From SAR86 cluster bacterium (GTDB lineage Bacteria > Pseudomonadota > Gammaproteobacteria > Magnimaribacterales > AG-339-G14), in NCBI GenBank assembly GCA_028135785.1, contig JAOIHS010000002.1, forward strand, positions 6,222 through 70,221: DNA of 64,000 bases, in the 5' to 3' direction. The notes beneath the pieces were generated by a model. It was not told the DNA's origin. It did not search any database and saw only the letters and a list, made by a program, of their open reading frames with translations. Below are positions 1 to 64,000 of this stretch, piece by piece; the stretch's first letter is position 1, and every line of letters starts with the position of its first letter. The position numbers were made by a program, and so were the translations under genes.

Positions 1-1895
<1,895 letters not shown>

Positions 1896-2921
1896 TTATA
1901 AATCAATAACGGAATCAAATTTGATATTTTCTATTTTTTTTACTGAAGTTATTATCTTTTGTTGGTTTACTTTTTTTAATGCATTTAAAGCAAGTGATAA
2001 ATTTTCTTCATCTAATTCAGAGGGCAGATCGTCGATGAGATATATAGATTCTTTATCTTCAAGGCTAGAAAAGAAATTACCAAATGATAAAAAGACCAAT
2101 AAAATCAGTAGTTTTTGCTCTCCTCTAGATAATATATTGCCGCTATTCGTTTCAAAAATCTTTATATCTAAATCAAATTTTTGAGGTCCTATAGTTGTAT
2201 ATCCTTTTTCTAGATCTACCAAATAAGACTCTCTAAGTGCCTCTACTAAGCTTACCCCTTTCCACCCTTTGATAAATTCAAAAGACAAATTAGATGATAT
2301 TTCTTTCCATTTAACATTTAAAGGAAGTTCGTTTAAAAAGACCGGAATGGAAGGTATTATTTTATTGAATATTTTCTCTCTTTCTTGTGTGATTAATTCC
2401 GATTGCTCAGTTAATAATTTTGTCCATAAAACTATCTGATCTTCATTCCTGTTTTTTAATGCTATATTCCTAGATCTTAAGATTTTTTTAAATTTTTTAT
2501 GTTCTGCTAGATAGTCATGTTTCACGTGAAACATAAAATAATCCAAAAAATCTCTTCTTGTATCTTTGCTTGTTTCTAAAAAAGCTAAACTAAAGTTATT
2601 TATTAAAAGAGGCAAGGTTTTGAATTTATCATAATCTTTTTTATATCCTATTTTATTTACCTTTGTTCTCCTTCTTTTTTGTAGTGAAAAAATATCTACG
2701 TTATTTTTGCAACTAAGCTCAAAAGACTCGCTATTACAATTTATTAAACTATTGATTGAGGGGGTTCTAAATGATCTAAATTTTAGCAACAAATGAAGTG
2801 CTTCCAAAATTGATGATTTACCTGAGCCATTTTTTCCAGTTACTAATGTAAATGAGTCTAAATTATAAATAGAATCCTCAAAGGATCTAAAATTTTTTAG
2901 GTGAAGATTATTAAATGCCAT
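1896..2921 (-). CDS. recF: DNA replication and repair protein RecF
   Basis: Walker A GKNGSGKSS near the N-terminus, SMC-like C-terminal LLILLVF..IYLIDDLPSELD, and position between dnaN and gyrB. Confidence 0.9.
   Translation of the reverse strand: MAFNNLHLKNFRSFEDSIYNLDSFTLVTGKNGSGKSSILEALHLLLKFRSFRTPSINSLINCNSESFELSCKNNVDIFSLQKRRRTKVNKIGYKKDYDKFKTLPLLINNFSLAFLETSKDTRRDFLDYFMFHVKHDYLAEHKKFKKILRSRNIALKNRNEDQIVLWTKLLTEQSELITQEREKIFNKIIPSIPVFLNELPLNVKWKEISSNLSFEFIKGWKGVSLVEALRESYLVDLEKGYTTIGPQKFDLDIKIFETNSGNILSRGEQKLLILLVFLSFGNFFSSLEDKESIYLIDDLPSELDEENLSLALNALKKVNQQKIITSVKKIENIKFDSVIDL
2518..2533. promoter_or_regulatory. parS centromere-like site (TGTTTCACGTGAAACA), embedded in recF coding sequence
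   Basis: Exact 16-bp palindrome matching the canonical ParB-binding consensus TGTTNCACGTGAAACA. parA and parB are encoded about 9.5 kb away in the same window. Confidence 0.75.
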
Positions 2922-2925
2922 TTAC

Positions 2926-4026
2926 TCATAATCTCATTGGCATGATTACATGAATAAGGTTTTCATCATCTAAATTCTTAACTAAGCAAGAATTTTCTGA
3001 ACCATAGAAAACAAACTCAACATTTTTTTTTGAGATAACAGATAAGGACTCTTGAATATAGGATATGTTAAACCCAATCTCAAAAGAATCACCATCGTAC
3101 TTAACAGGCACCTCTTCTTCAGCGCTTTCTTTACTAGGGTTATTAGCACAAATTTTTAAATTATTTTTTTCTAGAATAAATTTAACTCCTCTATACTTTT
3201 CGTTAGATAAAACAGATGCTCTATTCAAAGCAGTCTGAACTAATGTTTTTTCAACTTGAAGCTTTTGCTCTTCGCCAGAAGGAAATACTTTTTGATAGTC
3301 GGGATAACTTCCTTCAATTAACTTAGATATAAAAGAGAAGTTATCAGAGAAGACTTTTAGTTGGCTTGAATTAAAAGAAATGCTTACATTCTCAGGATAT
3401 AGAGATAAAAGCTTTTGCAATTCCAGTGCTGATTTTCTTGGAATAATTACTTTGTCTTCGAGAAAATCAGTTTTTATTTTGCAAGATGACCAAGCGAGTC
3501 TGTGGCCGTCTGTAGCAACTACATTTATTTGTGTTGGTGAAACCTCTAATAAAACTCCATTTAAATAATATCTTACATCTTGAGATGCCATTGCAAATGA
3601 AGTATTTTCTATTAAGGATGAAAGCTCTTTTCCAGGCAAAGCAACTTCTAATTCAAATTCTGGCTGCTCTATAACTGGAAAGTCGCCAACAGGAAGTGTA
3701 GAAAAATCTGCAAAAAACTTTAAAGCGCTAATTTCTAGCTGATTTTCTATTAATTCGAAGGTTAACATTGTGTCTTCCGGAACCGATCTTATTAAATCTG
3801 CCATCTTTCGGGCTGAAACAGTGGTTTCTCCTGGTGTCTCTATTTGCAAATTTTCTACAATAAATGTTAATTCTATTTCTAAATCAGTGGCTATTAGAGT
3901 TAATTTACTATCGTGTGCTTTTAGAAGTATGTTAGATAAAACAGGAATTGATTGTCTTTTTTCAGCTACTGATGAAACTAAGCTTAATGGCTCTGATATT
4001 TCCTTTTTTTCAACTGTAAATTTCAT
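2926..4026 (-). CDS. dnaN: DNA polymerase III beta sliding clamp
   Basis: 366 aa with clamp-like three-domain length. N-terminus [11 protein letters not shown]......R..IPVLSNILL and C-terminal MPMRL. Lies between dnaA and recF. Confidence 0.95.
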   Translation of the reverse strand: MKFTVEKKEISEPLSLVSSVAEKRQSIPVLSNILLKAHDSKLTLIATDLEIELTFIVENLQIETPGETTVSARKMADLIRSVPEDTMLTFELIENQLEISALKFFADFSTLPVGDFPVIEQPEFELEVALPGKELSSLIENTSFAMASQDVRYYLNGVLLEVSPTQINVVATDGHRLAWSSCKIKTDFLEDKVIIPRKSALELQKLLSLYPENVSISFNSSQLKVFSDNFSFISKLIEGSYPDYQKVFPSGEEQKLQVEKTLVQTALNRASVLSNEKYRGVKFILEKNNLKICANNPSKESAEEEVPVKYDGDSFEIGFNISYIQESLSVISKKNVEFVFYGSENSCLVKNLDDENLIHVIMPMRL

Positions 4027-5357
4027 TATGCTGTTAGAGCTCTTACCAGTTTTTTATAATCTTCTTCTATTCCGTTATCTTCTTCTCTTAAAGCTACTAT
4101 TCTTCTGCAAGCATGAAGAACAGTTGTGTGGTCTCTTCCGCCAAAAGATTCACCTATTTCTGGCAAACTATGATTTGTCAGTTCTTTTGCTAAACTCATT
4201 GACAGCTGCCTAGGTCTTGCCAAAGATCTGTTTCTTTTACTAGATAATAAGTCTGAAAGCTTAATATTATAATAATCCGAGACGGTCTTTTGTATATTAT
4301 CAATACTTACTTGTCTAGCTTGAATTGCTAATAAATCTTTTAAAGACTCCTTGATTAGATTGATATCAATAGGTCTGTTTGTAAATTTGGAATTTGCTCC
4401 AACTCTTTTCAAAGAACCTTCTAATTCTCTGACATTAGATCTTATTTTTTGGGCTATATAAAAAGCGCTGTCTTGAGGAAGATCTATTCCCATTTCCTCT
4501 GATTTACTTAGAAGAATAGCTACTCTGGTTTCTAGTTCTGGAGGCTCCACTACTACTGGAAGACCCCAACCTAATCTAGACTTCAGTCTTTCTTCTAAAC
4601 CATTAATTTCTTTAGGATACCTGTCGCAAGTGAGTATCATTTGTTGACCTCCTTCTAGTAAAGAATTAAAAGTATGGAAAAGTTCTTCTTGAGACTGTTC
4701 TTTTCCAGCAAAAAACTGTATGTCGTCGATCAATAGAGCATCCACTCCTCTATAAAAATTTTTAAATTCGTTTATAGCGCCTAGTTGAAGAGATTTAACC
4801 ATGTCTCCAACAAACCTTTCTGAATGAACGTAAACAATTTTTTTTGATGGGTCTTGTTTTTTTAGTTTATTACCAACTGCGTGCATCAAATGCGTCTTTC
4901 CCAGGCCTACGCCTCCATATATAAAAAGCGGGTTATAAGCATTATCTGGCATTTCTGCTATTTGTTTAGCAGCGGCTAGTGCTACGTTATTAGACTTACC
5001 TTCTACAAAAGTTTCAAAAGTATAATTATCTATCAATGTATTTTCTTGGTTGGCAAATAGAGAAACTGAATTTTTTTTATTTTCCTTTAAATTCAGTACT
5101 TTATGAGTATTCTCTAACTCGTAAATAACTGAAAACTCTTTAACCCCTGAAGCCTTTTCTAATTGAGCTCTAAAATCACTATCTAGATTTATTCTAATAT
5201 GTTCTTTAATAAAATCGTTAGGCGCAAGAATGTAAAAAGTCTTTACTCCGTTGCCGTCTTTAATTTCATCAAACTCCAACGGATTTATCCAAGTAGCGTA
5301 TTCTTCCGCAGAAAGTGAAGATTCAAAGCCTTTTTTACATTTGTTCCAAACTTGCAA
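4026..5357 (-). CDS. dnaA: Chromosomal replication initiator DnaA
   Basis: AAA+ Walker [11 protein letters not shown], Walker B LLIDDIQF, and C-terminal DNA-binding signature [11 protein letters not shown]. Confidence 0.97.
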
Positions 5358-5406
5358 TATTTTCTCCTAATAAATTCAGAATTAATATTAGTATGTTTTT
5401 TTATAC

Positions 5407-5443
5407 TTATCCACAGGGTATCCATTATATAACCTGTGGATAA
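5407..5443. promoter_or_regulatory. Pair of perfect DnaA boxes in inverted orientation (dnaA promoter / candidate oriC core)
   Basis: TTATCCACA at 5407-5415 and TGTGGATAA at 5435-5443. The inverted repeat extends to 11 bp (TTATCCACAGG / CCTGTGGATAA). An AT-rich tract follows at 5450-5495. Located in the divergent dnaA-rpmH spacer. Confidence 0.7.
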
Positions 5444-5520
5444 AGTGTATATAACTATATATTTATGATTTGATTTTTTTTTTAAACACTATAATATCTG
5501 GGTCTCAAACAAACAAAGCA

Positions 5521-5655
5521 ATGAAAAGAACATATCAACCAAGCGTAATAAAAAGAAAGAGAACTCATGGCTTTAGAAAAAGAGCCGCAACTCTAGGCGG
5601 TCAAGCTGTTTTAAAAAGAAGAAGAGCCAAAGGAAGAAAGTCCTTATCTGTTTAA
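5521..5655 (+). CDS. rpmH: 50S ribosomal protein L34
   Basis: [21 protein letters not shown]..., 44 aa. The ATG at 5521 is preferred over the upstream start given in the track. Confidence 0.95.
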
Positions 5656-5659
5656 TCTT

Positions 5660-5995
5660 TTGGATTTAAAACCCCTAAAAAAAGAAGACGAGTTTACATT
5701 TGTTTTTAAAAACAAAATAGAGTCTATTAACATTAATAGTTACAGGGCCATGTTAACTTGGAATGATTCCGGGAATATAAACTACGGCTTCATACTACCG
5801 AGAAAATATTTGAAACTTGCCGTTAATAGGAACTACATTAGAAGGCTTGTTAAACAAACATTGAGAGAGCTTGATACAGCTAAAGGTTTTAATTTTATAT
5901 TTATGATTCGTTCAAAAATAGCTTCATTTGAAAAAGAAGAAGTAAAAAAAAATATCGAAGAATTAAAAAGAAAGTTAGAATTAGCCCTGCGATAA
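5660..5995 (+). CDS. rnpA: RNase P protein component
   Basis: Small basic protein directly after rpmH (conserved rpmH-rnpA-yidD-yidC order). Contains KLAVNRNYIRR-type basic motif. TTG start. Confidence 0.85.
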   Translation: MDLKPLKKEDEFTFVFKNKIESININSYRAMLTWNDSGNINYGFILPRKYLKLAVNRNYIRRLVKQTLRELDTAKGFNFIFMIRSKIASFEKEEVKKNIEELKRKLELALR

Positions 5996-6017
5996 ATAAA
6001 TTCAAACTATTAAAAAA

Positions 6018-6260
6018 ATGAAAAATTATCTGAAAAAAATTACTAAAAATAGTCTGATTTTTTTAGTTAAACTTTACCAATATCTAATAAGTCCTTTGCT
6101 CGGACCTAATTGTAGATTTCAACCAACATGTAGCGCCTACTTATTAGAAAGCGTTGAAAAACATGGACTGCGTACCGGGTTGAAATTAGGATTTAAAAGA
6201 ATATCGAAATGTCATCCCTGGGGAGGTCATGGTTTAGATCTCGTCCCAGATAAAAAATAA
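6018..6260 (+). CDS. yidD: Membrane protein insertion efficiency factor YidD
   Basis: Motifs CRFQPTCSAY and KCHPWGG. Position upstream of yidC. Confidence 0.87.
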   Translation: MKNYLKKITKNSLIFLVKLYQYLISPLLGPNCRFQPTCSAYLLESVEKHGLRTGLKLGFKRISKCHPWGGHGLDLVPDKK

Positions 6261-6265
6261 AAATC

Positions 6266-7900
6266 ATGGAAAGCTTTCAAAGATATTTTTTAATATTTTC
6301 AATCATGATCTTTTCTTATTTCTTGATAATAAGATGGGATCCTCCAAAAGAAGACTTAGCAGAGTCAATAATTGTAGAACCTTTTGCTGATAGTGAGTAC
6401 TTACAATCAATTGAAAATGAATCGCCCAATGCAGACTTTACAAATGATTTAGCCCTTAACACTAACCTATGTGAAAACATAATAAAGACATCGATAAAAA
6501 CGCCTCTTTGGTCTCTGGAGCTGGACTTAAATAATGCTGAGCTTGTTAAAGCCGAACTAAAAGAATTTCCAACAGAAATAGATTCCAATAGTGGAAAAGT
6601 ATTATTTAATAAGTGTGGGTCTGAAAATTATTCTCACAAAAGTGGATTTGCTTTTGTAGATAAATCATTAAAATTTGGTTTTGAAAATTTTGTTAAGGCT
6701 GGGTCGTATATTGCAGATGAAAAGAAGTTTATTATTTACGAAAAAACAGAAAATAATTTCCTTTTAAGAAAAACTTTAAGTTATTCAGAAAATGATTATT
6801 TTATCGATATTGAAGATTCAATTTCCAATCAATCTTCTGAAACAAAAAATTTAGCACCCTACTCTAAAATTGATCGAGCTAATATTGATTTGCTAGAAAA
6901 TAGTTCTATTTTTAATCCAGCAAGCTTTGCCTATTTAGGGCCTGCTTTCCAAACCTCAGCTGATAACTACGAGAAAATATCTTTTGGAGATATTAAAGAA
7001 AATAATTTTAGGCAAGTTTCAGACAAAGGCTGGGTGTCCATGATTGAACATTATTTTATTACTGCAATTATTCCTGTTCAGGGAGAAAATTTAATTTACC
7101 AAGCAAAACAAGCCTCTACTTTAAATACATTTTCAGCCGGAGTTGTCGGAGCTACTGAACCTCTTTTGCCAGGTGAAAGCAGAGCATTTAAACAAAAAAT
7201 TTATTTTGGACCGAAAATCAAGCAAGAATTGCTAAAAACTCATCCAGATCTAGATTTAGCAATAGATTATGGTTGGCTTTGGTGGATAGGACAGCCTATG
7301 TATGCAGCAATGAAAGGATTTCATGCGTTAACTGGAAATTGGGGTTGGTCCATAGTTTTGGTTACTATTCTGATAAAATTACTTTTATGGCCTTTATCCA
7401 TGGTTTCATACCGTAATATGGGCAAAATGAGAGCAGTACAGCCTCAGATGCAAGAAATACAGCAAAGATTTGCTGATGATCGCCAAGCTCTGTCGAAAGC
7501 CATGATGGACCTTTATAAGAAGGAAAAAGTAAATCCAGCACTAGGGTGTTTACCAATGCTGATGCAAATGCCCTTCTTTTTAGCTTTTTATTGGGTGCTT
7601 ATAGAAACAGTAGAATTAAAATATGCGCCTTTTATGTTTTGGATCACAGACCTTTCTTCGCGGGATCCGCTTTTTATTCTTCCTGTTTTAAACATGGCAG
7701 CAATGTGGGGAATGCAGCAGTTACAACCGCAACCTGTTGGAGCGGATCCGATCCAGGCCAATGTTTTTAAGTACATGCCATTAATCTTCGGCGTAATGTT
7801 TGCACTGTTTCCTGCTGGTTTAGTCCTTTATTGGTTTTTGAACTCTCTTATATCGGCAATACAAATGGTTCTTCATGGGCCAAAAAGAGAGAGAGCCTAA
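6266..7900 (+). CDS. yidC: Membrane protein insertase YidC
   Basis: 544 aa with an N-terminal TM, a large periplasmic domain, and a C-terminal 60 kDa-insertase core (WGWSIVLVTILIKLLLWPL, LGCLPMLMQMPFF). Confidence 0.95.
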   Translation: MESFQRYFLIFSIMIFSYFLIIRWDPPKEDLAESIIVEPFADSEYLQSIENESPNADFTNDLALNTNLCENIIKTSIKTPLWSLELDLNNAELVKAELKEFPTEIDSNSGKVLFNKCGSENYSHKSGFAFVDKSLKFGFENFVKAGSYIADEKKFIIYEKTENNFLLRKTLSYSENDYFIDIEDSISNQSSETKNLAPYSKIDRANIDLLENSSIFNPASFAYLGPAFQTSADNYEKISFGDIKENNFRQVSDKGWVSMIEHYFITAIIPVQGENLIYQAKQASTLNTFSAGVVGATEPLLPGESRAFKQKIYFGPKIKQELLKTHPDLDLAIDYGWLWWIGQPMYAAMKGFHALTGNWGWSIVLVTILIKLLLWPLSMVSYRNMGKMRAVQPQMQEIQQRFADDRQALSKAMMDLYKKEKVNPALGCLPMLMQMPFFLAFYWVLIETVELKYAPFMFWITDLSSRDPLFILPVLNMAAMWGMQQLQPQPVGADPIQANVFKYMPLIFGVMFALFPAGLVLYWFLNSLISAIQMVLHGPKRERA

Positions 7901-7912
7901 ACTTTAGTTGTT

Positions 7913-9220
7913 TTGATTAGTCTTGAGGATACAATAGTTGCTTGCTCTTCACCGCTCGGTGTGGGAGCTATTTCTAGTATAAGAGTTTCGGGTCCTGATT
8001 CTGGAGAGGTTTACACAAAAATTTCTTGTAAAGAATTAGTACATTTTAATGTAATTATTAAAGAAATTCCTCTTGCTGTTGATATAAAAGAGAAGTGTGT
8101 ACTTACTTCCTATAAAAATCCTAGTTCGTATACTGGTGAAGATTCTTTCGAGATATCTTGCCACGGAAATCCCTTAATTGTTGATCTTATAATTGATCAT
8201 CTAATATCTTTAGGATGTCGTTTGGCCGAACCAGGAGAATTTACGATGCGGTCTTTTTTGAATGGTAAAATAGGTCTTGTGGAGGCTGAAGCTGTATCTG
8301 ATCTAATTCACGCTGAAACTTTGGAAAAGGTAAGAGCGGTTGGAAGGTCTTTAAAAGGGGAATTCACAACAGAAATAGATAAAATTATATTAAATTTAAG
8401 AGAAATTAGAACACTTGTAGAAAGTGAGATAGATTTTAACGATCAAGAAATTAACATAGATTTTAGCCGCATTAAAGGAAACTTAGAGTCTTTTAGCAAT
8501 CTTTTGTCTTCTTTTATAAGCACGACAGAAGAGGCCGTTTATTTAAATGAGGGAATTAATACGGTCATTACAGGCCCTACTAATGTGGGAAAGTCTACTC
8601 TAATGAACTATTTATCTAAAAATGAGACATCTATCGTCTCCGAAATATCTGGTACGACCAGAGATTTGGTATCAAAGTCTTTTAAAATCGGCAATCATGT
8701 TTTTAATTTTTGTGATACTGCAGGCATAACAAAAGATTCCTCTGACCCTATAGAAAGAAAGGGAATCTCAATGGCGGAGAAAGCTCTTCTTGAGTGTGAT
8801 CTAGTAATAGAGCTTGTAGATGACAAAAATATTAACTACAAAAAAGTTTATCCAGATAAAAAGGTTCTGAGGGTAATTAACAAAATTGATAGGTTTAAAA
8901 ATAAAGACACTGGGTTGCTGGGTATTTCTTTGAAAACTAAAACTAATTTAGAGAATCTTGAAGAGGCACTTATAAAAACAGCATTTGGATCAGGGAAACC
9001 AAAGTTAAAAAGCTTTTCAGCTCGTTCGAGACATTTGGGTCTGTTACGTGAGTGTTATAAAGAAATTGAAGCTGCCAATGTTATAGATATTGAGGACTCT
9101 ATAGAATTGTTTGCAGAACATTTAAAACTTGGAAGTCTTAAACTTGGACAAATAAAAAATCCATATTCTTCAGATGACTTGCTTGGAGATATATTCGCTA
9201 ATTTTTGCATAGGAAAATAA
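7913..9220 (+). CDS. mnmE: tRNA modification GTPase MnmE
   Basis: G-domain GPTNVGKSTL, DTAGI and NKID, plus the C-terminal CIGK tetrapeptide. Confidence 0.93.
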   Translation: MISLEDTIVACSSPLGVGAISSIRVSGPDSGEVYTKISCKELVHFNVIIKEIPLAVDIKEKCVLTSYKNPSSYTGEDSFEISCHGNPLIVDLIIDHLISLGCRLAEPGEFTMRSFLNGKIGLVEAEAVSDLIHAETLEKVRAVGRSLKGEFTTEIDKIILNLREIRTLVESEIDFNDQEINIDFSRIKGNLESFSNLLSSFISTTEEAVYLNEGINTVITGPTNVGKSTLMNYLSKNETSIVSEISGTTRDLVSKSFKIGNHVFNFCDTAGITKDSSDPIERKGISMAEKALLECDLVIELVDDKNINYKKVYPDKKVLRVINKIDRFKNKDTGLLGISLKTKTNLENLEEALIKTAFGSGKPKLKSFSARSRHLGLLRECYKEIEAANVIDIEDSIELFAEHLKLGSLKLGQIKNPYSSDDLLGDIFANFCIGK

Positions 9221-9475
9221 AACTGTTTGTTTCTTGTTAGTAAATAGTTATCTCTAAGTTAACAAATCAGGTGCCAAATTTATTGCTCTAATTAATACAG
9301 AAGGTATTACAGGTTCTTAACTTTTTAAACCTTATTTAATAACAGGGTTTGGATTAGCTACGAGATAAACTATAGTTGCGTTACGTGAGTTACTAACAGA
9401 AAAACGCACCCTTAATAATAACAACAATAATATAAGTATATATATAAAATTAATATCAATATTAATAATTAAAAA

Positions 9476-11368
9476 ATGAATTTTGAAATAATTGTAATCG
9501 GTGGGGGCCATGCTGGCACAGAAGCAGCTTACACGAGTAGCAGGTTTGGAAAAAAGACTTGTTTGGTAACGCAATCAAAAAAAGCTATTGGCCAAATGTC
9601 TTGTAATCCTGCGATAGGAGGGATAGGTAAAAGCCACTTAGTTAGAGAAATAGATGCAATGGGAGGGCTTATGGCGGATTGCGCTGATAAGGCGGGCATT
9701 CATTTTAGAGTCCTGAATTCTTCAAAGGGGCCAGCAGTTAGAGCAACTAGGTGCCAGGCAGATAGAGATTTATATAGTACTTCAGTTAAAGATATTATAA
9801 ATAGTGAGCACTTACTAACAGTTATCGAGAGCGAGGTTATAGGCTTAGATATATCTAACAATAAAGTTACGGGTGTTCAACTTAAGAACGGTGAAAAACT
9901 ATCTTCACTGAAAGTCATATTAACGGCAGGAACTTTTTTAAATGGCAAATTATTCACTGGAGATGAAGCCACAGAAGGAGGAAGGATTGGAGAAAAACCT
10001 TCAAAGAATTTAGCGGATTATTTGGCAGATCTTGAAATGGGTACCGGTAGATTAAAAACAGGAACGCCGCCAAGAATTTTATCGAAATCTGTAGATTGGG
10101 AGAAGACAATTGAGCAACGAGGGGATAACCCAAGACCAGCAATGTCTTTTCATAATTCTCCTGAAATTCATCCTAATCAGATTAGCTGTTTTTTAACAAG
10201 AACTAACGAAGAAACACACGAGCACATAAAAAAGGGGATAGATAAATCTCCAATGTTCTCTGGAAAAATAGAAGGAGTGGGCCCTCGTTATTGCCCTTCT
10301 ATAGAAGATAAAATTTATCGCTTTGCAGACAAGCTTTCTCATCAAATATTCATAGAACCAGAGGGCTTAAAATCAGAACTAATATATCCAAACGGAATAT
10401 CAACTAGCATGCCGGCTGTTATTCAGGATGCAATGGTTAGCTCTATAAAGGGTTTCGAGAATGCAAAAATAGCTCAGTATGGTTATGCCGTTGAATATGA
10501 CTTTTTTGACCCAAGAGGTTTGAAACACACCCTAGAAACAAAAAAAATAAAAGGTCTTTATTTTGCAGGTCAAATAAACGGAACCACAGGATATGAAGAG
10601 GCAGCAGCTCAAGGGTTAGCAGCTTCTATAAATGCATGTTTATCCATAGACGAGAAAGAACCATGGATATCTGGACGAGATAATAGTTATATCGGGGTAT
10701 TAATTGATGACTTAGTAACATTAGGGACAAAAGAACCTTATAGGATGTTCACCAGCAGAGCTGAGCATAGACTAATTTTGCGAGAAGATAATGCGGATCA
10801 AAGACTAACACCAGAGGCCAGAAAAATGGGATTGGTAAGCGATATTAATTGGAACAACTTCGAAAAAAAACTATTAATGATAGAAAAAGAAAAAAATAGG
10901 TTGAAAAGTATAAAAATAGACAGGAAGAGCTTACCGAACTCAGAAACAACTGCAAAAAACAAAACGGCAGAAAAAATATCAGCTTTAGAGGCCCTCAGAA
11001 GACCTGAGGTTAATTATCAGGAGCTTTGTCTTCAACTAGGAATAGAAGAGGCTGAAGAAAAAGTTTCTCTTGATGTCGTAACTCAAGAAAAATACTCTGG
11101 ATATATATCTAGACAGAATAAAGAAATCAAAAAAGTTCAAAAAAATGAGAACGCCTTAATACCGGAATCTATTATTTACAAAGAAATAAAAGGGCTTTCT
11201 AATGAGTCAAAACAAAAACTAACCCAAGTTAGGCCAAGAACATTAGCTCACGCCCAAAGAATTCCTGGAATGACTCCTGCAGCAATCTCTCTTTTATTGG
11301 TGCACTTGAAAAAAGCTTCTACCAGTAACAAAAAAAATGTTAATAAAGAAGCTCCTGAAAGAATCTAG
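9476..11368 (+). CDS. mnmG: tRNA uridine 5-carboxymethylaminomethyl modification enzyme MnmG (GidA)
   Basis: N-terminal FAD fold [23 protein letters not shown], 630 aa. Confidence 0.97.
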
Positions 11369-11939
11369 TCAAGAAATAGACCAAATCGTAGAAGACAAAC
11401 TAGAAAAATATCTAGTGCTCTTGTGCAAGTGGAACAAAACAAGAAACCTGGTTTCAAGAAATCTGAGCAGAGTAGAGTTAGCAAAACACATTTATGATTG
11501 TATTTGCTTAATGCCGCTTTTAGACGATAAACCCATAATAGATATAGGAACGGGTGCAGGTTTACCGGGAATCATAGTTAACATAATGGATGAGAATAAA
11601 AGTGTGACACTTATTGAGCCAAATAAAAAAAAGATCTCTTTCTTATTACACATTCAAGCAGACATGGGCTTAAAAAATTTGATAATAAAAGAAGAAAGGC
11701 TTGAGGACGCAGTATTTAACAGCGAAGGAACAATTGTAACCAGAGCATTTACTGAACCGAATAAATTCATACAATTATTAGAAAAAAAGAACATAAAAAA
11801 CAATAGAATAATAATGATGGTCTCTGAAGATATAAAAATCTTAAACCCAAACTGGCAGACTGTTTATACAACCTCAGAAGCCGAGCAAGTGTTAGAAAAA
11901 AAACGGGGTTTTTTGAATATTTCTCGTAACAAAAACTGA
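11337..11939 (+). CDS. rsmG: 16S rRNA (guanine527-N7)-methyltransferase RsmG (GidB)
   Basis: SAM motif [10 protein letters not shown]. Follows mnmG. The start is uncertain because the ORF overlaps the mnmG 3' end by 32 nt. Confidence 0.85.
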
Positions 11940-11949
11940 TATAGTATTT

Positions 11950-12732
11950 TTGTTGATTACTTTAGTCGTTGCTAACCAAAAAGGAGGTGTGGGAAAAACC
12001 ACAACCGCTTTAAATTTAGCCGCCTCGCTCTCGGCAGCATCCAGGAAGGTTCTTTTAGTAGATCTAGATTCGCAAGGAAACTCAACTACTGGAATAGGAA
12101 AGGAAAAGAGAAAAGAAAATAACTCTTTAATAGATGTCTTGGTAAAGAACGACGGCCTCTTAAATTTAGTAATAGAGGAAACTAGATACAAATTTGATTT
12201 AATCCCCGCTAGTTCTGATTTGATATCAGCAGAAATAGAATTAAGCTCGCTCAAGAATCCCACAGCAATTTTGAGAAGCAAGCTCTTACAAGTTGCTAGC
12301 AAATATGACTATATAGTTATTGATTGCCCGCCTTCACTTGGAATGCTTTCAGTCAGCGCGTTAAGAGCTGCTTCAAAAGTTTTAATCCCGCTGCAATGTG
12401 AATATTACTCATTAGAAGGGTTAGCAGCCATGAATAAAACAATTAAAGAAATAAACGAGGCAACTGGAGAGAGCATCGAGATTGATGGAATTCTTAGAAC
12501 AATGTATGACTCAAGGATTAGACTATCTAGAGAGGTATCTAAGGAGCTCGAAGAGCATTTTTCAGAAAAGCTTTGCGATACCGTTATTCCGAGAAACGTA
12601 AAATTAGCTGAGGCACCTAGTTTTGGAATGCCTGCTTTGTATTACGAACCAGAAGCGAAAGGAACACTTGCATATTTGGCGTTAGCCGGTGAAATTATTA
12701 ATAAGTTTGAAAATAATCAGGTGGCAATTTAA
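11950..12732 (+). CDS. parA: Chromosome partitioning ATPase ParA (Soj)
   Basis: Deviant Walker A NQKGGVGKTTT, Walker B-like IVIDCPPSLG. Confidence 0.93.
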   Translation: MLITLVVANQKGGVGKTTTALNLAASLSAASRKVLLVDLDSQGNSTTGIGKEKRKENNSLIDVLVKNDGLLNLVIEETRYKFDLIPASSDLISAEIELSSLKNPTAILRSKLLQVASKYDYIVIDCPPSLGMLSVSALRAASKVLIPLQCEYYSLEGLAAMNKTIKEINEATGESIEIDGILRTMYDSRIRLSREVSKELEEHFSEKLCDTVIPRNVKLAEAPSFGMPALYYEPEAKGTLAYLALAGEIINKFENNQVAI

Positions 12733-13590
12733 GTGGTAGATGAAACAAATAAGACTTTAAAAAGAGGTTTGGGCGCTTTGCTAGGGAATGAGGAGAAACC
12801 AGAGCTCAAAAATGATGATACATTCGTAAAAGTAGAAAAAATAAGCCCAAGCAGATTTCAAGCCAGAACAGATATTACTGAAGAAAGTTTAGAGGAACTT
12901 AAGGATTCTATAAAGTCTCAAGGTGTCATACAGCCCTTGATTGTTAGAAAATCTCCTGCAGGAAACTTTGAGCTGGTGGCAGGCGAAAGGAGACTCAGAG
13001 CATCAAAAATGGCAGGCCTTTCTGAGGTGCCAGTAGTCATAAAAAATCTAAGCGACGAAGAAATAATAAAAATGGGCTTAATAGAAAACCTCCAAAGAGA
13101 GGATTTAAACCCATTAGACGAAGCAAGAGGAATCCAGAGATTACAGAAAGAATTTAATTTAACTCAAGAAGATCTTGGCATATCTTTAGGTAAATCTAGA
13201 ACAGCAGTTACTAACTCTTTGAGGCTTCTCCAATTAACAAAGAATGTGCAAAATTTTTTAGAGTCAGGGATTTTAAACATGGGTCAATCTAGACCTTTAT
13301 TAGGATTGCCCGAAGGTCTTCAAGAAGCTTATGCAAAAAAAATAGCAAAAAATAGACTTTCTGCTAGACAAGCAGAAACGCTTGTAAAGCAATATCACAC
13401 TGAAAAGAATCCAAAAATTAAACCATCAAAAGATGCAAATCTCTTGTCGCTAGAAACAGAACTGAGCGATGCGCTGGGCTCCAAAGTACTGATAAACCAT
13501 CAAAAAAAAGGTTCAGGAAAAATTACTTTTACATATAGAAACCTTGAACAGCTTGATTTTATAATCAAACCTCATAGAAAAAAGGAATAA
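12733..13590 (+). CDS. parB: Chromosome partitioning protein ParB (Spo0J)
   Basis: ParB box GERRLRA, LIENLQREDLNPLDEA, and an HTH segment. Confidence 0.93.
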   Translation: MVDETNKTLKRGLGALLGNEEKPELKNDDTFVKVEKISPSRFQARTDITEESLEELKDSIKSQGVIQPLIVRKSPAGNFELVAGERRLRASKMAGLSEVPVVIKNLSDEEIIKMGLIENLQREDLNPLDEARGIQRLQKEFNLTQEDLGISLGKSRTAVTNSLRLLQLTKNVQNFLESGILNMGQSRPLLGLPEGLQEAYAKKIAKNRLSARQAETLVKQYHTEKNPKIKPSKDANLLSLETELSDALGSKVLINHQKKGSGKITFTYRNLEQLDFIIKPHRKKE

Positions 13591-13662
13591 GCTAAAAAAA
13601 AATTGAGTTAGTTCTTGAATAGAACCAACAGACCTAACTATAATGCTTTGCCCAAGAAACTT

Positions 13663-14547
13663 ATGGCCGAAAATAATCATACAGAATCGTCAAATTACGC
13701 ATCGGAGTTAACTTCGACTTCAGACTATATAAGTCATCATTTAACAAATCTTACTTTCGGCTGGTGTGAAAAATCTCAATCTTGGGGTTACGCAAATCAC
13801 CAACAAAGCTTATTCGAAGAAACCCCGTGTAAAGTTTCAGAAATGGGGTTTTGGACTTTACACATAGACACAATAGTTATGTCCTCTTTGCTGGGGACAG
13901 TTTTTTTTGGGTTTTTTGGTTTAGTTTTAATGGGTGCGAAAAGTGGTGTACCAGGAAAAGTACAAAATTTTGCAGAATTTGTTTTTGAATTTATAAGCAA
14001 TGCAGTAAAAACAAATTTTCACGGAACTTCTAAAATCTTGGGCCCCTTAGCTTTTACATCTTGTGTTTGGATTCTTTCTTGGAATCTAATGGATCTTCTA
14101 CCTGTCGAGTTAACAAATTTTGTGGGTAATGCAGGAGTTGGCATAGATTATTTTAAATTATTGCCGACCGCAGATGTAAATGGACCTCTAGCACTAGCAA
14201 TAGTAGTAATGTTTTTTGTCACTTATTACACAATAGCCACTCATGGCTTAGGCGGTTTTTTAAAAGAGTTTATAAACCCAATTGAATTAGTGGGCTATTT
14301 TTCAAAACATGTTGCATTGGCTTTAAGGCTCTACGGAAATTTATTTGCAGGAGAAATGATATTCATCCTGATTGGAATAATGTTTGGACAATTTTTTATG
14401 TCTTTTGGACAAACCCTCTGGTTTATTCCAGGGCTTATGATGAATTTGGTGTGGGCTCTTTTCCACATACTTATAATTGCTTTGCAGGCATATATCTTTA
14501 TGATGCTGACCATTGCTTACATTAACTTGGCTTGTGCAAAACACTAG
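13663..14547 (+). CDS. atpB: F0F1 ATP synthase subunit a
   Basis: Multi-TM protein with ALRLYGNLFAGE (essential Arg motif). Track ORF starts at 13615; the ATG at 13663 is preferred. No atpI is seen upstream. Confidence 0.92.
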   Translation: MAENNHTESSNYASELTSTSDYISHHLTNLTFGWCEKSQSWGYANHQQSLFEETPCKVSEMGFWTLHIDTIVMSSLLGTVFFGFFGLVLMGAKSGVPGKVQNFAEFVFEFISNAVKTNFHGTSKILGPLAFTSCVWILSWNLMDLLPVELTNFVGNAGVGIDYFKLLPTADVNGPLALAIVVMFFVTYYTIATHGLGGFLKEFINPIELVGYFSKHVALALRLYGNLFAGEMIFILIGIMFGQFFMSFGQTLWFIPGLMMNLVWALFHILIIALQAYIFMMLTIAYINLACAKH

Positions 14548-14557
14548 CCTCTATTAG

Positions 14558-14791
<234 letters not shown>

Positions 14792-14805
14792 AAATAGATA
14801 ATTAA

Positions 14806-15276
14806 ATGAACGTTAATGCTACCTTTTTTGCAGAGCTAATAGCTTTCTGCATCTTTATATTTATAACTTATAGATACCTTTGGCCTAGTTTTTCTTCTAT
14901 TTTAGATGCTAGAAGAAAAGAGATAGCCGAGGGCTTGGAAGCAGCTAGTCAGTCTCAAAGAAAACTAGAGGATGCTAATGAGGAATCTAGAAAGCTTGTT
15001 GAAGACGCAAAATCAGAGGCTTCAAATCTTATCAATTTAGCGGGCACTAGAGGAGACCAGATTGTTGATGAAGCCAAAAATCAAGCCGTAGAAGAGCAAA
15101 AAAAGATTAAAGCTAGCGCAGAAGCAGATATAGAACAAAATATAACAAAAGCAAAAGAAGGCTTAAAACAGGAAGTAGCAGCCTTGGTGATTTCCGGCGC
15201 CGAAAAAATCCTAAACAAAGAAGTCGATGAAAAATCCAATAAAGACATAGTCGATGCTTTAATTAAAGAGTTATAA
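14806..15276 (+). CDS. atpF: F0F1 ATP synthase subunit b
   Basis: N-terminal TM followed by a long charged coiled coil. Operon position. Confidence 0.9.
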   Translation: MNVNATFFAELIAFCIFIFITYRYLWPSFSSILDARRKEIAEGLEAASQSQRKLEDANEESRKLVEDAKSEASNLINLAGTRGDQIVDEAKNQAVEEQKKIKASAEADIEQNITKAKEGLKQEVAALVISGAEKILNKEVDEKSNKDIVDALIKEL

Positions 15277-15279
15277 AAA

Positions 15280-15816
15280 ATGTCTGAACTTCTAACTCAA
15301 TCTAGACCATATGCTGAAGCTATATTTGAAATAGCAAAAGACGAAAAGTCACTTGATATTTGGGTTGATGATTTGTCTAAAGTTGTTTCGGCAATGCAAG
15401 AAGACACAGTAAGAACTTTAATAGATTCTCCAGATCTTTCGCAAAGAAATAAAGCTGAAATATTTGTTTCATTGTTTGAGAGTGAAATATCAAAGAAGGT
15501 ATCAAATTTTGTTTTGGTTATAGGTCAAGCTAACAGATTAAAATTATTAGAGAAGGTTTTAGAGAATTTTAAAAGTCTGGTTGCCTTAGAAAAAAAACAA
15601 AAAAATGTAACAGTCGCTTCTTCCTATTCTCTCGAACAAGATCAGATAGAAAGAATTAAATTAGCTTTACAAAAGAGAACGGGTTCCGAAATAAACGTCT
15701 CAGCAGAGATAGATAAATCTCTGATCGGCGGAATCAAAATTTCATATGAAGACCAAGTAATAGACTTGTCTTTAAAAAATAAACTAGAAGCCTTAAAGGC
15801 TCAACTAAGAAACTAA
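15280..15816 (+). CDS. atpH: F0F1 ATP synthase subunit delta
   Basis: 178 aa, OSCP-like, LIGGIKI motif. Operon position. Confidence 0.9.
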
Positions 15817-15826
15817 TAGGTGTGAT

Positions 15827-17371
15827 ATGGACAACTTAAATCCTTCGGAAATAAGCAAAATTATAAAAGACAGAATTAATAACTTAGATATTTCTTCAGA
15901 TGAATCCAATGAGGGAACAATTGTGTTCTTGTCAGATGGTATAGCAAGAGTGCACGGCTTAAGCGAAGCAATGTATGGAGAGTTGATTGAGTTTGAGGGT
16001 GGAATTTTTGGAATGGCTCTTAATTTAGAGAGAGATTCAGTGGGAGTTGTAATTTTTGGTGACTACAAAACATTAGCAGAAGGCGGCACAGCAAAATGTA
16101 CTGGAAAAATACTAGAGGTACCAGTTGGGCCTGAGCTCGTTGGAAGAGTTGTTGATGGATTAGGAAATCCAATTGATGGCAAAGGACCGATCGAAACAAA
16201 ATTAACAGCGCCCGTTGAAAAAGTTGCTCCTGGAGTAATGACAAGACAGCCAGTTGATGAGCCCGTCCAAATAGGTTTAAAAGCAATAGACAGTATGGTC
16301 CCAATTGGACGAGGACAAAGAGAATTAATTATCGGGGATAGGCAAACAGGTAAAACTGCTATCGCATTAGACGCCATCATAAATCAAAAGGGTACCGGGG
16401 TAACTTGTGTTTATGTTGCTGTAGGCCAGAAACAATCTTCAATAGCAGCGGTCGTAAGAAAATTAGAAGAATTTGGTGCTATGGAACATACGATTGTTGT
16501 GGCAGCAGGTGCGGCAGATCCAGCTCCTATGCTATTTCTAGCTCCTTACGCTGGCTGCACAATGGGAGAATACTTTAGAGACAAAGGAGAAGATGCTTTA
16601 ATTATTTATGATGATCTATCAAAACAAGCTGTAGCTTATCGTCAAATTTCTCTTTTACTTAGAAGGCCTCCGGGAAGAGAAGCTTATCCAGGCGATATTT
16701 TTTATCTTCACTCAAGACTTTTAGAAAGAGCTTGCAGAGTTAACAAAGACTATGTTGCTGAGCAAACTAATGGAAAAGTAACAGGTCAAACTGGTTCTTT
16801 GACAGCTTTACCAATTATTGAAACTCAAGCGGGAGATGTATCTGCTTTTGTTCCAACCAACGTAATTTCAATTACTGATGGGCAAATATTTTTAGAAACA
16901 TCTTACTTTAATAAAGGTTTGCTGCCGGCAATGAATCCAGGCATATCTGTATCTAGAGTGGGTGGAGCAGCACAAACGCCTTTAATTAAAAAATTAGGTG
17001 GAGGGGTGAGAATAGCTCTAGCCCAATTTAGAGAGCTTGAGGCTTTTGCGCAATTTGCATCTGATCTTGATGATGCATCTAGAGAACAATTAGAAATGGG
17101 TCAAAAAGTAACTGAGCTTATGAAACAAAAACAATATTCTCCAATGTCAGTATCTCAAATGGGCTTGGTTCTATTTGCAGTTGATAGAGGTTATTTAAAA
17201 GATGTGGAAATTAATAAGATTGGAAGTTTCGAATCAGCGCTTCTTTCATACATGGCTACAGAGCACAAAGACTTTATGGATACGCTGGCGGAAACTGGCG
17301 AACATTCAGATGAGGTTCTTAAAGTTTTTGCCGACTCACTAGATAAATTTAAATCTACTCAAAGCTGGTAG
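15827..17371 (+). CDS. atpA: F0F1 ATP synthase subunit alpha
   Basis: Walker [30 protein letters not shown]. Confidence 0.98.
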
Positions 17372-17377
17372 TTATAA

Positions 17378-18238
17378 ATGGCTAATACTAAAGAAATAAG
17401 AAAGCAGATTTCAAGTATTTCAAATACTCAGAAAATAACCAGCGCTATGGAAATGGTAGCTTCTAGTAAAATGCGTAAAACTCAGGACCGAATGGAAATG
17501 GGAAGACCTTACGCAGATAGAATGCTTTCTGTAATTGGACATTTAGCCAATTCTAACCCGGAATATAAACCACTTTACATGTCAGAAAGAGACGTTAAGG
17601 GAATAGGAGTTATTGTTGTTGGTTCCGACAAAGGATTGTGTGGTGGATTAAATATTAATTTATTTAGGTCATTGTTACCTTTTTTGAAAGAACAATCCGA
17701 TGCTGGTATAAACCAAATGTTTTGTCCTATAGGAACTAAAGCAAAAATATTTTTTAATTCTTTTGGCGGAGATGTTGTAGCAGTTTCAGAAAAACTTGGA
17801 GATATTCCGGCTTTAGAAGATTTGATAGGTTCCATTAAGGTTTTATTGGATAAATTTGAAAGCGGCGAAATTGATAAGGTTTATCTAGCCAGTAATAGAT
17901 TTGAAAATACCATGACGCAACAGCCTGAAATCAGACAGTTGTTACCTCTTTTGCCAGAAGACACGCCTGAACTTAAGCATAGATGGGACTATATATATGA
18001 GCCTGATGCAAAGGAATTGTTAGATGGTTTGATGCAACGCTATATCGAATCATTGGTATATCAAGCAGTAATAGAAAATATTGCCTGCGAACAAGCTGCA
18101 AAAATGGTGGCAATGAAAAATGCTACAGAAAATGCAGGAACAATAATTGACGAGTTACAACTTATTTACAACAACGCCAGGCAAGCCGCAATTACTCAGG
18201 AACTTTCTGAGATTGTTGCAGGTGCCGAGGCAATATAG
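17378..18238 (+). CDS. atpG: F0F1 ATP synthase subunit gamma
   Basis: N-terminal [22 protein letters not shown] and C-terminal ITQELSEIV. Confidence 0.95.
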
Positions 18239-18253
18239 ATTTAGTAGAGGTAA

Positions 18254-19630
<1,377 letters not shown>

Positions 19631-19634
19631 TTTT

Positions 19635-20048
19635 ATGGCCACTATTCAATGCAGCATTGTCAGCGCAGAAAAAGAAATATTTTCTGAAGCAGTCACAATG
19701 GTGGTTGCCACCGGTTCGATGGGTGAGTTAGGAATTACTCCAGGACACTCACAACTTTTAACCGGAATAAAACCAGGTCCGGTGAAAGTTGTTAAAGAAA
19801 ATGGCGAAGAAGAAATATTCTTTCTATCTGGCGGATTCATCGAAGTCCAACCAGATGTAGTAACTTTATTATCTGATGTTGCGATAAGAGCAGAAGATAT
19901 CGATGAAGAGCAAGCAGAAAAAGCTAGAGAGCAAGCGGAACAAATTAGAGATAATGCAGATTCAGATCTAGACTTTTCTAGAGCCAGAGCAGAATTGGCA
20001 GAAGCTGCCGCCAGACTACAAACCTTGCGCAAGTTACGCAAGAAATAG
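19635..20048 (+). CDS. atpC: F0F1 ATP synthase subunit epsilon
   Basis: 137 aa with a beta-sandwich followed by a helical hairpin. Last gene of the atp operon. Confidence 0.93.
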   Translation: MATIQCSIVSAEKEIFSEAVTMVVATGSMGELGITPGHSQLLTGIKPGPVKVVKENGEEEIFFLSGGFIEVQPDVVTLLSDVAIRAEDIDEEQAEKAREQAEQIRDNADSDLDFSRARAELAEAAARLQTLRKLRKK

Positions 20049-20090
20049 TTTAATATCACACAATAGAGCTATTAAATTAGCTCAATTATT

Positions 20091-21437
20091 ATGAATGTAG
20101 ATATTATTATATTAGCAGCTGGTAAAGGTACCAGAATGCAATCTCCACTCCCCAAGGTTTTACAGACGCTTGGACATAAATCACTGCTTCAACACATAGT
20201 CGATACATGTGCTGATATCAAACAAAGCAAACTTCATATTATTGTTGGCGATCAAAAGGAATTAGTTAAAAAGGTTACTTCAGTACCAAAATCAACCAAT
20301 TGGGTAAATCAAAACAAACAACTTGGTACTGGACATGCGGTGAAGCAGGCTTTGAATCAGCTAAGACCGAATGCTTGTTGTTTAGTGCTTTACGCAGATG
20401 GCCCTTTAGTAACTGCAAATACTCTAAAAAAACTAATTAAGGCAGCTGATAAAGATAATTTAAGTTTGCTTACATTTGAGCCCACTATTTCAAAAGGGCT
20501 TGGAAGAATTATTCGGAATGATAAAAAACAAATTCAAAAAATTATAGAAGAAAAAGATGCCTCTTCTCAAGAAAAACTTATTAAAGAAGTTAATTCAGGA
20601 ATATTAGCCACATCAAGTAAAAACTTTAAAACTTGGCTTCCCAAAATAAAAAACAAGAACGCTTCTAAAGAATACCAATTGACTGACATCATTGCTTTTG
20701 CAGTTAACGATCAAAAGAAAATAAATGCTATTAACTTAGGCAACACAAATGAACTGCTAGCTGCAAATGATGCTTTAGAGCTGCATAACTTAGAAAAAAT
20801 ATATCACAAAAATATAGCTGAAAAGTTTGTTAAAAAAGGCGTAAGGTTTGCAGATATCAACCGAGTTGATTTTCGAGGTGAAGTTGAGATCAAATCGGGA
20901 ACTTTCGTCGATAACAACGTAATTTTTGAGGGGAACGCTCTAATTGGTAAAGACTGTAAAATTGGATCGGGAAGCATCATTAAAAATGCCACTTTAAAAG
21001 ACAATGTTGAAATAGAGCCTTTTACAATCATAGAAAATTCTAAAGTTGGAACCAACGCGAAGATAGGACCTTTTGCCCATGTTGGTCCAGGCACAACCTT
21101 GGAAGACGAAGCAGAAATTGGTAATTTTGTGGAAGTAAAAAGGAGCGTTATTGGAAAGAAAACCAAAGCCAAGCACTTAGCTTATATTGGCGACGGCATA
21201 TTAAGAGATCAAGTAAACGTCGGCGCTGGAACAATTTTTGTCAATTACGATGGTAAAAATAAAAACAAAACAATAGTAGGCACTAAGGCTTTTATCGGCT
21301 CCAATTCTTCTTTAGTAGCTCCTTTAAAAATAGGCAAGAATAGCATGATCGGCGCTGGCTCAGTTGTCACTAGCAATGTTCCGGAAAATAAATTGGCTTT
21401 AGGCAGAAGCAGACAAAAAAATATTAAAAGAAAATAA
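20091..21437 (+). CDS. glmU: Bifunctional GlcNAc-1-P uridyltransferase / GlcN-1-P acetyltransferase GlmU
   Basis: N-terminal LAAGKGTRM, C-terminal left-handed beta-helix hexapeptide repeats. Its stop overlaps the glmS start (TAATG). Confidence 0.95.
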   Translation: MNVDIIILAAGKGTRMQSPLPKVLQTLGHKSLLQHIVDTCADIKQSKLHIIVGDQKELVKKVTSVPKSTNWVNQNKQLGTGHAVKQALNQLRPNACCLVLYADGPLVTANTLKKLIKAADKDNLSLLTFEPTISKGLGRIIRNDKKQIQKIIEEKDASSQEKLIKEVNSGILATSSKNFKTWLPKIKNKNASKEYQLTDIIAFAVNDQKKINAINLGNTNELLAANDALELHNLEKIYHKNIAEKFVKKGVRFADINRVDFRGEVEIKSGTFVDNNVIFEGNALIGKDCKIGSGSIIKNATLKDNVEIEPFTIIENSKVGTNAKIGPFAHVGPGTTLEDEAEIGNFVEVKRSVIGKKTKAKHLAYIGDGILRDQVNVGAGTIFVNYDGKNKNKTIVGTKAFIGSNSSLVAPLKIGKNSMIGAGSVVTSNVPENKLALGRSRQKNIKRK

Positions 21438-23263
21438 TGTGTGGAATTATTGCAGCAGCAACCAATAGAAATGTAGGTAAGCTTTTGGTCCAAGGCCTTC
21501 ATAAAATGGAGTATCGAGGATATGACTCAGCAGGTATTGCCTTACACCAAGAAACCTCAATAGTGCATTTAAGATGTTTAGGAAAAGTAAGGCGCTTAGA
21601 AGAGAAAATGATTGAAGAAAAGCCTAAGGGTAAAGTTGGTATTGCTCATACCAGGTGGGCAACTCATGGCGAGCCCTCTGAAGTAAATGCTCATCCGCAT
21701 TCCTCTAAAGAGAGGGTTTATATCGTACACAATGGCATCATTGAAAACTACATTGAGCTGAAAAAAGAATTAATTGAATACGGATATGCTTTCAGTTCGC
21801 AAACAGATTCAGAACTAATCGCTCATTTACTGGATTATTTTCTAAATCAGAAAAACACCATGATTGATGCCATGCATTCGATTAAAGAAAAAATGCAGGG
21901 TGCTTATGCGATTGCTGCAATTGATCAAGAAGATAGCGATTCTTTTTATCTGGCTAGAAATAATTCACCTCTATTATTAGGAGTAGGTTCAGAAGAGTTA
22001 TTTGCAGCCTCAGATCCTTTGGCTATTTCAGACTTAACGGATAAATTTATTTTTCTTGAAGATGGTGATGTGGTTGAGGCCTCCAGCAAAGCTTATAAAA
22101 TTTACGATAAAAATAAAGAAGAGGTACAAAGAGAGTTAACGCATTTAAATATTTCTGCTCAAGCAACTTCAAAAGGTGAATATAAGCACTTCATGGAAAA
22201 AGAAATATTCGAACAACCTACTGCTATCTTAAATACTATCGATGGCAGAATTGGCGGTGAAGACGTCTTGGAAAATATTTTTGGGGAAGGTTCAAACGAA
22301 TTATTGGCTCAAGTAAAAAGAATTCAGGTTGTTGCTTGCGGTACTAGTTTGCATGCAGGGAGAGTAGCAGCAAATTGGTTTTCTTCTATTTCTCAAGTTC
22401 CTACACAAATAGATTACGCCAGTGAGTATCGATACAAAAACCCATATATTGATAAAAATACTTTGCTAGTGACGATTTCACAGTCAGGCGAAACCGCCGA
22501 TACTTTGAGCGCTTTAAGATACGCTAAGAGTCAAAATTATTTGGGGTCGCTTACTATCTGTAACGTTCCAACTAGTTCTATTGCGCGAGAGTCTGATTAT
22601 GTTTTGCTCACCAATGCTGGACCAGAAATAGGCGTAGCTTCAACTAAGGCCTTCACCACTCAATTAACTGCTTTGATGCTGTTGGCACTTTCTATTGCTA
22701 AAGCCAAAGATATAAATCCAAAACTTAGAACTAGACTGGCTACAGCCCTTAGAGCTTTACCAGAAATAGTATCTCAGTCTTTAGAATTGAGAGGTCAACT
22801 GATAGAGATAGCACCAAGTATCGCCAATAAAGACAATGCACTTTTTCTAGGTAGAGGAATGTTTTACCCAATTGCTAAAGAGGGTGCTTTAAAACTAAAA
22901 GAAATATCTTACATTCATGCGGAAGCCTATCCGGCTGGAGAATTGAAACATGGTCCTTTGGCTTTGATAGATGAGAACATGCCAGTCATCGCGCTAGCTC
23001 CCGAAAGTGACTTTGCTGAAAAATTAATTTCAAATTTAGAAGAAGTAAAAGCGAGGGGTGGAACTTTATATGTGTTTGGTAACGCTGCTGGAGATCTAAG
23101 TATTGATTCCGGGAAACTCATCAACATGCCGGAGTGTGATTTTTTGCTTACGCCAATTTTATACACTGTGCCCTTGCAAATTCTTTCTTACGAGGTTGCT
23201 TTGCTTAGAGGTACAGATATTGATCAACCAAGAAACTTGGCTAAGTCTGTGACGGTGGAGTAG
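21437..23263 (+). CDS. glmS: Glutamine--fructose-6-phosphate aminotransferase GlmS
   Basis: MCGI N-terminal nucleophile, two SIS domains (SQSGETADT), conserved C-terminus NLAKSVTVE-stop. Confidence 0.98.
   Translation: MCGIIAAATNRNVGKLLVQGLHKMEYRGYDSAGIALHQETSIVHLRCLGKVRRLEEKMIEEKPKGKVGIAHTRWATHGEPSEVNAHPHSSKERVYIVHNGIIENYIELKKELIEYGYAFSSQTDSELIAHLLDYFLNQKNTMIDAMHSIKEKMQGAYAIAAIDQEDSDSFYLARNNSPLLLGVGSEELFAASDPLAISDLTDKFIFLEDGDVVEASSKAYKIYDKNKEEVQRELTHLNISAQATSKGEYKHFMEKEIFEQPTAILNTIDGRIGGEDVLENIFGEGSNELLAQVKRIQVVACGTSLHAGRVAANWFSSISQVPTQIDYASEYRYKNPYIDKNTLLVTISQSGETADTLSALRYAKSQNYLGSLTICNVPTSSIARESDYVLLTNAGPEIGVASTKAFTTQLTALMLLALSIAKAKDINPKLRTRLATALRALPEIVSQSLELRGQLIEIAPSIANKDNALFLGRGMFYPIAKEGALKLKEISYIHAEAYPAGELKHGPLALIDENMPVIALAPESDFAEKLISNLEEVKARGGTLYVFGNAAGDLSIDSGKLINMPECDFLLTPILYTVPLQILSYEVALLRGTDIDQPRNLAKSVTVE
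23246..23263 (+). repeat. glmS-terminus copy 0 (resident, functional): TCT GTG ACG GTG GAG TAG = SVTVE-stop
   Basis: Last 18 nt of the glmS ORF. Serves as the reference for copies 1-5. Confidence 0.95.
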
Positions 23264-23274
23264 TTTCGAGTGAC
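23264..23274. repeat. Left arm of a perfect 11-bp inverted repeat (TTTCGAGTGAC) bounding unit 1
   Basis: Exact reverse complement of 24141-24151. Starts immediately after the glmS stop and contains the GTG start (23270) of the unit-1 ORF. Confidence 0.85.
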
Positions 23275-24097
23275 TATTAAAGAAGTAAAAAAATTAGTTA
23301 CTTCATACACTCAAACAAAGAATAAACTAAAAAAACTTGCCCCCACTTTTAATTGGGGAAATCTTCTTGCTGATTATGGTGAGTATGTTTGTATTCAACA
23401 TTATTCTTTGAAACAAGCACCAATTGGAACAAAAGGATTCGATGCAAAAACCAAGAGAAATAAAAGTGTGCAAATCAAGACTGTCAGGGACACTACTAGG
23501 AACATCAGATTCACAAAAGGAGCAGATTACTTGTTGGTTATTGAGGTAGACGAAGATGCTGAATGGAACGAAGTTTATTACGGAAATTTTGCCAAAATTA
23601 TCAAGGCATCTTCCATGACAAAAAATGGCAAATATACTATAGGGATAGAGAAACTTAAGAAAATTTCAAACAATACCTACAAACCAAAGGAAGATATTGA
23701 ATTAACACTCAAAACAGGCAGGAAAATAACTGCTGCCTCTAGAGAAGAACTACATAAAAAACTTACAAAAATGGGGCATAAGTTACCTCGAATAGAAACA
23801 ATTAATAGACGAATAAATGACTTTGATTGGCAATTAGAAAGAGCATTTCAAATAAAGGTTCCTCCCAATTATGCTGAAGTAGAAAATTTAGTAGAAAAAG
23901 AAGGTTATGAGTGGTTTCCTGAAACACCAACTCAAGATAACAGCAGACAACCCTTTGTTTCAGATTTTGAAAAGAGAGTATATATTTCCCAAAAATACTT
24001 TTGCAAAGAGCATGGATTAAAAGAATGGTATGTTAGTGAAAAAAAAGAACTGGGTTGGGATTCAGCAAGGATAATTATGAGTTTTAGGCAGTCATAA
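23270..24097 (+). CDS. Hypothetical protein: N-terminal Mrr-like PD-(D/E)xK nuclease core fused to two C-terminal HTH-like modules of the kind seen in free-standing homing endonucleases
   Basis: 275 aa. Has E38 (GEY), D58 (KGFDA) and Q68-I-K70 (SVQIKT), followed by hydrophobic strand YLLVIEVDED, i.e. a D..QxK signature as in Mrr-cat nucleases. C-terminal half has RIETINRRINDFDWQLERAF and LKEWYVSEKKELGWDSARII (x-I-x-R-R-I..[GD]W..E-x-A type). The GGTGGAG of the glmS end serves as a Shine-Dalgarno-like element 7 nt upstream of the GTG start. Motif-level call only. Confidence 0.5.
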   Translation: MTIKEVKKLVTSYTQTKNKLKKLAPTFNWGNLLADYGEYVCIQHYSLKQAPIGTKGFDAKTKRNKSVQIKTVRDTTRNIRFTKGADYLLVIEVDEDAEWNEVYYGNFAKIIKASSMTKNGKYTIGIEKLKKISNNTYKPKEDIELTLKTGRKITAASREELHKKLTKMGHKLPRIETINRRINDFDWQLERAFQIKVPPNYAEVENLVEKEGYEWFPETPTQDNSRQPFVSDFEKRVYISQKYFCKEHGLKEWYVSEKKELGWDSARIIMSFRQS

Positions 24098-24140
24098 AAA
24101 ATGACTTATAAGTATAATAAAAAGTTAAATGTCTTTATTC

Positions 24141-24151
24141 GTCACTCGAAA
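24141..24151. repeat. Right arm of the perfect 11-bp inverted repeat (GTCACTCGAAA) bounding unit 1
   Basis: Exact reverse complement of 23264-23274. Ends 4 nt before glmS-terminus copy 1. Confidence 0.85.
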
Positions 24152-24155
24152 ACAG

Positions 24156-24173
24156 TCAGTGACAGTGGAGTAA
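24156..24173 (+). repeat. glmS-terminus copy 1: TCA GTG ACA GTG GAG TAA = SVTVE-stop
   Basis: 15/18 identical to copy 0. All 3 differences fall at codon third positions (stop TAG to TAA). A terminator-like hairpin follows. Confidence 0.85.
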
Positions 24174-24217
24174 ATCAACCTCAACTTTCGTTTTAATCCC
24201 GCATTCTGCGGTTGTTT
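24167..24217. repeat. Left arm of an approximately 50-nt imperfect inverted repeat flanking the R-M unit
   Basis: The reverse complement AAACAACCGCAGAATGCGGGATTAAAACGAAAGTTGAGGTTGATTTACTCC aligns with 25989-26036. The distal 25 nt match 22/25, and the AAAC(A)ACCGCAGAA block is shared apart from a 1-nt indel. The middle has small indels. Confidence 0.75.
24199..24217 (+). terminator. Possible intrinsic terminator (CCGCA-TTC-TGCGG followed by TTGTTT), candidate ancestral glmS terminator
   Basis: 5-bp GC-rich stem with a 3-nt loop and a T-rich tail, 26 nt after the stop codon of copy 1. The stem is short. Confidence 0.4.
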
Positions 24218-24339
24218 CGTAAATTAATAAAAAGAATTCCCGGTAAAAATTACCTTAAAAATTTCACCTATTTTTTCGTGTTAGCGGAAGTCATAAGGGG
24301 TTTATAAGAACGATTGCGATCTCTTATGAGTATTAATAA

Positions 24340-24378
24340 GGCAATTGCCTGGAAATTTCAATAATCACAAGTTATAAT
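24340..24378 (+). promoter_or_regulatory. Candidate promoter/operator of the methyltransferase gene
   Basis: 10-bp palindrome GGCAATTGCC (24340-24349) abuts a -35-like TGGAAA (24350-24355). A 17-nt spacer leads to a perfect -10 TATAAT (24373-24378), only 7 nt before the ATG at 24386. No Shine-Dalgarno is present, which suggests a leaderless mRNA. Confidence 0.35.
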
Positions 24379-24385
24379 TAAATCG

Positions 24386-25135
24386 ATGAAATTAAACAAA
24401 ATTTATGAAGAAGATTGCCTTTCAACATTAAAAAAGATGAAAGATGATTCAGTTGATGTTGTTATAACCTCTCCCCCATACAACATGAATCTAAGGATTA
24501 GAAATGGGAAATACTGCTCAAGACAAATCGTTAAAGAAATAAGTACAAAATATACTGAATTCAGCGATAACCTACCAATCGATGAATACAATGAATTTCA
24601 CACAAATGTATTAAAGGAACTCCTAAGAGTATCAAATCTAATTTTCTATAATATTCAAATTGTTACTGGTAGCAAAAGATCAATTTTTAAAATGATAGGT
24701 GAGTTTTCTGAGAATCTAAAAGAGATAATTGTATGGGATAAGGGAAATGGTCAACCAGCAATGCAACAACAAGTTCTTAATAGAAGAACTGAGTTAATAC
24801 TTGTTTTTGAGAAGGACTATCCGATAAGCAGGCAATTTAGAAAGAGAGGAGAATTTAAAAGAGGAACACTTGATGATTTGTGGTTGATAAAAAGAGGAAA
24901 AAAAGTCGGAGGAGAGAATCACGGAGCAGTTTTTCCTGAAGAACTCGTATCAACCATACTTGAAAACTTTTCTAAAGAAGATGACATCATCTATGATCCT
25001 TTTATGGGTACTGGAACAACCGCAGTTGTTGCTAAGCAATTAAATAGAAAATTCATTGGAAGCGAAATAAGTCAACGGTATATAGAAATAGCAGAAGAAA
25101 GACTTAAAAAGACAAATGATCTTTTAAGTAAATAG
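24386..25135 (+). CDS. Type II DNA methyltransferase, beta-class, predicted N4-cytosine specific
   Basis: Motif IV SPPY at residues 29-32 (DVVITSPPYN) lies N-terminal to motif I (DPFMGTGTT), giving the beta-class circular permutation. SPPY rather than DPPY favours N4mC. Adjacent to an MvaI/BcnI-like nuclease. Confidence 0.85.
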   Translation: MKLNKIYEEDCLSTLKKMKDDSVDVVITSPPYNMNLRIRNGKYCSRQIVKEISTKYTEFSDNLPIDEYNEFHTNVLKELLRVSNLIFYNIQIVTGSKRSIFKMIGEFSENLKEIIVWDKGNGQPAMQQQVLNRRTELILVFEKDYPISRQFRKRGEFKRGTLDDLWLIKRGKKVGGENHGAVFPEELVSTILENFSKEDDIIYDPFMGTGTTAVVAKQLNRKFIGSEISQRYIEIAEERLKKTNDLLSK

Positions 25136-25171
25136 ATAGTTTTAGAGAATCATTTATGTCATATTTCTTAT

Positions 25172-25924
25172 ATGGCAGACATAGAAAAAGCAAAACGAGA
25201 ATTTCAAAGAATCAAATCGCTTGGTTATGTCTTAAGCGATAAACCCTTTGCAAAAAAGAATGACGGAGCAATTGGCAATACTTTTGAAACTTTGCTTGGC
25301 GTTGAAGAGAACAACCTAAGAGATGCAGATTTTGAAGGTTGGGAATGCAAAAGTCAGCGCAAACACACCAATTCCGCTTCTAGTTTATTTACAAGGAAAC
25401 CAGACTATCCTCATGGAGGTGATGAATACATGAGGGAGAATTGGGGTATAAAAGATACTGAGTTCCCAAATTTAAAGGTATTTAGAACCTCAATTTATTA
25501 TCATAGGTGGTCGATGGTGTATAACAAATACAAAATGAGATTAAGGATAAATGAACCCAATGAAAGACTTGAAATAATCCTCTGTGATCTTGATGAAAAT
25601 ATTATTGATGAAAGTGTTTATTGGTCATTTAAATCACTAAAAGAAGCAAGTTCAAAACTTAAGAACACATTCGTTGTAAAAGCAGAAGAAAAAACCATTA
25701 ATGAAAAAGTATATTTTAAATATATAGAAGGAACAGTCTATATGAATTTTAATTTTGGTAATCTAATTAAATTAATAAAAGATGGCAAAGCAAGATATGA
25801 CAATAGACTTGGAGTATATCGCACAGGAGACAAGAGAGGAAAAAAACATAATCATGGGGGTGGGATAAGACTAGTTAGTTCAGACTCTTACAAAGATCTC
25901 TTCGATGATTATGAAAGTTTATAG
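25172..25924 (+). CDS. Type II restriction endonuclease, MvaI/BcnI-like
   Basis: 250 aa. The block GYV..(x)..DGAIGNTFETLLGVEENNLRDADFEGWECKS (D..ExK core ECK at 58-60) and the C-terminal HNHGGGIRL..YKDLF resemble, from memory, the BcnI/MvaI family. Lies 36 nt downstream of the methyltransferase. Confidence 0.7.
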   Translation: MADIEKAKREFQRIKSLGYVLSDKPFAKKNDGAIGNTFETLLGVEENNLRDADFEGWECKSQRKHTNSASSLFTRKPDYPHGGDEYMRENWGIKDTEFPNLKVFRTSIYYHRWSMVYNKYKMRLRINEPNERLEIILCDLDENIIDESVYWSFKSLKEASSKLKNTFVVKAEEKTINEKVYFKYIEGTVYMNFNFGNLIKLIKDGKARYDNRLGVYRTGDKRGKKHNHGGGIRLVSSDSYKDLFDDYESL

Positions 25925-25988
25925 TTTTGTATCTAAGGAATATAAAGTAACTTATGAGTAATTTATGCAACCAAACCCCAATACTTTC

Positions 25989-26036
25989 AAACACCGCAGA
26001 AATAGCGGAGAATGAAAGTCGAGGTTCACTTACTCC
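25989..26036. repeat. Right arm of the approximately 50-nt imperfect inverted repeat flanking the R-M unit
   Basis: AAACACCGCAGAAATAGCGGAGAATGAAAGTCGAGGTTCACTTACTCC is an inverted copy of the segment formed by GGAGTAA plus the hairpin region at 24167-24217. Its terminal TTACTCC pairs with the GGAGTAA of copy 2 (7-bp stem, 8-nt loop). Confidence 0.75.
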
Positions 26037-26051
26037 GTTACCGTGGAGTAA
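26034..26051 (+). repeat. glmS-terminus copy 2: TCC GTT ACC GTG GAG TAA = SVTVE-stop
   Basis: 14/18 identical to copy 0. All 4 differences are at third codon positions. Confidence 0.85.
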
Positions 26052-26243
26052 TCAAAGGGGGTGTAGTTTTAGAGTTCACATTAGAGACTTAATCGAACAA
26101 CCTCACCTATCACCAACCCTATTCCAAGAGACAACAAATAATCTTTAACCTTATTGAATGTCTTCATGAAGATAAGGGTTGCGATTTCTATTTATTCTGA
26201 GATTATAGAAAATTAAATTAAACTCATTTTGTAGGGAAAGATT

Positions 26244-26624
26244 ATGATAAAAAAAGAATCTATTTTTTTAGTATTTGTTGCTATTGGTGTATTTTCTGCT
26301 TCTTTGGGATATGGTTTTGTACCAAGCCTAACAATGCCTTTTTTGTATGAAATAGAAATAACCAATACAAATTTATTAAATATTTTAAGAGCAATTTCGG
26401 GTTTATATATAGCCTTAGTAACCTTTTGGATAATAGGTGCATATAACTCTAATCTTCAATTACCTGCTCTATGGAGTTTAACAATCTTCATGACTGGGAT
26501 AGCTTTAGGAAGAGTTGCAAGCATCTTAATTGATGGTTTGCCCAGTCCAATCTTTATTTTTTATCTATTTATAGAAATTATTTCCGGCTTAATAGGTTAC
26601 GCACTTTTGAAGGGGAAATTATGA
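26244..26624 (+). CDS. Small four-TM membrane protein (DUF4345-like)
   Basis: 126 aa, four hydrophobic segments, GRVASILIDGLPSP motif. The family assignment is tentative. Confidence 0.6.
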   Translation: MIKKESIFLVFVAIGVFSASLGYGFVPSLTMPFLYEIEITNTNLLNILRAISGLYIALVTFWIIGAYNSNLQLPALWSLTIFMTGIALGRVASILIDGLPSPIFIFYLFIEIISGLIGYALLKGKL

Positions 26625-26818
26625 AGTTTCTATTAAGCGTGATCGCACTATGCACTTTAATGATTAAAGCCCAACAGAGAATATTAGTTTTAGAAAAGGA
26701 ACTAATCCACAAAAAAAAGAGCAGTAAAGTCATTGGAATTACTAGAAAACCCCCCAATACGAATCATAAACAACTCCGTAACGGTGGAGTAGATTTGGTT
26801 GTACCGGTTTTAAAATAA
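26621..26818 (+). CDS. Small hypothetical protein (65 aa), translationally coupled to the upstream gene
   Basis: ATGA start/stop overlap with 26244-26624. Hydrophobic N-terminus and basic C-terminus. Its 3' end reads through glmS-terminus copy 3 in a different frame. Confidence 0.4.
   Translation: MKFLLSVIALCTLMIKAQQRILVLEKELIHKKKSSKVIGITRKPPNTNHKQLRNGGVDLVVPVLK
26775..26792 (+). repeat. glmS-terminus copy 3: TCC GTA ACG GTG GAG TAG = SVTVE-stop
   Basis: 16/18 identical to copy 0. Both differences are at third codon positions. Confidence 0.85.
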
Positions 26819-26828
26819 GGAGAAAGAT

Positions 26829-26993
26829 ATGAGATTTAGTATTTCAACAATTATAGGAATTTTCCTAGGTGTATCTACATTTATGTTTTATGTCTCCAAT
26901 GTCAGACCAGTGGGTTGGTTTGATTCACTGGTAGGTATGATTTTAGGGGTAATAGTATTTGTGGTAGTTAAGAGATTTAAAGGTTTTAAGTGA
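26829..26993 (+). CDS. Unlisted small membrane protein (54 aa, two TM segments)
   Basis: ATG at 26829 is preceded by AAGGAG (26817-26822, 6-nt spacer). Translation is MRFSISTIIGIFLGVSTFMFYVSNVRPVGWFDSLVGMILGVIVFVVVKRFKGFK. Too short for the ORF track. It is the only ORF in the interval between copies 3 and 4. Confidence 0.55.
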   Translation: MRFSISTIIGIFLGVSTFMFYVSNVRPVGWFDSLVGMILGVIVFVVVKRFKGFK

Positions 26994-27018
26994 AAACAAC
27001 TGTTACAAACAATTCAAC

Positions 27019-27036
27019 TCGGTCACTGTTGAGTAG
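27019..27036 (+). repeat. glmS-terminus copy 4: TCG GTC ACT GTT GAG TAG = SVTVE-stop
   Basis: 14/18 identical to copy 0. All 4 differences are at third codon positions. Lies 7 nt upstream of the msrAB-fusion ATG. Confidence 0.85.
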
Positions 27037-27043
27037 AAATATA

Positions 27044-28330
27044 ATGAAGGTTTTGTCGCTTTTATTGATCTCTTTTTTTAGTATTTTTGCATCAGCTGCG
27101 ATCACCGAAGCAACGATTCACTCTGAGAAAATTATTCTTGGCTCTGGTTGTTTTTGGGGTGCTGAAAAAGGTTATGAATCTCTGCCCGGAGTGATAGATG
27201 CAGTATCGGGTTATGCTGATGGCGATGGGGTGCGACCAACCTACAGAGAGATCACAAAGCCAAAAAATAAATTCAACCCAAACAATCATGCTGAAGTGGT
27301 GGAGGTTACTTATAACAAAAATATTATTTCTACAGAGGGCATTCTCATCCATTACCTAGAATCACATGATCCAACTCAAGTGAATAGACAGGGCAATGAT
27401 ATTGGAACCCAATATAGATCCATAATTCTTTATTCAAACGAAGATCAAAGATTAGCGATTTTGAATACGATTTCTATCTATCAGGCGCTGCTTAAAGATG
27501 CTGGATACGGCAAGATAGCAACTGAAGTAAAGCCAATCCAAGAGTTTTATAAAGCCGAAAAATACCATCAAGACTACATTAAAAAAAATCCAAATGGGTA
27601 TTGTCCAGATCACTCCACAGGAGTGACTTTTAATGAGGTTAAAAAAGGCATTTCAGATCTTAAACCATTTGCTGACCCAGCTTTTGACAATAGTCTTTTA
27701 TTAAAAGGAAAACATATTTTGGTAATAGTTTCAGATGGGTATTGTCCATATTGTGAAAAATTTAAAAAAGATATTACTAGTGAATACAAAGGAACGATTC
27801 CGCTCACCAACAGAACAGCCAGCCAGCTCAATGACTTAAAAATAAAAACACCAAAATGGGCCACACCAACAATTATTTTTATTCAAGACGGAACAGAGGT
27901 ATTTGGTCATCAAGGGTACATGACACCCAAAGAATTTTATAAGGCTCTTGGTAAATTCAAATTGGGTAATTCAGAAGCATATAAGGTAGCTTTTGCAGAT
28001 GGAACTGACGCAAGGTTCTGTAAAGAATACGAAATCTTTAAAAATACTCCTGATGGAGTTTTTATAGACAAGCTTAGTGGAGCGGCGTTATTCGATACAA
28101 AAGATCGATTTAATTCTTCCACAGGCTGGCTATCATTCACAAAGCCAGTATACGATTCTGTTTATACCAAACCTGATAATAGCTATGGGATGAGAAGAAC
28201 AGAAATAAGATCTATAACTTCTGACATTCACCTAGGCCATGTATTTGCTGATGGGCCAAATGGGATGCCAAGGTATTGTATAAACGCCACAGTGTTAGAA
28301 TTTATTAAACGAGCAGATATCAAAATCTAA
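27044..28330 (+). CDS. msrAB: Secreted tri-domain methionine sulfoxide reductase: MsrA - thioredoxin-fold (CPYC) - MsrB
   Basis: Signal peptide MKVLSLLLISFFSIFASAA. MsrA motif GSGCFWG. Middle Trx-fold with CPYC and cis-Pro TPT. C-terminal MsrB motifs GWLSF, HLGHVFADGP, RYCIN. Start moved to the ATG at 27044, because the track start at 26990 would read through copy 4. Confidence 0.85.
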   Translation: MKVLSLLLISFFSIFASAAITEATIHSEKIILGSGCFWGAEKGYESLPGVIDAVSGYADGDGVRPTYREITKPKNKFNPNNHAEVVEVTYNKNIISTEGILIHYLESHDPTQVNRQGNDIGTQYRSIILYSNEDQRLAILNTISIYQALLKDAGYGKIATEVKPIQEFYKAEKYHQDYIKKNPNGYCPDHSTGVTFNEVKKGISDLKPFADPAFDNSLLLKGKHILVIVSDGYCPYCEKFKKDITSEYKGTIPLTNRTASQLNDLKIKTPKWATPTIIFIQDGTEVFGHQGYMTPKEFYKALGKFKLGNSEAYKVAFADGTDARFCKEYEIFKNTPDGVFIDKLSGAALFDTKDRFNSSTGWLSFTKPVYDSVYTKPDNSYGMRRTEIRSITSDIHLGHVFADGPNGMPRYCINATVLEFIKRADIKI

Positions 28331-28388
28331 TAATATCTATCACAGTAGCCTAGTCTATAACCGTTACAGGATAAGAACCCTTTTTAGT

Positions 28389-28745
28389 TTAATTCAAATT
28401 ATATTTGATAATAAACTTAAGATCGCCCTGAGGAGATTCAAAATTGGTTGGCTGAAAAGTATTTGATACATCATCTAAATTACTTGTTTCGAAATTAAAT
28501 TCGAACCTGTTAGGTTTTTCTGAGCTTTGACTAATCAATTCACTAGTTTCTTCTTCTTCCTCAGTATCTCTAGTCAAGAAATATATCAATCCACCAACAA
28601 GTAACAACCCAGCTATAGCGCCTCCGCTTCCGCCTCCGCCATATCCTCCTCCGCCTGAGCTACTTCCACCTCCTCCTCCTCCATAAGCTTGGGTAAAACC
28701 AAGTGGAGCCATGACAAGCATGGTAACAAATAATAATATTTTCAT
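28389..28745 (-). CDS. Secreted/anchored glycine-rich low-complexity protein
   Basis: Signal peptide, a run GGGGGGSSSGGGGYGGGGSGG, one TM (AIAGLLLVGGLIYFL), then an acidic EEEEE tract. The only minus-strand gene in the array. Confidence 0.5.
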   Translation of the reverse strand: MKILLFVTMLVMAPLGFTQAYGGGGGGSSSGGGGYGGGGSGGAIAGLLLVGGLIYFLTRDTEEEEETSELISQSSEKPNRFEFNFETSNLDDVSNTFQPTNFESPQGDLKFIIKYNLN

Positions 28746-28961
28746 ATCTTCCTCTAATAATTTTATTAAAAAAATGTTGAGTGTCTAAAAGTTTTAAATT
28801 TTTAGTTAAAATAAAAAATTAAAGCTGAAGCAAGGCAACATCTTTAGTCTATGCTTAATTTTTTTAAATTCAATGCTTTCTAAAAGAGGTTATAAGCTAA
28901 AAGATATTAATGAACTCTATTTATTTAATCTTCAATCTCATCCAGTTTAGGCTTTAACTAA

Positions 28962-28976
28962 GTAACTGTTGAGTAG
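28962..28976 (+). repeat. glmS-terminus copy 5 (15 nt): GTA ACT GTT GAG TAG = VTVE-stop
   Basis: Ser codon lost, with an in-frame TAA directly upstream. All 3 differences from copy 0 are at third positions. Shares the 14-mer ACTGTTGAGTAGAA with copy 4. Confidence 0.7.
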
Positions 28977-29003
28977 AATCGCAAGTAAGGCTTAAAATAA
29001 GTA

Positions 29004-29390
29004 ATGAAACTAATAATCATAGCCTTATCAATATTTTTATCCTTTAATGCTTTTTCAGAAAAAGTTTATTTTATTAATCTTGAAGATGGAGATGTCTTAA
29101 AATCTCCTTTCCTCATCCAATTCGGTTTGTCGGGCAAGGGCGTTGCTCCTGCTGGAGTTGATATAGATAACACAGGTCATCACCATTTACTCATAAATGT
29201 CGATGAAATAAATTACTCTCTACCTATTCCTTCAACAAATCAGCATCTCCACTTTGGCTTAGGACAAACTGAAACTAATCTCGATCTGCCTCCAGGCAAA
29301 CACAAACTCCAATTGGTACTAGGTAATAAATACCATGTGCCTCTTCAACCATTACTAATCTCAAAGAAAATTGAAGTTGTCATAGAGTAA
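29004..29390 (+). CDS. Periplasmic DUF4399-like protein
   Basis: Signal peptide and the GHHHLLI motif typical of DUF4399. Confidence 0.6.
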   Translation: MKLIIIALSIFLSFNAFSEKVYFINLEDGDVLKSPFLIQFGLSGKGVAPAGVDIDNTGHHHLLINVDEINYSLPIPSTNQHLHFGLGQTETNLDLPPGKHKLQLVLGNKYHVPLQPLLISKKIEVVIE

Positions 29391-29502
29391 CTTTGAGCAA
29401 AGAAACCAAATAGTAAAACTTATTAATCAATAAAGAAGCAATGTTAATATCGTCCAAGAAAACGGAATAATAATAAAATCTATATTAATAAGTACTGGGA
29501 GA

Positions 29503-29859
29503 GTGCTACTAGCAATTTATTTTCTAGCACCAGGCATCGGAAAATTTGTATCATGGGATACGTCTCTTGCATTAATGGAAACCCATAACATTATCATGGC
29601 TCCGATTTTACTAGCCATCGCCGGTATTGCTCAAATTGGAGGAAGTATTTGTCTTTTATTTAATAAGAAGGTGGTTTTGTGCGCACTTGGCTTTGCTGCA
29701 ATGGTTTTGCTCATTAACTTAAATTTGCATGATTTTTGGAATGTTTATGAGGGGGTTGACGCTAAGCATGAGTCGCAAAATTTCTTTAAAAATTTGGGAA
29801 TATTAGCCGGCCTCTTACTGCTGGCAGCAGTCAACCTGGAAAAAGAGATTAATAAGTAG
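29503..29859 (+). CDS. DoxX-family membrane protein
   Basis: 118 aa, 4 TM, N-terminal LLAIYFLAPGIGKF. GTG start. A 10-bp AT-rich hairpin (29849-29879) spans the stop codon. Confidence 0.6.
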   Translation: MLLAIYFLAPGIGKFVSWDTSLALMETHNIIMAPILLAIAGIAQIGGSICLLFNKKVVLCALGFAAMVLLINLNLHDFWNVYEGVDAKHESQNFFKNLGILAGLLLLAAVNLEKEINK

Positions 29860-29919
29860 TCACACCATTTACTTATTAAGTTAATATTAAAATCAGTTAA
29901 ATAATCTAGGAAGGTAACA

Positions 29920-30447
29920 GTGAATCAGTTTAAAAATTTAATCGTACTCAGTCCGTTAATTTACGCCATTCATCATTTTGAAGAGCACATAATATTTAAT
30001 TTTATAGAATGGAAACTAAAATACTTTTCTCATTCAGCTGCAGCATTATCGACGGAAGCAATTTTGTCTATATTGGTCTGTATATTTGTAATATTTACTC
30101 TTCTACATTTAGTTAAAAACAATAGGGCCAGCGCATACGTTATTTTGTACATATTATTTACCATTCAAGTCATCAACGCATTTTTTCACATATTTTTCAG
30201 CCTTTACTACAGTGACTTTAGTCCCGGCACGATTACGTCAGTCTTGCTTTACTTGCCCGTTAGCTTTTTCATTGTCCGCACAGCATTCAAAGAGGGTTGG
30301 TTAAAAACTTATTCGGAATACGCGGTAATTGCTTTTTTAGGAACAATAACCTTCGTTTTATTTGAAATATATGGGCCAATAGTTATAGTTTTATCGGTGA
30401 TAGCTAGTCTTGGCTATTATGTTTGGGCTAACAAAAAATTAACTTAA
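29920..30447 (+). CDS. HXXEE-domain membrane protein
   Basis: IHHFEEH motif near the N-terminus, multi-TM. Confidence 0.6.
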   Translation: MNQFKNLIVLSPLIYAIHHFEEHIIFNFIEWKLKYFSHSAAALSTEAILSILVCIFVIFTLLHLVKNNRASAYVILYILFTIQVINAFFHIFFSLYYSDFSPGTITSVLLYLPVSFFIVRTAFKEGWLKTYSEYAVIAFLGTITFVLFEIYGPIVIVLSVIASLGYYVWANKKLT

Positions 30448-30518
30448 ATTCTTTAAATTTGTCTAATTCAGACATGTTTGTATAGAATCAAACAATTATT
30501 TAATTTTTGGAGGACATC

Positions 30519-30743
30519 ATGAGTAATGCTAAATGGGAATATAAAATTGTAGATCACAGTAATTCAACTTCGATGGGGTATACAAATCCCGAAACCGAAG
30601 AATTTAAAGAAAATCACAAAGACAAGGACTGGAAACTAGAGATGATGAATCTAGAGATTAACAAACTTGGTCAAGACGGGTGGGAAATGGTTGCTGCGAA
30701 TAATTCCAGTGAAATTTACTTAAAACGCAAGATTGAAGATTAA
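30519..30743 (+). CDS. DUF4177-like small protein
   Basis: WEYKIV..GQDGWEMV pattern. GGAGGA Shine-Dalgarno at 30509-30514 supports the ATG at 30519 over the track's TTG at 30507. Confidence 0.6.
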   Translation: MSNAKWEYKIVDHSNSTSMGYTNPETEEFKENHKDKDWKLEMMNLEINKLGQDGWEMVAANNSSEIYLKRKIED

Positions 30744-30788
30744 AACTTTACGTTAATCCTTAAAAAATTCTAATCGTTAGAAAAAGCT

Positions 30789-31115
30789 ATGAAAAAACTT
30801 TTTTTTTGCTTATCAATTTTAGCTATTACTGCTTGCGCATCTCCGCAACTTTCTTTGTTAAAAGAAAGCTTCGAAAGGGAAAATCAATTTATTCAAATCA
30901 ATAATTTTTTCCAAGATCTAAGTCAAGAGGAAATTATTTTTGCAAAAAGAAAAGCGCTGCTTACTTGTGAAAATGAAAAGCGAAGCGTTATTCTGCCTGA
31001 TGTAGATATTAATAACACAGATATGGTGAGTGTTGAAACTTACAAGAACACAATTGACGCTAGAAAGATACTTAATAAGAACTGTATGGAATTAAAAGGG
31101 TTCAAAAGAATTTAA
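30789..31115 (+). CDS. Lipoprotein, function unknown
   Basis: Signal peptide with lipobox LAITAC. Confidence 0.6.
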   Translation: MKKLFFCLSILAITACASPQLSLLKESFERENQFIQINNFFQDLSQEEIIFAKRKALLTCENEKRSVILPDVDINNTDMVSVETYKNTIDARKILNKNCMELKGFKRI

Positions 31116-31123
31116 ACGATTAA

Positions 31124-31870
31124 TTACTCTAATAGAATCTTGACACCACCAAGATAAATTTCACCATCTCTTAGCGCTTTCATATCTGCGGCGTTTTCAA
31201 GAATTTTTTCTTTTTCCAGCGCTTTAATAATAAATGCATGGACACCTTCTCCTCTGCCGTCGACTTCTTTAACAAAAGATATTTTTGATTCATTCAAATG
31301 AATGCTTAACTCATTAGAAGATTTTTGCACGCCTAATGCTTTTTCCCACTTTGAACATAATTTGGCAGGATCTTCTGATTGCAGTATTACCCCCGATAAG
31401 CGATCAACTAAAACTTTATTAATATCTTTTTTCCAGTCAGTGCCAGCCCAAAGCCAAGCATCTTTTGGGTGCATTATGTCTAGGGATACAATAGCACCAC
31501 CAACTTGTTTTGGATGTAAGTGAATAGTTCGAGCCTGAATTCCTTCTTCTTTTCTATTTCCTTCCCAAACTATATCGATACCCGAGGCGCTAACTCTCTC
31601 TTTCTCTTTCTCAAAATCTGCAACATCAACAATCACCATATAACCGCCATCACCTTTTCTTTTCGTTAAAAATCTTTCGGCCGTTGTGTTCTCTGTAACG
31701 GGAGTTACGATTTCAATAAAAGTGTCATCAAGAGGAATAAGAACATTTTCCAGTCCAAAGCTAATTAATCCGGCATCGTTATAAGTTTCATTAAGATCGA
31801 AGAGGGTACAAATTTGACGGCTCAATTCATCTCTTTCTTTTGCAACAAAAACCAACTGTCTAATTCTCAT
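31124..31870 (-). CDS. Glyoxalase-like (VOC superfamily) protein
   Basis: Start set to MRIRQLVFVA (31870). The track's 50-codon N-terminal extension overlaps the divergent crotonase gene. Repeated beta-alpha-beta-beta-beta-type pattern; tentative call. Confidence 0.55.
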   Translation of the reverse strand: MRIRQLVFVAKERDELSRQICTLFDLNETYNDAGLISFGLENVLIPLDDTFIEIVTPVTENTTAERFLTKRKGDGGYMVIVDVADFEKEKERVSASGIDIVWEGNRKEEGIQARTIHLHPKQVGGAIVSLDIMHPKDAWLWAGTDWKKDINKVLVDRLSGVILQSEDPAKLCSKWEKALGVQKSSNELSIHLNESKISFVKEVDGRGEGVHAFIIKALEKEKILENAADMKALRDGEIYLGGVKILLE

Positions 31871-31911
31871 AATGTTTGTAGAATAACAAATAAAAAAGAA
31901 GTGAGGAATAA

Positions 31912-32733
31912 GTGATGGAATTAGAAACAGGAACGATAGATTTAATAGCAAAAAAAGAAAACGGAGTAGGTTATTTAATAATGAATAGACCTGACGCCAG
32001 AAATGCAATGTCTGATGCAATGAATAAAGCTCTACAACAAAAACTTGCAGAGTTTGAATTGGATAACGAAGTTCGGTGTATTGTTCTAACTGGAGCTGGA
32101 AAAGGTTTCTGTGCTGGCGGAGATGTTAAAGGCATGGCAGCTAAAAATGAAAAAGCTGACGAAAACAATACCATTGATAAAGCTATTCATCGACAAAGAG
32201 ATCATCAAAGAGGGACTTCGGGAAAATTATTTAAAATGCCCAAACCGACTATCGCCTCGTTACCTGGTCCAGCAGCAGGAGCAGGACTTTCATATGCGCT
32301 ATCTTGTGATTTAAGAATTATGTCTTCTAGTGCGATCATGACAACCGCTTTTGCCAAGGTAGGTTTTTCAGGAGATTATGGCGGCAGTTATTTTATGACG
32401 CAACTAATAGGTTCGGCGAAAGCCAGAGAGTTATACTTTTTATCGGATAGAGTTTCCGCCGAAGAAGCTCTTGATTTGGGGTTGACTAACTGGGTGACCG
32501 CGCCAGAAGATTTAGAGCAAAGAACTAAAGAAATTGCAGAAAAATTAGCCTCAGGACCTTCGGTAGCTTTCCGATACATGAAAGAAAATTTAAATAGAGC
32601 CATGGCAGGCGATGTTGATGACTGTCTTGACTTAGAAGCAACTCATCATGTTCATTGCGGAGAAACCATGGATCACAAAAATGCTGCAAAGGCATTCATA
32701 GAAAAAAAGACTCCGGAATTTGAAGGAAGATAA
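31912..32733 (+). CDS. Enoyl-CoA hydratase/isomerase family protein
   Basis: Crotonase signatures NRPDARNAM, GAGKGFCAGGD, and oxyanion-hole GPAAGAG. Confidence 0.85.
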   Translation: MMELETGTIDLIAKKENGVGYLIMNRPDARNAMSDAMNKALQQKLAEFELDNEVRCIVLTGAGKGFCAGGDVKGMAAKNEKADENNTIDKAIHRQRDHQRGTSGKLFKMPKPTIASLPGPAAGAGLSYALSCDLRIMSSSAIMTTAFAKVGFSGDYGGSYFMTQLIGSAKARELYFLSDRVSAEEALDLGLTNWVTAPEDLEQRTKEIAEKLASGPSVAFRYMKENLNRAMAGDVDDCLDLEATHHVHCGETMDHKNAAKAFIEKKTPEFEGR

Positions 32734-32740
32734 TATAAAA

Positions 32741-33469
32741 ATGATAGACCTTTATTACGCACCGACACCTAATGGCTGGAAGATTTCAATCATGCTGGAA
32801 GAGTGCGGGATGGACTATAACGTTGTAATGGTAAATTTAGGTAAAGGAGATCAATTTAAACCTGATTTTTTAAAGATCAGTCCGAATAATAGAATGCCAG
32901 TAATTGTTGATCACGACAATATCATCAATGACAAACCTATGAGTATTTTTGAGTCAGGTGCAATTTTGATGTATTTAGGAGAAAAATCTGGCCAATTTTT
33001 TACTCAACAATCTCCAGAAAGAGAAAAAGTTTTAGAATGGCTTTTTTGGCAAATTGGTGGGCTTGGACCGATGGCTGGGCAAGTTAGCCACTTTGTAAAC
33101 TACGCACCAAATTTTCCTGGCGATCACTCTTATTCAGAAAAAAGATACAAAAATGAATACGATCGCTTATTAGGAGTTATGGATAGAGTATTAGAAGAAA
33201 GAGAGTATTTGGCCGGAGATTACTCAATTGCTGATATGGCATCTTTCCCTTGGGTAACCGCTTATAAAAGATATGAAGTAGATTTAGATTCTTTTACTAA
33301 TGTAAGAAGATGGTTTGACGCAATCAAAGTTAGACCCGCGGTAAGAAAAGGTATGGATGTAGGCAAAGAGAGCAGGAATTTTGGCAAAGGTATTTCTAAA
33401 GAAAGTTTAAAAACAATGTTCAGTCAAGATTCAGACAGCACAGCTAAAATGGCAAAAGAGAAAGAATAA
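32741..33469 (+). CDS. Glutathione S-transferase (YfcG/Nu-class-like)
   Basis: MIDLYYAPTPNGWKI, IFESGAILMYL, FPW. Start set to the internal ATG at 32741. Confidence 0.8.
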   Translation: MIDLYYAPTPNGWKISIMLEECGMDYNVVMVNLGKGDQFKPDFLKISPNNRMPVIVDHDNIINDKPMSIFESGAILMYLGEKSGQFFTQQSPEREKVLEWLFWQIGGLGPMAGQVSHFVNYAPNFPGDHSYSEKRYKNEYDRLLGVMDRVLEEREYLAGDYSIADMASFPWVTAYKRYEVDLDSFTNVRRWFDAIKVRPAVRKGMDVGKESRNFGKGISKESLKTMFSQDSDSTAKMAKEKE

Positions 33470-33473
33470 AGTT

Positions 33474-34070
33474 TTATAGAGTTTTTTCAAGCAACTGAAT
33501 TCTGTCGTTTCCAAAAAACATGTTGTCACCGTCTACAAAAAAGGTTGGAGATCCAAAACCTCCCCTATCCATAAGTTCTTGAGTGTTTTCGATCAATCTA
33601 GTTTTTGTTTCCGCTTTGTTGATAAATTCTTGAAACTCTTCTGGAGACTCATTTAATTTTTCAGCAATAAAATTTAAACAATCATCACCAGAAATATCTT
33701 TTCCATTAGTCCAATAGGCAGAAAAAATTAAATCAAGATATGGAATAATATTTTTTTTATCTAAAAAAAATAAGGAACCGCGCATTGCTTTAACGCTATT
33801 TACCGGGAATATTTTAGGCCAATTGATAGAGATGCCTCGGTATTTAGACCAATCTTCAAGATCCTTTTGTGAATATTCAAGCTTTTCTTTAACTGGGTTT
33901 TTTCTGCCTTCATAAACACTCGGATTGATGGAATTAAATATGCCACCAACCAAAATAGGCTTCCAAACAATTTCGAAATCTTTTCTTTCTGATAATTCCA
34001 ATATTCCTTTAAAGGAAAGATAAGTCCATGGACTGCTGCAATCCAAAAAGTATTCTATTTTTTTAATCAA
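33474..34070 (-). CDS. 2-hydroxychromene-2-carboxylate isomerase / DsbA-like (kappa-GST-type) protein
   Basis: FLDCSSPWTY N-terminus, GSPTFFVDG..FGNDR C-terminus. Confidence 0.75.
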   Translation of the reverse strand: MIKKIEYFLDCSSPWTYLSFKGILELSERKDFEIVWKPILVGGIFNSINPSVYEGRKNPVKEKLEYSQKDLEDWSKYRGISINWPKIFPVNSVKAMRGSLFFLDKKNIIPYLDLIFSAYWTNGKDISGDDCLNFIAEKLNESPEEFQEFINKAETKTRLIENTQELMDRGGFGSPTFFVDGDNMFFGNDRIQLLEKTL

Positions 34071-34073
34071 TTA

Positions 34074-34454
34074 CTAAGCAATAAGATTTGAGCCCATCAT
34101 AAATAAAACAATAACAGAGGGTGCCCATATAAAAGGTCTAACAAGTTTGAATTTATAAAGATCTATCATAGCGCCTAGAAGATAAGCGACTCTTAATCCC
34201 AACCAAATCTGAGCCAAAAGCAAATTATCTACTTTCAAAACTACAGATAAAACAGCAAAAGTTAAAAAAATAGGTAGCGTTTGTCTTAAATTTTCACTTG
34301 CTAAAACCATTCTCTTTGAAAGATTGTTCTCATTAGAGACATCGCCACCAGCAAAAGACCATTCAACGAAAGGCACTTTATTAAACGAAAAACTCATTCT
34401 TAAAAAAAGGTGTAATAGATAAAAAACTCCAACATAATAAATTACCTCAACCAT
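34074..34454 (-). CDS. MAPEG-family membrane protein (membrane glutathione-transferase-like)
   Basis: 126 aa, 3-4 TM, SENLRQTLPIF (N..E..P.F motif). Confidence 0.65.
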   Translation of the reverse strand: MVEVIYYVGVFYLLHLFLRMSFSFNKVPFVEWSFAGGDVSNENNLSKRMVLASENLRQTLPIFLTFAVLSVVLKVDNLLLAQIWLGLRVAYLLGAMIDLYKFKLVRPFIWAPSVIVLFMMGSNLIA

Positions 34455-34574
34455 AATAATTCTCCCAATTAATTTATTTAATATTAATGTTTTAGCAGGT
34501 AATTGAAAAGTTATTAATGATTTAAATAAAAGACAAGTTTTTTAAAAACTCTATATCTGTTTATAATAATTATT

Positions 34575-35489
34575 ATGGAGAATTACGATTCTATATTGAG
34601 CCATGATGAAATTGCTCAACTGAAAAAAAAGAATAGTTGGATTACGACCGGGACATTACTTTCTATTTGGTTGCAGGTTTCCTTGGCTTTTATAATTTTT
34701 ATTATTTTTCCTAGCCCAATGACTTTCATAGTCTCGGCTTTAATTATTGGGGCAAAACAATTTCAGATGACGGTCATGATGCATGACGGAGCGCACGGAT
34801 TAATGTACGAAAATAGAAAATTAAATGATTTGGCTTCACAGTGGCTATGTGCCTTTCCGGTAATGACAGATACGCTTCCATACCGAAGAATCCACTCTCA
34901 ACACCACAAATATACTGAAACGGATAAAGATCCAGATAAAGGATTAACAGAAGCTTTTCCGACTTCAAATAAAAGCCTTTGGAGAAAAGCTTTCAGAGAT
35001 CTAACGGGAATAGCCGGAACGCGAAGATATCTAGGAACTTTAAGATCTGCATGGGGCAAAGATTTAACCCTAATAAATCATTTAGATAGATTCATAAATA
35101 AAATGCATGGGTTTTTCATCACTAATGCAATAATTTTTATTGCTTTGTTCTCAGTCGGAAGTCCTTGGCTTTATGTTTTATTATGGTGGGTACCTATGCT
35201 TACTCTGTTCAGCTTCTTTTATAGAATTAGAAGTATCACTGAACATTCTGGCGTTGAGGGAGGTAATGATCTCAAAAATACTAGAACAACTATTGTTCCA
35301 TGGTATTTAAAATATTTTTTAGCACCTTTGAATGTTAACTTTCATATCGAGCACCATCTTTTCACTTTTTGTCCTTGGTATAATTTGCCTAAAGCGCACA
35401 AAATGCTTGAAAAAAAATCTTATTTTCCAAAGATGGAAATTGCTTATAGTTATCAAGAAGTTTACAAAAAAATCCTTTATACAAACTGA
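34575..35489 (+). CDS. Membrane fatty-acid desaturase family protein
   Basis: Three His boxes: HDGAHG, HSQHHKY, HIEHHLF. Confidence 0.85.
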   Translation: MENYDSILSHDEIAQLKKKNSWITTGTLLSIWLQVSLAFIIFIIFPSPMTFIVSALIIGAKQFQMTVMMHDGAHGLMYENRKLNDLASQWLCAFPVMTDTLPYRRIHSQHHKYTETDKDPDKGLTEAFPTSNKSLWRKAFRDLTGIAGTRRYLGTLRSAWGKDLTLINHLDRFINKMHGFFITNAIIFIALFSVGSPWLYVLLWWVPMLTLFSFFYRIRSITEHSGVEGGNDLKNTRTTIVPWYLKYFLAPLNVNFHIEHHLFTFCPWYNLPKAHKMLEKKSYFPKMEIAYSYQEVYKKILYTN

Positions 35490-35605
35490 TAAGTAAATAA
35501 TCATTTATCCAATTAACTGGATTTAACAAATTTTAATCTTTTTAGAATACTAATTTCTATTCTCGCTAAATTTGATTTAAAACATTGTTCGTTTATGATT
35601 CATAA

Positions 35606-36037
35606 ATGGATTTTAAATTTTCTAAGATAATAAAAGGCCTTCACTGGACGACGGTTTCTAGTGAAAAAGTTCTTCTAGCAATAATCGGTATTGCAACTTG
35701 TATAGCTGCAGCACAATATTTAATTGGTATGTATTTGGTGAGAGAAATCCTCCTAGCAGATCTATTTATGCTATTTATTTATGTTGAAATAATAGGCATG
35801 GTCGGAGCATTTTATAGCACAAATAGAATTCCCGTCACTTTGCCAATCATCATTGCCATAACGGCACTTTGTCGGTTAATTATTATGCAAAGCAAAGACA
35901 TGGACGCCTTGATGTTAGTAGGAGAGTCTGGAGCAATATTAATATTAGCTGTATCGGCTTATATCATGAGCTTGAAAGACAGAGTAAGCCTTAGAAAAAA
36001 GAAAGAGTTCCACGACGAAAAAAATATTTCTGATTAA
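35606..36037 (+). CDS. PsiE-like (phosphate-starvation-inducible) membrane protein
   Basis: 143 aa. FIYVEIIGMV..IPVTLPIIIAITALCRLIIM resembles the PsiE core (recalled from E. coli PsiE). Confidence 0.5.
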   Translation: MDFKFSKIIKGLHWTTVSSEKVLLAIIGIATCIAAAQYLIGMYLVREILLADLFMLFIYVEIIGMVGAFYSTNRIPVTLPIIIAITALCRLIIMQSKDMDALMLVGESGAILILAVSAYIMSLKDRVSLRKKKEFHDEKNISD

Positions 36038-36055
36038 CAAGCAATACTAAATCAT

Positions 36056-36910
36056 ATGGAAATGGCCAAAGTTATTCGTAATTTTATAATCGCCATATGG
36101 TTCTTAATTTCATCATCTATATTCGCAGATGAAAATCTAAAAGATTTCATTGAGCTTTCATATGGAGATCACGAAAAACAAAAAATAGATTTCTATCCTG
36201 GAAGCTCGGATAAAGTTCTTGTCTGGATTCATGGCGGCGGTTGGGTTTTTGGAGGCAAGAGAGCAACGAGATGGGTAGAGAGACTAGAAAGATATTATGA
36301 GGTTAATAAAGACCTAAACGTTTTTATGGTTGGTTATCGTTACGGACAAGATACCGCTCCTCAAGCGGCAGAAGACGCTCTATGTGCATATAAATACATA
36401 GAACAAGAAATTAGAGAAAGAGGTTTGTCGAGTGATGACATTGTTATTATGGGACTAAGTTCTGGAGGTCATCTGGCTCTTTTAGTTGGTATGATGAATA
36501 GCAAAGGGAGCGATCATAGATGTCAGGCAGACAAATCCCCCGCAGCTATAGTAAATTTTTTTGGAATTACCGAAATAGAGCAAAATTATAATTTTCTTGA
36601 AGATAATAATTACTTTTTAAATTTTGTAAATTGGTGGGTTCCTCCAAATGGAGATTTAAAAGAAATTTCTAAAGCTTACTCACCGATCCACTTTGTTAGC
36701 AAAAATACACCACCAGTAATTACAGTACATGGTACGGATGATGATCTTGTCCCATATGAACAGGCACTTATTTTGAAAGCCAAACTTGGCGACAGAAATG
36801 AGCTAATAACAGTTGAGGGCGGCGGTCATTGGAGATTTTCTGACGAACAGCACCTAGAGATAAAAAAAAGTGTAGATAGTTTTTTAGATAGAAATGTTTA
36901 TAAAAATTAA
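36056..36910 (+). CDS. Secreted alpha/beta hydrolase (esterase/lipase, HGGG type)
   Basis: Signal peptide, oxyanion HGGGW, nucleophile elbow GLSSGG, HGTDDDLVP. Confidence 0.8.
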   Translation: MEMAKVIRNFIIAIWFLISSSIFADENLKDFIELSYGDHEKQKIDFYPGSSDKVLVWIHGGGWVFGGKRATRWVERLERYYEVNKDLNVFMVGYRYGQDTAPQAAEDALCAYKYIEQEIRERGLSSDDIVIMGLSSGGHLALLVGMMNSKGSDHRCQADKSPAAIVNFFGITEIEQNYNFLEDNNYFLNFVNWWVPPNGDLKEISKAYSPIHFVSKNTPPVITVHGTDDDLVPYEQALILKAKLGDRNELITVEGGGHWRFSDEQHLEIKKSVDSFLDRNVYKN

Positions 36911-36928
36911 GTGAGGTAAACTTATTTT

Positions 36929-37321
36929 ATGAAAATGTTAATGGAAAAAATAGTACTAGAATGTTCCGCATCTCATCTTTGGAGCATCTTATCTGATGTA
37001 ACTCGATGCGATTGGGTGCCAACAGTTGAAGAAATTCGACTCGAGGGAGATTGTCGAGTATTCGAAATGGAGGGTATGGGAGCAGTGAAAGAAAGAATTC
37101 TCCTACTGGATAATGAATTAATGAAATTACAGTACTCTGCAGTAGAAACAAGAACGCCAATTGAGCATTTAGCAACGATGCAAATATCTGAAATCGATAA
37201 TGAAAATTGTCAACTTGAATGGACCACTGAAATTGATCCAGAAATATTTGCTGAGGCTATTCATCAAGGCATGCTAGTTTCAATAGAAGGTATCAAAGCT
37301 GTAATAGCAAATGAGAACTAA
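36929..37321 (+). CDS. SRPBCC-superfamily (polyketide-cyclase/START-like) protein
   Basis: 130 aa. Start pattern C.AS.LW..L.D and size fit the family. Tentative. Confidence 0.5.
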   Translation: MKMLMEKIVLECSASHLWSILSDVTRCDWVPTVEEIRLEGDCRVFEMEGMGAVKERILLLDNELMKLQYSAVETRTPIEHLATMQISEIDNENCQLEWTTEIDPEIFAEAIHQGMLVSIEGIKAVIANEN

Positions 37322-37378
37322 TGGATTTAGTTTTTCATCATTATGCATGAAGAAATAATATTTAATTAGAAAGGCAAA

Positions 37379-37921
37379 ATGGACTACGTTAAATCTCAAA
37401 AAATAATACATTGGCTTATGGCTATCGCAATTATGCTGGATTTGAATATTGCTCAAAAATTCGGTGGAGAAATGGAACTATGGGATAGATTAGAGTCTCG
37501 AGCAGATCATGCCACCATGGGTTTAATCGTGACTTTTTTATTTATTTTAAGGTTAATTCTTCGATATCGATATGGTGCTCCGAGTTTGCCCAGTTCGATG
37601 CCAAAGTGGCAAGTTTATGCTGCTCACGGAGGTCATTATGGTTTGTATTTTTTAATGGGCACTCTAATGCTGACCGGAATAATTTCAGCTAATTTTGCTT
37701 CAGATCCAATAATAGTATTTGGTTCATATGATCTTGCTTTTGCGAATCATAATGCTGATTTGTTTCTATCAGTAAGAAGCATTCATGAGTTTTGCACCAA
37801 TGCAATAATTGCTCTTATCGTCATTCATATCGCTGCGGCTATTTACCATCACTTCATCGTTAAAGACAATACAACTCTGAATATGACAAAATTTTGGACC
37901 ACAAAATACTCTGGCAAATAA
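37379..37921 (+). CDS. Cytochrome b561 family protein
   Basis: 4 TM with conserved His residues (KIIHWLMA, ADHATMG, YAAHGGH, IHEF..HIAAAIYHH). Confidence 0.75.
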   Translation: MDYVKSQKIIHWLMAIAIMLDLNIAQKFGGEMELWDRLESRADHATMGLIVTFLFILRLILRYRYGAPSLPSSMPKWQVYAAHGGHYGLYFLMGTLMLTGIISANFASDPIIVFGSYDLAFANHNADLFLSVRSIHEFCTNAIIALIVIHIAAAIYHHFIVKDNTTLNMTKFWTTKYSGK

Positions 37922-38111
37922 AAATCCACTTCGCTAGAGAAACAGAATCACTTGACAGTTTGTATACAGATGCTCAAAATAAATTGATGGTTTTTTAAAG
38001 AAAACTTTCTAGAATTTTAATCCTAGAATTTGAGGGACATGGACACTAGGAAAGATTTGGGTCATGAGATTTGGAAATGCTCTAATGTATTTATTAGATA
38101 GGGAGTAAAAA

Positions 38112-38480
38112 ATGAGTACCCTGATATTTGGAATTTGTTCAACAATTTGTTTTGGTGCTCTATTTTTGCATGAGTTAAAAGGCACACCATTAGTGATCCC
38201 TCCATTAGAGGCGTCCAGTCTAGACGGAAATGTCAAAGCTCTTTTAAAATTTTCTTGGCACGTAGGCTCAATTTTGACTGTAAGCATAGGAGTTTTATTT
38301 GCCTGTTCTGTATTAATCCCTGGTAATGAGTTGATGGCTATTATTGGAACAGCAATGTTGATATGCATGGCACTTCTTGTTCTTGGCTTAGCATTCAAAG
38401 ACGTTAATCTTAGAAAGACGCCAGCTCCTTTTTTATGGCCATCTCTTTCATTGCTTGCCTTAATGGGGCACCTGTTTTAA
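38112..38480 (+). CDS. Hypothetical membrane protein
   Basis: 122 aa, 4 hydrophobic segments. Preferred over the fully overlapping minus-strand ORF 38009-38398. Confidence 0.45.
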   Translation: MSTLIFGICSTICFGALFLHELKGTPLVIPPLEASSLDGNVKALLKFSWHVGSILTVSIGVLFACSVLIPGNELMAIIGTAMLICMALLVLGLAFKDVNLRKTPAPFLWPSLSLLALMGHLF

Positions 38481-38494
38481 TCAAAGCAAAAATT

Positions 38495-40393
38495 ATGAAT
38501 ATAAATATTAAGCACCCACTAGAGGCCCTAACCATAGAAGAAATAAACAGTGCGGTGGAAATTTTTAAAGCTGATAAAAATACAGATAAAAATTCAGCAT
38601 ATAGCCACATAACGCTAATTGAGCCTGATAAAGATTTTATAAAAAGCTACAAAGACGGAGATGAATTTTCAAGATTAGTAAAAATAGTCGGGGTAGATTC
38701 TCAATCGAAAGGCTTTGAAGCTGACATAAATCTATCCGAAAAAAAAATTATATCTTTGAAAGCACTCTCTTCAGATGCTCAGCCTACTTATCACACGAGC
38801 GAAGTTTTCTCTGCAATTATGCTGGTTCTAGAAAACAAGGACTACCAGGAAGCCTTAAAAAAAAGAGGCATTACTAATTTAGACTTAGTTCATATAGACC
38901 CTTGGCCTGGCGGGGGGATCATTCACAAAGATTTAAAAGAAGGGCACAGAGCTCTAAAAGCGATTTCCTTTTTGAAGGAAAATCCAACAGATAATGCATA
39001 TGCAAAACCAGTTCAAGGATTAATAGCTCATATCGATTTAACTGATATGAAAGTGTTAGAAATAGAGGATCATGGTGTAATAGATATGCCAAAAGCTAAT
39101 GCTAGATACGATGCCGATGGTCAAGATAAATTAAGAGACGAACCTAAAGAAATCTCAATTACCCAACCTCAAGGACCTGGTTATAAAGTAAATAGTAATA
39201 AAATCTCATGGGAAGGATGGGATGTTAGAGTTTCTATAGATCCAATAGGCGGCATAATTCTTCAAAATCTTTGTTTTGATGAAAGGCCGATACTTTTCCG
39301 AGCTGGAATGTCAGATATGGTTGTGCCTTATGGAACTTCTGATCCAATGCATTCGTGGAAGGCAGTTTTTGATGGTACAGAGTATGGATTTGGAGCTTTA
39401 GCTAATTCTTTAACATTAGGATGTGACTGTTTGGGTGAAATTCACTACTTTGATTCCCACCAATTATCTTTCGATGGCTCAGTCAATACTATTGAAAATG
39501 CTATTTGTTTGCATGAAGAGGATTACGGCATTCAATGGAAGCATACCAATACTATAGGAGAGGGTTCTAGTGAAGTTCGTCGATCAAGAAGACTAGTAAT
39601 TAGTTCTTTTTCAACAGTGGGCAACTATGACTATGGAATTTTTTGGTATCTTTATTTAGATGGAACAATTCAGTTAGAAATGAAACTTACAGGAATCGTT
39701 GGAGTAAGTGCATTCGATGCAAGCATTCATAAAACCAGTCAGGATATGAGAATTACTCAAGAATTAGTTTCTCCAATTCATCAACATTTATTCAACGTTA
39801 GATTAGACTGGTTTTTAGATGGAGGAAATAATCAGCTTTTAGAAACCGAAGTTGAACCTATGCCTATGGATTCTTCGAACCCATATGGAACTCAGTTCCA
39901 AGCAATTTCAAGACATCTATCTACTGAAAATGATGCTAAAAGAAATACTTCCGCAGAAAAAAGTAGAGTATGGAAGATTTTAAATCCAGAAAAGAAGAAT
40001 TCAATAGGTTCCTCTTCAGCATATAAAATATTACCGGGGAACACACCAGTTTTGCTTTCAAATTCTGACTCAGTTGTCGGGCAAAGAGCTTCGTTCGCTA
40101 AACATAATCTTTGGGCAACTCCTTTTCATAAAGAAGAAATTTATGGAGCAGGAATGCATACTGTTATGCACTCCGGTCAAGGCGGCTTAGATGATATTAC
40201 TTCTAAAAATAGAGATATCAGCAATTGTGATTTAGTAACTTGGTATACCTTTGGAGTTACTCACGTTCCGCGTCCAGAAGACTGGCCAGTAATGCCGGTT
40301 GAATATTGCGGTTTTCATTTAATTCCGGTTGGTTTCTTTGATCAAAATCCAACTATAAATTTACCTCCATCTTGCAAAACAAATAAGGATTAG
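38495..40393 (+). CDS. Copper-containing (topaquinone) primary amine oxidase
   Basis: TPQ precursor motif TVGNYDY, Cu ligands HQHLF and a downstream His. About 630 aa. Start set to MNINIKHPLE (38495). No signal peptide seen. Confidence 0.88.
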   Translation: MNINIKHPLEALTIEEINSAVEIFKADKNTDKNSAYSHITLIEPDKDFIKSYKDGDEFSRLVKIVGVDSQSKGFEADINLSEKKIISLKALSSDAQPTYHTSEVFSAIMLVLENKDYQEALKKRGITNLDLVHIDPWPGGGIIHKDLKEGHRALKAISFLKENPTDNAYAKPVQGLIAHIDLTDMKVLEIEDHGVIDMPKANARYDADGQDKLRDEPKEISITQPQGPGYKVNSNKISWEGWDVRVSIDPIGGIILQNLCFDERPILFRAGMSDMVVPYGTSDPMHSWKAVFDGTEYGFGALANSLTLGCDCLGEIHYFDSHQLSFDGSVNTIENAICLHEEDYGIQWKHTNTIGEGSSEVRRSRRLVISSFSTVGNYDYGIFWYLYLDGTIQLEMKLTGIVGVSAFDASIHKTSQDMRITQELVSPIHQHLFNVRLDWFLDGGNNQLLETEVEPMPMDSSNPYGTQFQAISRHLSTENDAKRNTSAEKSRVWKILNPEKKNSIGSSSAYKILPGNTPVLLSNSDSVVGQRASFAKHNLWATPFHKEEIYGAGMHTVMHSGQGGLDDITSKNRDISNCDLVTWYTFGVTHVPRPEDWPVMPVEYCGFHLIPVGFFDQNPTINLPPSCKTNKD

Positions 40394-40402
40394 ATCAAAA
40401 AA

Positions 40403-41572
40403 TTAAATAGCCGAAGAAATTGCTTCGATTCCTAAGAGGGAGGACACATAGAGATCATTATTAGCTGGGTTAGGGTGCGATGAAAACTTCACCACAACTA
40501 TTCCTGTTCTTTGATTTATGTATATCGTTTGACCATAAATGCCAAGGCAAAGCATTGTGTCAGAATCAGTAACCCAAACTTGATTCTTGTAATGTCCATT
40601 GGGAAACAAAAGACTATAATCGCTATCTGAAAATCTTTTTCTATATCCATCGTCTCCTTTTCGGGTAGATTTTATCCATGATGCAGGTACGATTTGTTTT
40701 TCATTGTAATATCCATCATGCATTAGCATTAACCCAAATCGCGCTAGATCTCTAGCACAAGCACTCATGCCCGCACCCACATATGGAAAACCAGTTTTGT
40801 CTGAGACAATTACTGCATCTTGTTCAGGCCCTAGCTTCTGCCATAGAAATTTTTCTAATAAATCTTGAAATCTTTTTCCAGTAGCTCTTTCAATGGCCAT
40901 AGCAATAACATTGGTAAGCACTGTTTGATAATAATATCTCTCTCCATCTCTTTGATCTATTTCTTTTAATGACAAGGCAAATTGAAAAAGATTTTCTGGC
41001 GTTTCTTTCTTTAACAAATCAGGGCGCCAGCCGACAACTGCAGCTTCATACCAAAAATCAGCTAAAAGGTCATTGTAATCTTCTGTGAATTTAACAGCAG
41101 CTGACATATCTAAGGCATTTTGAAGAGTAGTTTCTGCAAAAGCAGTATTTATAAATTCTGGAATATAAAAAGACACTTTTTTATTGGGGTCTAGTTCGTT
41201 ATTTTCAGCAAGAATACCTGCAAGCATTCCTACGAATGATTTTGTTACTGAATTCATTAAATGCAAACTTTCTGGACCCATTTTATTTAAATATTCTTCA
41301 AAAATAATTTCATCATTTTTCAATACTATAAAAGCATCTGTAAAGGTTGTATTGAGCATTTCTTCTATCGTTTTTTTACCATCTAAATCATCAAATTCTA
41401 TAGTTTCTATAGGTTGTAAATTTTTCTTGAGAACGGAAGATTGATCATCTCCTTTTCCTAAAACGATAGAAGGAAACAAAGATGCAACATTTTGAAAGCT
41501 ATATCTATTGTTAGAAGGAGTAAGCCAATTTTTAGAATTAATTTCTTTCATATTTTTTAAAATCACTGACAT
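40403..41572 (-). CDS. Serine hydrolase, beta-lactamase/transpeptidase-like family
   Basis: SxxK motif SVTKSF. 389 aa. Confidence 0.75.
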   Translation of the reverse strand: MSVILKNMKEINSKNWLTPSNNRYSFQNVASLFPSIVLGKGDDQSSVLKKNLQPIETIEFDDLDGKKTIEEMLNTTFTDAFIVLKNDEIIFEEYLNKMGPESLHLMNSVTKSFVGMLAGILAENNELDPNKKVSFYIPEFINTAFAETTLQNALDMSAAVKFTEDYNDLLADFWYEAAVVGWRPDLLKKETPENLFQFALSLKEIDQRDGERYYYQTVLTNVIAMAIERATGKRFQDLLEKFLWQKLGPEQDAVIVSDKTGFPYVGAGMSACARDLARFGLMLMHDGYYNEKQIVPASWIKSTRKGDDGYRKRFSDSDYSLLFPNGHYKNQVWVTDSDTMLCLGIYGQTIYINQRTGIVVVKFSSHPNPANNDLYVSSLLGIEAISSAI

Positions 41573-41804
41573 TTAATATAGTTCAATATAGTCTAAATTA
41601 TTGATCAGTTAATATCTAACCCTTTGCAGAACGATCCTAAGTAATGTTTTTCAGCACTGAATGAGAGCATTTAATTATTCCAATGATAAATATTGCACCT
41701 TCATTTTGCTTAGCAAAAGAGTAATTAAGACATAATAAAATGCTCTAGTAACGTTATAAGGAGGATGTTAAATTAAATATTATTACTTAAATAGGAAGGA
41801 AGAA

Positions 41805-43709
41805 ATGGCGGCTAACAAAGAAGACTTAAATTTTGATCCAGATTTACTGAGAGACAAATATAGGGAAGAGAGAGACAAAAGACTCAGACAAGATGGTAAT
41901 GAACAATATCAGCAAGTAGAAGGCGACTTTACATACTTCGTTGAAGACCCTTATGTCGATAAAAAAATTGAAAGGGAAGCTATTGAAGACGAAATTGAAG
42001 TAGCGATAATCGGCGGTGGTTTTGGAGGAATACTAGCAGCAGCTCGATTGAAAGAATCCGGAATTGATAACTTTAAAATTTTTGAAAAAGGCGGAGATTT
42101 TGGAGGTACATGGTACTGGAATAGATACCCAGGAGCCTCTTGCGATATAGAATCCTACATTTATTTCCCACTGCTAGAACAGACAAAGTTTATACCTAAA
42201 CAGAAATATACTAATGCCCCCGAAACGCTCGAGTATATAGGCGTTATTGCAAAAAAATACGGTCTTAAAGAGAGGGCTATTTTCCAAACAGAGATTACAA
42301 AAGTATCCTGGTCAGATGAAAAAAAGCTTTGGAATATATCCACAAATAAAGGTGATTCCATAAATGCAAAATTTGTTGTGCATTCCAATGGGCCTCTAAA
42401 CAGACCTAAGTTGCCTGCGATCAAAGGAATAGATAAATATCAAGGACATACCTTTCATACTAGCAGATGGGACTATAAATTTACCGGTGGAAATTCAAAA
42501 GGAAATCTAAACGGACTTAAAGATAAAAAAGTTGCAATTATTGGAACGGGAGCAACAGCGGTCCAATGCATTCCTCATTTAGGTGAAGCAGCTCAAGAAC
42601 TTTTTGTTTTCCAAAGAACACCTTCATCTATTGATGAAAGAAATAATAAGGATACTGATGAAAATTGGTTTGAATCTCTTAAACCAGGTTGGCATGAAAA
42701 AAGAAGAGAAAACTTTGAAGGGTTTTTAACAGGAAGCTTGCAAAAAGAAGATCTTGTAAACGATGGTTGGACTGAAATATTTAGAACTATTTTGGGCAGC
42801 ATTAGAAACAGTGCGCCTTCAAAACTAAGATTTGCTTATTGGGCAGCAAGTGCAATTTTTTCTAAGAATTTTTATCGTCTTGGCTTCAAAGACTTCATGA
42901 TGGAAAAATTTGTTAACTATGTTGGTAAAGAGAATCTTTCCAATCAAGTTGAGATGGTAGATTTTGCCAAAATGGAAAAAATACGTGCACGAGCGAATGA
43001 GGTTGTGAAAGATCCAGAAACTGCTGAATCTTTAAAACCTTATTATCGTCAATTTTGTAAAAGACCTTGTTTTCATGATGAATACCTAAAAACCTACAAT
43101 AGAGAAAACGTTACTTTGATAGATACCAATGGCAAAGGACTAGAAAAAATAACCGAGAAGGGTATTTACTTTGATGGAAAAGAATATGAAGTTGATTGCA
43201 TTATTTTTGCTACTGGATTCGAAGTAGGAACAGACTATACAAGAAGAAGTGGTTATGAAATCTACGGGAAACAAGGACTTACTCTTTCCGAAAAATGGAA
43301 GGATGGTCTTTCATCTTTGCACGGAATGCATTGCAGAGGATTTCCTAATACCTTCTTTTTTGGACCTGCTCAAGGCGGCTTTACTGCTAATTACACTCAC
43401 TCATTAGATGAACAAAGCATTCATCTTTCTTACATATTAAAAACGATGAAAGAGAAAAAATTAAACGTCGTTGAAGCATCTCAAGAAAGCGAAGAAAAAT
43501 GGGTTGAGACAATAATAAACAAAGCTAGGGATATGCAAGCATTTCAGGAAAGTTGTACGCCTGGATATTATAACAATGAAGGAAAACTAAATACGGCTCC
43601 TCAAAATAATGTATACGGCGGAGGCTCTTTAGAATTCTTTAAGATTATGAATAAATGGCGAAAAAAAGGAAAACTTGAAGGCTTGGAAATGCAAGGCGAC
43701 ATCTCTTAA
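41805..43709 (+). CDS. Baeyer-Villiger (flavin-dependent, type I) monooxygenase
   Basis: FAD fold GGGFGG, BVMO fingerprint-like YQGHTFHTSRWD, NADPH fold GTGATAVQ, ATGF. Confidence 0.85.
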   Translation: MAANKEDLNFDPDLLRDKYREERDKRLRQDGNEQYQQVEGDFTYFVEDPYVDKKIEREAIEDEIEVAIIGGGFGGILAAARLKESGIDNFKIFEKGGDFGGTWYWNRYPGASCDIESYIYFPLLEQTKFIPKQKYTNAPETLEYIGVIAKKYGLKERAIFQTEITKVSWSDEKKLWNISTNKGDSINAKFVVHSNGPLNRPKLPAIKGIDKYQGHTFHTSRWDYKFTGGNSKGNLNGLKDKKVAIIGTGATAVQCIPHLGEAAQELFVFQRTPSSIDERNNKDTDENWFESLKPGWHEKRRENFEGFLTGSLQKEDLVNDGWTEIFRTILGSIRNSAPSKLRFAYWAASAIFSKNFYRLGFKDFMMEKFVNYVGKENLSNQVEMVDFAKMEKIRARANEVVKDPETAESLKPYYRQFCKRPCFHDEYLKTYNRENVTLIDTNGKGLEKITEKGIYFDGKEYEVDCIIFATGFEVGTDYTRRSGYEIYGKQGLTLSEKWKDGLSSLHGMHCRGFPNTFFFGPAQGGFTANYTHSLDEQSIHLSYILKTMKEKKLNVVEASQESEEKWVETIINKARDMQAFQESCTPGYYNNEGKLNTAPQNNVYGGGSLEFFKIMNKWRKKGKLEGLEMQGDIS

Positions 43710-43725
43710 CTAAGGAGCTAAAAAA

Positions 43726-44949
43726 ATGACGAAGAACTATCCATCCGGGGGATATTGTGATCCAAAATTTAAAGATATCGAAGAGATTTTTAATCAAGCC
43801 ATTGAGTCTGGCCATGAAGTTGGAGCCTCGCTGGCAATTGAACACGAAGGTAAATTAGTTGTAAGTTTATTTGGCGGGCACAAAGATCAAGAAAGAACTT
43901 TGCCTTGGGAGAAAGATACCTGGGTAAATGTTTTTTCCGTAACCAAAGCGGTAACTGCAACTTGTATTGCCAAATTAATAGAAGAAGGAAAAATTGATGT
44001 CGATAAATTAGTTTCAACTTATTGGCCAGAGTATGGCTGTAATGGCAAAGAAAATACTAAAGTTAGCGATTTTCTATGTCATCGTGCTGGAGCGTTTGGG
44101 TTCCAAGAGAGTGTTCCAAATATTAAATGGACAAATTGGCAAGGTTTTATAAAGGCACTAGAAATACAAAAACCATTTAGAGAGCCAGGGTCATCGCAAG
44201 GTTACCATGCGCTTACTTATGGCTGGCTGGTTGGTGAACTCATTAGACGCGTAGACGGAAGAACAGCTGGGCAGTATTTTAAAGAAGAAATAGCTGAGCC
44301 GTTTGGAATAGATTTCAAGATAGGCCTAGAAGAACAAGATTTTAATAATTGTGCGGATATGTTGATGTTGGAAAATTCCGGAATAGGATCAAGAACTTTA
44401 GGTTTTTTTAAATATATTCCGGACTTTTTTCTGCCCCGTGGTTTAAAGAACTTTAAGAAAGCCCTAATCGGTGGCGACTTTACTGTTGCCTTTGAAAGTT
44501 TAGAAAATGACAACATGGGAGATGTAAATAGCGCTGACTGGAGAATGTCAGAAATTCCATCTGCCAATGGGCATGGATCTGCAGAAAGTCTAGCAAGACT
44601 TTATGGCAATCTAAGCTCAAGCGGACAGGACAAAGAGAGATCCATTATAAAAGCAGAAACTTTAAAAAAAATAACAACCGAATACTCTTCAGAGCCAGAC
44701 TCTGTTTTGATGGGCGGCGATATGTCGTTTGGACTTGGGTATATGCTGCACAATAAATTCTCTAGATTTGAAATGTCTAGAAAGTATTATCAAGGCTATT
44801 TTGGGCATTCAGGAATTGGCGGAGCCGTAGCCTTTGGAGACCTTGAAAAGGAATTAGGTTTTGCTTTTATTTGTAACAAACAACATAAATTAAATGAATT
44901 ATATAAGACCTCTAATGAACTTTCTAAAGCTTTAATTTCAATAATATAA
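43726..44949 (+). CDS. Serine hydrolase / esterase, beta-lactamase family (EstB-like)
   Basis: SxxK motif SVTKAV. 407 aa. Lies 17 nt after the BVMO gene. Confidence 0.75.
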   Translation: MTKNYPSGGYCDPKFKDIEEIFNQAIESGHEVGASLAIEHEGKLVVSLFGGHKDQERTLPWEKDTWVNVFSVTKAVTATCIAKLIEEGKIDVDKLVSTYWPEYGCNGKENTKVSDFLCHRAGAFGFQESVPNIKWTNWQGFIKALEIQKPFREPGSSQGYHALTYGWLVGELIRRVDGRTAGQYFKEEIAEPFGIDFKIGLEEQDFNNCADMLMLENSGIGSRTLGFFKYIPDFFLPRGLKNFKKALIGGDFTVAFESLENDNMGDVNSADWRMSEIPSANGHGSAESLARLYGNLSSSGQDKERSIIKAETLKKITTEYSSEPDSVLMGGDMSFGLGYMLHNKFSRFEMSRKYYQGYFGHSGIGGAVAFGDLEKELGFAFICNKQHKLNELYKTSNELSKALISII

Positions 44950-44960
44950 AAGGAGATAAG

Positions 44961-45353
44961 ATGTTCAGTCATATAATGATCGGAGCAAATGATATAGAAA
45001 AATCAAAAATATTTTACGATAAAATCTTAGGAGTATTGGGCTGCAAGCCTGGCAGATTTTTTGCAAATCTATCGGGTCAAACAAGATATTTTTATTTTCA
45101 TAATAAAATGACCTTCTGTATATCAGAACCAATTGATAATGAGCCCGCAACTCATGGAAATGGAACCACAATTGGTTTTAGTGTAAAAAATCCGAAGGAA
45201 GGAGATGCTTGGCATGCTGCGGGGATAGCAAATGGCGGCATAACCTGTGAAGATCTTCCAGGAATTCGAGAGGGCGACGGTTACAAAATGTATTTGGCTT
45301 ATTTAAGAGATCCTTCTGGAAACAAGCTATGTGGTTTTTTAAACCTAATCTAA
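44961..45353 (+). CDS. VOC/glyoxalase-family protein
   Basis: 130 aa. MFSHIMIGANDIEKSKIFYDKILG is a typical VOC N-terminus. Confidence 0.7.
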   Translation: MFSHIMIGANDIEKSKIFYDKILGVLGCKPGRFFANLSGQTRYFYFHNKMTFCISEPIDNEPATHGNGTTIGFSVKNPKEGDAWHAAGIANGGITCEDLPGIREGDGYKMYLAYLRDPSGNKLCGFLNLI

Positions 45354-45357
45354 AAAA

Positions 45358-45984
45358 ATGCACTCTTTATTTAAAAATCATTGGTTTATTTTTTCAACGA
45401 TTTATCTAATCTTTTTCTTTTGGTATACAAATATTTCAGGACCTCTTTCTGAAGCTGAAATAAAGGAAGCCATGAAAAGATTTGATAGTAGAAATATAGT
45501 AACTCCATTAAAAGATAGAGAAAACTTTCTTAAATTCATTCAAGAAGACGATGGCGGTGATTTTTACATGGTTAATTATCTAGACCTTAACGAAAGTCCT
45601 CCAATTATGGAAAATACTGGAAAAGACGCCTCTGCTAATGATCTTTTAGACTATTACATGGAGTATATGTTTCCTGAAATGTTTTCTAGGGCTTCTCATC
45701 CAGTATTTTTTGGCTCCACTTCAGCCAATGCTATAGATCATATTGGCTCACCAGAAACAAAAGAATGGGATCAAGTGGGTCTAATAAGATATAGAAGCAT
45801 AAGAGATATGTTAGAAATAAGTGGTAACGAAGTTTTCACTGAAAGACATCAATACAAAACAGGGGCTTTAATAAAAACAATAGCTGTACCTGTAGCTTCT
45901 CCATTTATCATTGACATGAGAATCGTTATTTTTATGCTAATTTTAATGTTGGCCTTAAGCGTAGATAAATTAAGAAAAAAGTAG
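45358..45984 (+). CDS. Hypothetical protein with N- and C-terminal TM anchors
   Basis: ORF with no recognisable motif. Tightly packed in the operon. Confidence 0.45.
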   Translation: MHSLFKNHWFIFSTIYLIFFFWYTNISGPLSEAEIKEAMKRFDSRNIVTPLKDRENFLKFIQEDDGGDFYMVNYLDLNESPPIMENTGKDASANDLLDYYMEYMFPEMFSRASHPVFFGSTSANAIDHIGSPETKEWDQVGLIRYRSIRDMLEISGNEVFTERHQYKTGALIKTIAVPVASPFIIDMRIVIFMLILMLALSVDKLRKK

Positions 45985-46077
45985 ACAAAGTATCACTTTT
46001 TTAACCTCTTTTTAGATATACAACTCATGTAAAAATTGGTTAAAGTTACGTTCTTAAAAATAAATATTGGGAAAAAT

Positions 46078-47214
46078 ATGACCGCAACTAGCTCGAAAGA
46101 AATAAGAACAGAAATTAATGAGGAAGGTAAACTTACTTTATCAATAGCAACATCCGATGTCCCAACACCTGGTGACGATGAAGTTTTAATAAAAGTCGAA
46201 GCGGCTCCAATAAATCCATCTGATCTTGGATTATTAATCAGCTTTGCTGCTGACTTGGGTAGCATCACCACATCTGGCACTGGCGATGAAGCGGTCACAA
46301 CTCTCGGAATTCACCCTGCTTTAATGCAATCTCTTAAACCTAGAGTTGGTCTTTCAATGAAGGCTGGTAACGAAGGCGCAGGAGTTATTATTGATGCTGG
46401 TAAAAATGTTCAAGATTTAATAGGAAAAACTGTTGGAGTTGCGGGTGGGGAAATGTATTCGCAATATCGTTGCATATCGGCTATGAGTTGTTTGGTTATG
46501 AATGAAGGCACATCTTCAGCGGAAGCAGCTTCTTCTTTTGTAAACCCATTAACTGCATTGGGATTTACAGAAACAATGAGACTGGAAAATCATACGGCGC
46601 TTGTGCATACAGCAGCAGCATCTAATTTAGGTCAAATGCTCGTAAAAATATGTGCAGCTGACTCTATTCCTTTGATCAATATTGTTAGAAAACAAGAACA
46701 AGTAGACTTATTGAAAGGCCTAGGTGCTAAGTATGTTTTAAATACTTCTGATGCAGACTTTATGGGTAACTTAATAGAAGCTTTGGTAGAAACCGGAGCG
46801 ACATTAGGATTTGATGCAACTGGCGGCGGAAACGATGGAAAGCTAGCTGGACAAATTCTATCGGCAATGGAAATTGCAGCTAATAAAAATGCTAAGGAGT
46901 ACAGTCGATATGGCTCCGATACATATAAGCAAGTTTATATATATGGTGGATTAGATCCTTCTCCAACTATTCTAAATAGATCTTTTGGACTTTCTTGGGG
47001 ATTAGGCGGTTGGCTTTTGACTCCATTTATTGGCAGAGTTGGTATGGAAAAATTTCAAGCAATGCGAGAGCGAGTTGCAAAAGAAATTACAACAACTTTT
47101 GCAAGTAATTACACCCAAGAAATATCTTTGGAAGAAATGCTTGAGCCAGAAATAATCAAAACTTATGCTAAACAAGCTACAGGAACAAAATTTCTAGTAA
47201 CGCCGCATAAATGA
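46078..47214 (+). CDS. Medium-chain dehydrogenase/reductase (quinone-oxidoreductase/enoyl-reductase-like)
   Basis: GDDEVLIKVEAAPINPSD, and a Gly-rich nucleotide-binding region. Start set to the ATG at 46078. Confidence 0.7.
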   Translation: MTATSSKEIRTEINEEGKLTLSIATSDVPTPGDDEVLIKVEAAPINPSDLGLLISFAADLGSITTSGTGDEAVTTLGIHPALMQSLKPRVGLSMKAGNEGAGVIIDAGKNVQDLIGKTVGVAGGEMYSQYRCISAMSCLVMNEGTSSAEAASSFVNPLTALGFTETMRLENHTALVHTAAASNLGQMLVKICAADSIPLINIVRKQEQVDLLKGLGAKYVLNTSDADFMGNLIEALVETGATLGFDATGGGNDGKLAGQILSAMEIAANKNAKEYSRYGSDTYKQVYIYGGLDPSPTILNRSFGLSWGLGGWLLTPFIGRVGMEKFQAMRERVAKEITTTFASNYTQEISLEEMLEPEIIKTYAKQATGTKFLVTPHK

Positions 47215-47459
47215 TCAAAAGATTTATTGGCGTAGCGCTAATATTTATATCGGTTGCCTATATACCTATAATCGGTTCTATAGCCGTAAGCTCATCTTTT
47301 TCTGTTGCTGAAAAAGGAGTTTATAGCGCAATAGTTTATGGACTTAGTTGGGCAGTGCTATTTTTAGGAATATATTGGGCTGGTCCCGAATTAGTACAAA
47401 AACTGAAAGATTATTATAAAAGATTAAAAAACAAGATTTTTAATAGAAAAGATTTATAG
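47211..47459 (+). CDS. Small two-TM membrane protein
   Basis: 82 aa. ATGA overlap with the upstream gene. Confidence 0.45.
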   Translation: MIKRFIGVALIFISVAYIPIIGSIAVSSSFSVAEKGVYSAIVYGLSWAVLFLGIYWAGPELVQKLKDYYKRLKNKIFNRKDL

Positions 47460-47505
47460 CTTTTAGATTTTAAGCAACTAAGATAACTTTGATTATATTA
47501 TTAAT

Positions 47506-48411
47506 ATGAAGCAAAAAATTAAAACAATAGTTGTCACTGGAGGGGAAGGCTTTATTGGAAGCAATTTAATAAACAAATTAAATTCAAAACTAAAAAATTT
47601 AAAAATTATTTCAATCGATAATGGTTTATCTAAACAATCAAATCGAATTAAGGCGAATAAAAATAATAAGATTATTTATATTAAAGGTCATACAAAACAA
47701 ATTAAATCACTACTAAAAAAAGAAAAAAGTATAGATACTATCTTTCACTTTGGAGAATTTTCTAGAATAGTTAAAAGTTTTGAACACTCAGAAAAATGCT
47801 TCTCTTCCAACCACACAGGAACACTTGAGGTTATAAAGTTTTGCTCCAATAATAAGATAAGAATAATTTATTCTGCCTCATCTAGTAAGTTTGGAAACAA
47901 AGGAAGAGATGAGAATCTCTCTCCGTATAGTTGGACTAAAAGTAAAAATATAGAACTTATAAAAAATTATGCAAAGTGGTTTAATTTAGATTATGAAATA
48001 GTCTATTTTTATAATGTTTACGGTCCAGGGCAAATCAGAAATGGACACATGGCTGCTGTGATAGGAATTTTCGAAAACTGTTATCTTAAAGGAAAGCCTT
48101 TGACTGTAATTAAACCAGGCACGCAAAAAAGAGACTTTACTCACGTTGATGACATCATAAATGGCGTTATGTTGGCTTGGAAAAAAAAGCTAAATGGAGA
48201 ATTTATGCTTGGCACTAATAAAAATTCAAGTGTCATAGATATCGCTAAACTATTTAATCATCCCATTGAATACATTGGAGAGAAACCTGGAGAAAGACTT
48301 GCTTCGACAATCCCTGACATAAATTCACAAAAAAGGCTTGGCTATAAAGCACAAATAAAAATAGAAGACTACATAAAAACATTCGTCAAACAGAATGCCA
48401 AGCCTAAATAA
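47506..48411 (+). CDS. NAD-dependent sugar-nucleotide epimerase/dehydratase (SDR)
   Basis: VTGGEGFIGSNL Rossmann motif, catalytic YSWTK (YxxxK). Confidence 0.8.
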   Translation: MKQKIKTIVVTGGEGFIGSNLINKLNSKLKNLKIISIDNGLSKQSNRIKANKNNKIIYIKGHTKQIKSLLKKEKSIDTIFHFGEFSRIVKSFEHSEKCFSSNHTGTLEVIKFCSNNKIRIIYSASSSKFGNKGRDENLSPYSWTKSKNIELIKNYAKWFNLDYEIVYFYNVYGPGQIRNGHMAAVIGIFENCYLKGKPLTVIKPGTQKRDFTHVDDIINGVMLAWKKKLNGEFMLGTNKNSSVIDIAKLFNHPIEYIGEKPGERLASTIPDINSQKRLGYKAQIKIEDYIKTFVKQNAKPK

Positions 48412-49423
48412 ATCAAAAAAAATTTTAATAGTTGGAGCTGGTTTTGCAGGAGCAACAATCGCTAGAATTCTCGCCGAAAATGGCTATAAAATTGATGTAA
48501 TTGATAAAAGAGATCATATTGCTGGCAATGCTTATGACTATGAGCATGAGTCGGGAATTACTGTTCATAAATATGGCCCACATATATTTCATACGAGTAA
48601 TGAAAAGGTAATAAACTTTCTCTCTAAATTTACTGAGTGGACGCCTTACGAACATAAAGTAAAAGCAAAACTAGCTGATGGTAATTTAGTCACTCTCCCG
48701 CCTAATAAAGAAACCTCAAAAATTTTAGGGAAAGAGAATATAATAGATATATTATTCAGACCTTATACAAAAAAAATGTGGGGTCTAGATATAGAAGAAT
48801 TAGACCCATCGATTATAAAAAGAATTCCCATAAGGGACGACTTAAATGAGCTTTATTTTCCATCTGACTCTTTTCAAAATATGCCTAAGATGGGTTATAC
48901 AACTTTAATTAAAAATATGATCGATCATGACGCAATTTCTATTTCGCTAGAAACACCATTTAATAAATTAATGGAATCTAAATATGAGAAAGTGTTTAAT
49001 TCTATGCCAATAGACGAGTATTATGATTATGAATTTGGAGAGCTGCCTTACAGATCAATTAGATTTCATAATGAATTAGTAAAAGAGCAAAGTGTTTATC
49101 CTGTTTCACAAGTCAATTTTACAGACGATAGTATTTATACAAGAGTTGTCGAATGGAAAAATTTTCCTAATCATGGAAAAAATGATGATGAAACATTACT
49201 AACTTTTGAAGAGCCTTGCAGCTACAAGGAAAACAATATGGAAAGGTATTATCCAGTTAAGGATATCCAAGGAAATAATAGAAAACTTTATGAAAGGTAT
49301 ACAAAAATAGATAATAATAAAAATATTTTTATTGGAAGGTGTGGACTCTATGTATATGTCGATATGCATCAGGCAATTTCATCATCAATGGCAACAGCAA
49401 ATAAATTTGTTAAGGAAAATTAG
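48395..49423 (+). CDS. glf: UDP-galactopyranose mutase
   Basis: ILIVGAGFAGATIA..DKRDHIAGNAYD, HKYGPHIFHT, YPV...N..LY. Confidence 0.85.
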   Translation: MPSLNKSKKILIVGAGFAGATIARILAENGYKIDVIDKRDHIAGNAYDYEHESGITVHKYGPHIFHTSNEKVINFLSKFTEWTPYEHKVKAKLADGNLVTLPPNKETSKILGKENIIDILFRPYTKKMWGLDIEELDPSIIKRIPIRDDLNELYFPSDSFQNMPKMGYTTLIKNMIDHDAISISLETPFNKLMESKYEKVFNSMPIDEYYDYEFGELPYRSIRFHNELVKEQSVYPVSQVNFTDDSIYTRVVEWKNFPNHGKNDDETLLTFEEPCSYKENNMERYYPVKDIQGNNRKLYERYTKIDNNKNIFIGRCGLYVYVDMHQAISSSMATANKFVKEN

Positions 49424-49431
49424 GTTAAGTT

Positions 49432-50091
49432 ATGAACTTTATAAAAAAAAAGATTTCTTTTATTCATAAAGAAGGTTGGAAGTTTTCTTTTATATCTTTC
49501 GTTGTATCAGTATCTCTAAGCTTTATCTATATTCCCCTTTCTTTGATCGGTTTTTGTATTACTTTTTTTATTATTTGGTTCTTTAGAGATCCAGAAAGAG
49601 TAAGCCCAAATATACCAAATACACTCGTCAGCTCAGCCGATGGAGAGATTTGTTTAATTGATGAGGCAACTCCTCCAAAGGAACTAGGATTAAGTGAGGT
49701 AAAAATGCAAAGAATATGTATATTCATGAATGTTTTTAATGTGCATGTGAATAGAAGTCCAATAAACGGAACAGTAAAAAAAATTGCTTACAAAGAAGGA
49801 AGTTTTTTTAATGCTAGCTTTGATAAAGCCAGCGAAAAAAATGAGAGGAACTCTTTGATTATAGAAACTAAAGATAAAGTTCAAATAGTAGTTGTTCAAA
49901 TAGCTGGATTAATAGCTAGAAGAATTTTAAGTTTTATCGATACTGGAGAGCATTTAAGTGAGGGAGAAAGGTTTGGGTTAATTAGATTTGGATCTAGGGT
50001 AGATATATATATGCCTCAGAATGCAAAAATAGAAAGCAAACTCGGAGATAAAGTTATAGCAGGCGAGACAATTATTGCTTACTTGAAATAA
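49432..50091 (+). CDS. psd: Phosphatidylserine decarboxylase (short, membrane-anchored type)
   Basis: Two N-terminal TM segments, autocleavage-type motif IRFGSRVD. Paired with pssA. Confidence 0.8.
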   Translation: MNFIKKKISFIHKEGWKFSFISFVVSVSLSFIYIPLSLIGFCITFFIIWFFRDPERVSPNIPNTLVSSADGEICLIDEATPPKELGLSEVKMQRICIFMNVFNVHVNRSPINGTVKKIAYKEGSFFNASFDKASEKNERNSLIIETKDKVQIVVVQIAGLIARRILSFIDTGEHLSEGERFGLIRFGSRVDIYMPQNAKIESKLGDKVIAGETIIAYLK

Positions 50092-50098
50092 TTTTTAT

Positions 50099-50821
50099 AT
50101 GAAAAAGATAGATTTTAGATCTTTAGTGCCGAATCTAATAACGCTTACGGGTTTATGTTTTGGTTTGAGTTCTATTCGATTTGCGCTTGAATATCAATTT
50201 GAAATAGCCGTAATCAATATTCTTCTTGCTGCAGTTTGCGATGCCTTAGATGGGGTTTTTGCTCGCATTCTAAACAGTCAGTCTAAATTGGGTGCTGAAT
50301 TAGATTCTCTGGCTGATTTCGTCAATTTTGGCGTTGCTCCAGGACTGGTCCTTTACATGGGGATAATGCAAGAAAGAGACCTTGTTGGATCTATTGCAGT
50401 CTTAATATTTATTGTATTCTCGTGCATTCGACTAGCTATATTTAATTTGGATTCGGACGATGAAAGCTCAGAAGAAGCTGGTTTTTTTATGGGTATTCCA
50501 ACTCCAATGGGAGCCGTATTAATTTTATTGCCTCTTACTCATAGTTTCTTAGGTTTCACATGGGCACAAGAAAATATAAATTTTGTAGCAATGTATACAG
50601 TTCTGATCGGAGCTCTTTTAATAAGCAGAGTTCCAACATATTCATCTAAACGACAAAAATTTAAATTACAAAAAAGTAATTATATTCAATTTTTGGCTAT
50701 ATTTTCTTTAATCCTTTTAGGGTTAATTAATTTTCTGTGGGCTTTTCTGTCCTTTTTATCGGCAATGTATATATTAAGTATTCCTTTTTCCATTAGAGCT
50801 TGGAAAGGTTTAAAGTCTTAA
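50099..50821 (+). CDS. pssA: CDP-diacylglycerol--serine O-phosphatidyltransferase
   Basis: CDP-alcohol phosphatidyltransferase motif DALDGVFAR(x8)GAELDSLAD. Confidence 0.85.
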   Translation: MKKIDFRSLVPNLITLTGLCFGLSSIRFALEYQFEIAVINILLAAVCDALDGVFARILNSQSKLGAELDSLADFVNFGVAPGLVLYMGIMQERDLVGSIAVLIFIVFSCIRLAIFNLDSDDESSEEAGFFMGIPTPMGAVLILLPLTHSFLGFTWAQENINFVAMYTVLIGALLISRVPTYSSKRQKFKLQKSNYIQFLAIFSLILLGLINFLWAFLSFLSAMYILSIPFSIRAWKGLKS

Positions 50822-50896
50822 GGCGATAAATAATTTCTTTAGATAAATAAACTTTTCTTATAAAGTTGAGCTGCATTAAAAATACGGGGGTAGAAA

Positions 50897-51376
50897 ATGC
50901 CAGAAATTTCTATATTGGGTTGGATACATACGATTCTAGGAGTCTTAGCTTTATTATTTGGCTTTTATTCTTTAATAAAATATAAATTTATTAAACTTAA
51001 AAACTATTCAGGAAAAATTTATTTAGTAATTACATTGATCGTTGCAGGTACTTCTTTATTTATATATCACCAAGGCGGATTTGGACCGGCGCACGTGATG
51101 GGAATTTTAGCTATTGGGGCGGTATTCACTGGAGCAATAGCAGAACAAACATCTTTTTTTAAAAGCTTTTCTCAGTACATAGAATCTCTAAGTTATTCAT
51201 CTACATTTTTATTTCATTTGGTTCCCGCTACATTTGATGGGTTGAGAAGACTTCCCGTTAGTGATCCGATCGTCAAAGAATTAGATGACCCACTTCTTTT
51301 AAATTCAATCTTAGTTATATTTGTTTTATATTTAATAGGCATCATTTATCAATTTATTATTTTGTATAAAAAATAA
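50897..51376 (+). CDS. Hypothetical multi-TM membrane protein
   Basis: 159 aa, about 5 hydrophobic segments. Confidence 0.45.
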   Translation: MPEISILGWIHTILGVLALLFGFYSLIKYKFIKLKNYSGKIYLVITLIVAGTSLFIYHQGGFGPAHVMGILAIGAVFTGAIAEQTSFFKSFSQYIESLSYSSTFLFHLVPATFDGLRRLPVSDPIVKELDDPLLLNSILVIFVLYLIGIIYQFIILYKK

Positions 51377-51384
51377 AAGTTTTA

Positions 51385-52602
51385 ATGAAAAAGATATTCA
51401 AAGCAGCACTATTAATAGTTTTAAGTATTTTATTTATTTTAGCTATACTATTTGGACCCAAAATCTGGAAAATTTATAAAGTGACAAATTTATTTGACGA
51501 ACAAACAATTTCTTATAATTTCATTCACATGGATGAATTTTTCCCTATTTCCAAGCCTATAAAAGCGTCAAGAAAACCTCACGTGTTTGAAAAAACTGAA
51601 AACTTTAAATTTCCTAAAACTTATTCATTCGAAGGTAAAGATAAAAGCATATCTGAAGCCATTGAATATTTTCAGACAGATGGAATGATTATTCTTCATA
51701 AAGGAAGGTTAGTTTATGAAAATTATTGGAATAAAAATACTGAAAATACCAGACACATTATATGGTCAGTATCTAAATCATTTTTATCTGCTCTAGTCGG
51801 AATAGCCTTAAATGATGGTCTGATAGATAGCCTAGATGATCCAATTACTAAATACTTAAAAGATTTTAATGAAACTGGTTACGAAGGTGTTTCTATTAAG
51901 AATCTGCTTCAAATGTCATCAGGAATTGGATTTAATGAAGATTATGGGGATCCTGATTCAGATATAAATCGTTATGGAAGAGTTACAGCAACCGGTACCT
52001 CTCAGAGAGAATTCGCAAAAACATTAAAAAACTCAAGAACTCCAGGAACTTATAATCATTATGTAAGCTTAGATTCGCAAATGCTGGGAATGTTGATTGC
52101 AGAAGTATCAGGCGTTTCTGTAAAAGAGTACCTTCATGAAAAAATTTGGAGCCAAATTGGTATGCAAGATGATGCTTATTACCTTACTGATCAACAAGGA
52201 ATTGAGATGTCATTAGGCGGCCTAAATGTAACAGTTAGAGATCTAGCAAAATTTGGACAACTCTATTTAAATAAAGGAAATTGGAATGGAAAACAAATTG
52301 TTCCAGAGCAATGGGTTGAAGATTCAACTATTCCCGATGGTATCCATGTTCAGCCAAATGCTGGAGATAATTTATCATCAAGTTCTTGGGGATATGGTTA
52401 TCAATGGTGGGTACCTGGCCCTGTAGTTACAGATTTCACAGCACATGGGATTTATAATCAATTTATTTATGTAGATCCTAAAACTGAAGTAGTGATAGCT
52501 AAAACTTCCTCAAATTTTCGGTTTGTTGCCGAAAAAGAATTTACTAAAGATGCTCATATTGCGATCTTTAGATCTATAGCAGACTCAATTTCTAACAATT
52601 AA
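51385..52602 (+). CDS. Membrane-anchored serine hydrolase, beta-lactamase family
   Basis: N-terminal TM, SxxK motif SVSKSF. Confidence 0.75.
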   Translation: MKKIFKAALLIVLSILFILAILFGPKIWKIYKVTNLFDEQTISYNFIHMDEFFPISKPIKASRKPHVFEKTENFKFPKTYSFEGKDKSISEAIEYFQTDGMIILHKGRLVYENYWNKNTENTRHIIWSVSKSFLSALVGIALNDGLIDSLDDPITKYLKDFNETGYEGVSIKNLLQMSSGIGFNEDYGDPDSDINRYGRVTATGTSQREFAKTLKNSRTPGTYNHYVSLDSQMLGMLIAEVSGVSVKEYLHEKIWSQIGMQDDAYYLTDQQGIEMSLGGLNVTVRDLAKFGQLYLNKGNWNGKQIVPEQWVEDSTIPDGIHVQPNAGDNLSSSSWGYGYQWWVPGPVVTDFTAHGIYNQFIYVDPKTEVVIAKTSSNFRFVAEKEFTKDAHIAIFRSIADSISNN

Positions 52603-52621
52603 ATTTTTATAATCTTATTAA

Positions 52622-53443
52622 ATGAGTCAATTTATTATGAGCTGTCATCACAAGGATGATGAATCAATAGATGTCTTCAAAAAATATTTTACACCGATAA
52701 ATGTTGGAGCAAATACGAACCATATAAAAAAAGAAATTTTAAAAGATAATTCTTTAAATAATATTTCTGATAAAAATCCACATTTTTGTGAGCTAACTGC
52801 TCTTTACTGGGCATGGAAAAATAATTCTGATGATTATGTTGGATTAATGCATTACAGAAGAATTTTTTTAAAATCTGAAGATTCATTGCTCTCAAGCAAT
52901 TTAAAAAAACTTAGACTCTTTTTAAGAAAAAAATTAAACAAATATAGTATCAATCATTATTATTCAAAAGTAATTGATGAATCGAAGATAGAAAAAGAAC
53001 TTAAGGACTTGAACCTTTTTTTTGATAGCGAGCTGATAAATTACGATATTGTTATGTCAGCCCCTTTGTATCTAGACGGCTTATCAATAGAGGAGCAATT
53101 TATCTCTGTTCATTCTCAAAGGTTTTTTACCAAAATGATAAAAGTGACTTTAGAGCTATATCCAGATATGAAAGAGTCCATGCAGAAAACTTTAAAAAGA
53201 AAAGATATGTCAGCTTTTAATATGTTGGTAATGAAAAGAGATATTTATGAAAAATATATGGAGGCATTATTCTCAGTAATGTTTAAAATAGAACAAGAAA
53301 TTAATTTAGATCAAGAGGATGCTTATCAGCAAAGAATGATTGGTTTTTTAGCTGAAAGGTTTTTTAACATTTATACGGACTATTTTTTCTCCATCAATCC
53401 GGATTCCAAAAGAAAATATTTAGAGTTAGCTTTAATTAAATAA
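52622..53443 (+). CDS. DUF4422-like putative glycosyltransferase
   Basis: ELTALYWAWKN and GLMHYRR motifs, as in DUF4422 LPS/capsule proteins. Confidence 0.6.
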   Translation: MSQFIMSCHHKDDESIDVFKKYFTPINVGANTNHIKKEILKDNSLNNISDKNPHFCELTALYWAWKNNSDDYVGLMHYRRIFLKSEDSLLSSNLKKLRLFLRKKLNKYSINHYYSKVIDESKIEKELKDLNLFFDSELINYDIVMSAPLYLDGLSIEEQFISVHSQRFFTKMIKVTLELYPDMKESMQKTLKRKDMSAFNMLVMKRDIYEKYMEALFSVMFKIEQEINLDQEDAYQQRMIGFLAERFFNIYTDYFFSINPDSKRKYLELALIK

Positions 53444-53450
53444 ATATTGC

Positions 53451-54053
53451 ATGAAATTGAACGAAATAAAAAAAACAATAGTTCCAGAAATACATAGAGC
53501 AAATAGATCTAGATTTATTAAGTGGATAGGAAGAATCATACAAAAATTTTCAGGCTGGCAGGTTGAAGGTGAGATACCAAATTTAAAAAAATTCGTATTA
53601 GTAGGAGGTCCTCATACTTCTAACTGGGATTTTGTCCATGCTTTAGGTGTTATCTGGTCTCTGGATCTAAAGATGTATGTTCTAGCTAAAAATTCTCTAT
53701 TCAAGGTTCCAATTTTAAAAAAAATTATGTATGGCGTTGGCGGAATACCCGTCAATAGAGATAATCCTCAATTAATAGTTGATAAAGTTTCTCAACTTGT
53801 AGCTAAAGAAGGTGGGGTTATTATTGGCATAACTCCTGAAGGCACTAGATCTAAAGTAGATAGGTGGAAAACAGGCTTTTTAAGAATAGCCAAACAAATG
53901 GATTGTAAGATAGCGCTCATCTCGATAGATTTTGAAAAAAAAATGTGTTCTTTCAATGGTTTTTTTGAACCTTCGGGGGATAATGAACAAGATATAAATA
54001 ATTTAAAACTATTTTATTCTGGATTTAAGGCAAAACATCCAGAAAACTTTTAA
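53451..54053 (+). CDS. 1-acyl-sn-glycerol-3-phosphate acyltransferase-like (PlsC family)
   Basis: HxxxxD motif HTSNWD and ITPEGTRS block. Confidence 0.75.
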   Translation: MKLNEIKKTIVPEIHRANRSRFIKWIGRIIQKFSGWQVEGEIPNLKKFVLVGGPHTSNWDFVHALGVIWSLDLKMYVLAKNSLFKVPILKKIMYGVGGIPVNRDNPQLIVDKVSQLVAKEGGVIIGITPEGTRSKVDRWKTGFLRIAKQMDCKIALISIDFEKKMCSFNGFFEPSGDNEQDINNLKLFYSGFKAKHPENF

Positions 54054-54069
54054 AAAATAAGGAGACAAA

Positions 54070-54486
54070 ATGTTCGAAATTTATCAATCTGTATTTGAAG
54101 GAATCTGGTTAATTTTAACTACAATAATGATTCAAGCATTAGTATTAGTTGCAGCACATAGAGCAGAAAAAGGTTACAAAGTTGGCGTAATAAATCCTTC
54201 TCTTGGTCAAGAATCCTTTTTCTTTAGAAGCTATAGAGCTTTCTGGAACTCCTTAGAAAATATTGTTCCTTTATTGGGTATGACTTTGATAGCTATATTG
54301 GCAGGTTATGATTCAGGCAAATTAAATTTAATAATATGGATCTATGCTATTTCGAGAATAGTTCATATGCTTTTATATTATTTTATTGCGACCGATAAAA
54401 ACCCTAGCCTAAGAAGCTTATTTTGGGTCTCCGGTCTTGTTGTAAATATTTATTTAATTGTGGATTTAGGAATTTTCTTATTTTAA
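54070..54486 (+). CDS. MAPEG-family membrane protein
   Basis: 138 aa, 4 TM, RAFWNSLENIVP motif. Confidence 0.6.
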   Translation: MFEIYQSVFEGIWLILTTIMIQALVLVAAHRAEKGYKVGVINPSLGQESFFFRSYRAFWNSLENIVPLLGMTLIAILAGYDSGKLNLIIWIYAISRIVHMLLYYFIATDKNPSLRSLFWVSGLVVNIYLIVDLGIFLF

Positions 54487-54516
54487 AAAAATTTTAATAA
54501 AAATATATAATTCCTT

Positions 54517-55371
54517 ATGGAAAATAATAGAGCTTCTGTCTCTTTCATTATAGTTTGTTACCAAAGTGCAATTGCGCTAAAAACACTCCTCCTCAGCATC
54601 CCAAAAGAATATGAAGTTATTCTTGTAGATAATTCTCAAGACAAAAAAACCGAAGAAATTGCAAATATATATGATTGTATTCTTATCACAAATAAAAAAA
54701 ATATAGGTTTCGGTGCTGCAAGCAATATAGGTGCAAGAGCAGCTAATGGAGATTTTTTATTTTTTATAAATCCTGATTCGTCTTTAAATCCTGAAAGCGT
54801 TGAGGAACTTTTAAAAGCTGCAAAATCTTATCCTAATGCAAGTGGGTTTAATCCAAAAATATGCGATCAATCAGGGAAACAAAATTTCAAAAGAAGATCG
54901 GTATTGCTTTCTAAATCAGAGTGGATGAGTAAAAAAAATCCTATTGCTGACAAAGAAGTCTCAATTTTAAGCGGGGCAGCAATTTTTATAAAAAAAGATT
55001 TATTCTTTAGAGTGTCAGGTTTTGATGAAAAAATTTTTTTGTATCATGAGGATGACGATCTAGCAATTAGGCTTAGAAAAGAAGTGGGGCCTTTAATGTA
55101 TATTAATAATTCTGTCGTTACACATGTTGGCGGTGGATCAAGCTCAAGAAACACCACAATAGCTTCCCTCAAGGGATACCATATGGGTAAGTCAAGAGTT
55201 TATGCTCAAGCGAAACATAAAATTAAGGGAGTTAATTTAAGAAATATATTTCTTGCCAGTTTACAATTAATATCTCCTGAAATGATTTTCTCAGCTAGAA
55301 AAAGAGCAAAATACATAGCCTTTTTTAAAGGAGTGATTGAACAAATATTTTTTAAGACTAAAGTAGACTGA
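54517..55371 (+). CDS. Family 2 glycosyltransferase
   Basis: VSFIIVCYQS, LVDNSQD, GFGAASN, F.NPD, and ED-containing YHEDDDL. Confidence 0.8.
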   Translation: MENNRASVSFIIVCYQSAIALKTLLLSIPKEYEVILVDNSQDKKTEEIANIYDCILITNKKNIGFGAASNIGARAANGDFLFFINPDSSLNPESVEELLKAAKSYPNASGFNPKICDQSGKQNFKRRSVLLSKSEWMSKKNPIADKEVSILSGAAIFIKKDLFFRVSGFDEKIFLYHEDDDLAIRLRKEVGPLMYINNSVVTHVGGGSSSRNTTIASLKGYHMGKSRVYAQAKHKIKGVNLRNIFLASLQLISPEMIFSARKRAKYIAFFKGVIEQIFFKTKVD

Positions 55372-55373
55372 TT

Positions 55374-56369
55374 ATGATTTTTGTTACGGGTGGTGCAGGC
55401 TTTATAGGTTCTAATTTTATTTTAAAATGGATGGATTCTTCAGATGAAGATGTTCTAAACATAGATAATCTCTCATATGCGGCTAATTTAAAAAATCTCG
55501 ATTCTATAAGTTCTGATTCAAGATACAACTTTGTCGAGGCTAATATTCAAGATCAAAATTCTATTGAAAGTCTATTGGAGAAGCATAAGCCACGAGCGAT
55601 AATTAATTTTGCTGCTGAGAGTCATGTTGATAAGTCTATAGAGGGCCCAGAAGCATTCATAAATGCAAATATTTTAGGAACATTTTCATTATTATCGGCA
55701 GCATTAAACTTTTACAGAAATTTAGAAAAGGAAAAGAAAGATAAATTTAAATTCGTACACATATCAACCGATGAAGTTTTTGGATCGTTATCTATTTCTG
55801 ATCCAAGTTCAAACGAAGAAAGTCCTTATAGGCCAAATAGTCCTTATTCTGCTTCTAAAGCTGCAAGCGATCATTTAGTTAGGGCTTGGTTTCACACATA
55901 TGGCTTGCCTACAATTACATCAAATTGCACGAATAATTATGGACCAATGCAGTTTACTGAAAAATTAATCCCATTAATGATAACTAATGCGATCAATGGA
56001 AAAAATTTATCTATATACGGAGATGGAAAAAACATTAGAGATTGGTTATATGTTGAAGATCATTGTTCCGCAATAATTAAAATTTTAGAAAAAGGCAGAT
56101 TAGGAGAGACCTATAATATTGGTGGGAATAGTGAAAAAAATAATAATGAAATTGTTTTAGAAATATGCAAAATTTTAGATTCCTTGAATCCAAAAAAAGA
56201 CAATACATCATACTCGTCACAAATTGAATACATAAAAGATAGGGCGGGTCACGATTTTAGATACAGCTTAGATATTTCTAAAATAAATAATGAGCTTGGC
56301 TGGACTCCTGAAATGACTTTTTCTGCCGGATTAAAAAAAACTGTCAAATGGTATCTAGATAATTTATAA
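55374..56369 (+). CDS. rfbB: dTDP-glucose 4,6-dehydratase
   Basis: VTGGAGFIGSNF, STDEVFG, YSASKAASDH. Confidence 0.93.
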   Translation: MIFVTGGAGFIGSNFILKWMDSSDEDVLNIDNLSYAANLKNLDSISSDSRYNFVEANIQDQNSIESLLEKHKPRAIINFAAESHVDKSIEGPEAFINANILGTFSLLSAALNFYRNLEKEKKDKFKFVHISTDEVFGSLSISDPSSNEESPYRPNSPYSASKAASDHLVRAWFHTYGLPTITSNCTNNYGPMQFTEKLIPLMITNAINGKNLSIYGDGKNIRDWLYVEDHCSAIIKILEKGRLGETYNIGGNSEKNNNEIVLEICKILDSLNPKKDNTSYSSQIEYIKDRAGHDFRYSLDISKINNELGWTPEMTFSAGLKKTVKWYLDNL

Positions 56370-56377
56370 ATTTTATA

Positions 56378-57298
56378 ATGCTTGATCAAAATATTCATGA
56401 ACACAGTAAGAACAAAATTTTAATTCTTGGTTCAAATGGTCAACTTGGCAGAGATCTCTCAAAAAATTTATCTAAATTAGGTGAAGTGACCTCTTTAGAT
56501 AGAAACGGATTTGACTTTGAAAATCCAGAATCTTTAGATTTAATTATTAAAAGACTTAATCCAAAATTTATTGTAAATGCAGCAGCATTTACAAATGTAG
56601 ATGGTGCTGAAAGTTTTGAAAAAAGTGCTTATCAAATTAATTCTTTGACAGTAAAAAAAATAGCAATATTGGCACATGAAAACAATGCTGTTTTAATTCA
56701 TTTTTCAACTGATTATGTATTTGATGGTTTGAAGGAAGAGCCTTACTTAGAAAGTGATACTCCCAACCCTATTTCAGTTTATGGAAATTCTAAATTAGAA
56801 GGAGAAAACTATATAGCTGAAATATGTTCTAAATATTTAATTTTAAGAACTAGCGGAGTAATCTCTAAAAATGCAGATAACTTTATTTCTAAGATAATTA
56901 ATTTATCAAATGACAGGGATGAGTTGAATATTGTTTCAGATCAGGAGTCGAGCCTAAATTTTTCCGGTTTTATATCTCAAGCAGTTTTAGAAATGCTAGC
57001 CGAACTTAAATTAAACTTGAATGAAGAAAATAGATGGGGGATTTATCACCTATCTGGACAAGAATCCGGAACCTGGTATGAATTCGCTAAATTTACTCAA
57101 GAAATATCAAAAAAAATAAATTTAGATTCAAATTTTTCTAAAGTCGACATAAGTCCAATATCTTCATCGCAATTTATTCAAAAGGCTAAAAGGCCAAAAT
57201 ATTCTTTTCTTTCTTCTGTTAAATTAAAAGATAACTTTGGGATAGAATTACCCAATTGGAAAAATAGCATCATTAAAGTAATGGAAAATAATGAATAA
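56378..57298 (+). CDS. rfbD: dTDP-4-dehydrorhamnose reductase
   Basis: LGSNGQLG, STDYVFDG, YGNSKLEGE. Confidence 0.9.
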   Translation: MLDQNIHEHSKNKILILGSNGQLGRDLSKNLSKLGEVTSLDRNGFDFENPESLDLIIKRLNPKFIVNAAAFTNVDGAESFEKSAYQINSLTVKKIAILAHENNAVLIHFSTDYVFDGLKEEPYLESDTPNPISVYGNSKLEGENYIAEICSKYLILRTSGVISKNADNFISKIINLSNDRDELNIVSDQESSLNFSGFISQAVLEMLAELKLNLNEENRWGIYHLSGQESGTWYEFAKFTQEISKKINLDSNFSKVDISPISSSQFIQKAKRPKYSFLSSVKLKDNFGIELPNWKNSIIKVMENNE

Positions 57299-58175
57299 CT
57301 CTATAAAAAAAAGAAAAGGAATTATATTAGCTGGAGGAGAGGGCTCAAGACTGCATCCGCTTACCCAGATTATTTCTAAACAATTACTTCCTGTATTTGA
57401 TAAACCCATGATATTTTATCCTCTTTCAACACTTATGCTTGCTGGAATAAGAGAAATAGCAATAATCTCTACCCCTCAAGATCTACCAACATTTAAGAAA
57501 CTCTTAGGATCTGGAAAACAGTGGGGTCTAAAACTTAAATATATAAAACAGACGAAACCAAACGGAATTGCTGAGGCTTTCATTTTAGCAAAAGATTTTA
57601 TCAAAAGTGATCCTAGTTGCTTAATACTTGGCGACAACATTTATCATGGAAATGATCTAACAAAAATTCTTAGAGAAGCAAATGAAGACCAAGATAATTC
57701 GACTGTCTTTACATATCAAGTCAAAGACCCAGAAAGATTTGGTATCTTAACTTTAGACAAAAATGGACTGCCTTCAAAGATTCAAGAGAAACCTAAACTG
57801 CCAAAGAGTAATCTTGCTATTACAGGCCTTTATTTTTTCCCGAAAAACGTTTCTTTAAAAGCTAAAAAATTAATGCCTTCTAAAAGAGGAGAATTAGAAA
57901 TTTCCGATCTTAATGCTGAATATTTAAAAGATAAAAAGTTGAGAGTAAAGATGTTGAATAGAGGTTTTACTTGGCTGGATACAGGAACTTTTGATAGCTT
58001 GTTAGAAGCTTCAAATTTTATTTCTCTGATTCAAAATAAGCAAAATACAATTATTGCATGTCCAGAAGAGATAGCTTTTACGAATGGCTGGATAAAGAAA
58101 ATAGATCTTCTAAAAATTTCGAAATCCATGAAGAATTCTTACAGTAGACATTTGCAGGCCATATTAAAAATATGA
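57291..58175 (+). CDS. rfbA: Glucose-1-phosphate thymidylyltransferase
   Basis: GIILAGGEGSRLHPLT, LGDNIYHG, WLDTGT. Confidence 0.93.
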   Translation: MNNSIKKRKGIILAGGEGSRLHPLTQIISKQLLPVFDKPMIFYPLSTLMLAGIREIAIISTPQDLPTFKKLLGSGKQWGLKLKYIKQTKPNGIAEAFILAKDFIKSDPSCLILGDNIYHGNDLTKILREANEDQDNSTVFTYQVKDPERFGILTLDKNGLPSKIQEKPKLPKSNLAITGLYFFPKNVSLKAKKLMPSKRGELEISDLNAEYLKDKKLRVKMLNRGFTWLDTGTFDSLLEASNFISLIQNKQNTIIACPEEIAFTNGWIKKIDLLKISKSMKNSYSRHLQAILKI

Positions 58176-58714
58176 GAAAAGAGATATTTTCCGACATAGA
58201 AATAATCGAACCAAAAGTGTTTTCGGATGATAGGGGTAATTTTTCCGAAAATTTTAATCTGCTCAGATTTACAAAGCTTATAAATATTAATTATTCGTTC
58301 GTTCAAGATAACATAAGCCTTTCAAAGAAGGGTGTCTTTAGAGGTCTGCATTATCAACTTAAAAAACCTCAGGGAAAATTACTTCAAGTTCTATCTGGAG
58401 AAGTATTTGATGTGGTTGTGGATTTAAGAAGAAATTCTAAAACTTATGGAGACTGGATGGGAATAATCTTATCTAAAGAAAACGGTAAACAATTATGGGT
58501 GCCACCAGGATTCGCTCATGGATTTTTGGTTCTGAGCGATGAAGCTAAATTTTTTTATAAAGTTACCGATTACTGGAATAAAGACGATGAAAAATGTATC
58601 AAATGGGATGATCCAGTAATTGGAATAGATTTTCCATGGAAGCCGATCCTTATTTCAGAAAGCGATGCTCAAGGAAAACCATTTCTTGAGGCTGAACACT
58701 TTGATTTTATTTAA
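58172..58714 (+). CDS. rfbC: dTDP-4-dehydrorhamnose 3,5-epimerase
   Basis: F.D.RG.F, RGLHYQ, GFAHGF. Confidence 0.92.
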   Translation: MRKEIFSDIEIIEPKVFSDDRGNFSENFNLLRFTKLININYSFVQDNISLSKKGVFRGLHYQLKKPQGKLLQVLSGEVFDVVVDLRRNSKTYGDWMGIILSKENGKQLWVPPGFAHGFLVLSDEAKFFYKVTDYWNKDDEKCIKWDDPVIGIDFPWKPILISESDAQGKPFLEAEHFDFI

Positions 58715-58776
58715 GACATTTTATTAAATCTTTTTTAAAAATGACGCTAGTAGTATATTTTACTAGGAGATAAATT

Positions 58777-59700
58777 ATGAATAGAGTTACGAAACACCTA
58801 GGAACAAAATATCCAATAATTCAGGCCCCCATGGGCTGGATTGCTAGAAGTAAACTTGCTTCTGCAGTATCAAATGCAGGTGGTCTAGGAGTTATTGAAA
58901 CTTCTTCTGGAGAGGTCGAAGCATGCAAAGAAGAGATAAAAAAAATGGCTGAACTTACAGATAAGCCTTTTGGCGTGAATCTACCAATATTATTTCTAAA
59001 AGACGATTCCATCGTAAATTTTGTTGCAGAATGTGGAGTAAAATTTGTCACCACATCAGCCGGAAGTCCTGCCAAATATATAGATACCCTTAAGAGTGCA
59101 GGTTTAACCGTTTATCATGCAGTGCCGAGTCTTGCTGGAGCTCTGAAAGCAGCCGATGCAGGAGTAGATGGTCTTGTAGTTGAGGGAACAGAAGGTGGCG
59201 GATTTAAAAGTCCGGAAGAAGTTGGATTATTTGTTCTAATTCAAGCTATTAGAAGAAAAATAGATCTTCCAATTATTGCAGCTGGAGGAATAGCCGATGG
59301 CCAAGGTATGGCAGCAGCCTTTGCAGTAGGAGCTGAAGGCATTCAAATGGGTACTAGGTTTGTCTCAAGTGAAGAAAGCCCTGTTCACGATAACTGGAAA
59401 AATGCTATTTTAGAGGGGACCGAATCAGATACTTATGTTTTAAATAAAACTGGCTCTCCATGTTTACGAGCAATTAAAACCGATTATACAAAAGAAATAT
59501 TTGAAAAAGGTTCCATGGATATGAGTGTTTTTGGCGGAGTTCAAGATTTATATTTCGGCGGTAATTTAAACGCAGCACCTGCGCTGACAGGTCAGTCTAT
59601 GGGCTTAATAGATGAAATAAAACCTGTTCGAACAATAATAGATGAAACTGTTAAAGAGTTTAATACCACATGCGAACAACTCCGAAATGCGAAGATTTAA
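58777..59700 (+). CDS. Nitronate monooxygenase / FabK-like FMN oxidoreductase
   Basis: PIIQAPMGWI, TSAGSP, EGGGF, AAGGIADG, IQMGTRF. Confidence 0.8.
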   Translation: MNRVTKHLGTKYPIIQAPMGWIARSKLASAVSNAGGLGVIETSSGEVEACKEEIKKMAELTDKPFGVNLPILFLKDDSIVNFVAECGVKFVTTSAGSPAKYIDTLKSAGLTVYHAVPSLAGALKAADAGVDGLVVEGTEGGGFKSPEEVGLFVLIQAIRRKIDLPIIAAGGIADGQGMAAAFAVGAEGIQMGTRFVSSEESPVHDNWKNAILEGTESDTYVLNKTGSPCLRAIKTDYTKEIFEKGSMDMSVFGGVQDLYFGGNLNAAPALTGQSMGLIDEIKPVRTIIDETVKEFNTTCEQLRNAKI

Positions 59701-59768
59701 CTAAAGTAACTATTTCAATCTATTTAAAAAAGATTTAATCTAAATAAGCAAATAAAAGGAAAGATTAA

Positions 59769-60233
59769 ATGCATTGGTTATTTCAAAATATAGGCGTAAT
59801 AATTCAAGCTGCTGCTGCATTAGGAGCTCTAGGAACTGTTTATTTTTTAATAAGAGAATTATCAGAACAAAATAAAGTTTCTAAAGCTAACGTCAGACAG
59901 AATGTTGCTGATAGCCATCAAAAAATGGCTTTAGCAGGCATGAAAAAAGACTTGGTTAAAATAAAATTAAAACTGCGCAAGGACGAGTCTTTATCAGAAG
60001 AAGAAGATGCGATGTATTTGTCTTATTTCGCTGTGATGCTTAGATCAAGAGAAAACCAGTACTACCAGTACTCTATAGGAATGTTAGATGAGTCTGAATG
60101 GGCAGCGTTCGTTAAGTCATTTAGGACTCTATTTAAATCTCCTCACCATGTGAAACTATGGTCTTTTATGCGAGAAACTTTTGATGATAATTTCGTGATT
60201 ATTGTAGATGATTTGATAAAAGAAGCGTCATGA
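59769..60233 (+). CDS. Hypothetical protein with N-terminal TM, first gene of the signalling operon
   Basis: 154 aa. ATGA overlap with the EAL gene. Confidence 0.45.
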   Translation: MHWLFQNIGVIIQAAAALGALGTVYFLIRELSEQNKVSKANVRQNVADSHQKMALAGMKKDLVKIKLKLRKDESLSEEEDAMYLSYFAVMLRSRENQYYQYSIGMLDESEWAAFVKSFRTLFKSPHHVKLWSFMRETFDDNFVIIVDDLIKEAS

Positions 60234-61324
60234 CATTGAGTGTAGATAAGCAATTTTATTTAACTGAGTCACTGCAGCAACATCCAAGTGCTTTTATAGT
60301 TTTTGATAAAGATTTAAGAATTCAATGGATGAATAATTCTTCTAGATATATTTTTAATGCTGAAAATGATAATGAAATAGAGATTAAAGGAGTTTTCAAT
60401 GTAACAAAATCTAAAAAGTTACATGATATTAAAGTTGCATCCTCCTTTGAATCTAATGTAGATATGAAACTTAGAAAAATCAATTTTTTCTTGAGATCTA
60501 GGGTTCATGAAGTTCCCTTGGAAGATAAAACCTCTTTTTATCTTTTAGAAGTATTAACTAATGATAAAGATAGTTTGGAAGCTCTTCGTGGAACAATTGC
60601 TTGCTTAGAAAATGACAGGATAGACTTGGCTTATCAAAAACAGGTAGATTTAAAATCGGGAAAATTGATTGGTCTTGAGGCGCTTCTGAGAATGCGAGAC
60701 GAAGAAGGAAAAATTATTCCAAATGATAAATTCATACCGCTAATTGAAGGCGAGAGTTTATTTTCTCTTGTTGTTATAGCTTCTTTAGAAAAACTTAAAG
60801 AAGCTTTTAAATTGAAAGAAGAATTCGATATGTTAGGCGTTACAATCTATTTAAACGTTTCTGCACACACTGCAATGCAAGAAAATTTTACAAAAATATT
60901 TATTGATTATGTAAAAGAACTAAATTTGCAACCAGGCGAATTAGGTTTAGAAATAACCGAAACAGCTGAACTTGAAGATTTAAAAAAAGCAGGTGAATCT
61001 TTTCAGAAATTAAAGGATATAGGAATTCCATTGGCAATAGACGATTTTGGAGCTGGTTATTCTTCTTTAAGTTATTTACGAGATTTACCAGTAGATTCAG
61101 TGAAGTTAGATAAAGTATTTGCAGAGACAATTTCTGAAAAAACAACTTCAGAGCTAATTAAATTTGTTGTTAGCGTTTGTCAAACTTTGTCACTAGAAAT
61201 GTTGGGTGAGGGGATAGAAACAGAAGATCAAAAAGAAAAATTTATAGCAATAGGGTGTCCTAATGGCCAAGGATACCTAATGCATAGACCAGAATTTATA
61301 GCCGATTTAAAGAAGAACTTATAG
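60230..61324 (+). CDS. EAL-domain c-di-GMP phosphodiesterase with N-terminal PAS-like sensor region
   Basis: Catalytic set is intact: EALLR, N (YLNVS), EITE, DDFGAGYSS, KLDK, EGIE, QGY. Confidence 0.85.
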   Translation: MTLSVDKQFYLTESLQQHPSAFIVFDKDLRIQWMNNSSRYIFNAENDNEIEIKGVFNVTKSKKLHDIKVASSFESNVDMKLRKINFFLRSRVHEVPLEDKTSFYLLEVLTNDKDSLEALRGTIACLENDRIDLAYQKQVDLKSGKLIGLEALLRMRDEEGKIIPNDKFIPLIEGESLFSLVVIASLEKLKEAFKLKEEFDMLGVTIYLNVSAHTAMQENFTKIFIDYVKELNLQPGELGLEITETAELEDLKKAGESFQKLKDIGIPLAIDDFGAGYSSLSYLRDLPVDSVKLDKVFAETISEKTTSELIKFVVSVCQTLSLEMLGEGIETEDQKEKFIAIGCPNGQGYLMHRPEFIADLKKNL

Positions 61325-62784
61325 TGACCACAGAAAATGAAAAGCCCTCAAAGGGTGCGGAGCAAATATTACTTGCTCAAATAAAACAAGAGTTTACTGC
61401 CCCAGCAGATGCGATTGAGCAATATACTGACTTAGTAGCTCAATTTGCTGAAGAAAACAAAGTAGATATTAATGAAGAGCTTGGACAAATTAAATCGGGT
61501 CAGGAAAAGCTTTTGTCTCAATATGAAGAAGCTTTTAGAGAAAATACTAAAAGCGACGCTCAAAAAAATAAATCAGCGGAAGAATATTCTGAATTGCGAC
61601 ATAATCTGAGAACACCTTTAAACGCTATTATTGGCTATAGCGAAATATTAATGGAAGACTTTGAAGACGATCTTTCGGAAAGCTGTATCGAAGATTTAAA
61701 TAATATTCTTTCTCTCTCTAGAGATACAGAAAAAGCTATAGAGAAATTCGTAGATTTCATTAAAGGAGATCTTAAACCTGAGCTTTCAGATGATTCCGGA
61801 ACAAGCAATGTAAAAAATGCAGAATCTCTTTTTAAATCTTTAGGTGACTTAGATTATAGTTTAGAAATAGACGAAAGTTTAAAAGATGCAGATATTTTGA
61901 TAGTAGATGATAACGTGACAAATTGTGAAGTTCTTCAAAGAAGATTAGGGCAGCATGGATTAGAGTGTCGAGTGGTTTATAACGGTAAAGACGCAATTAA
62001 AGAAGTTAATCGGCAAACTCCTGATTTAATTTTGTTGGATGTAATACTTCCCGATATAAATGGATTAGAACTTTTAAAGGAGTTTAGGTCAAATCATAGT
62101 GCGGATGAACTTCCTATAATAATGGTTTCAGCATTTAATGATGTAGATAGCACAGCAAAATGTATTAAATTGGGCGCTACGGACTATCTTCCAAAGCCCC
62201 TTAATGGAACTATTTTAATGGCTAAAGCAGTTGCTAGCTTAGAAGCCAAGTACTTTCGAGAGGCAAATAGAAAATTATTAAAAGAGCTTCATATAAGAGC
62301 AACCACTTGTCCGTTAACTGGAATATTCAATAGAAAGGTAGTTTTTGATCACGGAGAAGAATGTTTTACTAACATTACAAAAGGCTTAGGATCAGGCTTT
62401 TCGTTGCTATCGATAGATATTGATTTTTTTAAGCAAGTTAATGACACATATGGTCATCCTGGCGGCGACATTGTGATAATTGCTTTAGCTAAGTTAATAG
62501 AAAAAAAAAGTGGTTCCAATATTGTTGGAAGAGTAGGTGGTGAAGAATTTATGGCAATTATCATGGATGATGAAAATCAATCTATCAATGATTTTTGTTC
62601 CTCATTAAGAGTTGATGTAAATAATTTACTCATACCATTCCAAGATATTAAAATTAATATTAATATAAGTGGTGGTGTGGCACATTCTTCAGATTCAATT
62701 GGTTTTGAAGAAATGGTCAATGTAGCCGATGAAAGGCTTTATAAGTCAAAAGAAAATGGAAGAGATCAAATTACTTTCGATTAA
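61324..62784 (+). CDS. HisKA(DHp)-only / REC / GGDEF fusion protein (diguanylate cyclase lacking a kinase ATPase domain)
   Basis: H-box ELRH93NLRTPLNAIIGYSEIL. No N/G1/F/G2 ATP-lid boxes in the roughly 95 aa before the REC domain (ILIVDD..LILLDVILPDINGLE..KP). GGDEF domain has an active-site GGEEF and no RxxD I-site. Confidence 0.8.
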   Translation: MTTENEKPSKGAEQILLAQIKQEFTAPADAIEQYTDLVAQFAEENKVDINEELGQIKSGQEKLLSQYEEAFRENTKSDAQKNKSAEEYSELRHNLRTPLNAIIGYSEILMEDFEDDLSESCIEDLNNILSLSRDTEKAIEKFVDFIKGDLKPELSDDSGTSNVKNAESLFKSLGDLDYSLEIDESLKDADILIVDDNVTNCEVLQRRLGQHGLECRVVYNGKDAIKEVNRQTPDLILLDVILPDINGLELLKEFRSNHSADELPIIMVSAFNDVDSTAKCIKLGATDYLPKPLNGTILMAKAVASLEAKYFREANRKLLKELHIRATTCPLTGIFNRKVVFDHGEECFTNITKGLGSGFSLLSIDIDFFKQVNDTYGHPGGDIVIIALAKLIEKKSGSNIVGRVGGEEFMAIIMDDENQSINDFCSSLRVDVNNLLIPFQDIKININISGGVAHSSDSIGFEEMVNVADERLYKSKENGRDQITFD

Positions 62785-62798
62785 ATAAGGAGATAATC

Positions 62799-63158
62799 AT
62801 GCCAAAAATTTTATATGTAGAAGATAACGAAATGAATAGAGATATGCTTGGAAGAAGACTAACAAGAAGAGACTATGAAGTTATTTTCGCTTTTGATGGA
62901 CAGGAAGGGCTTGATAAAATGAAATCAGAAAGTCCCGATTTAGTTCTTATGGATATGGGCTTGCCAGTTTTAGATGGCTGGGATGCTACAACTAAAGCTA
63001 AAGAAGATCCGGAAATTTCATCAATTCCAATTATTGCTTTAACAGCTCACGCCATGGAACATGATAGGCAAAAAGCTTTAGATTGTGGAGCTGACGATTT
63101 TGATACTAAGCCCGTAGATTTCAAGAGACTTTTAGAAAAGATAGAAGCTAAACTATAA
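62799..63158 (+). CDS. Single-domain CheY-like response regulator
   Basis: ILYVEDN..LVLMDMGLPVLDG..LTAH..KP. 119 aa. Confidence 0.88.
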   Translation: MPKILYVEDNEMNRDMLGRRLTRRDYEVIFAFDGQEGLDKMKSESPDLVLMDMGLPVLDGWDATTKAKEDPEISSIPIIALTAHAMEHDRQKALDCGADDFDTKPVDFKRLLEKIEAKL

Positions 63159-63159
63159 A

Positions 63160-64000
63160 TTAGTTCTCTTTAAGGATTTTCGAAACTAATCCAGGTAACT
63201 GATTTATAGAGACTTCATCTTTTTTTATTAAACCTTCCACATTTTTATTTAGTAATTCAGCCTGAACATCAGTTAGATCTTTTCCTGAATAAACCAGAAC
63301 ATTAGGGCGATCACTTTCTTCTTTTAATTCGATCAAATTCTCTAAAAACTCAAAACCATCCATTCTTGGCATCTCTAAATCCAATACAATTAAAGAAGGA
63401 TCTTTGTCTAATTTTGATAAGCCTTCTTTTCCATCTTTAGCTAGAACAGGATCATAACCAGCATCAATTAAAGACCTTTTTAGAATATCTCTAGTATTCG
63501 CATCGTCATCTACGATAAGAATAGTTTTATTTTTATTATTTGTACCTATTAGGGTAGAGACCGTTTTTAGAAATTTAGCTCTATCTATCGGTTTTGTAAG
63601 ATAATCGTCAGCTCCCAAAGAAGAAGCGAGTTTTTCTTGAGACATTTGGCTTACCATTACAACAGGGATATCTTTTAATTCTTCATCTGATTTACATTCT
63701 TTTAAAATAGACCAACCATCTCGACCAGGCATTAGAACATCTAATAAAATAAGTTTAGGTTTTAACTCTCTAATCATTTTTAAGCCTTGTTCTCCATCAG
63801 TTGCTCCTATCAATCTCATGCCGGCTTTTACAATTGTCCTTCTAATTAAATCATGCATAGCAACATCATCATCGATCAACACACAAATACTTTCATCATT
63901 CACGTCATCGGCTATCCCATCATCTAAATCTTCTTGATCACTTGAAACTCTTGGTACTGAAATAATAAAAATAGAACCTTTACCTTTCTCACTTGAAACA
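63160..64000 (-). CDS. Hybrid sensor histidine kinase, C-terminal part (end of HATPase domain plus two REC domains); 5' part lies beyond the window end
   Basis: The track's 247-aa ORF starts at a GTG. The frame stays open upstream to 64000 and reads ..VSSEKGKGSIFIISVPRVSSDQEDLDDGIADDVNDES.., where GKGSIF..P is the G2/C-terminal block of HATPase_c. Two REC domains follow (LLDVLMPGRDG and VLDLEMPRMDG). Confidence 0.8.
   Translation of the reverse strand, partial: VSSEKGKGSIFIISVPRVSSDQEDLDDGIADDVNDESICVLIDDDVAMHDLIRRTIVKAGMRLIGATDGEQGLKMIRELKPKLILLDVLMPGRDGWSILKECKSDEELKDIPVVMVSQMSQEKLASSLGADDYLTKPIDRAKFLKTVSTLIGTNNKNKTILIVDDDANTRDILKRSLIDAGYDPVLAKDGKEGLSKLDKDPSLIVLDLEMPRMDGFEFLENLIELKEESDRPNVLVYSGKDLTDVQAELLNKNVEGLIKKDEVSINQLPGLVSKILKEN

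What the first reader, a model, noticed from the sequence alone, without database searches (positions are those of the whole stretch)
24167..26051. R-M gene pair bracketed by ~50-nt imperfect inverted copies of the 'glmS end + hairpin' segment
The segment GGAGTAAATCAACCTCAACTTTCG...CCCGCATTCTGCGGTTGTTT (24167-24217) is the tail of copy 1 plus the terminator-like hairpin. It recurs inverted at 25989-26036. The distal 25 nt match 22/25, the AAAC(A)ACCGCAGAA block is shared apart from a 1-nt indel, and both arms keep a CCGC(A)/(T)GCGG hairpin. The inverted arm ends in TTACTCC, which with the GGAGTAA of copy 2 forms a 7-bp stem with an 8-nt loop (26030-26051). The methyltransferase and endonuclease genes therefore sit between long terminal inverted repeats derived from the insertion-site sequence itself. 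This resembles a non-autonomous, MITE-like or foldback-type mobile R-M unit, or the scar of an inversion/duplication during insertion. Mobile behaviour of R-M pairs is known, but I do not recognise this particular architecture.
Basis: seen in the sequence. Interest (0 to 1): 0.66.

Follow-up and report, generated by a model that had tools for sequence, protein, structure and literature searches.

The report
Serine-recombinase cassette array behind glmS
The restriction-modification gene pair is one of at least four small mobile cassettes stacked behind the essential gene glmS of a marine SAR86 bacterium; its inverted end repeats look like the two halves of an attachment site for a large serine recombinase, as in the SCCmec cassettes of Staphylococcus.

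Summary
The arms 24167-24192 and 26011-26036 match 22/26, and no shuffle reaches their alignment score. Copies of the glmS end sit at 24156 and 26034.

It is not a one-off. The last 18 nt of glmS (TCN GTN ACN GTN GAR TAR) recur five times in direct order (23246, 24156, 26034, 26775, 27019) and delimit four cassettes. Twelve of 14 informative SAR86 relatives show the same array; 0 of 64 other glmS loci do.

About half of the cassettes carry their own inverted arms in one fixed register. That makes a quasi-palindrome centred on the invariant AC of the Thr codon.

In metagenomic contigs the same arm-plus-core structure lies just downstream of a large serine recombinase (LSR) gene. One such element sits at a glmS end and carries a homologous M-R pair. 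One identical LSR has three different right-hand neighbours. One cassette keeps only the last 104 LSR codons. Window 26075-26188 holds a pseudogene of an element-specific gene.

Best reading: the R-M unit is a recombinase-less derivative of an LSR integrative element, in an SCC-like tandem array. No cognate LSR for its arm type was found, and no activity was tested. I found no published description.

The parts
21437..23263 (+). glmS (608 aa), the target gene. Its last 18 nt (23246-23263, TCTGTGACGGTGGAGTAG) are core copy 0, the proposed attL of cassette w1.
   Evidence: ORF list. 99% identical to the GlmS C-terminus of SAR86 MAG locus L001. Core scan.
23264..24155 (+). Cassette w1. Left arm (P') 23264-23283 TTTCGAGTGACTATTAAAGA; gene 23270-24097 (275 aa, DUF6998, weak match to methyl-directed restriction enzymes); right arm (P) 24132-24151 TCTTTATTCGTCACTCGAAA.
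   Evidence: Inverted repeat I6, 20 nt and 90%. 19/25 in the fixed register. Pfam and PADLOC. The arm occurs nowhere else in the window.
24156..24173 (+). Core copy 1 (TCAGTGACAGTGGAGTAA), a synonymous variant of the glmS end. The proposed crossover dinucleotide AC is at 24162-24163.
   Evidence: (D1).
24167..24192 (+). Left arm of the R-M cassette w2 (proposed P' half-site): GGAGTAAATCAACCTCAACTTTCGTT.
   Evidence: I1. Alignment and shuffles.
24199..24217 (+). Terminator-like hairpin CCGCATTCTGCGG followed by TTGTTT. It faces transcription coming from glmS and w1.
   Evidence: Pattern scan. DNA fold. Homologous hairpin in L008 at about 9192-9212.
24191..24346 (+). Conserved non-coding block of the w2-type cassette frame. 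A promoter-like site (24350-24378, TGGAAA-17-TATAAT) follows it, just upstream of M.
   Evidence: 78% identical to L008 9185-9340 although the cargo differs. No Rfam match. Promoter scan.
24386..25135 (+). M: N6/N4 DNA methyltransferase (249 aa).
   Evidence: PF01555, E = 2e-40. PADLOC MTase_II.
25172..25924 (+). R: MvaI/BcnI-family type II restriction endonuclease (250 aa).
   Evidence: PF15515, E = 1e-44. PADLOC REase_II. Homologues at 64-73% identity.
25994..26008 (-). Inverted copy of the hairpin (CCGCAGAAATAGCGG; the T-rich tail is on the minus strand). Weakly supported and possibly a relic.
   Evidence: Extension alignment reached by 13 of 5000 shuffles. Minus-strand fold z = -3.9 for 25975-26060. 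The G-C stem is weakened (two positions changed) in the L008 homologue and missing in L004 (read by eye).
26011..26036 (-). Right arm of w2 (proposed P half-site): AATGAAAGTCGAGGTTCACTTACTCC on the + strand. The same arm type is present in L004 and L008.
   Evidence: I1. blastn to L004 9071-9138 and L008 10458-10554. Flank listing.
26034..26051 (+). Core copy 2 (TCCGTTACCGTGGAGTAA), with AC at 26040-26041. From crossover to crossover, w2 is 24164-26041 (1878 bp).
   Evidence: (spacing 1878).
26052..26774 (+). Cassette w3. 26075-26188 is a pseudogene remnant (with an in-frame stop) of the conserved left-end ORF of LSR elements. The DUF4345 gene is at 26244-26624. No recognisable right arm.
   Evidence: tblastn with P0064 and P0065, E = 1e-5 and 2e-4 against the whole window. 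Pfam. Arm score 9/25.
26775..26792 (+). Core copy 3 (TCCGTAACGGTGGAGTAG).
26793..27018 (+). Cassette w4 (226 nt; 54-aa ORF 26829-26993). Arms ATTTGGTTGTACCGG.. and ..AACTGTTACAAACAATT. By eye, the right arm resembles the arm next to the LSR in L093.
   Evidence: 14/25, which is within the range of mismatched pairs. Flanks.
27019..27036 (+). Core copy 4 (TCGGTCACTGTTGAGTAG). An old right-hand junction placed directly before msrAB (27044-28330).
   Evidence: Same position before msrAB in L016 (9349). L001 goes from glmS to msrAB within about 150 nt.
28959..28976 (+). Degenerate core copy (TAAGTAACTGTTGAGTAG), a possible outer limit of an older cassette holding msrAB.
   Evidence: One mismatch. 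Conserved with its flanks in L001 at 12924.

Best explanation
The window comes from a SAR86 gammaproteobacterium. A family of small integrative elements inserts into the last codons of its essential gene glmS.

Each element's attachment site (attP) is a quasi-palindrome of about 56 bp: arm' - 4 nt - TCNGTN-AC-NGTNGARTAR - arm. It is centred on the AC of the Thr codon. A large serine recombinase (LSR), encoded next to a small serine recombinase at the element's right end, would exchange strands at that central dinucleotide with the glmS end (attB).

After integration the element's P' half rebuilds the end of glmS (..T-V-E-stop). The P half plus the old glmS end is pushed downstream. Repeated insertions at the rebuilt end stack cassettes in tandem, with the newest next to glmS. 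Deletions then remove the recombinase genes and leave short cassettes that keep only cargo and arms.

On this reading the R-M unit at 24164-26041 is one such recombinase-less cassette:
- its two inverted arms are the P' and P half-sites;
- the GGAGTAA / TTACTCC inner part is the portion of the half-site that mimics the glmS end;
- the left hairpin is a terminator that, together with the cassette's own promoter-like site, insulates M and R from glmS read-through.

**Shown:** the array, the arm register, the association of LSR genes with the arm-core structure, different neighbours for one identical LSR, an LSR remnant inside a cassette, and a near-empty allele.

**Inferred:** that the LSR catalyses the insertion, that the crossover is at AC, and that w2 once carried, or was moved by, a cognate LSR.
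For: 1. **Array.** There are five perfect core copies in the window and 2-4 per locus in 12 of 14 informative SAR86 loci (L006 and L010 are cut short). Nearly all copies with up to 2 mismatches lie on the + strand downstream of glmS. The exceptions are one hit in L003 (6818, upstream) and one minus-strand hit in the window (52977). None of 64 non-SAR86 glmS loci has two or more copies.
2. **Arms pair by cassette.** Arms match within a cassette, not across a junction. In most cassettes with strong arms, including w1 and w2, the register is fixed: the left arm starts right after the stop, and the right arm ends 4 nt before the core. 17 of 32 cassettes score at least 15/25. Mismatched pairs average 11.3 (sd 2.2). 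That places the symmetry centre between A and C of the core.
3. **Half-sites share a consensus.** Counted from the centre, P and P' halves share GGAGT and TTTTGAA, and the glmS coding side partly matches.
4. **LSR association.** L089 begins with a glmS end and core. It then has an arm, a 127-aa ORF, M and R (73% nucleotide identity to the window), a Resolvase gene and a 599-aa LSR (PF00239 + PF07508). The contig ends in the inverted arm. In L091-L096 the arm and core lie about 30-40 nt past the LSR stop, except in L092, where the long LSR ORF reads through the site.
5. **Mobility.** The identical LSR protein P0075 is followed by the same arm and TCCGTCAC, and then by three different continuations in three samples. 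One of these is its own left arm.
6. **Decay.** The L090 cassette at a glmS end holds an R-M pair and only the last 104 LSR codons before the arm and core. Window 26075-26188 is a pseudogene of the element-specific left-end ORF.
7. **Core mismatches.** In the core copies other than the functional glmS end, mismatches at constrained positions fall left of AC (17 at positions 2, 4 and 5) far more than right of it (6). Position 7 never varies. This is expected if the right half must be able to finish glmS.
8. **Near-empty allele.** L001, 92% identical to the window through glmS, goes from glmS to msrAB within about 150 nt and lacks 23264-27018.
9. **Family membership.** A profile of the LSR family hits the A118, SPbeta (YokA/SprA), TP901-1 and phiC31 integrases.
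Against: - No LSR gene lies in the 64-kb window.
- No LSR-bearing element with w2-type arms was found. The same holds for the w1-type arms and for the commonest arm type in the arrays, TTCGAACAGTGAATT. For w2 the link therefore rests on analogy of architecture.
- 15 of 32 cassettes lack recognisable arms.
- Standard LSR rules allow attP x attB only. Repeated insertion next to an existing P' arm needs relaxed recognition of the right half-site. This is my inference and is untested.
- The shared core of 18-22 nt is longer than LSR sites need.
- The symmetric hairpins at about 36-50 nt from the centre lie outside a typical LSR half-site and remain unexplained.
- Matched-arm junctions (L091, L092, L095) could be tandem copies rather than free attP circles.
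- No recombination was tested.
Confidence: 0.78

Rival explanations
1. One reading: a MITE-like or foldback non-autonomous transposon. Its long terminal inverted repeats were copied from the insertion site, it is moved by a transposase encoded elsewhere, and the glmS-end repeats are target-site duplications.
For: The layout of inverted repeats flanked by direct repeats resembles a transposon insertion. No mobility gene lies inside the unit.
Against: - The direct repeats differ from each other, mostly at synonymous positions.
- The arms are single-copy in the window.
- Different cassettes carry different arms yet all sit at the same 18-nt site.
- The mobility genes found next to such arms are serine recombinases, not transposases.
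Confidence: 0.04
2. An integron-like system. A tyrosine recombinase encoded elsewhere inserts promoter-less cassettes at the glmS end, which acts like attI. It recognises folded palindromic sites that work like attC.
For: Small, mostly single-gene cassettes lie in tandem behind one fixed site. The cassette-specific palindromes vary in sequence but keep their register.
Against: - No integrase gene adjoins the array; glmU and the atp operon lie upstream.
- The boundaries lack the GTTRRRY / RYYYAAC attC signature (read directly).
- The 8 bp between the symmetric parts vary at two positions between partner sites. From general knowledge, that disfavours strand exchange by a tyrosine recombinase.
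- The association with LSR genes is direct.
- Several cassette genes lie on the minus strand.
Confidence: 0.07
3. A scar of inversion or duplication, or plain homologous exchange. DNA from other strains that carried glmS ends was patched in, and the inverted arm is a flipped piece of the region downstream of glmS.
For: - The left arm region with its terminator resembles sequence that follows a long (39-nt) glmS-end copy in L008.
- The hairpin is repeated in inverted form.
Against: - The same register of arms recurs in many unrelated cassettes.
- Homology to glmS stops sharply at 18 nt in most copies, which is too short for RecA-type exchange.
- A scar model does not explain the LSR linkage or the LSR remnant in L090.
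Confidence: 0.05
4. A Tn7-like element at attTn7.
For: The location is next to glmS, the classic Tn7 target (established knowledge).
Against: - The junction lies inside the last glmS codons, not about 25 bp downstream.
- The flanking repeat is the 18-nt glmS end rather than a short 5-bp duplication.
- None of the cassette ORFs examined (w1, w2, w3) gave a Tns-like hit.

Confidence: 0.01

Closest known systems
Staphylococcal cassette chromosome elements (SCCmec and pseudo-SCC), moved by the Ccr large serine recombinases
   Same: - Integration into the 3' end of a conserved housekeeping gene, with the reading frame preserved.
- Each element is bracketed by direct repeats that hold the integration-site sequence and by terminal inverted repeats.
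- Elements accumulate in tandem downstream of the gene.
(Those three features of SCC are from PMC3780952.)
- Some SCC units lack recombinase genes, and SCC cargo includes restriction-modification genes (from my own knowledge).

All of these features are seen here.
   Different: - The target is glmS, not rlmH/orfX.
- The host is a streamlined marine gammaproteobacterium.
- The recombinase module is a small Resolvase-only protein plus one LSR, not CcrA and CcrB.
- Cassettes are far smaller (0.17-3.8 kb, against tens of kb).
- Homology to the Ccr proteins was not tested.
Phage and ICE large serine integrases (A118, SPbeta SprA, TP901-1, phiC31, Bxb1)
   Same: The domain make-up is Resolvase + Recombinase, with a zinc ribbon in some homologues. 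The family profile matches solved LSR structures. The att sites are quasi-palindromic, of about 50 bp, around a non-palindromic central dinucleotide.
   Different: - No phage genes were recognised.
- None of three scans of the viral contig collection gave a hit.
- The identity shared between the element site and the target (18-22 nt) is much longer than usual.
- In one subgroup the LSR ORF runs through the att site into the left-end ORF.
Integron cassette arrays
   Same: Tandem, mostly single-gene cassettes at one fixed site, each with its own imperfect palindrome.
   Different: The recombinase is of the serine type and is carried by the elements. The palindrome is split between the two cassette ends. 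There is no attC signature, and gene orientation is not uniform.
Tn7 and Tn7-like insertion at attTn7
   Same: They exploit the very conserved 3' end of glmS as a safe landing site (established knowledge).
   Different: Tn7 inserts downstream of the stop by transposition. Here the exchange point lies inside the last codons and the element supplies a replacement gene end.
Mobile forms of restriction-modification units (Furuta, Abe and Kobayashi 2010, recalled from memory and not read here)
   Same: An R-M gene pair behaves as an insertable unit flanked by repeats.
   Different: Here the repeats are recombinase half-sites, and the same frame carries non-R-M cargo in other genomes (L008).

Membership tests
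Large serine recombinase (LSR) integrative element | The element encodes an LSR (Resolvase catalytic domain + Recombinase domain, with or without a zinc ribbon) next to its attachment site. | tested here: not met
   Not met for the window's R-M cassette itself: there is no LSR in the 64-kb window. Met in related elements: L089, L091-L096, and a remnant in L090. The cassette is therefore at most a recombinase-less derivative.
Large serine recombinase (LSR) integrative element | Quasi-palindromic att sites of about 40-56 bp centred on a non-palindromic dinucleotide. Integrated elements end in inverted P' and P half-sites. | tested here: met
   Arms lie in a fixed register in most cassettes with strong arms, with the centre at the AC of the core (position 7 never varies). 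Half-site consensus. For w2 the arms match 22/26, and no shuffle reaches the score.
Large serine recombinase (LSR) integrative element | Recombination between attP and attB catalysed by the LSR, with a 2-bp staggered cut. | not testable with these tools
   Only indirect support: the identical LSR P0075 with one arm and three different right-hand continuations, which diverge from core position 9.
SCC-type cassette chromosome | Integration at the 3' end of a conserved gene, direct repeats holding the integration-site sequence, terminal inverted repeats, and tandem accumulation (PMC3780952). | tested here: met
   Definition taken.
SCC-type cassette chromosome | Target is rlmH (orfX) and the recombinases are CcrA/CcrB or CcrC. 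| tested here: not met
   The target is glmS. The recombinase module is a small Resolvase plus one LSR. Homology to Ccr was not examined. This is an analogue of SCC, not a member.
Integron | An IntI tyrosine recombinase gene next to attI, and cassettes ending in attC with RYYYAAC / GTTRRRY boxes. | tested here: not met
   glmU and glmS lie upstream of the array. The boundaries read TCNGTNACNGTNGARTAR with arms split between the cassette ends. A tyrosine recombinase elsewhere in the genome was not searched for exhaustively.
Tn7-like transposon at attTn7 | Insertion about 25 bp downstream of the glmS stop, a 5-bp duplication, Tn7 ends and tns genes. | tested here: not met
   The junction is inside the last codons, and there are no tns-like Pfam hits in the w1-w3 ORFs examined.
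MITE / foldback element | Many dispersed copies with the same terminal inverted repeats and short identical target duplications. | tested here: not met
   The arms are single-copy in the window. The direct repeats are 18 nt and not identical.
Type II restriction-modification system (the cargo) | Adjacent DNA methyltransferase and restriction endonuclease genes. | tested here: met
   PF01555 and PF15515; PADLOC MTase_II and REase_II. Neither the recognition sequence nor activity was tested.

The most novel reading that the evidence does not exclude
SAR86, one of the most abundant marine bacterial groups, has a 'glmS cassette chromosome'. This would be an undescribed gene-capture system driven by serine recombinases. 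It stacks small cargo cassettes, several of them defence genes, inside the last codons of an essential and almost universally conserved gene.

In one subgroup the recombinase ORF runs through the attachment site. Integration would then split off its C-terminal part as a separate left-end gene, which could act as a built-in switch. The recombinases would recognise a target, the S-V-T-V-E-stop end of glmS, that is present in most bacteria.
Probability: 0.5. Interest if true: 0.75.

Novelty: new variant of a known kind. Interest (0 to 1): 0.64.

Why it matters
- **It explains the inverted-repeat architecture.** The arms look like recombinase half-sites, not a new type of transposon.
- **It shows how a streamlined ocean bacterium may swap genes.** SAR86 genomes are small and not known to me for mobile elements. 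Here they appear to exchange defence and other accessory genes at one safe site, much as staphylococci do with SCCmec. Several of the cassettes examined carry restriction genes.
- **It points to possible tools.** The recombinase family targets the end of glmS, which from general knowledge is conserved across bacteria. If active, such enzymes could serve as site-specific integration tools with a ready-made landing site, complementary to Tn7.
- **It gives a population marker.** Cassette content behind glmS differs even between genomes that are 92% identical through glmS.

Tried and rejected
- **Exact-protein look-ups** of the window's GlmS and R found nothing.
- **Rfam** on 22500-30000 at E <= 1 gave no match, so the conserved non-coding block is not a known RNA family.
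- **Three scans of the viral contig collection** gave nothing: a family-A junction pattern, the L089 LSR protein, and core + TTTTG.
- **PHROGs** on ten other genes of the LSR elements gave no hits, so there is no sign that they are phages.
- **phmmer of the single L089 LSR against PDB** found nothing. The family profile did find LSR structures.
- **tblastn of all LSR homologues** against the arrays of 16 SAR86 genomes found no LSR remnant apart from the window's left-end-ORF pseudogene.
- **Homologous R-M pairs** in L081-L088 and L098-L102 have no core or arms within the contig available. The R-M pair is therefore not tied to this vehicle.
- **An integron-like model** was my working idea until the LSR linkage appeared. 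A model in which arms 0.2-2 kb apart pair within the mRNA was dropped once the LSR model accounted for the cassette-wise pairing of the arms.
- **The 64-aa ORF 25954-26148** across the right arm was considered as a gene. It is better explained as frame noise over a site that long-form LSRs read through in another frame.
- **Literature searches** for SAR86 + glmS, serine recombinase + glmS, and serine recombinase + SAR86 found nothing relevant.


Full report
**1. The observation**

- **Genes.** glmS ends at 23263. An 892-nt segment with a 275-aa gene follows, then a copy of the glmS end. After that come a methyltransferase gene (24386-25135) and an MvaI/BcnI-family endonuclease gene (25172-25924), then another copy of the glmS end.
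- **Arms.** The repeat finder reports the inverted arms at 24167-24192 and 26011-26036, 26 nt and 85% complementary. It reports three direct copies of the 19-nt glmS end.
- **Statistics.** The gapped inverted alignment, which runs on through a CCGC..GCGG hairpin and TGTTT, scores 41. The maximum in 2000 dinucleotide shuffles is 33. Among 413 equally spaced window pairs only one reaches 41, presumably the locus itself. The hairpin extension alone is weaker: 13 of 5000 shuffles reach it.
- **Stem.** The 7-bp stem at 26030-26051 is predicted but is no more stable than shuffled sequence.

**2. It is one unit of an array**

The last 18 nt of glmS encode S-V-T-V-E-stop. A search for TCN GTN ACN GTN GAR TAR finds five perfect copies in the window, all on the + strand: 23246 (the real end), 24156, 26034, 26775 and 27019. 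A one-mismatch copy lies at 28959.

The window is from a SAR86 bacterium. Its GlmS C-terminus is 99% identical to that of a SAR86 MAG, and fifteen other SAR86-type loci were fetched. Two of the sixteen are cut short. Of the 14 informative loci, 12 have two to four copies. Nearly all copies are on the + strand downstream of glmS. None of 64 glmS loci from other groups has a second copy.

The segments between copies are cassettes of 0.17 to 3.8 kb, most with one or two genes. In the window they are:

| Cassette | Coordinates | Content |
|---|---|---|
| w1 | 23264-24155 | DUF6998 protein with a weak match to methyl-directed restriction enzymes |
| w2 | 24174-26033 | the M-R pair |
| w3 | 26052-26774 | DUF4345 gene |
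| w4 | 26793-27018 | 54-aa ORF |

msrAB follows w4.

**3. Every cassette type has its own inverted arms, in one register**

The left arm starts right after the stop codon of the upstream core copy. The right arm ends 4 nt before the downstream core copy. Most cassettes with strong arms, including w1 and w2, follow this register.

- 17 of 32 cassettes score at least 15/25 in the register search. Arms paired across different cassettes average 11.3 (sd 2.2).
- Arms pair by cassette, not by junction. For w1 they are TTTCGAGTGACTATTAAAGA and its complement (I6). Other types are seen in L002/L004, L008/L009, L003 and elsewhere.
- If a cassette were circularised, it would carry arm' - 4 nt - core - arm. 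That is a quasi-palindrome of about 56 bp whose centre falls between the A and C of the Thr codon.
- Counted outward from that centre, right halves and reverse-complemented left halves share GGAGT and TTTTGAA. The glmS coding side partly matches the same pattern.

**4. The enzyme linked to these sites is a large serine recombinase**

R homologues (64-73% identity) occur in several settings. L089 is the informative one.

- **L089.** The contig starts with the last 13 glmS codons and the core. It continues with an arm (TTTTGTTTCAACATGTGACTT), a 127-aa ORF, M and R (73% nucleotide identity to the window), small minus-strand ORFs, a 254-aa Resolvase-only protein and a 599-aa protein with Resolvase and Recombinase domains. 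It ends in the inverted arm.
- **Family.** A profile of this protein family matches the solved A118, SPbeta, TP901-1 and phiC31 integrases.
- **Other LSR loci.** In five further loci with homologues (34-56% identity), a small Resolvase gene precedes the LSR in three (L091-L093). In all of them an arm plus core follows the LSR. It lies about 30-40 nt past the stop, except in L092, where the ORF reads through the site.
- **Matched junctions.** In L091, L092, L093 and L095 the arms on both sides of the core match each other. That is what a free attP looks like, though a tandem of like elements would look the same.
- **Mobility.** The identical protein P0075 occurs in three samples. Each has the same arm and TCCGTCAC, followed by three different continuations. 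This is direct evidence of mobility and puts the exchange point at or left of core position 9.

**5. Recombinase-less cassettes look like decay products**

- L090 has atp-glmU-glmS, then a 2.6-kb cassette. It holds the left-end ORF (63% identical to that of L089), a C5 methyltransferase, a restriction enzyme, and only the last 104 codons of the LSR before the arm and core.
- In the window itself, 26075-26188 at the left end of w3 matches the element-specific left-end ORF. That ORF is also the C-terminal extension of the long-form LSRs. The match has tblastn E = 1e-5 against the whole window and contains an in-frame stop.
- L097, with the closest R homologue, has a core copy 38 nt after R. A left arm of the commonest arm type in the arrays (TTCGAACAGTGAATT-like) follows it.
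- The same w2-type frame occurs in L008 with different cargo: a left block 78% identical and a right end 80% identical.
- Its right arm also occurs in L004.

**6. Why the core copies look synonymous**

In the core copies other than the functional glmS end, mismatches at constrained positions fall mainly left of AC. There are 17 at positions 2, 4 and 5, against 6 to the right of AC, and position 7 never varies.

If strands are exchanged at AC, an incoming element's right half becomes the new end of glmS and must encode ..VE-stop. Its left half carries no such constraint. This fits a serine recombinase, which needs identity only at the central dinucleotide. It fits a tyrosine recombinase poorly: the 8 bp between the symmetric parts differ between partner sites (inference from established knowledge of the two families).

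**7. Gain and loss between relatives**

L001 is 92% identical to the window over 8.9 kb ending at the glmS stop. It then reaches msrAB after about 150 nt and so lacks 23264-27018. L016 has one different cassette and then the same core-msrAB junction as the window.

**8. How the R-M unit most likely works now**

It is an insulated module.

- A terminator-like hairpin (24199-24217) follows the left arm.
- A promoter-like site (24350-24378) precedes M.
- The inverted hairpin on the right has its T-run on the minus strand, so it could block inward transcription from the right. Its G-C stem is weakened in L008 and missing in L004, so I regard it as uncertain.
- Without a cognate LSR the unit cannot move by itself. 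Whether it can still be excised in trans is not known.

**9. Comparison with known systems**

The closest analogue is the staphylococcal cassette chromosome. SCC elements insert at the 3' end of orfX, carry direct repeats that hold the integration-site sequence, have terminal inverted repeats, and accumulate in tandem (PMC3780952). The existence of recombinase-less SCC units, and the fact that the Ccr proteins are large serine recombinases, are from my own knowledge.

The differences here are the target (glmS), the host, the recombinase module (a small serine recombinase plus one LSR), the very small cassettes, and, in one subgroup, an LSR ORF that reads through the att site. It is not an integron, a Tn7-like element or a MITE (see the membership tests).

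Literature searches found no description of LSR elements at glmS or in SAR86. The searched library is incomplete, however.

**10. Limits**

- No LSR lies in the window.
- No LSR with w2-type arms was found.
- About half of the cassettes lack clear arms.
- Stacking requires an occupied site to be accepted as a target.
- Nothing was tested experimentally.

**Verdict.** The mechanism, however, looks like site-specific recombination by a large serine recombinase within an SCC-like array. That makes it a new variant of a known kind.

Noticed in passing
window 24191-24346 (best-conserved part 24241-24299); L008 9185-9340: A non-coding block is 78% identical between the window's R-M cassette and an L008 cassette with different cargo. 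It includes a nearly invariant stretch, GGTAAAAATTACCTTAAAAATTTCACCTATTTTTTCGTGTTAGCGGAAGTCATAAGGGG. It has no Rfam match and no other copy in the fetched loci. It could be a regulatory region or a small RNA of this cassette frame.
   Followed up: partly
L008 9129-9185: One internal core copy carries a much longer glmS-end duplicate: 39 nt, including 21 nt of coding sequence upstream of the core. It is followed by CCATAGCTAGGTT, which is complementary to that coding stretch. This makes a junction-level palindrome built from glmS sequence itself. Simple attP x attB exchange does not predict it.
   Followed up: no
L092 1952-4171, with the core at 3798; proteins P0063-P0066 (737-739 aa): In one LSR subgroup the ORF runs through the arm-core-arm site into the conserved left-end ORF. 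Integration would therefore cut about 120 residues off the recombinase and leave them as a separate gene next to glmS. This could be an integration-dependent switch.
   Followed up: partly
L089 about 170-384; L090 7736-8071; window 26075-26188: The conserved left-end ORF (127 or 111 aa) has a short stretch resembling the LSR recombinase domain (..FLNRSGIKTVRG..WS..). The hhalign probability is only 13%, E = 0.002. Its role is unknown; a directionality factor is one guess.
   Followed up: partly
L091 77-841, L092 989-1576, L093 939-1526 and 6360-6950, L089 4034-4798: In these four loci a small Resolvase-only serine recombinase gene (195-254 aa) sits directly upstream of the LSR gene. Its role is unknown; it could be a partner, a resolvase or a regulator.
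   Followed up: no
window 23246-23272: The w1 gene starts with GTG at 23270, inside its own left arm. The GGAG of the glmS end lies 9 nt upstream, placed like a ribosome-binding site. The first cassette may therefore be translated from the glmS transcript.
   Followed up: no
window 27019-28976; L016 9349; L001 12924: msrAB is preceded by an old core copy at the same place in the window and in L016. A degenerate core at 28959 is conserved with its flanks in L001. The apparently 'core' gene msrAB may itself sit in an ancient cassette.
   Followed up: partly
L093 1-8825: Two related LSR elements lie in tandem with a period of about 5.4 kb, up to 93% identical in parts. The junction between them has matched arms.
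   Followed up: partly
L015 9404-9571; L004 8901-9107; L008 8901-9149: Some 'cassettes' are only 168-250 nt long, little more than two arms or a tiny ORF. This suggests heavy internal deletion, or fusion of neighbouring cassettes.
   Followed up: no
L012 10695-11672 (minus strand): One SAR86 cassette encodes an HNH endonuclease fused to a HIT domain. This is further nuclease-type cargo in these arrays.
   Followed up: no
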